From Haliea sp. (GTDB taxonomy: Bacteria; Pseudomonadota; Gammaproteobacteria; Pseudomonadales; Halieaceae), in contig JAVJWR010000033.1 of the NCBI GenBank assembly GCA_040221975.1, positions 498,082 to 522,081 of the forward strand: a DNA stretch of 24,000 nt, given 5' to 3'. Shown here piece by piece: positions 1 to 24,000 of the stretch. Below the pieces are notes generated by a model. That model searched no databases. It was not told where the DNA came from and saw only the letters and a list, made by a program, of their open reading frames with translations. How positions within the stretch are numbered: position 1 is the first letter of the stretch; each line of letters opens with the position of its first letter. A program made the translations under genes and the position numbers.

Positions 1-1
1 T

Positions 2-1810
2 ACCGGCGGTACCCGCTTCTCGGCACAGCAGCAGATCACGCCTGCCAACGTCGACCAACTGGAAATTGCCTGGACCTACAACAGCGGCGACCTGGCCCCC
101 GAGACCTTCCCGGACAGCTTCAACAGTCCTGCCATGCAGGTAACACCCATCCTCGCCCAGGACACGTTGTACCTCTGCTCGCCGCGCAACCGCATCATCG
201 CCCTGGACCCGGCCACTGGCGCCGAGCGCTGGCATTACACTGCCGACCCCGAACTGCGTGGCCTGTACAGCGTCACCTGCCGCGGCGTCGCCTACCATGC
301 CGATGCAGACGCAGACCCCGGCCAGGCCTGTGCGGCCCGCGTTGTCGCCGGCACCCTGGACGGGCGCCTGCTGGCCCTGGATGCCGGTACCGGCAAGCCC
401 TGCGAGGAGTTCGGTGTCGATGGCGAAGTGGACTTGAAAGCGGCGCTGGGCGACGTAGGGCCCGCGGAATACGCGATGACCTCACCGCCGTTGCTGGTCA
501 ATGACCGGATCGTCACCGGCGCCCACGTGGCCGACCTGCGCCGTGGCGGGGTCCCCAGCGGCGTGATTCGCGCTTTCGACGTGCGCACAGGCGCCCTGCT
601 TTGGGACTGGGAAGCGGTGCTGCCGGAAAAACGCCTGGCCGAAGCCTATACACCGGGCAGCCCCAACGCCTGGGCGCCGCTCTCTGCAGACGCAGAAAGA
701 GGACTGGTCTTCATCCCCACCGGCAACCCGGCGGGTGACTATTATGGCGGTGGGCGGGACGGACTCGACGCCTTTGGCAGTTCGGTGGTGGCGCTGGACA
801 GCAATACCGGTGAACGGGTGTGGCACTACCAGACTGTGCACAATGATATCTGGGACTACGATGTGCCGTCACAGCCGGTACTGTTCGACTTCCCTGGACC
901 GGACGGTCCGATTCCCGCACTGGTGCAGGCTACCAAGATGGGCTTCCTGTTCGTGCTCAACCGCGAAACCGGCGAGCCCCTGTTTCCCGTTGAGGAGCGC
1001 GCCGCACCCCAGGGCGGACCAGCGCCCGGGGCCGTGTCCCCGACCCAGCCCTGGCCGCAGCTGCCCGAGCCCCTGCACCCGACCGAACTGACGGAGGAGG
1101 ACATGTTCGGCTTTGCCTGGTTTGACAAGCGAGCCTGCATCAAACAGTTCCGGGAGTTGAATTACGAGGGTCTGTACACCCCGATCAGCACCCAGCCGAC
1201 CCTGGTGTACCCTGGCTTCATGGGTGGCAGCAACTGGGGCAGCGTCAGCTGGGACCCGGTGCGCAAGCTGCTGCTGGCCAATACCAGCCGGGTACCCGCG
1301 ATCATAGAGCTGGTACCCCGGGAGGTGGTCGAATCGCCGGACTTTGCCGAGCGCGTGGAGTTGCAACTGGACACACCCTATGCGGTGAAGCGGCGCCCGT
1401 TCCTGTCGCCGCTGGGCGCGCCCTGCAACCGGCCACCCTGGGGCGTCCTGACGGCAATCGACATGACCAGCGGCAAGAAAGCGTGGGAGGTCCCCCTGGG
1501 CAGCACCCGCGACCTGGCGCCGTTCCCCCTGTGGCTGGACCTGGGGGTACCCAACAGCGGCGGCTCCCTGGTCACCGCCAGCGGCCTGACCTTTATCGGT
1601 GCTGCCACCGACAGCTATCTGCGCGCCTTTGCCACCGAGACCGGTACGGAACTGTGGAAAGCCCGGCTGCCCGCAGGCGGTCACGCCACTCCCATGACCT
1701 ACACGGTCGCCGATGGCACCCAGTACGTCGTGATTGCGGCCGGCGGCAATCGCATGCTGGGCTCGAAGATGGGTGACGCCCTGGTGGCGTTTCGACTGCC
1801 GTCGCGGTAG
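2..1810 (+). CDS. PQQ-dependent quinoprotein dehydrogenase, membrane-bound glucose/quinate/shikimate family (5' end lies outside the window)
   Basis: The frame is open from position 2 (TGGTRFSAQQQITPANVDQLEIAWTYNSGD...), upstream of the track start at 134. It carries propeller/PQQ signatures resembling E. coli Gcd as I recall it: VTPI..DTLYLCSP..IIALDPATGAERW, GGSNWGS, and LRAF..ETGTELWKARLPAGGHATPMTY..GTQYVVIAAGG. The stop is TAG at 1808-1810. Confidence 0.85.
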   Translation, partial: TGGTRFSAQQQITPANVDQLEIAWTYNSGDLAPETFPDSFNSPAMQVTPILAQDTLYLCSPRNRIIALDPATGAERWHYTADPELRGLYSVTCRGVAYHADADADPGQACAARVVAGTLDGRLLALDAGTGKPCEEFGVDGEVDLKAALGDVGPAEYAMTSPPLLVNDRIVTGAHVADLRRGGVPSGVIRAFDVRTGALLWDWEAVLPEKRLAEAYTPGSPNAWAPLSADAERGLVFIPTGNPAGDYYGGGRDGLDAFGSSVVALDSNTGERVWHYQTVHNDIWDYDVPSQPVLFDFPGPDGPIPALVQATKMGFLFVLNRETGEPLFPVEERAAPQGGPAPGAVSPTQPWPQLPEPLHPTELTEEDMFGFAWFDKRACIKQFRELNYEGLYTPISTQPTLVYPGFMGGSNWGSVSWDPVRKLLLANTSRVPAIIELVPREVVESPDFAERVELQLDTPYAVKRRPFLSPLGAPCNRPPWGVLTAIDMTSGKKAWEVPLGSTRDLAPFPLWLDLGVPNSGGSLVTASGLTFIGAATDSYLRAFATETGTELWKARLPAGGHATPMTYTVADGTQYVVIAAGGNRMLGSKMGDALVAFRLPSR

Positions 1811-1814
1811 CGCG

Positions 1815-2906
1815 CTACTTCTGGTCGAAGTCCACCACGATGCGGTCGCTGATCGGGTGCGCCTGGCAGGTCAGGATGAAACCCTGCTCGATCTCGCCGG
1901 GCTCCAGGCCATGGGTGATATCCATGTCGACTTCACCTTCCACCAGTTTTGCCTTGCAGGTCGAGCAGACACCACCCTTGCAGGAAAACGGCAGATCCAG
2001 GCCCTGGTTGATGCCGGCATCGAGCACATTCTCGCCGTCAGTGGCCAGGCTGAACTGGCTGGATCGGCCGTCCATGACGATGGTGACGTCACTGGCCTTG
2101 CCGGCGTAGTCGCGCGCCCGGGCGTGATGCTTGGCGATGACAGCCTCGGCATCCTCCGCCGACGAGGCAAAAAGCTCATAGTGAATATTTTCCTCACTCA
2201 CGCCGACACTGCGCAAGCCGCGGGAAACTTCTGAAATCATCGACTCGGGGCCGCAGATGAAGTATTCGTCATAGCGCTTCAGGTCGATCAGGCGCCGATT
2301 CAGTTCCCCACCCTTGCGATTGTCCAGGCGGCCGTTGAGGATGTCCGCGCCCTGGTCCTCCCGGCTGAGAATATTCACCCACTGCAGGCGGTCGAGATAC
2401 CGGTTCTTGAGAAAGCTCAGTGTCTCCCGGAACATGATGGTGTTGGCGCGCTGGTTGCCGTACAGCAGAGTCACCCGACTCTCGGGCTCCTCCGCCAGGA
2501 TGGAACGAATATTGGAGATGACCGGGGTGATGCCACTACCGGAGGCAATGAACAGGTAATTGCGTGCGCGTCCGGCGTCCAGTGGCACGAAGAAGTTGCC
2601 CTGGGGCGGCATCACCTCGAGCGTGTCTCCGGCCTGCAGGGTGTCGTTGGCGTAATTGGAAAACAGGCCGCCTTCCACGCGCTTGATCGCCACCTGTGGC
2701 GCGTCATCGTGGATGCCGGCACAGATCGAGTAGGAGCGCCGCACCGGGACGCCGTCGAGGCTCTGCTGCAGGGTCAGGTACTGGCCGGGCTGGAACCGAA
2801 AACGCTCGCGCAGTTCCTCGGGTACCGCAAAGCTCACCTTGATGGCGAGATCGGTCTCGGGTTCGACACTGGCGACTTCCAGGGGGAAAAATTGCATGTC
2901 TGCCAT
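1815..2906 (-). CDS. paaE: Phenylacetyl-CoA 1,2-epoxidase reductase subunit (FNR-like FAD/NAD domain plus C-terminal plant-type 2Fe-2S ferredoxin)
   Basis: 363 aa. FNR motifs RSYSIC and LFIASGSGITP are present, with the C-terminal cluster CKGGVCSTCKAKL...C. The start is ATG at 2906 with AGGAA 6 nt upstream. It is the last gene of the paaABCDE order. Confidence 0.93.
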   Translation of the reverse strand: MADMQFFPLEVASVEPETDLAIKVSFAVPEELRERFRFQPGQYLTLQQSLDGVPVRRSYSICAGIHDDAPQVAIKRVEGGLFSNYANDTLQAGDTLEVMPPQGNFFVPLDAGRARNYLFIASGSGITPVISNIRSILAEEPESRVTLLYGNQRANTIMFRETLSFLKNRYLDRLQWVNILSREDQGADILNGRLDNRKGGELNRRLIDLKRYDEYFICGPESMISEVSRGLRSVGVSEENIHYELFASSAEDAEAVIAKHHARARDYAGKASDVTIVMDGRSSQFSLATDGENVLDAGINQGLDLPFSCKGGVCSTCKAKLVEGEVDMDITHGLEPGEIEQGFILTCQAHPISDRIVVDFDQK

Positions 2907-2915
2907 GGGCTGTTC

Positions 2916-3452
2916 CTAAATGGGCTTGAAGTAGTCAAAAGGTTCGGCGCAACTGTTGCACTGGTATAGCGCTTTGCAGGCCGTGGAGCCGAATTCGCTG
3001 AGTTTGCGCACATCTTCCGAGCCGCAGCGCGGGCAGCTGATGGACCCGGCCACCTCGGCGCTGCCGCAGCCCGGCGGGGCGATACCCCAGTCCCGCAGCT
3101 TCTCCTGGGCAGCGGCAGTCATCCAGCTGGTGGACCAGGCGGGGGACAGCCGGGTTTCCACCACCACCTGGTCGTGGCCAGCGGCCTGCAATGCGGCAAC
3201 GATGTCCTCCTCCATTACCGTCATGGCGGGACAGCCGGAGTAGGTCGGGGTAATGGTGACCACCACCGTCTCGCCACGCTGTTCAATATCCTGCAGCACC
3301 CCGAGTTCCCACAGGCTGATGACGGGGATTTCCGGGTCCTTGACCTCGTCCAGCAGGTCCCAGAGCGCTGGCAGCGTCGAGCGCGAGCGCCGTTGCCGGC
3401 GTTCATGCTCCTCGGCCGGTAATACGGGTATGCGGTCCGCAGCCGTCACCAT
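2916..3452 (-). CDS. paaD: Phenylacetyl-CoA epoxidase accessory subunit PaaD
   Basis: The track ORF (285 aa, to 3773) overlaps paaC. The homologous part begins at the internal ATG at 3452 (MVTAADRIP...), preceded by GGTGAGG and lying 7 nt after the paaC stop. Motifs DPEIPV, TPTYSGCPA, SEFGSTACKALY.C.SC.EPFDYFK match E. coli PaaD as I recall it. Confidence 0.88.
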   Translation of the reverse strand: MVTAADRIPVLPAEEHERRQRRSRSTLPALWDLLDEVKDPEIPVISLWELGVLQDIEQRGETVVVTITPTYSGCPAMTVMEEDIVAALQAAGHDQVVVETRLSPAWSTSWMTAAAQEKLRDWGIAPPGCGSAEVAGSISCPRCGSEDVRKLSEFGSTACKALYQCNSCAEPFDYFKPI

Positions 3453-3459
3453 CTCAGCC

Positions 3460-4227
3460 TCACCATTCCAGGCCGGGGTAGGCGCGCTGCATGAACTGCA
3501 GCTCGCTGAGCAGATGGCCCAGGGATTCCGTATGGATCCCCTGGCGCCCGCCGCGAACCGACCAGTCTCCCGCCGGCAGATCGATGGAGGCCTCCGCGAG
3601 GGTGTCACGCACCGCGGCGTCCCAGGCGGGCCTGAGCGCAGGGCTGTCGACGGCAATACCTGCCGCGACCAGAGAGGTCTCCAGGGCGTCGAGCTCGAAC
3701 AGTTCATCGGTGTAGCCCCAGAGATCGTCCACCGCGGTCTGCAGGCGACGCTGGCTTTCCTCCGTGCCATCACCGAGGCGCAGCATCCAGTCGCGACTGC
3801 GGCGCAAATGGTATTTACACTCTTTTACGGCCTTGGCGGCAATGTCCGCCAGCTGCTGGTCCGCTGATTCCAGCAGCGCCTGCATGAAAGCCAGGGCGTA
3901 CTCGTCGACCAGGTACTGTCGCGCCATGGTGAAGGCGAAGTCACCCCGGGGCAGCTCGTGCAGCAGCAGGTTGGTGAATTCGCGGCAGTCACGCAGGTAG
4001 GCAAAACTGTCCTCGCTGCGGCCGTCTCCGCTGAGTTCGGCGGCATAGCTGTAGAACATGCGCGCACGACCGATATAGTCCAGCGCAACGTTGGTCAGCG
4101 CCAGATCCTCTTCCAGGAACGGCGCATTGCTGCACCACTCCGACAGGCGGTGGCCCAGCACCAGGGCGTCATCGCCCAGCCGCACCGCATATTGCAGGAC
4201 GGCGTCTTGCGTATTGGCAGCAGTCAT
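3460..4227 (-). CDS. paaC: Phenylacetyl-CoA epoxidase structural subunit PaaC
   Basis: 255 aa with a ferritin-like/PaaA-PaaC family appearance (LGDDALVLGHRLSEW, ALDYIGRARMFY). The start is ATG at 4227 with GAGGTGG upstream. It sits between paaB and paaD. Confidence 0.9.
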   Translation of the reverse strand: MTAANTQDAVLQYAVRLGDDALVLGHRLSEWCSNAPFLEEDLALTNVALDYIGRARMFYSYAAELSGDGRSEDSFAYLRDCREFTNLLLHELPRGDFAFTMARQYLVDEYALAFMQALLESADQQLADIAAKAVKECKYHLRRSRDWMLRLGDGTEESQRRLQTAVDDLWGYTDELFELDALETSLVAAGIAVDSPALRPAWDAAVRDTLAEASIDLPAGDWSVRGGRQGIHTESLGHLLSELQFMQRAYPGLEW

Positions 4228-4236
4228 GTCACCACC

Positions 4237-4521
4237 TCACATGTTGTTGACTTCGTCGGGCAACTGGTAGTGCGTTGCATGACGATAGGGTTTGTCGTCC
4301 AGGGGATCGTAGAAGCTCTCGCAATCGCCTTCCTGGGAGGCAACGATATCCGAGGAGTTGACCACCCAGATGCTGACGCCCTCGCTGCGTCGAGTATAGA
4401 CGTCGCGGGCATATTCCAGTGCCTGGGCGGGATCTTCCGCGTGCAGGCTGCCAACGTGCTTGTGATCAAGCCCGCGACGGGACCGGATAAAGACTTCATA
4501 CAGTTTCATGTGCTCTGACAT
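4237..4521 (-). CDS. paaB: Phenylacetyl-CoA epoxidase subunit PaaB
   Basis: The track ORF extends to 4602 and overlaps paaA. ATG at 4521 (MSEHMKLYEVFIRS...HVGSLHA...YTRRSEG.SIWVV) gives 94 aa, typical of PaaB. GGAG overlaps the paaA stop codon (TAGGAGACACAATAATG). Confidence 0.9.
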   Translation of the reverse strand: MSEHMKLYEVFIRSRRGLDHKHVGSLHAEDPAQALEYARDVYTRRSEGVSIWVVNSSDIVASQEGDCESFYDPLDDKPYRHATHYQLPDEVNNM

Positions 4522-4532
4522 TATTGTGTCTC

Positions 4533-5501
4533 CTATGCCGCCTGGCGATCCGAGCGTTGACGTTTTTTGGCCTCGTAGGCGGTGATCGCGTCGCGCACCC
4601 ACTGGCCCTCTTCGTGGGCCCTGACATGGTGGGCGAGACGCTGTCGGTTGCAGGGGCCGTCGCCGCTGATCACGCGATTGAACTCCTCCCAGTCGATTTC
4701 ACCGAAATCGTAGTGGCCCCGCTCCTCGTTCCATTTCAGCTCCGGGTCGGGCATGGTGAGGCCGATGACCTCGGCCTGCTTTACCGTCTGGTCGACAAAC
4801 TTCTGCCGCAGCTCATCGTTGCTCTGACGCTTGATTTTCCATTTCATGGACTGCGCAGAGTGTGCGGACTCGGCATCGTGGGGCCCGAACATCATCAACG
4901 AGGGCCACCAGAACCGGTTCAGCGAATCCTGTGCCATGGCTTTCTGCTCTTCAGTGCCACGGGCCAGGGTCATCATGATGTGGTAGCCCTGGCGCTGGTG
5001 GAAACTTTCCTCCTTGCAGATCCGCACCATGCCGCGGGCATAGGGTCCATAGGACGTACGCTGCAGGGACACCTGGTTGACAATGGCCGCACCATCCACC
5101 AGCCAGCCAATGGCACCGATATCGGCCCAGGTCAGGGCCGGATAATTGAAGATGGAAGCGTACTTGGCGCGCCCGGTGTGCAGGGCGTCAATCATTTCTT
5201 CCCGACTGGCGCCCAGGGTCTCCGCTGCACTGTACAGGTAGAGGCCGTGACCGCCCTCGTCCTGAACCTTGGCCAGCAAGATGCACTTGCGATGCAGGCT
5301 CGGCGCCCGCGTGATCCAGTTGCCCTCGGGCTGCATGCCAATGACTTCCGAGTGTGCGTGCTGGGATATCTGGCGAATCAGATTCTGGCGGTATTTCTCC
5401 GGCATCCAGTCCTTCGGCTCAATTTTCTCCTCGGCGTCAATGCGCGCCTGAAAGCGCTCTTCCACTGACATCGGATTCTGCTCTGTATGCTCTGCTGTCA
5501 T
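4533..5501 (-). CDS. paaA: Phenylacetyl-CoA 1,2-epoxidase catalytic subunit PaaA (di-iron)
   Basis: 322 aa, near-collinear with E. coli PaaA as I recall it ([58 protein letters not shown]). The start is ATG at 5501 with AGGAGAG 6 nt upstream. Confidence 0.95.
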
Positions 5502-5525
5502 AACCGCTCTCCTGTAAACCTGCCG

Positions 5526-6728
5526 TCAAACTCGTTCGATTACCATTGCGATACCCTGGCCAACCCCGATGCACATGGTGCACAGCGCATAGCGACCACC
5601 ACGACGATGCAGTTCGTACATCGCGGTAGTTACCAGGCGCGCGCCACTCATACCCAGGGGGTGCCCCAGGGCGATGGCCCCACCATTCGGATTGACATGG
5701 GGCGCGTCGTCCGCGAGCCCCAGGCCGCGCAGAACCGCGAGCCCCTGTGCCGCAAAGGCCTCGTTGAGCTCGATTACATCCATGGCGGCGAGCTCGAGGC
5801 CCGCCAGCCGCAGTACCTTGCGCGAAGCCTCCACCGGGCCGTAACCCATGATCCGGGGCTCCAGGCCGCTGCTGGCCATGGCCACCACCCGCGCGCGCGG
5901 CTCCAGACCATGGCTGCGCGCCGCCTCCGCAGAGGCGATAAGCAGCGCACAGGCACCATCGTTGACCCCTGAGGCATTACCTGCGGTCACGGTACCGCCT
6001 TCGCGGAACGGTGTCGGGAGTTTGGCCAGCGCGTCCAGCGTGGTGTCGCGCGGATGCTCGTCCTGAGTCACCTGTACAGGATCACCCTTGCGCTGGGGAA
6101 TGCTGACCGGAGTGATCTCGGTATCGAAGACCCCCGCCGTCTGGGCCGCAGCGGTGCGCTGCTGGCTGCGCAGGGCAAAAGCATCCTGGGCCGCACGCTC
6201 GATAGCGAATTGCTCGGCAACGTTTTCGGCGGTCTCGGGCATGGAATCGATGCCGTATTGTTTCTGCATGAGGCGATTGACGAAACGCCAGCCTATGGTG
6301 GTGTCATACATCTGTGGGTCGCGGCCGTAGGCAGCGGTCGCCTTGCCCATGACAAAAGGTGCCCGGGACATGGATTCGACACCGCCGGCAATGGCCAACT
6401 GGGCCTCTCCACACTTGATGGCCCGGGCAGCGCTGCCGATGGCATCCATGCCGGAACCACAGAGCCGGTTTACAGTGACCCCGGGTACCGTCACCGGCAG
6501 GCCGGCCAGCAAAGCGCTCATCCGCGCCACGTTGCGGTTGTCTTCGCCGGCCTGATTGGCGCAACCAAACCAGACGTCGTCGACCTGCGCCCAGTCCACT
6601 CCCGGGTTGCGCGCCATCAATGCGCGCAGGGGAATAGCACCCAGGTCATCGGCACGCACAGCCGCCAGGGCACCAGCGTAGCGGCCTATGGGAGTGCGCA
6701 GGGCATCACAGATAAAAGCGTCTTGCAT
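5526..6728 (-). CDS. paaJ: 3-oxoadipyl-CoA / 3-oxo-5,6-dehydrosuberyl-CoA thiolase
   Basis: 400 aa thiolase-II. The active-site regions are [10 protein letters not shown] (Cys nucleophile), [26 protein letters not shown] and the C-terminal CIGVGQG. The ATG at 6728 overlaps the paaI stop by 1 nt (TAATG). Confidence 0.92.
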
Positions 6729-7174
6729 TAGTCAATTTCTCCGGTTCCAGTCTCGACAAGGTGACCGCCAATGCGGTGGGAGTTACCCCGAAACAAGGCA
6801 ATGGTCTGTTGCGCCTGGTTGGTCACGGTAACATCGTAGACGCCACTGCGCCTGCCCTGCTGCACCTGGCTCGCACTTGCGGTCAGTTCCTCGCCCAGCC
6901 GGGCCGGGGCCAGGAATTCGATGCGAGCACCCGCGGCTACGGTGTTGAAGTTTTCGCTGTTGCAGGCATAGGCAAAGCAGCTGTCCGCCAGGGTAAAGAT
7001 AAGGCCGCCGTGGCAGAGATCGTGACCGTTGACCATGTCGGCCCGCACGCGCATGGTCATGGTAGCGGTGCCCGGTGCAATCGCCACCAGGGTCACCCCC
7101 AGCGCCCTGCAGGCGTGGTCACCCACCCAGAGGGCCTCACCACAGTCACGGGCCAGTTGTTCCGGGCTACTCAC
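6728..7174 (-). CDS. paaI: Hydroxyphenylacetyl-CoA thioesterase (hotdog fold)
   Basis: 148 aa. The PaaI-type motif is [23 protein letters not shown]. The start is GTG at 7174, sharing 1 nt with the paaG stop (TAGTG). The gene lies inside the paa operon. Confidence 0.88.
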
Positions 7175-7965
7175 TATTCACCCCGATACTGTGGCGGACG
7201 TTTTTCCAGGAACGCGGCGACACCTTCACGGTAATCCGCGGTCTGGCCCGCGGCCCGCATCAATTCCTTTTCCAGTTCGAGCTGCTGGTCAAGCGTGTTG
7301 GCTGCCGAGGCCGCGAACGCCTGCTTGGTAAAGGCGAACCCGCGTGTGGGCTGGGTGGCCATGGTCTCAGCCAGTGCCAGTGCGGTCGCCTGCAATTCAT
7401 CATCCTCGACCACCTGCCAGATCATGCCCCAGGCCAGGGCCTGCTCCGCGGATACCTTGGGCCCCAGCATGGCGAGCCCCTTGGCCCGGGCCATGCCGAC
7501 CAGGCGGGGCAGGGTCCAGGTACCGCCTGAGTCCGGAATCAGGCCCAATTTGGCGAAGGACTCGATGAAACTGGCAGACTGCCCCGCAATGACGATGTCG
7601 CAGGCCAGGGCGATATTGGCGCCAGCTCCGGCCGCCACCCCGTTTACGGCACAGATCACCGGCTTCTCCATGCCGGCGAGCAGGCGGATCAGCGGATTGT
7701 AGTACTTTTCCACCGAGTCACCCAGGTCCGGCGGCGCATCGCCCGCGGACACGGCGCGGTCGTTGAGATCCTGGCCGGCGCAGAAGCCGCGGCCAGCGCC
7801 GGTCAGCAATACCGCCCGCACCTGGGGATCCCCGGCGGCACGGGTCAGTACTTCCCGCACCTCCGCGTGCATCGCCGCGGTAAAGCTGTTGAGCGCTGCG
7901 GGCCGGTTCAACACCAGCCGTGCCACGCCCTTGTCAATAGTGAACTCGATATGTTCCCAGGCCAT
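7174..7965 (-). CDS. paaG: 1,2-epoxyphenylacetyl-CoA isomerase (crotonase family)
   Basis: 263 aa with long identity runs to E. coli PaaG as I recall it (LLTGAGRGFCAGQDLNDR, KPVICAVNGVAAGAGA, GMIWQVV.D, ADYREGV.AFL.KR.PQ). The start is ATG at 7965, with GAGGAGGG overlapping the paaZ stop. Confidence 0.93.
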   Translation of the reverse strand: MAWEHIEFTIDKGVARLVLNRPAALNSFTAAMHAEVREVLTRAAGDPQVRAVLLTGAGRGFCAGQDLNDRAVSAGDAPPDLGDSVEKYYNPLIRLLAGMEKPVICAVNGVAAGAGANIALACDIVIAGQSASFIESFAKLGLIPDSGGTWTLPRLVGMARAKGLAMLGPKVSAEQALAWGMIWQVVEDDELQATALALAETMATQPTRGFAFTKQAFAASAANTLDQQLELEKELMRAAGQTADYREGVAAFLEKRPPQYRGE

Positions 7966-7980
7966 GAGCAGCTGCCCTCC

Positions 7981-10023
7981 TCAGTCTTCGCGGCGTTCTA
8001 CCAACGTCAGGATGTCGTAGATGGCCACTGGCTCGTCGGCCTGGTTGGTCACCTCGATGGCCCACACTACAACACCATTGGGTTTTTCATCACCGCGCTG
8101 GGCCTTCTTGATTTTCTTCTTCACCGTCAGCCGGGTACGGATGGTGTCGCCCGGCGCCACCGGTTCAACAAAGCGCAGATTCTCGAGACCGTAGTTGGCA
8201 ATGACCGGACCGGGAGCGGGATGCACAAACATCCCCGCCGCGGCGGATATCACGAAATAGCCGTGGGCGACGCGCTTGCCAAAGAAGGAGTCCTTGGCGG
8301 CAATTTCGTCAAAGTGGGCGTAGAAATGGTCGCCGCTGATGCAGCCGAAGTTGACAATGTCCGCTTCCGTCACCGTGCGCCGGTGCGTCAGCAGCGACTC
8401 ACCCACCTGCAGGTCCTCGAAATACTTTTTGAAGGGATGCACGTCATCGGAGTAGGATCGGGCCCCGGCATGGTACTCGGAGGTAATGGCCATCAACGTG
8501 GTCGGTGAGCCCTGCAGCGCGGTGCGTTGCATGTAGTGTTTGACGGCACGCAAGCCGCCGAGCTCTTCGCCACCACCGGCGCGCCCGGGACCACCGTGTA
8601 CCAGCGGCGCCAGCGGCGAGCCGTGGCCGGTTGACTCACCGGCGCAATCGCGATTGATGATCAACATGCGACCGTGCCATGGCGCTGTACCCAGTATCAC
8701 CTGCCGTGCCTCGGCATCGTCGAAGGTGAACAGGGAGCCAACCAGACTGCCCTTGCCGAGACGGGTGATGGCAATCGCATCGTCGATGTCCCGGTAAGGG
8801 ATGAGCGTGCTGACCGGGCCAAAAGCCTCCACTTCATGGACCAGCGTCTTGCCATGCGGATCGTCACAGCGCAACAGGGTAGGCGGAAAGAACGCGCCGC
8901 TGCTGTTGTCGGTACCGGTGAGCGGAAATGTTTCCCCGCCCCCATAGATCACTTCGCATTCGCGCGCCAGCTGCTCGACGCTGGCGCGCACATCCCGGGC
9001 CTGATCGCGGCCCACCAGCGGCCCCATGCGCACGCCTTCGGCGCCGGGATCGCCGACTGTGGTCTTTTCCAGCCGCGCCTGCAGCGCCCCGGCAACGGCG
9101 TCCAGTTGCGCGGCGGGCACGATGATACGGCGGATGGCGGTGCACTTCTGCCCCGCCTTGACCGTCATCTCCCGCACCACTTCCTTGATGAACAATTCGA
9201 ATTCCGGATCGTCAACCCCAACCGTGGCACCGAGGATGGCGCAATTCAGTGAGTCGGCCTCCATGGTGAAGGGCACCGAATTGGCCACCAGGTTGGGGTG
9301 GGTACGCAGCTTGCCCCCGGTGCTCGCGGAGCCGGTGAAGGTGACCACATCCTGCTCGGACAGATGCTGCAGCAGATCCCCGACAGAACCACAGATGAGC
9401 TGGATCGAACCTTCGGGGAAGAAGCCGCCCGCAATCATTTCCCGTACCATGGCCTCGGTGAGATAGGCCGTTGGCGTCGCCGGCTTGACGATTACCGGCA
9501 CCCCGGCGGCGAGGCTGGGTGCAATCTTCTCCAGCATGCCCCAGCAGGGAAAATTGAAGGCATTGATGTGTACCGACACGCCGGGCTTGGAGGTGAGGAC
9601 ATGGCGACCGAGAAAGCTGCCGCCCTTTGACAGGCGCTCGACATCACCTTCCGCCATGATGACATCGTTGGGCATTTCCCGGCTGACCAGGCTGGCATAG
9701 GTGAAGACCGTGCCAATGCCGCCCTCGATGTCGACCCAGCCGTCGGCGCGGGTCGCGCCGGTACGCGCCGACAGGGCGTAGAAATCTTCCTTGCGCTCCA
9801 TCAGGTGCTTTGCCATGGCCTTGAGGGCTGCTGCGCGCTCATGGAAAGTCATCGCGCGCAGGGCGGGCCCGCCGACGTCGCGACCGTGGCGCACCATTGC
9901 CGCAAAGTCCACGCCCTCGCTGCTGACGTCGCAGACCGGTTCACCGGTAACCGCGTCGCACACGGTAACACCGCTACCCGTGCCTTCCTGCCACTGGCCG
10001 CTGACATAACTTTGCAACTTCAT
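7981..10023 (-). CDS. paaZ: Bifunctional oxepin-CoA hydrolase / 3-oxo-5,6-dehydrosuberyl-CoA semialdehyde dehydrogenase (ALDH domain plus C-terminal MaoC hydratase domain)
   Basis: 680 aa, matching the length class of E. coli PaaZ. ALDH motifs are FTMEADSLN and GQKCTAIRR. The C-terminal MaoC-like region includes RVAHGYF. The start is ATG at 10023 with GGAG 8 nt upstream. It is the first gene of the minus-strand operon. Confidence 0.93.
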
Positions 10024-10092
10024 GAAGCGCGTCTCCTGTATTATGCGTTGTGGGATTTACCCGCCCCGGGCCAGCGCCCGAGGCCGCCAATT

Positions 10093-10120
10093 ATGATACA
10101 CAATGATTACCTTCTGTAAA
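10093..10120 (-). promoter_or_regulatory. Candidate sigma70 promoter of the paaZGIJABCDE operon (TTTACA-N16-TATCAT)
   Basis: Read on the minus strand as cTTTACAgaaggtaatcattgtgTATCATaat, about 70 nt upstream of the paaZ ATG. The -10 is embedded in the 8-mer TGTATCAT that recurs in other control regions of this window. Confidence 0.35.
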
Positions 10121-10272
10121 GCTTTATGTAATACTTTGGAGCCACTATCGCTCGCTTCGAATCCTGTCGCAAACTACTGCACAACCCAGCCTTGTTTGCC
10201 ATAATGTGGCGCCAAAGGCATCCGCACCCACGGCCCATGGCAAACAATAATTACTCCGGTGGAGCTTTCCCC

Positions 10273-11730
10273 ATGCGTAGACCACTTCAGTTTTTGGCAT
10301 CCCTCATTTTGCCCTTGGCGATGACGAGTCACACCCTCCCGGCTTATGGGGGGGATATCGCCAGGCAACTTGGAGCATTACGAGCCGGAACCCTGTCCAG
10401 TGAAGAGCTGGTGATGCGCAGCTTCACCCTGCATGAGCGCTACCGGGAGCATAATATTTTCATCAATCTGCCTCAGCAGGCAGTCTTGCAAGAGGCCAGA
10501 GAAAGGGACCGGGAGCGTACACAGGGTCGATTGCGCGGACCATTGCATGGCATCCCTCTGGTGGTAAAAGACAATATTCATGTCGCAGGCATGCCGAATA
10601 CCGCCGGGACGGAGGCGTTGCGGGCATTTGTGCCGGAACAGGACGCCGATGTGGTAGCGCGACTACGTGCCGCGGGCGCGATTATTCTCGGCAAGACGAA
10701 CATGCATGAGCTGGCCTATGGAATAACCAGCGACAATCGGGCCTATGGTGCGGTCGGCAATGCTGTCGACCCGAAATATTTTGCAGGCGGTTCCAGCGGT
10801 GGAACCGCCGTGGCCGTAGCCCTTGATCTTGCTGCGGCCGGGCTAGGTACCGATACCGGGGGCTCCAGCCGTATTCCCGCGGCTCTCAATGGTATTGTCG
10901 GGTTCAGGCCGACAACGGGACGCTACCCCAATGCCGGGCTCGTCATGATTTCCCGGACACGGGATACAGTCGGACCCATGGCGAAATCAGTGGAGGATAT
11001 CATCGTCCTCGATCAGGTATTGGCAGAAAAATCCTACACCCGGTCACCCGTAACCATTGACACCTTGCGCATCGGTGTGCCGCGCGACTACTTCTACACC
11101 GATCTCGACCCTGCTGTTGCGCGGCGTATGGCCCGGATCCTGCAGGCACTTGCCGATGCCGGTGTCACGCTTGTTGAAGAACCACTGCCAATGCTGGCCG
11201 ACCTCAATGAAAAAATCGGTTTCCCGCTGGTTATCCACGAGACCAAGAAGCTATTGGTGGACTATCTGGCCGAAAATCTGCCAGAGCTGTCGCTCTCTGA
11301 ACTGGTGGCGGAAATCCGCAGTCCCGACGTACAGGCCGTCATGGATATGGTGGTGTCCGGGACGATTTCGGAAGCCACCTATCGTGCCGCCCGGGACATT
11401 TATCGACCCGCTCTGCAACAGGTATATCGTGACTACTTTCTGCAAACGGGAGTAGATGCCATACTGTTTCCCACCGTCCCCTTGCCTGCGAGGCCGATAG
11501 CCGGAAGCATGGAATCAGTGACCTTGAACGGGACACAGGTTCCCACCTTCCCCACCTATATTCGCAATACCGACCCCGCCAGTAATGCGGGCATTCCCGG
11601 GTTGACGCTTCCGGCGGGAACCTCTGAACAGGGACTGCCGCTGGGCATCGAACTCGATGGCCCCGAGCGCAGCGATGAACGCCTGCTGGCTATCGGGCTG
11701 GCTCTGGAACGGTTTCTGGCCAACATGTAG
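10273..11730 (+). CDS. Amidase-signature (AS) family amidase with N-terminal export signal
   Basis: AS motifs are VVKDNI (catalytic Lys region), GGSSGGTAVAVA (cis-Ser) and GTDTGGSSRIPAA (Ser nucleophile). The track start is TTG at 10192. I prefer ATG at 10273 (GGTGGAG, 8 nt spacing), which gives MRRPLQFLASLILPLAMTSHTLPAYG, a signal-peptide-like N-terminus. ATG at 10237 is an alternative that would give a longer, Tat-like RR leader. Confidence 0.85.
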   Translation: MRRPLQFLASLILPLAMTSHTLPAYGGDIARQLGALRAGTLSSEELVMRSFTLHERYREHNIFINLPQQAVLQEARERDRERTQGRLRGPLHGIPLVVKDNIHVAGMPNTAGTEALRAFVPEQDADVVARLRAAGAIILGKTNMHELAYGITSDNRAYGAVGNAVDPKYFAGGSSGGTAVAVALDLAAAGLGTDTGGSSRIPAALNGIVGFRPTTGRYPNAGLVMISRTRDTVGPMAKSVEDIIVLDQVLAEKSYTRSPVTIDTLRIGVPRDYFYTDLDPAVARRMARILQALADAGVTLVEEPLPMLADLNEKIGFPLVIHETKKLLVDYLAENLPELSLSELVAEIRSPDVQAVMDMVVSGTISEATYRAARDIYRPALQQVYRDYFLQTGVDAILFPTVPLPARPIAGSMESVTLNGTQVPTFPTYIRNTDPASNAGIPGLTLPAGTSEQGLPLGIELDGPERSDERLLAIGLALERFLANM

Positions 11731-11876
11731 TTGCCGGGGGGATGCGGGTGCACGCACACCTGGATCATTGCGTGACCAAACTGCATGGGGATCCCTTCTC
11801 GCCTGTTCCAGCGGGAATAAACCCCACCAACGACTGCTAAACGGCTGTCGCTGGCGGGTTGCTCAGGGAAAGCCTG

Positions 11877-14156
11877 TCAGAGATTCCAGTTGACGCTGAC
11901 GCCATAGGTACGCGGAGCTCCCCAGACACCGATCACTCCAGGCCCGATAACATAAGAGTGAGAAACATATTCCTCATCGGTCAGGTTCTGACCCCACAGG
12001 GCCACCTCCCACTCAGCATCGTTGGAAATCCAGGCAATTCGAGCGTCGAGCAGATCCTGCTGATCAATGCGGGTTCGCTGGTCGATATAGTCATTGATCT
12101 GTTCGTCCGTGTGGGAAAATGCCAGTCGAAACTCCAGCTCACCCGATTGCACAGGTTGAACGTATTCTGCAACGAGGTTGTAAGATGTTTCGGGTGCCTG
12201 GCGCAGTTCGGAGCCGGAGGCATCGAAGGGGCCGCTGGTCAGTGTCAATACGAGATCTTTGACTTCGGTATCCAGGTAAGCGTAGTTTCCGGAAAAGCGC
12301 AGTTTTTCCGTCACAAACCAGGTCCACTCCAACTCCAGGCCAAGAATTTCTGCAGTGCCAATGTTGGTTGTCTGGAAGGTGCCGAAATCCGGGTTGACTG
12401 AAGAAGGACCAAAGCGGACGATCTGCAAATCTTCGTAATCGGTGTAGAAACCGGTGGCATTCAGGCGCAATGACCGGTCGAGAAACTCGCCTTTGAAACC
12501 GAGCTCATAGTTGAGCGCCTCTTCCGGCTCTACCGGCTGAGTGGCGTCGGCCTCTATGCCCTGAGAGCCGGCGAAACCTCCACTTTTAAAGCCCTTGGAG
12601 ATGGTGGCAAATGCCATGAGATCATCATTGGGGAAGTACTGCAGCGACAGCATCGGTGAAAAATCGCTCCAGTCGTTATCGGTTTCTACCCGAAATGCCT
12701 CCGCAATAATGTTCAGGCTGCCAGCCACTCCCTGACATGCGGGGAAGCCCTCGAATGGCGTGCCCTCTGTACTGCCATCGGCTACCAGGTCGCAGTTGAC
12801 CGCAGTCGCCGCATAATCCTTGTCATCAAGCGTATAGCGGCCGCCAAAAGTCAGGTTCCAGCGCTCGGCAAAGCGCCAGTTTGCCTGCCCGTAAACAGCA
12901 TAACTCGTGGTTTCATTTTCCGTCCGGGTGTATTCGTTCCCGACCGTCGTCTGGCCTGTGGCAACACTGTTGCGGTCCAGCTTGAACTCCTCCACCCGAT
13001 CGGTATCTTCAAGGAAGAAGTAACCGCCTATCGTGTAGTCGAAAGTATCGGAGAGACTTGAGGTCCAGCGCAACTCCTGGGAAAACGTTTCTATGTCCTC
13101 AACGATGTCATCATTGACATCAACTCCAAAGACGTCATCGAAAGGATCGTCTGGGTCACCAAAATCAAAACCACCTCCCGCAGGCGCCCCGATCGAAGGC
13201 ATCTCCCAGTCCGCTTCCGCGGTGCGAAAAGCCGTAATCGTGGTGAGGGTGCCGTTTCCGATTCCGATGTCACCCTGCAGGCTGATTCCGCTTGCTTCCC
13301 TGTCCGAGAAGCCCTCTATCGGTGCCGCCGACTTGTGAACGCCCCCGCCCAGCTGGTCCAACACGCTGAGATAATCGAAATTGCCATTGGCAATTGGGGT
13401 GCGCCCCATATCCTTCCGTTCGTCCTGCATGGCATCTGCTGAAAGCAGCCATTCCGACGACGCCAGCGATAACAGCAATTGAGCGCGAACAGAGGTCTGA
13501 TCCTGATCCTGAGTTTCGTTACCAAGCAACACGTTTCTTCCAAAACCATCGTGCTGCCTGTGGTTCAAGACGATTTTACCGGCGAGACTATCCGTCAATC
13601 CGCCGCTGAGGTAGCCCTGGTAGCGTTGGATTCCTTCGTTACCCACAGTAACTCCCAATTTGGCACTCAGTTCATCTGTGGGCTTGCTGGAAACGACATT
13701 GATTGCACCACCGATGGAGTTGCGGCCAAACAGCGTTCCCTGTGGACCCCTCAGCACCTCGATGCGTTCCATATCGAACATGTCGAAGTTCACGGCGGCG
13801 AGTCGCCCGATATAGACACCGTCTAGGAAGATAGCGGTTGAATTGTCAAGGCCCGCACCATCGTCCACTGAACTGATGCCACGTACCGAGATGATGGCCT
13901 GGCCCGGAGAAAACTCGGCGTAAGCCATGCCCGGTACATTCTTGGCGATGCCATTGGCATCAAAGATGTCGGCCTTTTTCAGTTGCTCTGACCCCATGGC
14001 TGTTATCGAGATAGGGACGTCCTGGATATCCTGTTCCCGGTGCTGGGCGGTAACCGTGACTTCTTCAAGTACGCCGGCAGTGGCCGTAGTGATGCTACCG
14101 GCAATACCAGACAGTGCAAGGCCGCATATGGCCCTGGAGAGGATCGATTTCTGCAT
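11877..14156 (-). CDS. TonB-dependent outer-membrane receptor
   Basis: 759 aa. It has the signal peptide MQKSILSRAICGLALSGIAGSITTATA, the TonB-box/plug start LEEVTVTAQ and the plug motif IEVLRGPQGTLFGRNSIGGAINVVS. A long beta-barrel region follows, ending in YGVSVNWNL. The start is ATG at 14156 with AAGGAAAAGG upstream. There is no N-terminal signalling extension. Confidence 0.9.
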   Translation of the reverse strand: MQKSILSRAICGLALSGIAGSITTATAGVLEEVTVTAQHREQDIQDVPISITAMGSEQLKKADIFDANGIAKNVPGMAYAEFSPGQAIISVRGISSVDDGAGLDNSTAIFLDGVYIGRLAAVNFDMFDMERIEVLRGPQGTLFGRNSIGGAINVVSSKPTDELSAKLGVTVGNEGIQRYQGYLSGGLTDSLAGKIVLNHRQHDGFGRNVLLGNETQDQDQTSVRAQLLLSLASSEWLLSADAMQDERKDMGRTPIANGNFDYLSVLDQLGGGVHKSAAPIEGFSDREASGISLQGDIGIGNGTLTTITAFRTAEADWEMPSIGAPAGGGFDFGDPDDPFDDVFGVDVNDDIVEDIETFSQELRWTSSLSDTFDYTIGGYFFLEDTDRVEEFKLDRNSVATGQTTVGNEYTRTENETTSYAVYGQANWRFAERWNLTFGGRYTLDDKDYAATAVNCDLVADGSTEGTPFEGFPACQGVAGSLNIIAEAFRVETDNDWSDFSPMLSLQYFPNDDLMAFATISKGFKSGGFAGSQGIEADATQPVEPEEALNYELGFKGEFLDRSLRLNATGFYTDYEDLQIVRFGPSSVNPDFGTFQTTNIGTAEILGLELEWTWFVTEKLRFSGNYAYLDTEVKDLVLTLTSGPFDASGSELRQAPETSYNLVAEYVQPVQSGELEFRLAFSHTDEQINDYIDQRTRIDQQDLLDARIAWISNDAEWEVALWGQNLTDEEYVSHSYVIGPGVIGVWGAPRTYGVSVNWNL

Positions 14157-14259
14157 GACACCTTTTCCTTTAAATTATTAAAATGACAGGTCGATTTCCC
14201 GTTGGGATGAGCAACTGTACTCGACAACCACAATTCCCACACAATAATTAAGGCTTAAT

Positions 14260-14287
14260 ATGATACAGAAATCAATACCTCTGGAAA
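14260..14287 (-). promoter_or_regulatory. Candidate sigma70 promoter of the TonB-dependent receptor gene (TTTCCA-N16-TATCAT)
   Basis: Read on the minus strand as aTTTCCAgaggtattgatttctgTATCATatt, about 100 nt upstream of the receptor ATG. Its architecture and sequence resemble the putative paaZ promoter. Confidence 0.3.
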
Positions 14288-14455
14288 TAATAAGTAATGT
14301 TTAGTGCAGAGGGGGTAGATATAAAATGGGACTTGGGTATATTTGACGCTCGCCACCTTGCTCAGGGGCGACACGCCGACACACCCATTCACAAACGGCA
14401 TTCGTCGCTGCAATGTCGGCAACAGCACTGCGCAGACATTTCAGGTTTAAAGTTA

Positions 14456-14486
14456 TTGACAGGCGCTCGGGCTGAATTGATATAGT
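14456..14486 (+). promoter_or_regulatory. Candidate sigma70 promoter for the DUF485-symporter(-pac-fadB-like?) transcription unit
   Basis: A perfect -35 TTGACA sits at 14456-14461. It is followed by GATATA at 17-nt spacing or TATAGT at 19-nt spacing. The site lies about 50 nt upstream of ATG 14535 in an AT-rich 378-bp intergenic region. Confidence 0.4.
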
Positions 14487-14534
14487 TATAAGCTCAAAGA
14501 TTACAGCCAGATGATAATAATCAAGGGATGTTCG

Positions 14535-14795
14535 ATGAATCACGATCAGAAACTGGCAGTAATCAAGGCCCGTACACGGCGCCGGATGCTATTCACTTTC
14601 GTAACACTTTTGCTCTATTTCGCGTTCATTTTGAACTGGACTGGTTTTGGCAGCATGTTGGCCCAGCGCTTGGGGGGATCACATATCACCGGGTCTCTAC
14701 TGATGTTCTGCTGCCTTATCGTGTTGTTTATCCTGCTGGAACTTCTTTTCCTGTTGCTGAACCGGGCGACCACCCGCTCTGGCGAGAACCTTTAG
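14535..14795 (+). CDS. DUF485 (YjcH-like) small two-TM membrane protein
   Basis: 86 aa from ATG at 14535 (AAGGGA 6 nt upstream); the track start at 14511 lacks an RBS. It has two hydrophobic helices and lies immediately upstream of an ActP-type symporter, with a 1-nt gap (TAGAATG), the canonical yjcH-actP arrangement. Confidence 0.75.
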   Translation: MNHDQKLAVIKARTRRRMLFTFVTLLLYFAFILNWTGFGSMLAQRLGGSHITGSLLMFCCLIVLFILLELLFLLLNRATTRSGENL

Positions 14796-14796
14796 A

Positions 14797-16398
14797 ATGA
14801 TTCCTTCTGGAAGCATTGCCCTGCAACCGCTGGACCCCCTGGCCATCAGCATGTTCCTGGTATTTGTCGGGGCTACCTTGCTGGTTAGTTACTGGGCATC
14901 CCGTCGCACCAAGAGTAGTTCCGACTTCTATACGGCAGGTGGCCAGTTGACGGGGCTACAGAATGGAACCGCCATCGCCGGCGACTTCATGTCGGCTGCC
15001 TCGTTCCTGGGTATTACCGGACTGGTGTTCCTGGGTGGCTTTGATGGCCTGGTTCTGGCCCTGGGTGCTTTTGCCGCCTGGCCGCTGCTGCTGTTTCTAC
15101 TGGCACGCCGTGTGCGGAACCTTGGTAGCTTCACGTTTGTCGATGTCGTGTCACAGCGTCTTGATCGGACCAGAATCCGCGTGGTTGCTGCCAGCGCAAC
15201 CATCGTCGTGGTTGTTCTTTATCTGATCGCCCAAATGGTGGGCGCAGGAAAGCTGATTGAGCTGCTTTTTGGCCTGCCGTACGAAGTCGCGGTTGTCGTG
15301 ATCAGTGGCTTGGTGTTGGCATATGTCACTTTTGGCGGCATGTTGGCTACCACATGGGTACAGATTATCAAAGCTATACTACTAATGACAGGTGTAACCA
15401 TAACTGCGGTTCTAGTCATGGCCATGAGCGGTTTCAGTTTTGAAACGCTGCTGGCGACGGCGGTGAGCAACCATCCCCGGGGCGAAGGAATTCTGGCGCC
15501 GGGGGTATTGTTCGACGACCCAGTACAGGTCACGACGATTCTCGTCTCCATGCTGTTTGGCACCCTTGGCTTACCTCATATTCTGATGCGCCTGTTTACT
15601 GTGCCAGACATGCATGAGGCGAAAAAGTCGGCATTTTACGCATCGTTGTTCATGGGCTACTTTTATCTGGCGCTGGTGATCATAGGTTTTGGCGCAGTCG
15701 CTTATCTGTATGGGGACCCGGAATTTTTCACCGAAGAAGGTGGCTTGATCGGCGGCAGTAATATGGCAGCGATTCACCTTTCCACTGCGGTGGGTGGCAA
15801 GTTGTTAACCGGCTTCATGTCGGCTGTGACATTTGCCACAATTCTCGCCGTGGTAGCTGGCCTGACAGTCTCGGGGGCCGCGGCCATTTCCCATGATCTC
15901 TATGCACAGGTGATCTGCAAAGGCGCGCCTGAACCGCGCAGAGAGCTGATGCTAACCCGGTTTACTACGATTGTGATCGGCGTCATAGCAATTGTTCTGG
16001 GCATTCTTTTCCAAAATGAAAATGTCGCGTTCATCGCCACCATGCCCATGGTAGTTGCCGCTTCGGTGAATTTTCCGATCCTGTTTCTGTCGCTCTACTG
16101 GTCTCAACTTACAACCCGGGGGGCAATTGCAGGTGCGTTGGTCGGCTTATTTTCTTCAGTATCGCTGATTGTGGTGGGTCCCCAGGTATGGGTATCAGTA
16201 CTGGGCTTCAAAGAAGCATTGTTTCCATACGATTATCCGGCATTGTTCACCCTGCCACTTGCGGTCGTCACCATGGCCGTGGTGTCTTACCTGGATGCCT
16301 CTGAAAGAGGGAAAATAGATCGACAGAAGTTCCACGATCTACTGGTGCGTTCAGAGTTTGGTGAACGAGACCAGCCTGTGCAGGTCGCACCACACTGA
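14797..16398 (+). CDS. Sodium:solute symporter family, ActP-like monocarboxylate permease (candidate phenylacetate importer)
   Basis: 533 aa multi-TM protein. The N-terminal region AISMFL.FV..TL...YWAS.R...S.D.YTAGG..TG.QNG.AIAGD.MSAASFLGI..LVF..G.DGL resembles E. coli ActP as I recall it. It is translationally coupled to the DUF485 gene. Confidence 0.88.
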   Translation: MIPSGSIALQPLDPLAISMFLVFVGATLLVSYWASRRTKSSSDFYTAGGQLTGLQNGTAIAGDFMSAASFLGITGLVFLGGFDGLVLALGAFAAWPLLLFLLARRVRNLGSFTFVDVVSQRLDRTRIRVVAASATIVVVVLYLIAQMVGAGKLIELLFGLPYEVAVVVISGLVLAYVTFGGMLATTWVQIIKAILLMTGVTITAVLVMAMSGFSFETLLATAVSNHPRGEGILAPGVLFDDPVQVTTILVSMLFGTLGLPHILMRLFTVPDMHEAKKSAFYASLFMGYFYLALVIIGFGAVAYLYGDPEFFTEEGGLIGGSNMAAIHLSTAVGGKLLTGFMSAVTFATILAVVAGLTVSGAAAISHDLYAQVICKGAPEPRRELMLTRFTTIVIGVIAIVLGILFQNENVAFIATMPMVVAASVNFPILFLSLYWSQLTTRGAIAGALVGLFSSVSLIVVGPQVWVSVLGFKEALFPYDYPALFTLPLAVVTMAVVSYLDASERGKIDRQKFHDLLVRSEFGERDQPVQVAPH

Positions 16399-16602
16399 TG
16401 GCGACACCTGACTACCACACCGCTCAGGCGGAGGCATGTTTGATGCATCTCGCTTGAATCGCTTTATGGTGCTTTCCAGGTCATGAAGGTAGTCTTTATT
16501 TGCCCCTGAAGCCTCGTGCGCACAACTTTATCGGTTCAATGCGGTTGCTGATGCCTCGTCACTCACTCAACCTGGCCAGAACCCCGAAACGAGAGGAATG
16601 CC

Positions 16603-19080
16603 ATGCTGAAAAAATACCGCTTCAATCCCGGAAAAGCTGTATTGACAGTATCGCTGCCATTGATTGGCGCCTTGCTGACAGGTCAGATCGCCAGCATGAA
16701 TTCGGCACATGCGGATTCCGGTCAAATAGTCGAGATTATTCGCGACACCTATGGAGTTCCCCATATTTTTGCCGATACAACCTATTCACTGTTTTTCGGC
16801 TATGGATATGCCATCGCTCAGGACCGTCTATTCCAACTGGAGATGACCCGGCGCAGCACTCAGGGACGGGTCGCGGAGGTGTTGGGCGAAGCCTACCTGG
16901 ACTTTGATATAGGTATCCGTCAGCACTATTCCCCCGACAACATTCGGATGCAAATGGCTAGACTGCCGCAGGAGGATCTGGATATTCTCAAGGGCTATGC
17001 CGACGGTATCAATCACTGGCTACAGTGCATAAAGAACGATCCAGGCCAGCGGATGCCAAAGCAGTTTATTGATTATCAAATCACTCCCCAGCCCTGGAGC
17101 TCGTTCGATGTTGCCATGGTATTTATCGGCTCCATGATCAATCGCTTCGGCGATTACAACACTGAACTGCAAAACCAGCAGCTACTCGAGCAACTCACAG
17201 AGCGACATGGCAAGGAAGCTGGGCTGTCCCTGTTTAACACCTTGGTCAACTTCTATGATGCCGATGCTCCTACCACCATACCCAAAGGTGCGTGGGATAC
17301 ACGCCTGCGCAGTGACGCCTTTTCCAAACTGAGCACTGACAAGAGCCCCATCAGCAAAAGCTCAGCGAAGCTGTTGGCGGGACTGGAAGGTACATTACAG
17401 CTGCCGAATGTACAGGAGCACCCGTTCAGCAACGTGTTCTTGCTGGGTGCCGCGAAGAGTCGCGATGCGCAAGCAATCCTGGTCAACGGGCCTCAGTTCG
17501 GCTTCTACCAACCCGCCTATACCTACTCGGTTGGTCTGCACGGCGCGGGATTCAATGCCGTGGGAAACAGCCCGTTCGGTTACCCGATGGTTCAGTTTGG
17601 TTACAATGAACATATCACCTGGGGAAGCACCTGGGCCGCGACCGACAATGTTGACATTTTCCAGCTGCAGCTCAATCCGGACAATCCAGCCGAGTACCTG
17701 CATCAGGGGAGATACCACCCCTTGCAGCGCAAGCTGGAAACCATCCATGTCAAAGGAGCAGATAGCCACGATCTTGTGATCTATCGTTCACACTATGGCG
17801 CCATTGTGGACTACCGTCCTGAAGAACATGTTGCCTATGCCAAGACCCGTGGCTGGGAGGGCGAGGAAATCAATACCCTGATGGCCTGGAACAAGCTTGG
17901 CAAAGCCCGCAACCACCAGCAATGGCTGGATCGTGTACAACCATCCGCCATCAACGTGAACTGGTACTATGCCGACGCTAAAGGAAATATCGGCTACGTG
18001 ATGGGTGGCCGCTATCCGCAACGGGCAGCCGGTCATGATGGGCGCACTCCTGTACCGGGAACAGGTGAGTATGACTGGCAGGGATTCATGCCTTTTGACA
18101 CCAATCCACAGATTTTCAACCCATCTACAGGCTACATCGCCAACTGGAACCAGCGCCCGGCCGAAGGGGTTCCCAATCCGGATATGTGGTGGTATGCCTG
18201 GCACGAGGCTGACCGGATCTCTTCCCTATCTTCGCGCCTGGAAGCTCGAGAAAAAATGACAGCGGAAGAGGCGTGGGATCTGATGATGGAGGTATCCTTC
18301 GAAGATCCCAATGCACGTTTCTATGTGCCACGCCTGATTCGGGCGCTCGAGACCACCGAACAATCGCCCATGAGACAAGCTCGAGACATTCTGGCCAGCT
18401 GGAATTATCTGGATCTCGATGACGACAGGAATGGGTATTATGATCACCCTGCGACAGCCATTTTCCGTCACTGGCAATATCAGTTGATCGAGTTGATACT
18501 GAAGGACTACCTCCCTGAAGAATTTGTATCCTGGTTCATCAGTACCGGTCATCCACAACCCGGAGAAGGGTCGTCCAGCCATAATCTCTCGGTGGCCGGG
18601 AAAGTAATCCATCGGATGCTGGCAAAGCATGACAAGGGAGAAGTTCTTGACTTTGACCTTTTGCAGGGACGTGATCCGGATGATCTGATGCGTGAGGCAA
18701 TGGCGCGTACACTTGCACAGCTGAGCGAAGATCAAGGTACCGATATGGCAAGCTGGCATCACCCAGTTTCCCATACCATTTATTCCTACAAGAACTTCCT
18801 CCAGATACCTCAGGCAGGCGAGGATGAAACAATGCTCAATCATCTTGCGATGAATCGTGGCACGGAAAACAACATGACCGTTTTCTCAGCGGATGGAGTC
18901 ATCGGTTACGAGGTGGCGGGCCCCGGCCAATCCGGCTTCATTGCAGCGGATGGAACCCGCTCTCCACATTATGACGATCAGCTGGAGCTTTTTGGGAAGC
19001 TCGACAAGAAACGCACCTGGTTGAACCGCAGTGATATCGAACAGGCGGCCCGGTCCCGCATCCAACTGCAACTGAAGTAG
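16603..19080 (+). CDS. pac: Penicillin G acylase (Ntn-hydrolase, penicillin amidase family) precursor
   Basis: 825 aa. It has a Sec-like signal peptide ending in SAHA. Long collinear matches to E. coli PGA as I recall it include HIFADTTYSLFFGYGYAIAQDRLFQLEMTRRSTQGRVAEVLG, FDVAMVFIGSMINRF, the autoprocessing site and beta-Ser1 nucleophile F|SNVFLLG (Ser codon 17428-17430), ILVNGPQFG, INWYYAD..GNIGY, GYIANWN and NRGTEN...GPGQSGF. GAGAGGAA precedes the ATG. Confidence 0.93.
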   Translation: MLKKYRFNPGKAVLTVSLPLIGALLTGQIASMNSAHADSGQIVEIIRDTYGVPHIFADTTYSLFFGYGYAIAQDRLFQLEMTRRSTQGRVAEVLGEAYLDFDIGIRQHYSPDNIRMQMARLPQEDLDILKGYADGINHWLQCIKNDPGQRMPKQFIDYQITPQPWSSFDVAMVFIGSMINRFGDYNTELQNQQLLEQLTERHGKEAGLSLFNTLVNFYDADAPTTIPKGAWDTRLRSDAFSKLSTDKSPISKSSAKLLAGLEGTLQLPNVQEHPFSNVFLLGAAKSRDAQAILVNGPQFGFYQPAYTYSVGLHGAGFNAVGNSPFGYPMVQFGYNEHITWGSTWAATDNVDIFQLQLNPDNPAEYLHQGRYHPLQRKLETIHVKGADSHDLVIYRSHYGAIVDYRPEEHVAYAKTRGWEGEEINTLMAWNKLGKARNHQQWLDRVQPSAINVNWYYADAKGNIGYVMGGRYPQRAAGHDGRTPVPGTGEYDWQGFMPFDTNPQIFNPSTGYIANWNQRPAEGVPNPDMWWYAWHEADRISSLSSRLEAREKMTAEEAWDLMMEVSFEDPNARFYVPRLIRALETTEQSPMRQARDILASWNYLDLDDDRNGYYDHPATAIFRHWQYQLIELILKDYLPEEFVSWFISTGHPQPGEGSSSHNLSVAGKVIHRMLAKHDKGEVLDFDLLQGRDPDDLMREAMARTLAQLSEDQGTDMASWHHPVSHTIYSYKNFLQIPQAGEDETMLNHLAMNRGTENNMTVFSADGVIGYEVAGPGQSGFIAADGTRSPHYDDQLELFGKLDKKRTWLNRSDIEQAARSRIQLQLK

Positions 19081-19164
19081 CCCCCAGTCATTCGAAGTGC
19101 GAAAAGCTGGAGTTTAGGATCAACCCATCTGTTGCAACAGTACATTGAATTCGTGGGAGAACAC

Positions 19165-21264
19165 ATGAACGATACCGCAGTAAAGTACGAGCTTAGTCGC
19201 AGCCTGGGCATCATCCGCATCGATAACCCGCCGGTGAATGCATTGTCACACAAGGTGCGCGCGGGCATCATGCAATCACTGGAGCAGGCCCGCACCGACG
19301 ACAGTCAACTGCTGCTGATTCTCTGCGCAGGCAGGACCTTTATCGCGGGCGCCGACATTACCGAGTTCGGCAAGCCGCCCCAAGCGCCCAGCCTGCCCGA
19401 TGTCATCATCGCCCTGGAAAATTTCTCCAAACCGGTGGCAGTGGCTCTGCACGGCACCGCCCTGGGTGGCGGCCTAGAGCTGGCGATGGCCTGCCACTAC
19501 CGCGCAGCCCTCCCCGGCACCCGGCTGGGGCTGCCGGAAGTCAAGCTGGGTCTCCTGCCCGGTGCCGGCGGCACCCAGCGCCTGCCGCGGCTGGTCGGCC
19601 CCGAGCTGGCGCTGGAGATGATCAGCGGCGGCGCGCCGATCAGCGCCAAAAAGGCCCTGGAGTCGGGCCTGGTTGACCAGATTCTGGACGGCGAACTGGA
19701 GCCCGCGGCAATCCGCTGGGCACAAACCCTGCTGGCGGAATCAGCGCCGGTGCGGCCCACGGGCGAGCGCCCTGTCCCCACACCTGCCCAGGCCGATTTT
19801 CTGGACCGCCATTTACAAAAAACCGCGCGCAAACACCGCGGCCAGCCGGCGCCGGGCTATATCGCCGAACTGGTGAAACTGTCGCTGAGCGCCAGCCTGG
19901 AAGACGGTCTCAAGCGCGAGCGGGAATGCTTCCTGGCCTGCAAGGCCTCGCCACAGTCCGCGGCCCTGCGCCACGTATTCTTTGCCGAGCGCGCGACCGG
20001 CAAGCTGCCCGACATCCCGGCGGACACCCCCCTGCGCCCGACCCGGCGCGTGGCGGTGATCGGTGCCGGCACCATGGGCGGCGGGATCGCCATGTGTTTT
20101 GCCAGCGCGGGCATTCCCGTCACCCTGGTGGAAACAACCCGGGAGTACCTGGACAAGGGGCTGGAAAAAATTCGCCAGAACTACGCCAATTCAGTGAAGC
20201 GCGGTCGCTTCACGGCCGAGGCGGTGGCGGGCTGGCTGGACAACATACAGGGTACGCTGGATTACGACGACCTCGCGGATGTGGACCTGGTGATCGAGGC
20301 GGTCTTCGAAAACATGGCGGTAAAGCAGGAGGTATTCGGCAAGCTTGACGCGGCCTGCAAGCCGGGCTGCATCCTCGCAACCAACACCTCCTATCTCGAC
20401 GTCAACGCCATTGCCGCCGCCACCAGCCGCCCCGCGGACGTTATCGGCGCGCACTTTTTCAGTCCCGCCAATGTCATGAAACTGCTGGAGGTCGTGCGCG
20501 CGGAAAAAACCGCGCCCGATGTGGTGCAGACGTTCATGAAGCTGGCTCGCACCATCGGCAAGATACCGGTCGCGGTGGGGGTCTGCCATGGCTTTGTCGG
20601 CAACCGCATGCTGCGGGCCTATGCGCGGCAGGCGCAGCTGCTGCTGCTGGAAGGTGCGACGCCGACACAGATTGATCAGGCCATGGAAAACTGGGGCATG
20701 GCCATGGGCCCGCTGGCGGTTGGCGACCTTGCCGGACTCGACATCGGCTACCGCTCGCGCCGCGACCAGGGCATCGAGTCGCGCTCGGTGCTGGAGTCCG
20801 CACTGGCGGACACCCTGGTGGAGATGGACCGCCTGGGGCAAAAGTCCGGCGCCGGCTATTACCGCTACGACCCCGACACCCGGGCCCGCCAGGCCGACCC
20901 GGAAGTCGAACAGCTGCTGCGTGACATCGCAGCCGAGTGGCAAGTGCCGCAGCGGGAAATCGGCGAAGAAGAGATTGTCGACCGGCTGATTCTCGCCCTG
21001 GTCAATGAGGGCGCCGCCATTCTCCAGGAGGGCATCGCGGCGCGGCCCAGCGATGTCGATATTGTCTATATCAACGGCTACGGCTTCCCCAGCTGGCGCG
21101 GTGGACCCATGTTCCATGCCGACAGCCTCGGACTGGACGCCGTGATTGCCCGGCTGCGGGAATTGCGCGAACTCACCGGGGACGAGAGTTGGGAGCCGGC
21201 GCCGCTGCTGCAGGAACTGGCGGTCGCGGGCGACAGCCTGGGCTCGCTCAACAGCCGCGGCTGA
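19165..21264 (+). CDS. Fused enoyl-CoA hydratase (N-terminal crotonase) / 3-hydroxyacyl-CoA dehydrogenase (C-terminal), FadB/FadJ-like
   Basis: The track start is TTG at 19132. ATG at 19165 has GGGAGA upstream and gives 699 aa. The crotonase part carries NPPVNAL, FIAGADITEFG and HGTALGGGLELAMACH. The dehydrogenase part carries the Rossmann motif VAVIGAGTMGGGIA and the HADH region HFFSPANVMKLLEV. Confidence 0.9.
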   Translation: MNDTAVKYELSRSLGIIRIDNPPVNALSHKVRAGIMQSLEQARTDDSQLLLILCAGRTFIAGADITEFGKPPQAPSLPDVIIALENFSKPVAVALHGTALGGGLELAMACHYRAALPGTRLGLPEVKLGLLPGAGGTQRLPRLVGPELALEMISGGAPISAKKALESGLVDQILDGELEPAAIRWAQTLLAESAPVRPTGERPVPTPAQADFLDRHLQKTARKHRGQPAPGYIAELVKLSLSASLEDGLKRERECFLACKASPQSAALRHVFFAERATGKLPDIPADTPLRPTRRVAVIGAGTMGGGIAMCFASAGIPVTLVETTREYLDKGLEKIRQNYANSVKRGRFTAEAVAGWLDNIQGTLDYDDLADVDLVIEAVFENMAVKQEVFGKLDAACKPGCILATNTSYLDVNAIAAATSRPADVIGAHFFSPANVMKLLEVVRAEKTAPDVVQTFMKLARTIGKIPVAVGVCHGFVGNRMLRAYARQAQLLLLEGATPTQIDQAMENWGMAMGPLAVGDLAGLDIGYRSRRDQGIESRSVLESALADTLVEMDRLGQKSGAGYYRYDPDTRARQADPEVEQLLRDIAAEWQVPQREIGEEEIVDRLILALVNEGAAILQEGIAARPSDVDIVYINGYGFPSWRGGPMFHADSLGLDAVIARLRELRELTGDESWEPAPLLQELAVAGDSLGSLNSRG

Positions 21265-21272
21265 GCCCCGGA

Positions 21273-21292
21273 GCGCCGCGCATCAGCGGCGC
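21273..21292. terminator. GC-rich hairpin between convergent fadB-like and paaK genes (GCGCCGC-gcatca-GCGGCGC)
   Basis: A perfect 7-bp stem with a 6-nt loop. The loop contains the paaK stop codon (complement of 21283-21285), and the 3' arm is followed by TTGT on the plus strand. The U-tract is weak, so function as an intrinsic terminator is uncertain. Confidence 0.3.
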
Positions 21293-22581
21293 TTGTCGAA
21301 TACGCGCTTGGCCTTGCCCTCGGAGCGGGGAATCACGCCGGGGGCATGCGGCTTCACTGCGGTGGATATCCCGATCATGGACTTGATGCGATGCTGCAGG
21401 GCCTGGGCCGCGCGCTGCATGTCACTCGCGGAGGATTCGCTGGCCATTTCCACGTGCACTTCCATCGCGTCCAGATGCCCATCCTTGGTGACTTCGATAA
21501 AGTAGTGCGGCGCAAGGCCTTCCACCGCCAGCAGCTGCTCCTCGATCTGGGTCGGGAACACGTTGACGCCGCGGATGATCAGCATGTCATCGCTGCGCCC
21601 GGTGATCCTGGCCATGCGACGCATGGTGCGGGCGGTACCGGGCAACAGGCGCGTAAGGTCCCGGGTGCGATAACGGATGACCGGCATGGCTTCCTTGGTC
21701 AGGCTGGTGAACACCAGTTCCCCCTCCTCGCCGTCCGGCAGCACTTCACCGGTATCGGGGTTGATGATTTCGGGGTAGAAATGATCCTCCCAGATGGTCG
21801 GCCCATCCTTGCTTTCCAGGCACTCCTGGGCGACGCCGGGACCCATTACCTCGGAGAGGCCATAAATATCCACCGCATCGAGGTTGAGCCGCTGCTCCAT
21901 CTCCCGGCGCATGGCATCAGTCCAGGGCTCGGCGCCGAAAATGCCCGCGCGCAGTGACAACTTGCGGGTATCCACATTCTGCCGATCCATCTCGTCGGCG
22001 ATATTCATCATGTAACTGGGCGTGACCATGATGATGTCCGGATCGAAATCGACAATCAGCTGGACCTGCTTCTCGGTCTGGCCACCGGACATCGGTATGA
22101 CGGTGCAGCCGAGCCGCTCGGCGCCGTAGTGAGCACCGAGCCCGCCGGTGAACAGGCCATAGCCGTAAGACACGTGAACCTTGTCGGCGGCACGACCGCC
22201 GGCGGCACGAATGGAACGGGCCACTACGTCCGCCCACACATCGATATCGCCCTGGGTATAGCCTACGACCGTCGGCTTGCCGGTGGTCCCGCTGGAAGCG
22301 TGAACGCGCACCACCTTGTCCATGGGTACGGCGAACATGCCGAACGGATAATTGTCGCGCAGGTCGCTCTTGCTGGTAAAAGGAAATTTCGCCAGATCTT
22401 CCAGTGCCTGCAGGTCGTCGGGATGAACACCGTGCTCGTCGAACTTCGCCCGGTACACCGGGGAGTGCTCGTAGGCGTGCTGGAGCGACTGGCGCAGGCG
22501 CTGCAGCTGCAGGCTGCGCAGCTCGTCGAGACTCGCTTTTTCAATGGGATGCAGTGGATCGAGACAGGGACTTTGACTCAT
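21283..22581 (-). CDS. paaK: Phenylacetate-CoA ligase
   Basis: The track start is GTG at 22605. ATG at 22581 (GGAG upstream) gives 432 aa starting MSQSPCLDPLHPIEKASLDELRSLQLQRL..., matching the E. coli PaaK N-terminus as I recall it. The AMP-binding motif SSGTTGKPTVV is present. Confidence 0.93.
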   Translation of the reverse strand: MSQSPCLDPLHPIEKASLDELRSLQLQRLRQSLQHAYEHSPVYRAKFDEHGVHPDDLQALEDLAKFPFTSKSDLRDNYPFGMFAVPMDKVVRVHASSGTTGKPTVVGYTQGDIDVWADVVARSIRAAGGRAADKVHVSYGYGLFTGGLGAHYGAERLGCTVIPMSGGQTEKQVQLIVDFDPDIIMVTPSYMMNIADEMDRQNVDTRKLSLRAGIFGAEPWTDAMRREMEQRLNLDAVDIYGLSEVMGPGVAQECLESKDGPTIWEDHFYPEIINPDTGEVLPDGEEGELVFTSLTKEAMPVIRYRTRDLTRLLPGTARTMRRMARITGRSDDMLIIRGVNVFPTQIEEQLLAVEGLAPHYFIEVTKDGHLDAMEVHVEMASESSASDMQRAAQALQHRIKSMIGISTAVKPHAPGVIPRSEGKAKRVFDKRR

Positions 22582-22625
22582 GGGGACTCCGTGGTGGCAG
22601 GTCACGCGGATTATTGTGGCCGCAA

Positions 22626-22668
22626 ATATAATACGTATTTGGCTGCCTCATCAATATTTATGTATCAT
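22626..22668. promoter_or_regulatory. Overlapping divergent candidate promoters for paaK (minus: TTGATG-N17-TTATAT) and paaX (plus: TTGGCT-N18-TATCAT)
   Basis: On the minus strand the -35 is the complement of 22649-22654 and the -10 the complement of 22626-22631. On the plus strand the -35 is 22639-22644 and the -10 is 22663-22668. The paaK -35 therefore lies inside the paaX spacer. Confidence 0.3.
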
Positions 22669-22778
22669 TTTTGTCCGCGTGCCGGTGCTGGGTTATCCGC
22701 GACAGGCGCTGTATCATGCCGCCTCCGGCTGCCGGGTCTGGGCGGCCGGTTCCGCAATTGAAGCTGAGAGGTAGACCC

Positions 22779-23708
22779 GTGGCACATCCGCCGGCCGTCA
22801 GGCGCCTGCTGGACACGTTCAGGACTCGCAAACCGATGCGCAGCACGTCGCTGATCATCACCCTGTTTGGCGATACCGTATCCCAGCACGGGCACACCCT
22901 CTGGCTGGGAAGCCTGGTGCATGCGCTGGCGCCTCTGGGCGTGAACGAGCGGCTGGTGCGGACTTCCGTGTTTCGCCTGGTCAGGGAGGGCTGGCTGGAG
23001 GCCGAGCGGGTCGGGCGTCGCAGCTATTATCGCTTCACTGCCCATGGCAACGCCGAGTATGAACGTGCCGCCCGGCGCATTTACGCGACCGAGGACACCA
23101 GCTGGGAGGGACACTGGCAAATCCTCATTCCCCTTGCCATTGCCGAATCCGATCGCGACGATTTTCGCCGCAGCCTTAACTGGCAGGGTTTCCGCGCGAT
23201 AGCGCCCGGCACCCTGGCCAAGCCCGGCAGCCCGGGCCAGGCCCTGCGGGAAACCCTCGAGGAATTCGACGCCAGTGACAAGGTGCTGCTGTTCGACGCC
23301 ACCAGTTCCACCCTGGGCTCGGCCAGGCGCCTGCGACAACTGGTCCACGAAAGCTGGCAACTCGACGCCACCGCGGCAGCCTACCGTGCTTTCCTGGACA
23401 ACTTCAGGCCCCTGCAACGCTGGGTGTCGCGACAACGGCAACTGGAACCCGAAGCGGCTTTCATCGTGCGTACCTTGCTGATTCACGACTTTCGCCGGGT
23501 CCTGCTGCACGACACCCCGCTGCCGGAGGAACTGTTGCCGCCCGGCTGGCCCGGCGCCGAAGCCCTGGCCCTCACCGGCAGCTTGTATCAGGAGCTGGCC
23601 GCGGCTTCCACCGTATACATCACCGACAACCTGGAGGGCGGGAACGGACCCTTGCCCGCGGCTGGCGCCAGCTTCAGCGCCCGCTTCCCCAACCTCAGGC
23701 GCGGCTGA
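22779..23708 (+). CDS. paaX: Phenylacetyl-CoA-responsive transcriptional repressor PaaX
   Basis: The N-terminal winged-helix region LLDTF...TSLIITLFGD...LWLGSL...ERLVRTSVFRL..EGWLE..R.GRRSYY resembles E. coli PaaX as I recall it. The start is uncertain. The track uses TTG at 22671. I prefer GTG at 22779 (GAGAGG 7 nt upstream; 309 aa, near the E. coli length). ATG at 22716 or 22836 are alternatives. Confidence 0.85.
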   Translation: MAHPPAVRRLLDTFRTRKPMRSTSLIITLFGDTVSQHGHTLWLGSLVHALAPLGVNERLVRTSVFRLVREGWLEAERVGRRSYYRFTAHGNAEYERAARRIYATEDTSWEGHWQILIPLAIAESDRDDFRRSLNWQGFRAIAPGTLAKPGSPGQALRETLEEFDASDKVLLFDATSSTLGSARRLRQLVHESWQLDATAAAYRAFLDNFRPLQRWVSRQRQLEPEAAFIVRTLLIHDFRRVLLHDTPLPEELLPPGWPGAEALALTGSLYQELAAASTVYITDNLEGGNGPLPAAGASFSARFPNLRRG

Positions 23709-23710
23709 GC

Positions 23711-23738
23711 CAAATCGCTCACAGAGTGAGCTTCTACA
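23711..23738. repeat. REP-like repeat copy 1 (CAAATCGCTCACAGAGTGAGCTTCTACA), containing hairpin GCTCAC-aga-GTGAGC directly after the paaX stop
   Basis: It matches copy 2 at 23 of 28 positions. It is followed by GTAGGAGCGCAGtccCTGCGCGATCG (hairpin 23753-23767), which resembles REP-type extragenic palindromes of Pseudomonas-like genomes. Confidence 0.5.
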
Positions 23739-23836
23739 ATGGCCGGGTAGGAGCGCAGTCCCTGCGCGATCGCCCGCAGACAAGGTGAATGGCCGTGCAG
23801 CGGACAGAGAAGGTGGCCTGGGCCAGCGGGCTCCCA

Positions 23837-23864
23837 CAAATCGCTCACGGGGTGGGTTTCCACA
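23837..23864. repeat. REP-like repeat copy 2 (CAAATCGCTCACGGGGTGGGTTTCCACA)
   Basis: A direct repeat of copy 1, 126 bp downstream. The adjacent minus-strand sequence reads GTGGGAGCCCGCTGGCC, the inverted counterpart of the GTAGGAGCGCAG element after copy 1. It overlaps the stop of the partial minus-strand CDS. Confidence 0.5.
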
Positions 23865-24000
23865 GGGGTGCCAGCAACCGGCGCTTGCCATCGTGACTGA
23901 GAGCGATACCGGGCTCATCCAGATCCTTGCGGTCCCAGAGTTCGCAGGTGACCTGCTTGTGTTTCTGGTCCAGGCCCTCGCAGTAATTGCTGTAGCGGCA
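23845..24000 (-). CDS. 3' end of an unidentified CDS continuing beyond the window (Cys-containing C-terminus ...CRYSNYCEGLDQKHKQVTCELWDRKDLDEPGIALSHDGKRRLLAPLWKPTP*)
   Basis: The frame is open from 24000 down to TGA (complement of 23845-23847), with GC-rich third positions like neighbouring genes. It is absent from the ORF track because no start codon lies inside the window. No family was recognised. Confidence 0.4.
   Translation of the reverse strand, partial: CRYSNYCEGLDQKHKQVTCELWDRKDLDEPGIALSHDGKRRLLAPLWKPTP

Follow-up and report, generated by a model that had tools for sequence, protein, structure and literature searches.

The window analysed here, a stretch of 24,000 nucleotides from a Haliea sp., carries genes of the phenylacetate (paa) pathway with a block of five other genes set between paaZ and the fadB-like, paaK and paaX genes. 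Profile searches returned the gene content that a first-pass annotation had given for this block, namely an exported amidase-signature (AS) amidase, a TonB-dependent receptor (TBDR), a DUF485 protein followed by an ActP-like symporter, and an exported penicillin G acylase (PGA) (Table 1).

Table 1 Genes and sites in and around the five-gene block (positions counted from the first nucleotide of the window).
Feature	Position	Strand	Evidence or remark
paaE-D-C-B-A, paaJ, paaI, paaG, paaZ	1815-10023	minus	
paaZ, at the head of the native paaZ-G-I-J-A-B-C-D-E operon	7981..10023	-	TIGR02278, 1043.7 bits; 99% identical to the PaaZ protein of Haliea sp. MAG L167
Native operator-like site, paaZ / (formerly) fadB divergent promoter	10093..10132		ATGATACA-N26-TGTAATAC
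Low-GC block, insert of 9,019 bp	10137..19155		blastn against empty site, and GC
Exported AS amidase, indoleacetamide/arylacetamide-hydrolase-like	10273..11730	+	PF01425, 349 bits
TonB-dependent outer-membrane receptor	11877..14156	-	Plug and TonB_dep_Rec_b-barrel
Divergent control region of the insert	14157..14534		43% GC; ATGATACA at 14260-14267
DUF485 (YjcH-like) small membrane protein	14535..14795	+	PF04341, 23.9 bits (gathering score 28)
ActP-like sodium:solute symporter	14797..16398	+	PF00474, 329 bits
Exported penicillin G acylase (S45 Ntn-hydrolase, PGA clade)	16603..19080	+	PF01804, 477 bits
fadB-like enoyl-CoA hydratase/3-hydroxyacyl-CoA dehydrogenase, native	19165..21264	+	ECH_1, 3HCDH_N and 3HCDH domains; GC3 0.81
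paaK, phenylacetate-CoA ligase	21283..22605	-	TIGR02155, 744 bits (cutoff 646)
paaX repressor	22836..23708	+	TIGR02277, 293.8 bits (cutoff 264.6)

The block is foreign DNA that a Haliea strain acquired horizontally and that now lies in its divergent paaZ/fadB promoter. Window positions 3-10136 and 19156-23739 are collinear by blastn with the Haliea MAG L167 at 94-95% nucleotide identity, and in L167 only ~40 bp lie between the two collinear segments, the insert standing in place of this paaZ/fadB intergenic DNA. The block as first delimited (10024-19164) is real, and its exact limits are refined to 10137-19155 by this empty-site comparison. The comparison covered three close relatives, the two nearest Haliea genomes and Kineobactrum, and in L167, Haliea sp. 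E1-2-M8 (L166) and Kineobactrum salinum (L168) alike, paaZ abuts the fadB-like gene with no block in between. Composition, another check that had been proposed, is discontinuous at both borders as anticipated: GC content is 54.1% in the block against 63.6% in the left and 64.3% in the right flank, GC3 is 0.60-0.65 in block genes against 0.73-0.81 in flank genes, and in codon usage all five block genes are nearer to the pooled block and all eleven flank genes nearer to the pooled flanks. Spurious ORFs of at least 90 aa are also rarer in the block (~1.3 per kb, against ~2.5 per kb in the flanks), in line with the first-pass remark on antisense ORFs. In other genomes, the GC3 of the module equals that of the neighbouring paa genes, and the dip in GC3 is thus specific to this window. 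Absence from a conserved site in the three relatives combined with deviant GC and codon usage marks horizontal acquisition, and the hallmarks of a genomic island (mobility genes, a tRNA target, flanking direct repeats) were not found in the window: there is no transposase or integrase, as already stated by the first-pass annotation, and no tRNA gene, a repeat search of the insert borders gave no terminal repeats, direct or inverted, the junctions show no target-site duplication, and an Rfam search of the window matched no RNA family. The best homologues, gene by gene (TBDR 80% and amidase 65% in L084, PGA 82% in Nitrincola alkalilacustris, ActP 64% in L121), are scattered over different contigs, none of which has the gene order of the window, so that no single donor can be named. 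Native sequence restarts at 19156, 9 bp ahead of the ATG of the fadB-like gene, and the insert separates this gene from its own promoter; it is presumably transcribed now by read-through from the DUF485-ActP-PGA unit.

Among the proteins of the insert, the acylase has retained both the catalytic residues and the aromatic acyl pocket known from penicillin G acylase structures. A full-length Penicil_amidase domain (PF01804) spans residues 43-813, and among solved structures the best matches are genuine PGAs (7reo, E=3.5e-201; also 1cp9 and 1pnk), compared with only ~1e-19 for cephalosporin and AHL acylases. The nucleophile beta-Ser1 lies at residue 276, and over 125 homologues bS1, bQ23, bN241, bR263, bF24 and bW154 are invariant, with bF57 in 124. 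The acyl pocket residues aM142, aF146, bF24, bF57 and bW154 are all present in the window protein, in which position b69 is Trp in place of Ala. The N-terminal signal peptide, judged by eye, ends in SAHA. The amidase reaches 585.7 bits against the NCBIfam model NF005688 'indoleacetamide hydrolase' (cutoff 532) and has an intact AS signature, with GGSSGG and the catalytic lysine in VVKDN. Its start was placed at 10273 by the gene caller (10192, TTG, for the mechanical ORF), and the N-terminus, beginning MRRPLQFLASLILPLAMTSHTLPAYG, is by eye a Sec-type signal peptide. As the N-terminus is hydrophobic in 43 of its 47 orthologues, and most of these have a lipobox cysteine, the orthologues are predicted to be exported, usually as lipoproteins. 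AS amidases are known to hydrolyse phenylacetamide (PMC4844348). For both hydrolases, the earlier assignment as exported enzymes is borne out by these data.

The receptor was likewise named correctly, with Plug (PF07715, 68.5 bits) and barrel (PF00593, 150.9 bits) domains, a signal peptide judged by eye and, following it, the TonB box LEEVTVTA, of which E30, E31, V34 and T35 do not vary among 29 homologues. No ligand class could be assigned from NCBIfam, every subfamily match being far under its cutoff (best TIGR01783, 164 against 223.5), and the PDB search gave no close solved or characterised relative (best match the pesticin receptor, E=1.8e-21). Of the DUF485 and ActP-like pair, the symporter domain and the adjacency of the two genes stand, the DUF485 gene lying directly against the symporter gene in the manner of yjcH and actP, while neither protein reaches the cutoff of the proposed family: the symporter scores 734 bits against 750 for the NCBIfam ActP subfamily (674 against 1099 for the equivalog), and the small protein, whose mechanical ORF starts at 14511, is below its gathering score, although its orthologue in L028 scores 48.6 bits. 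Symporter homologues lie between paaK and the TBDR gene in L056, L134 and L136, and both family and synteny make it likely that the ActP-like protein is the inner-membrane phenylacetate importer.

The promoters of the window carry operator-like boxes. The 8-mer ATGATACA occurs four times against 0.22 expected, in regulatory intergenic regions only: in the native site between paaZ and the insert, in the control region of the insert, and twice between paaK and paaX (22661-22668 and 22710-22717). These half-site boxes overlap -10-like hexamers, and the second half-site of the window boxes is degenerate. The native site is kept in L167 and L166, where no insert is present; in the window it is overlapped by a minus-strand promoter-like sequence (TTTACA-16-TATCAT) and ends 4 bp short of the start of the insert. 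The box of the insert has a degenerate partner ~26 nt downstream and is likewise overlapped by a minus-strand promoter-like site (TTTCCA-16-TATCAT). Scans of the window alone for GATACA-N24-29-TGTATC with up to two mismatches gave five matches against 2.9 expected, which is not above chance, and the E. coli form TGATTC-N27-GAATCA had one weak match, inside paaA; the palindrome is seen only through the 8-mer count and the comparison across loci. In the latter, GATACA-N24-27-TGTATC with at most one mismatch has 67 matches in 2.46 Mb, against ~13 in shuffled sequence, and 49 of these lie within 400 bp upstream of a TBDR (21), paaK (11), PGA (7), paaA (6), paaZ (2), paaX (1) or amidase (1) gene. 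The inverted repeat GATACA-N25-TGTATC recurs upstream of paaA, paaK, paaZ, paaX and TBDR genes, and the motif is found in 20 of 82 TBDR upstream regions compared with 1.4% of random windows. A PaaX-box-like repeat also precedes PGA genes in Serratia and Pseudomonas. The GATACA-type reading follows the PaaX consensus of Pseudomonas. The repeat shares its architecture, two inverted 6-bp half-sites ~25-27 bp apart, with the E. coli PaaX operator TGATTC-N27-GAATCA (PMC9493321), and none of the papers searched connects PaaX with GATACA. The paa and TBDR promoters have in common an inverted repeat of PaaX-operator architecture, to which PaaX may bind.

The set of receptor and hydrolases is not peculiar to this window. 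In a PGA-centred scan of genomes (80 loci), the amidase-TBDR-PGA trio was present at 14 loci at least, mostly beside paa genes. In an independent, TBDR-centred sample of metagenomes (54 loci), a co-directional PGA gene follows the TBDR gene directly, within 600 bp, in 43, and paaK, paaX, paaZ, ActP-like genes and an amidase gene, usually for a lipoprotein, often adjoin it. Where at least 5 kb is available on both sides of the TBDR gene (n=21), 20 loci have PGA, 13 the amidase, 15 paa genes, among which paaK often belongs to the same operon, and 5 an ActP-like gene. These counts support a functional link between the parts of the block, and the TBDR-PGA(-amidase) set is, judged by gene neighbourhoods, a conserved and widespread marine module. 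Five separate PGA clades are almost wholly TBDR-linked, and in the two nearest relatives of the window TBDR (80% and 75% identity) a PGA gene follows in each. The clade of the window PGA is otherwise never linked to this TBDR family, and the window TBDR gene is inverted, alone on the opposite strand and without the usual acylase downstream. The canonical TBDR-PGA operon is broken here and the coupling looser than in the TBDR family at large; by this pattern, the window copy is a mosaic that has been rearranged, the canonical partner having given way to a PGA from another clade. In addition, stand-alone loci without adjacent paa genes exist (Pseudoteredinibacter isoporae L170, L084, L094 and L137), so that the link to phenylacetate catabolism is frequent, not universal; upstream of the TBDR gene in these four loci and in the stand-alone locus L169, the operator motif was not found. 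In several lineages, a TTQ amine dehydrogenase and an aldehyde dehydrogenase, with MauE/MauD and cytochromes c, are encoded upstream of related loci, at the place where TonB-ExbBD had been expected, and from their families the two dehydrogenases could be read as a further route to phenylacetate. The literature searches returned no description of a module joining a TonB-dependent receptor, a penicillin acylase or amidase and phenylacetate. An ActP-like importer and a PaaX-controlled PGA are ideas already known.

Taken together, the insert is probably (at roughly 0.6) an acquired accessory module, peripheral to the phenylacetyl-CoA catabolon, for uptake of phenylacetyl amides, their periplasmic hydrolysis and import of the phenylacetate released. 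The TBDR would actively take up scarce phenylacetyl amides through the outer membrane, and in the periplasm the PGA would cut N-phenylacetyl amides, such as phenylacetyl-amino acids or peptides, and the AS amidase primary arylacetamides, such as phenylacetamide. Both reactions would yield phenylacetate, to be imported by the DUF485/ActP-like symporter and converted by the native PaaK to phenylacetyl-CoA, which would enter the Paa pathway. Phenylacetyl-CoA is the known inducer of PaaX and would, through GATACA-type operators, derepress the module along with the core genes. The chain of uptake, hydrolysis and import had been drawn in outline by the first-pass annotation; gene linkage, the shared inverted repeat, the PGA residues and the export signals agree with it, while the window copy is an atypical representative.

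Other readings of the block were weighed against this one. It seems unlikely that the cargo of the TBDR is phenylacetate in free form, or an aromatic acid related to it, with the receptor as a high-affinity marine substitute for PhaK and the hydrolases acting on their own on small amides that enter by diffusion through porins. This reading would suit the window TBDR gene, which is not co-transcribed with a hydrolase gene, and three loci (L126, L128 and L131) in which the ActP-like symporter gene directly follows the TBDR gene and PGA is absent. Yet the association of TBDR with PGA (43/54) is far tighter than that with ActP (5/21 well-flanked loci), and five PGA clades almost wholly tied to the receptor are hard to square with a cargo that needs no hydrolysis. 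The hardly credible view that the low-GC block arose as a chimera during assembly, or belongs to the native DNA and merely has an odd composition, with no real insertion, could point to the metagenome-type assembly from which the window derives (a Logan contig) and to the lack of mobility genes and of a target-site duplication. Against it, both flanks are collinear with one Haliea locus, with clean junctions within a single intergenic region, the right junction recurs in L171, a contig of an NCBI Haliea MAG that was assembled separately (99.98% identity to window 17659-22142), and the five block genes differ coherently in codon usage from the eleven flank genes.

Less likely still than import of free phenylacetate, though well ahead of a chimera, is a module whose main role is to obtain the amine or nitrogen moiety of its substrates, or to inactivate acyl-amide signals or antibiotics (AHLs, benzylpenicillin), with phenylacetate as a by-product. 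Some AHLs can be cleaved by PGA-type enzymes, and the stand-alone amidase-TBDR-PGA loci, with neither paa neighbours nor the operator motif, would be at home in such a scheme. Soil bacteria are moreover documented to catabolise penicillin via amidases and the paa pathway (Crofts 2018, summarised in PMC11446756). However, paa genes are present at 15 of the 21 well-flanked loci, the acyl pocket is of the aromatic PGA type, the operator motif is common to the module and the paa core promoters, and the block lacks a beta-lactamase gene. The last point also separates it from the put operon of Pseudomonas sp. ABC07, in which, as far as the account of Crofts et al. 2018 given in PMC11446756 goes, amidases likewise release phenylacetate for the paa pathway with a transporter encoded alongside, but a beta-lactamase and an MFS importer are present and the response is to penicillin, not phenylacetate. 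Profile searches found no beta-lactamase or MFS gene in the block, arguing against a put-type penicillin catabolic operon; it has instead a TBDR, an SSS symporter and a motif resembling the paa operator.

The accessory module proposed here has partial counterparts in known systems. In E. coli W, pac/pga encodes a periplasmic S45 acylase of the PGA clade that is seen as scavenging phenylacetyl esters and amides and is tied to the phenylacetyl-CoA catabolon by the PaaX repressor (PMC9493321). It has the same catalytic residues and acyl pocket as the window PGA, but its gene is solitary, without a dedicated outer-membrane receptor, second amidase or importer, whereas in the window, as in many marine bacteria, a specific TBDR accompanies PGA. 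The paa/pha cluster of Pseudomonas putida resembles the window in encoding envelope transport for the pathway substrate (PhaJ/PaaL and PhaK), and the PhaJ/PaaL permease is of the sodium:solute symporter type, like the ActP-like protein. At the outer membrane, it relies on a passive OprD-type porin, PhaK, annotated as phenylacetic acid-specific (PMC13332142), in contrast to an energised TBDR coupled to periplasmic hydrolases in the window. With TonB-dependent utilisation loci, for which Bacteroidetes SusC/SusD PULs and proteobacterial TBDR-linked catabolic clusters were compared, the module shares a common logic of receptor, envelope hydrolases that are often lipoproteins, inner-membrane importer and substrate-responsive regulation. 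The likeness seen at first reading holds at this level. The TBDR is not SusC-type (TIGR04056, 36.7 bits against a cutoff of 368) and none of the five genes is SusD-like, which sets a SusC/SusD PUL aside, and the presumed substrates are aryl-acyl amides, not glycans.

PGA is among the most heavily used industrial enzymes, and its physiological role has long been debated, the scavenging of phenylacetylated compounds under PaaX control still being a hypothesis. The pairing of receptor and acylase opens a testable route to this natural role. Since an energised receptor is conserved beside PGA genes in dozens of marine lineages, the natural substrates would have to be specific, scarce or bulky enough for active capture, which makes the receptor ligand a concrete handle for finding them. 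As a tentative and rather doubtful extension, the TBDR-PGA(-amidase) set may be an unrecognised system for uptake and hydrolysis, widespread in the sea, whose natural ligand is a specific phenylacetylated compound. Among the candidates are phenylacetyl-amino-acid (auxin) conjugates, of which PAA-Asp and PAA-Glu occur in nature (PMC7065595), and phenylacetyl-capped peptides from phytoplankton or other microbes. If this were true, the ligand of the receptor would reveal the long-sought natural substrate of PGA together with a marine route of phenylacetate and auxin turnover. The cultured carriers Glaciecola sp. 33A and Pseudoteredinibacter isoporae make the question directly testable. For the Haliea strain, the locus represents the gain of a module at strain level by insertion into the control region of a core pathway, rewiring an essential pathway gene (fadB), and for the receptor family it would extend the logic of the TonB-dependent utilisation locus from glycans and siderophores to aryl-acyl amides.

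The window carries a complete paa cluster, in which all genes having NCBIfam equivalog models exceed their cutoffs. As proposed in the first-pass annotation, five further genes separate paaZ from a fadB-like gene, encoding an amidase, a TonB-dependent receptor (TBDR), a DUF485-like protein, an ActP-like symporter, and a penicillin G acylase (PGA). The paaX ORF is too long at its 5' end, with the true start probably at 22836. Antisense to it lies a 417-aa ORF (22665-23918, minus strand) with no Pfam or NCBIfam match and a GC3 of 0.65, lower than its GC1 of 0.76, which is almost certainly a spurious high-GC antisense ORF.

Features of the paa cluster and of the five-gene block
Feature	Location	Strand	Evidence
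paaE-D-C-B-A, paaJ, paaI, paaG, paaZ	1815-10023	-	NCBIfam
Amidase-signature (AS) amidase	between paaZ and fadB-like gene		PF01425, 349 bits; NCBIfam NF005688 'indoleacetamide hydrolase', 585.7 bits (cutoff 532)
TonB-dependent receptor	in block	-	Plug and barrel domains
Small DUF485-like ORF	in block		
ActP-like sodium:solute symporter	in block		734 bits (cutoff 750)
Penicil_amidase protein (PGA)	in block		477 bits
fadB-like gene	19165-21264	+	
paaK	21283-22605	-	NCBIfam
paaX	22836-23708	+	NCBIfam

The block differs in composition from its surroundings, with a GC content of 54.1% against 63.6% and 64.3% in the flanks, and a GC3 of 0.60-0.65 in all five genes against 0.73-0.81 in flanking genes. 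In codon usage, every block gene is nearer the block pool and every flank gene nearer the flank pool, while the density of spurious ORFs of at least 90 aa drops by about half inside the block. The compositional break and the scarcity of long antisense ORFs described in the first-pass annotation are thus real, and, as also stated there, the borders carry no transposase or integrase, nor any tRNA, Rfam element, or terminal repeat. In other genomes, the GC3 of the corresponding genes equals that of the paa genes, so the low GC is a mark of transfer into Haliea rather than a property of the genes.

The host can be assigned to Haliea because paaZ searches returned a Haliea sp. metagenome-assembled genome (MAG) at 99% identity, Haliea sp. 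E1-2-M8 at 93%, and Kineobactrum salinum at 87%. Comparison of their paa clusters, as the first-pass annotation had suggested, showed the same gene order in all three (paaX, paaK, fadB-like gene, then divergent paaZ-G-I-J-A-B-C-D-E and a PQQ dehydrogenase), with the block absent and the fadB-like gene adjoining paaZ in 3/3. In K. salinum (CP048711, 6192-9771 and 16623-18275), gene calling splits the fadB-like gene into two ORFs (574 and 119 aa), fuses paaD and paaE into a single 550-aa product, and gives no paaK, yet the DNA aligns with the window paaK; these oddities could reflect decay of the cluster or sequencing frameshifts. By blastn, two segments of the window, 3-10136 and 19156-23739, align in the same order with the 99% MAG at 94-95% nucleotide identity, the gap there being only ~40 bp, which places the insert at 10137-19155 (9,019 bp). 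The block is therefore a recent insertion. An assembly chimera was ruled out by a separately assembled NCBI Haliea MAG contig, which shares 99.98% identity with window 17659-22142 and reaches across the right junction.

On the left, the junction is 4 bp past a conserved native element, ATGATACA-N26-TGTAATAC, while the right junction lies just upstream of the ribosome-binding site of the fadB-like gene. The insert thereby parts this gene from its native divergent promoter and operator (window 19081-19164 and 10093-10136). As only 9 bp of native sequence remain ahead of its ATG, it no longer has a promoter of its own and presumably depends on read-through out of the DUF485-ActP-PGA unit. An essential gene of the Paa pathway thus seems to rely now on transcription from acquired DNA.

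The block is one instance of a conserved module that is widespread. In a genome scan seeded with PGA homologues, which covered 80 loci, PGA is flanked by an orthologous amidase (45-52% identity) and TBDR (56-63%) in at least 14, usually in the order amidase-TBDR-PGA on one strand, often with an ActP-like gene upstream and paaK downstream, and mostly beside a paa cluster. Hosts of this trio include MAGs of Woeseiaceae, Pseudomonadales, and Lysobacterales as well as Glaciecola sp. 33A. An independent scan seeded with the TBDR covered 80 metagenomic loci, and a co-directional PGA gene starts within 600 bp downstream of the receptor in 43 of the 54 with enough downstream sequence. Where the sequence extends at least 5 kb to either side of the receptor (21 loci), PGA is present in 20, the amidase in 13, paa genes in 15, and the symporter in 5. 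One layout recurs (loci L140-L158): paaX, paaK, TBDR, PGA, amidase, paaZ, paaG, paaI, paaJ; reversed, it is the layout of the window.

Several lineages (loci L026, 750-5849; L028, 91-4439; L032; L034; L073) carry a conserved set directly upstream of DUF485-ActP-amidase-TBDR-PGA, consisting of an aldehyde dehydrogenase, methylamine-dehydrogenase-like TTQ heavy and light chains, MauE/MauD, and several cytochromes c. Judged by protein family, this set looks like a periplasmic aromatic amine dehydrogenase route from phenylethylamine to phenylacetate, in which case the entire neighbourhood would channel compounds into phenylacetate. Directly ahead of the module TBDR, several metagenomic loci (L091, L126, L131, L137) carry a second, distant TBDR (31-35% identity) in tandem with it. 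On a Pseudomaricurvus-like contig (L169, 4421-8633), an ECF sigma factor, a FecR-like anti-sigma factor, and an STN-domain TBDR precede the TBDR-PGA pair and an MFS transporter follows, a different regulatory solution, by cell-surface signalling, for what is perhaps the same uptake function.

The window copy is a mosaic. Clustering of 125 PGAs gave five clusters that are almost entirely TBDR-linked, and a sixth in which the window PGA groups with those of Nitrincola (82%), Vreelandella, Photobacterium, Zobellella, Oceanisphaera, Pseudomonas, and Serratia; 0/19 of its other members are TBDR-linked, and several lie within paa clusters. The two nearest receptors (80% and 75% identity) are each followed by a PGA gene, and these PGAs share only 34-36% identity with that of the window, where the receptor stands alone on the minus strand and the acylase comes after the symporter. 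The canonical PGA partner has thus been lost and one of another lineage recruited, a swap which argues that the module requires PGA function. The nearest PGA (Nitrincola alkalilacustris and a metagenome contig) is surrounded by two LysR regulators, a class-III aminotransferase, an aldehyde dehydrogenase, and an EamA transporter, with no TBDR, and could represent another amine-to-phenylacetate context.

The block acylase is, by homology, a genuine PGA-clade enzyme, in line with the orthology first proposed. Among solved structures, it comes closest to the E. coli/Kluyvera, Providencia, and Alcaligenes type of penicillin G acylase, with E values as low as 3.5e-201; for cephalosporin and AHL acylases, they get no lower than about 1e-19. 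The nucleophile beta-Ser1 is residue 276; bQ23, bN241, and bR263 are conserved, as are the residues lining the aromatic acyl pocket (bF24, bF57, bW154, aM142, aF146). At alpha-146 (residue 182), Tyr occurs in 41/50 TBDR-linked and Phe in 69/75 unlinked PGAs. Beta-69 is an oxyanion-hole backbone residue and is Ala in E. coli PGA; the window PGA has Trp here (residue 344), as do over half of the homologues (70/125). Variation at the two positions may mark a difference in substrate specificity. The amidase retains the GGSSGG signature and the catalytic lysine motif. By inspection, amidase and PGA carry N-terminal signal peptides, which agrees with the export predicted for both, and the receptor has a signal peptide followed by a TonB box, LEEVTVTA, invariant in its family. 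Since the N-terminus is hydrophobic in 43/47 amidase orthologues and in most of these includes a lipobox cysteine, the amidase is an envelope lipoprotein in most hosts.

A shared motif may reflect common regulation. The Pseudomonas PaaX box is GATACA-N26-TGTATC. In the window, the 8-mer ATGATACA occurs four times against 0.22 expected, a count reached in 0/100 shuffles. All copies lie within three divergent control regions, namely the native paaZ/amidase region, the TBDR/DUF485 region of the insert, and the paaK/paaX region, which has two, and two of the boxes overlap with TATCAT, a promoter-like -10 hexamer on the minus strand. The partner half-sites of these boxes are degenerate, and a scan of the window alone for the full palindrome was not significant. 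Related loci totalling 2.46 Mb contain 67 matches to GATACA-N24-27-TGTATC when a single mismatch is allowed, against about 13 in shuffles, with spacing 25 prevailing (49/67). Likewise, 49/67 matches lie within 400 bp upstream of TBDR (21), paaK (11), PGA (7), paaA (6), paaZ (2), paaX (1), or amidase (1). The motif occurs in 20/82 TBDR upstream regions against 1.4% of random windows and is absent from stand-alone TBDR loci without paa neighbours. Its architecture matches the E. coli PaaX operator, TGATTC-N27-GAATCA (PMC9493321). Serratia and Pseudomonas PGA genes (L005-L008, L011, L012, L015) have GATACA/GACACA-N25-TGTATC about 55-216 bp upstream with no paa genes within 10 kb, suggesting that the PaaX-pac link of E. 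coli W reaches other genera.

Taken as a pathway, the receptor would capture phenylacetyl amides, PGA and the amidase would free phenylacetate in the periplasm, the DUF485/ActP-like pair would import it, and PaaK would activate it to phenylacetyl-CoA, which would feed the pathway and lift repression by PaaX at the candidate boxes. It could be speculated that the natural substrates are phenylacetamide, which AS amidases hydrolyse well (PMC4844348), and N-phenylacetyl-amino acids such as PAA-Asp and PAA-Glu, conjugates found in nature (PMC7065595). A put-operon-like penicillin catabolism (PMC11446756) is a rival, but the block lacks a beta-lactamase. The TBDR may instead be a receptor for free phenylacetate, in place of the PhaK porin (PMC13332142), which seems unlikely for a receptor so regularly followed by PGA. 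Still more doubtful is that the genes serve nitrogen scavenging or the degradation of signals or antibiotics, with phenylacetate as a by-product; the recurrent paa neighbours speak against this reading.

Each element of the proposed phenylacetyl-amide uptake system is of a known kind: E. coli W has a PGA controlled by PaaX, P. putida encodes phenylacetate transport within its catabolic cluster, and utilisation loci built on TonB-dependent receptors are familiar. In the literature searched, which was incomplete, we found no account of a specific TBDR family whose pairing with PGA-clade acylases and an envelope amidase, within or next to paa clusters, is conserved. Because this pairing is present in two cultured marine strains, Glaciecola sp. 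33A and Pseudoteredinibacter isoporae, experiments on the natural role of PGA are within reach.

Follow-up and report, generated by a model that had tools for sequence, protein, structure and literature searches.

The window, that is, the whole 24,000-bp stretch of the Haliea sp. genome that was analysed, contains paaABCDE, G, I, J, K and Z together with paaX, and the genome holds only this one paa cluster. Within the cluster lies pac, a gene of the penicillin G acylase (PGA) family, which is located with four other genes in a low-GC block. The features in and beside this block are as follows.

10137-19155, no strand: low-GC block of 9,019 bp (amidase, receptor, DUF485, symporter and pac genes), delimited by GC3 and by an empty site in a congener
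10273-11730, plus strand: exported amidase-signature enzyme, indoleacetamide-hydrolase-like (NF005688, 585.7 bits, cut-off 532; PF01425)
11877-14156, minus strand: TonB-dependent receptor (plug and barrel domains)
14535-14795, plus strand: DUF485 gene (PF04341, E = 3e-5, under the gathering score)
14797-16398, plus strand: ActP-like sodium:solute symporter gene (PF00474, E = 4.5e-98; NF006903, 734 bits)
16399-16602, plus strand: 204-bp gap separating the symporter gene from pac, carrying CTCGCTTGAATC at 16449-16460
16603-19080, plus strand: pac, PGA-family Ntn hydrolase precursor of 825 aa (ATG to TAG)
19165-21264, plus strand: FadB/J-like enoyl-CoA hydratase/3-hydroxyacyl-CoA dehydrogenase fusion (assigned by domains)
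21283-22605, minus strand: paaK, phenylacetate-CoA ligase (TIGR02155, 744 bits, cut-off 646)
22779-23708, plus strand: paaX repressor gene (TIGR02277, 294.2 bits, cut-off 264.55; PF07848, PF20803, PF08223)

The N-terminus of the amidase, MRRPLQFLASLILPLAMTSHTLPAYG, resembles a signal peptide, and the DUF485/symporter pair is a candidate phenylacetate importer. The motif CTCGCTTGAATC has only two copies in the genome, the second of which lies at 10151-10163, upstream of the amidase gene. The sole Rfam match in 9900-19300, to Giardia U2, had 28.9 bits, under the gathering score of 100, and was rejected as spurious because of this low score.

The distance from the pac stop codon to the ATG of the FadB/J-like gene (19165) is exactly 84 bp, as the sequence-only reading had given for the spacing to a downstream beta-oxidation gene, which is identified here as the fusion. 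This gene is the best PaaH-like match in the genome, where no dedicated PaaH was found, and the paa clusters of relatives keep it; judged by sequence, only its product is a candidate for catalysing the PaaF and PaaH reactions. The single genome copy of paaK above the TIGR02155 cut-off encodes the ligase whose product, phenylacetyl-CoA, is the inducer of PaaX. The start codon of paaX is uncertain, with an open frame from 22671, and the N, M and C domains of PaaX were found in its product; a minus-strand ORF of 417 aa at 22665-23918, which is without a family match, was rejected in favour of the plus-strand paaX.

The pac precursor has the order signal-alpha-spacer-beta, as in E. coli PGA, and is divided as follows.

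16603-16713, plus strand: predicted Sec-type signal peptide, residues 1-37, ending ...SAHA/DSGQ (from the translation; inferred cleavage site)
16714-17283, plus strand: alpha-subunit region, residues 38-227 (E = 1e-62 to 1e-65 against PGA alpha chains; column conservation among homologues)
17284-17427, plus strand: divergent spacer (pro-peptide), approximately residues 228-275, with approximate boundaries (unaligned to the E. coli spacer; low pLDDT)
17428-19077, plus strand: beta-subunit, residues 276-825 (beta1-307 aligned gap-free to the E. coli and P. rettgeri beta chains; site tables)

The family assignment was examined using a profile search and BLASTP, both of which place the pac product among the PGAs. 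It matches PF01804 with an E value of 2.1e-142, residues 43-813 covering profile positions 2-674 of 675; its closest solved structures are PGAs (E = 1e-201 to 1e-120); and E. coli PGA is 39% identical to it over residues 31-825 and collinear with it, the collinearity having been expected from the sequence. The only large segment that remains unaligned between the two proteins is the spacer, the divergence of which had also been predicted, and the model pLDDT is below 50 at spacer residues 244-269. The end of the signal peptide aligns with the signal/alpha boundary of E. coli PGA, and the pLDDT is likewise below 50 at residues 1-38. Inspection of the translation found neither a twin-arginine motif nor a lipobox Cys in the signal peptide, which thus looks Sec-type, whereas that of E. 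coli-type PGA is twin-arginine. The genome has six other PF01804 paralogues, which are only 22-26% identical to the pac product over the longest aligned segments and are thus not duplicates of PGA type; pac is the only PGA-type gene in the genome. A protein search of metagenomes with the pac product gave only two short loci.

The nucleophile proposed from the sequence alone is confirmed by alignment with the E. coli, P. rettgeri and Kluyvera enzymes, in which Ser276 (AGC codon at 17428-17430, context F/SNVFLLG) corresponds to beta-Ser1. The remaining catalytic residues are N516 (the oxyanion residue Asn241), R538 (Arg263) and R181 (alpha-Arg145). Beta-Ser1, Asn241 and Arg263 are invariant in 120 of 120 homologues, and alpha-Arg145 is present in 119 of 120, the remaining one having a gap. 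The calcium ligands alpha-E152, beta-D73, D76 and D252 are also kept. The motif SMINRF (17131-17148) aligns with TMANRF, so that alpha-Met142 and alpha-Phe146 are retained as had been suggested, together with alpha-Arg145, and VNGPQF (17482-17499) contains beta-Pro22, Gln23 and the anticipated Phe24. The beta-subunit further keeps Phe57, Ser67 and Trp154, and position 177 is Val. The positions alpha-M142, alpha-F146, beta-P22, F24, F57, S67, W154 and I177 are those that we take, from the E. coli PGA structure, to form the phenylacetyl pocket; the first seven are identical to E. coli, and I177V is conservative. The alignment therefore shows the pocket residues named in the sequence-only reading.

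Three other positions, which the sequence-only reading had missed, differ from E. coli PGA, namely beta56 (V to Q), beta69 (A to W) and beta71 (F to A), with Trp69-Ala70-Ala71 encoded at 17632-17640. The W69, A71 and Q56 residues are unlike those of every solved PGA. Since W69/A71 is common to 105 of the 120 closest homologues, it is a trait of a clade, and these two positions define, as far as sequences can tell, a large environmental clade of PGAs that also has beta256 Y and is structurally uncharacterised. Its members, which include the pac product, may differ from the E. coli-type enzymes in leaving-group preference, which may be useful for biocatalysis. With 39% identity and a separate clade, the pac product is a relative of E. 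coli PGA, as had been proposed, but not its strict orthologue.

The change at position 71 bears on a possible antibiotic-directed role, in which pac would serve the detoxification or catabolism of penicillin G, since beta-Phe71 of E. coli PGA contacts the beta-lactam nucleus and is Ala here. The hydrolysis of penicillin G defines the family, and soil isolates use a beta-lactamase and an amidase together with the paa pathway to catabolise penicillin (Crofts et al. 2018, summarised in PMC11446756). The put operons of soil Pseudomonas and Burkholderia described in that summary likewise lead from an amide hydrolase through phenylacetate to the paa pathway; as far as the summary relates, they combine amidases with a beta-lactamase and an MFS importer, and the paa operon is a separate unit. 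In contrast, no beta-lactamase gene was found in the block or elsewhere in the window, and the predicted periplasmic hydrolases of the block are coupled to a TonB-dependent receptor. Moreover, related gene modules, which are described below, are widespread in marine Gammaproteobacteria, where benzylpenicillin would be an unexpected substrate. An antibiotic-directed role is thus considered quite unlikely.

The fold was examined using an AlphaFold2 model of the pac product (pLDDT 83.9, pTM 0.85), in which residues 297-302, carrying beta-Phe24, are of low confidence. The beta part of the model superposes on PGA beta chains with a target-normalised TM of 0.93-0.95 and an rmsd of 1.9-2.2 Å, and the rmsd against the E. 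coli, Kluyvera and P. rettgeri fold is 2.0 Å. The corresponding values for PvdQ and MacQ are a TM of 0.66-0.69 and an rmsd of 7-11 Å, with E values of 1e-15 to 1e-19, and those for the cephalosporin/glutaryl-7-ACA acylases are 0.70-0.74, 7-8.7 Å and 1e-13 to 1e-20. PvdQ/QuiP/HacB, MacQ and the glutaryl-7-ACA acylases share with the pac product the Ntn superfamily, the Pfam family and the autoproteolytic Ser nucleophile, but the similarity in sequence and fold is far weaker. Taken by sequence and modelled fold, pac encodes an enzyme of the PGA family and not one of the AHL-acylase or cephalosporin-acylase type.

This comparison also weighs on the proposal that pac encodes a quorum-quenching acylase acting on short or aryl-acyl homoserine lactones, the paa location serving the disposal of arylacetate or being incidental. 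The PGA of Kluyvera citrophila hydrolyses C6-C8 (3-oxo) AHLs (PMC5474475), and a similar side activity is plausible for the pac product because its pocket is PGA-like; the six other PF01804 paralogues further indicate a wider use of the family in this genome. However, the match to the PvdQ equivalog model NF051460 reaches 87.9 bits, where the cut-off is 950, the fold is much nearer to PGA than to PvdQ or MacQ, luxI/luxR-type genes were not found in the window, and the recurrent association with paa, carboxylate importer and amidase genes fits nutrient scavenging. Quorum quenching as the native function is therefore regarded as unlikely, if a little less so than the antibiotic-directed role.

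The sequence-only reading had placed pac physically inside the paa cluster. This holds for its present location, but the embedding is recent and lies within a foreign 9-kb block. GC3 is 0.48-0.63 inside the block versus 0.68-0.81 in the flanks. A congener, which is 94-95% identical in nucleotide sequence to window positions 5-10136 and 19156-24000, holds an empty site exactly at the position of the block, its two flanks being about 40 bp apart there. On one side of that position is the PaaX box belonging to the paaZ promoter region, and on the other is the FadB-like gene. Judged by composition and the empty site, the block is a foreign, recently embedded, horizontally acquired unit that brought pac into the paa cluster. 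From the empty site in the congener it follows that the block has cut the FadB-like gene off from its own PaaX-box promoter and that this gene is now located behind pac.

The PaaX site of E. coli is TGATTC-N27-GAATCA (PMC9493321). The exact E. coli-type pattern, searched as TGATTC-N20-34-GAATCA, gave 0 matches. A pattern of the same architecture, TGATAC-N27/28-GTAWTR, occurs three times in the 4.47-Mb genome, and all three of these predicted sites are within the paa cluster.

10094-10133, plus strand: PaaX-like box 1, TGATAC-N28-GTAATA, lying upstream of paaZ and, in the present arrangement, of the amidase gene as well
14261-14299, plus strand: PaaX-like box 2, TGATAC-N27-GTAATG, located where the receptor gene and the DUF485-symporter-pac-fadBJ genes diverge
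22629-22667, minus strand: PaaX-like box 3, TGATAC-N27-GTATTA, between paaK and paaX

Box 1 is kept in the congener and in genomes of the same family, and relatives carry boxes homologous to box 3. Box 2 is approximately 235 bp upstream of the DUF485 start and closer to the receptor gene. A relaxed genome-wide search for PaaX-like boxes returned nothing convincing beyond the paa cluster, and loose scans allowing two mismatches gave mainly coding-region noise and were rejected. The claim that pac belongs to the PaaX regulon agrees with the presence of paaX and PaaX-like boxes in the cluster, but the 204 bp directly upstream of pac (16399-16602) hold no such box. Prediction gave neither a sigma-70-like promoter nor a terminator for the two gaps of 204 and 84 bp around pac, and pac is probably co-transcribed with the upstream symporter genes and the downstream FadB-like gene. 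As its own upstream gap is without a box, PaaX would control pac through this co-transcription.

The recurrence of this arrangement was determined in 34 other PGA-gene contexts. PGA genes are located beside paa genes in 17 of the 34, which represent four PGA clades and at least 10 lineages; a homologous TonB-dependent receptor is paired with the PGA gene in 19 and an amidase in 14, and some contexts have a TRAP or SSS importer alongside. A PGA-family gene follows each of the two closest receptor homologues (80% and 75%) as well as 16 others, and amidase homologues flank receptor-acylase pairs in other genomes. Many marine Gammaproteobacteria have modules of TonB receptor, PGA and amidase in their paa clusters (loci L038-L053, L055 and L056), with the same three families and the same pathway neighbours as in the window; their receptors are 53-80% and their amidases 48-65% identical to those of the window. 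In these modules the acylase comes from other PGA clades (34-47% identical), its gene lies in most cases behind the receptor gene and in the same orientation, and a symporter gene is mostly lacking. The best matches of the window receptor (80%) and amidase (65%) belong to modules whose acylase is 34-36% identical to the pac product; these acylases keep beta-P22, F24, F57, S67, W154 and I/V177, while alpha142, alpha146 and beta71 vary. By sequence comparison, the window version is a rearranged module in which the usual acylase has been swapped for one of a different PGA clade, that is, a xenologous swap. No published description of the receptor-acylase-amidase module was found in the literature searched. 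The 'PEN' region of A. baumannii AYE was rejected as an earlier case of pac-paa linkage, as PEN and PAA are separate regions there.

The recurrence and the foreign origin of the block bear in opposite directions on the possibility that the block is a passenger islet that landed by chance in a paa intergenic region, where pac would act on unrelated acylated cargo of the receptor, such as an acylated siderophore in the manner of PvdQ. The foreign composition of the block and its absence from the congener would agree with this, as would the top NCBIfam match of the receptor, which is a siderophore-receptor subfamily with a score under the cut-off. The nearest relative of the pac product (82%, Nitrincola alkalilacustris) and several relatives of 55-60% identity are also encoded away from paa genes and a TonB receptor. 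However, many independent lineages have receptor-acylase-amidase modules within their paa clusters or next to them, in many arrangements; the block itself includes a PaaX-like box; the pocket for the acyl group is of the aromatic PGA type; and siderophore biosynthesis genes were not found nearby. A chance passenger is accordingly the least probable of the alternatives considered. The linkage of PGA, paa genes and a carboxylate importer in four clades and at least 10 lineages is the strongest available support for the reading that the native role of pac is feeding phenylacetate into catabolism. That role, which had been proposed from the sequence, would also fit the PGA type of the enzyme, its conserved pocket and its paa/PaaX context.

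We therefore favour, with a probability of roughly 70%, the interpretation that a PGA-type hydrolase in an acquired envelope module frees phenylacetate from conjugates for the paa pathway. The pac product would be a secreted, self-processing Ntn hydrolase of PGA type. The TonB-dependent receptor would carry the conjugate over the outer membrane, and beta-Ser1 would attack the amide bond of N-phenylacetyl (or close arylacetyl) conjugates in the periplasm, giving phenylacetate, which the exported amidase-signature enzyme probably also frees. The DUF485/ActP-like symporter would take up the phenylacetate, which PaaK would convert to phenylacetyl-CoA for the paa pathway; phenylacetyl-CoA is in turn expected to free PaaX from its boxes. 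This scavenger reading is supported by comparative genomics; the substrates and the periplasmic maturation of the enzyme are predictions.

The PGAs of E. coli W, Kluyvera and Providencia rettgeri (pac/pga; peptidase family S45; EC 3.5.1.11) resemble the pac product in precursor layout, Ser nucleophile, Asn241, Arg263, alpha-Arg145, calcium site and most residues of the phenylacetyl pocket. In E. coli, PaaX represses the gene, for which a role in the scavenging of phenylacetyl esters and amides has been suggested (PMC9493321). It is located apart from paa, near hpa genes, whereas in the window pac belongs to the paa cluster itself and is accompanied by receptor, amidase and symporter genes. 

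Penicillin G acylase is among the most used industrial enzymes, and its natural substrate and role are still inferred chiefly from the PaaX regulation in E. coli W. Here, pac is physically tied to the phenylacetate pathway: a carboxylate importer precedes it, a pathway gene that has lost its own promoter follows it, and a receptor and an exported amidase are adjacent. This context supports the old idea that PGAs naturally scavenge phenylacetyl compounds as food. As the arrangement is found again in many marine bacteria, with PGAs of different clades, the scavenger hypothesis becomes open to testing: there are two natural congeners, one of which has the 9-kb block while the other lacks it, and the receptor points to a defined imported substrate. 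A wider reading, which is tentative and falls a little short of an even chance, is that PGAs would serve as the periplasmic hydrolase in a mobile and conserved module that spans the envelope and comprises a TonB-dependent receptor, a PGA and an exported amidase, in some cases with a carboxylate importer. Inserted into paa clusters, this module would capture particular phenylacetyl conjugates that are larger than phenylacetate itself or scarcer, such as the auxin-type phenylacetyl-amino acids of algae or plants. The PGA clades would be exchangeable within such a module, as in the window, where a datable insertion would have rewired an essential pathway gene behind pac. If this reading is true, the long-sought natural substrate class and the ecological role of the PGAs would be identified.

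The gene pac (16603-19080, +) extends from an ATG to a TAG codon and has an 825-aa product. In the profile search, the Pfam family Penicil_amidase is matched from end to end (E 2.1e-142), which agrees with the sequence-only reading, where a penicillin G acylase (PGA) had been proposed. The top solved relatives among the structure-database sequences are all PGAs; the Kluyvera single-chain variants reach E 1e-201, and the beta chains of P. rettgeri and E. coli reach 1e-150 and 1e-141, respectively, against merely 1e-13 to 1e-20 for AHL acylases and cephalosporin acylases. The AlphaFold2 model (pLDDT 83.9, pTM 0.85) superposes on PGA beta chains with a target-normalised TM of 0.93-0.95 and an rmsd of ~2.0 Å, and on PvdQ, MacQ and glutaryl acylases with a TM of 0.66-0.74 and an rmsd of 7-11 Å. 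The N-terminus, MLKKYRF...SAHA/DSGQ, where the pLDDT is <50 at residues 1-38, reads as a Sec-type signal and has no lipobox, which makes a soluble periplasmic enzyme probable. Six other PF01804 paralogues in the source genome (contigs C27, C6, C15, C29, with two, and C33; loci L002 and L004-L008) are 22-26% identical to the pac protein over the longest aligned segments.

The reference for alignment was a wild-type pac of E. coli (L034:5905-8445, annotated 'penicillin G acylase'), which lies near hpa genes and outside the paa cluster, as the earlier reading had stated. Its precursor is collinear with that of the window at 39% identity, and the spacer alone, already described as divergent, does not align. 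Since beta1-307 of E. coli and P. rettgeri align to the pac protein without gaps, its residue number is the beta number plus 275. The beta-Ser1 nucleophile, at which the precursor would be processed, is Ser276 (codon 17428-17430, context F/SNVFLLG), and the alignment agrees with the earlier pairing of SMINRF with TMANRF and the placing of beta-Phe24 in VNGPQF. The catalytic residues (beta-S1, N241, R263 and alpha-R145) and the Ca ligands (alpha-E152, beta-D73, D76 and D252) are kept. The phenylacetyl pocket is likewise retained, as had been claimed (alpha-M142, alpha-F146, beta-P22, F24, F57, S67 and W154), where the conservative change of I177 to V is the only difference from E. coli.

The pac protein differs from every solved PGA at three positions, beta56 Q (V in E. 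coli), beta69 W (A) and beta71 A (F). W69/A71 and Y256 are common to 105/120 of the closest database homologues and to all environmental relatives on the tree, whereas classical enterobacterial PGAs carry A69/F71/F256. These residues indicate that the protein belongs to a distinct, structurally uncharacterised PGA clade; thus, the proposed orthology stands for family, fold and core pocket, and not as strict orthology to E. coli pac. In E. coli PGA, beta-F71 touches the beta-lactam nucleus, and by analogy its replacement by alanine may alter the leaving-group preference.

As had been noted, pac lies inside the paa cluster, with paa genes on both sides and paaX in the window.

Genes and PaaX-like boxes of the cluster (window positions)
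1815-10023, minus strand: paaEDCBA, paaJ, paaI, paaG, paaZ
10273-11730, plus strand: exported amidase-signature enzyme (indoleacetamide-hydrolase-like)
11877-14156, minus strand: TonB-dependent receptor
14535-16398, plus strand: DUF485 gene and ActP-like symporter gene
16603-19080, plus strand: pac
19165-21264, plus strand: FadB/J-like hydratase/dehydrogenase fusion (fadBJ)
21283-22605, minus strand: paaK
about 22779-23708, plus strand: paaX
10094-10133; 14261-14299; 22629-22667 (minus strand): PaaX-like boxes 1, 2 and 3

This is the sole paa cluster of the source genome, where no dedicated PaaH exceeded its cut-off and the FadB/J-like fusion is the best PaaH-like match. The fusion replaces separate PaaF and PaaH, and it recurs in paa clusters at 70-72% identity within the family and at 51-52% in another family. 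The signal-like N-terminus of the amidase points to a periplasmic location for this amidase-signature enzyme. A membrane-bound PQQ-dependent dehydrogenase of the glucose/quinate/shikimate family (134-1810; below the family cut-off and clipped by the window start) abuts paaE, an adjacency also present in the congener. A 417-aa minus-strand open frame at 22665-23918 has no family match and overlaps the plus-strand paaX; it is best explained as a shadow ORF opposite a high-GC gene.

The amidase, receptor, DUF485, symporter and pac genes have GC3 of 0.48-0.63, against 0.68-0.81 in the paa genes on both sides (0.73-0.81 without paaB). The paa cluster of the congener G060 shows 94-95% nucleotide identity to 5-10136 and 19156-24000, and its counterparts of these two flanks are just ~40 bp apart; therefore, 9,019 bp (10137-19155) is missing from the congener, which presents a clean empty site. 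No PGA-type orthologue was found in G060 at E ≤ 1e-150. In the congener and the same-family genomes, the FadB-like gene is divergent from paaZ, with one bipartite box 49 nt upstream of its ATG, and the block was inserted immediately after that box of the shared control region. The old promoter now has the amidase gene behind it, and the FadB-like gene follows pac after the 84-bp gap previously reported (ATG at 19165). Neither the 204-bp gap ahead of pac nor the 84-bp gap behind it yielded a predicted sigma-70-like promoter or terminator, so the simplest reading is that DUF485, symporter, pac and fadBJ would be co-transcribed. The element CTCGCTT[C]GAATC (12-13 nt) has just two copies in the 4.47-Mb genome, oriented alike: one at 10151-10163, 122 nt ahead of the amidase ATG, and one at 16449-16460, 154 nt ahead of that of pac. 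It may be a site for a common regulator or a trace left as the block was assembled step by step.

The exact E. coli PaaX site is absent. The 8-mer ATGATACA has 21 copies in 4.47 Mb, four of them within the three divergent control regions of the window, and the bipartite form ATGATACA-N25-28-GTAWT has three genome copies, all in this cluster, a count that is partly post hoc. The boxes read as TGATAC-N27/28-GTAWTR, with the same architecture as the E. coli operator in the literature (TGATTC-N27-GAATCA; review PMC9493321), and four further genomes of the family carry this element in front of both paaZ and paaK/paaX. Box 2 lies within the foreign block, in the stretch from which the receptor gene and the DUF485-symporter-pac-fadBJ genes diverge; the 204 bp before pac contain no PaaX-like box, so that membership of pac in the PaaX regulon is a plausible prediction. 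A near-palindrome within the pac coding region, TGATAC-N26-GTATCC at 18494-18531, is one of just two genome sites with ≤1 mismatch to the ideal TGATAC/GTATCA pair, and the 82% identical Nitrincola gene has neither half-site; it may be a coincidence, or an operator inside pac that lies upstream of fadBJ.

The comparison covered 34 other PGA-gene contexts. Among the closest pac relatives, 6/14 loci lie beside paa genes (Vreelandella aquamarina, Zobellella maritima, two Oceanisphaera, a MAG and Photobacterium); no paa linkage is seen for the Nitrincola alkalilacustris relative (82%) or for those in Pseudomonas, Serratia, Halomonas icarae, Marinobacterium and Providencia. The paa-side cases in Aeromonadaceae and Photobacterium carry a TRAP importer followed directly by pac. 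This importer is DctPQM (L011-L013 and L032, in Zobellella, Oceanisphaera and Photobacterium), a design that parallels the symporter plus acylase of the window; both Oceanisphaera acylases (L012 and L013) have a lipobox-like LxGC at the N-terminus. One acylase-homologue open frame (L053, G059:C291) reaches 1,324 aa, far longer than the others, which an extension upstream, a gene fusion or an assembly error might explain.

A PGA-type gene was present in 8 of 60 same-family genomes, adjoining a homologous TonB receptor in 8/8, an amidase in 6/8 and within the paa cluster in 4/8, and in 9 of 400 genomes at the order level (receptor 8/9, amidase 7/9, beside paa genes 6/9); given the relatedness of the sampled genomes, these counts are descriptive, not statistical. 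The four same-family paa-cluster cases share the order paaX-paaK-receptor-PGA-amidase-fadBJ-paaZ. Each of the two nearest homologues of the window receptor (80% and 75%) is followed by a PGA gene, where one locus also has an amidase (65%) and the other abuts paaEDCBA-J-I-G. Homologues of the window amidase flank receptor-acylase pairs in many genomes.

In the maximum-likelihood tree, the pac protein clusters with its Nitrincola relative (support 100/100) within a clade of Halomonas, Pseudomonas and Serratia. The acylases usually found with this receptor and amidase lie far away, in a deep clade of their own past E. coli PGA. This placement of the pac protein indicates that the window module carries a xenologous PGA. 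The two clades occupying the same module slot are 34-36% identical yet keep the core pocket (beta-P22, F24, F57, S67, W154 and I/V177), with variation at alpha142, alpha146 and beta71, which argues that the module needs generic PGA chemistry on an arylacetyl amide.

Three other roles are less consistent with the kept pocket, the absence of a beta-lactamase gene and the repeated linkage to paa genes: AHL quenching, although K. citrophila PGA acts on C6-C8 AHLs (PMC5474475); penicillin catabolism, as in the put operons of soil bacteria summarised in PMC11446756; and a passenger islet whose enzyme acts on another acylated compound. The PGA family and the scavenger hypothesis are already known (Merino 1992; Galan 2004, as cited in PMC2265553 and PMC9493321). 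Unlike in the window, pac lies outside the paa cluster in both E. coli and A. baumannii AYE, and no description of a receptor-PGA-amidase module in paa clusters was found in the searched literature. In the proposed scavenging route, the TonB receptor would take in a phenylacetyl conjugate, from which the periplasmic PGA would free phenylacetate; the exported amidase may also free it from primary amides such as phenylacetamide. The DUF485/ActP-like symporter would import the phenylacetate, and PaaK would convert it to phenylacetyl-CoA, which would enter the paa pathway and should lift the repression by PaaX.
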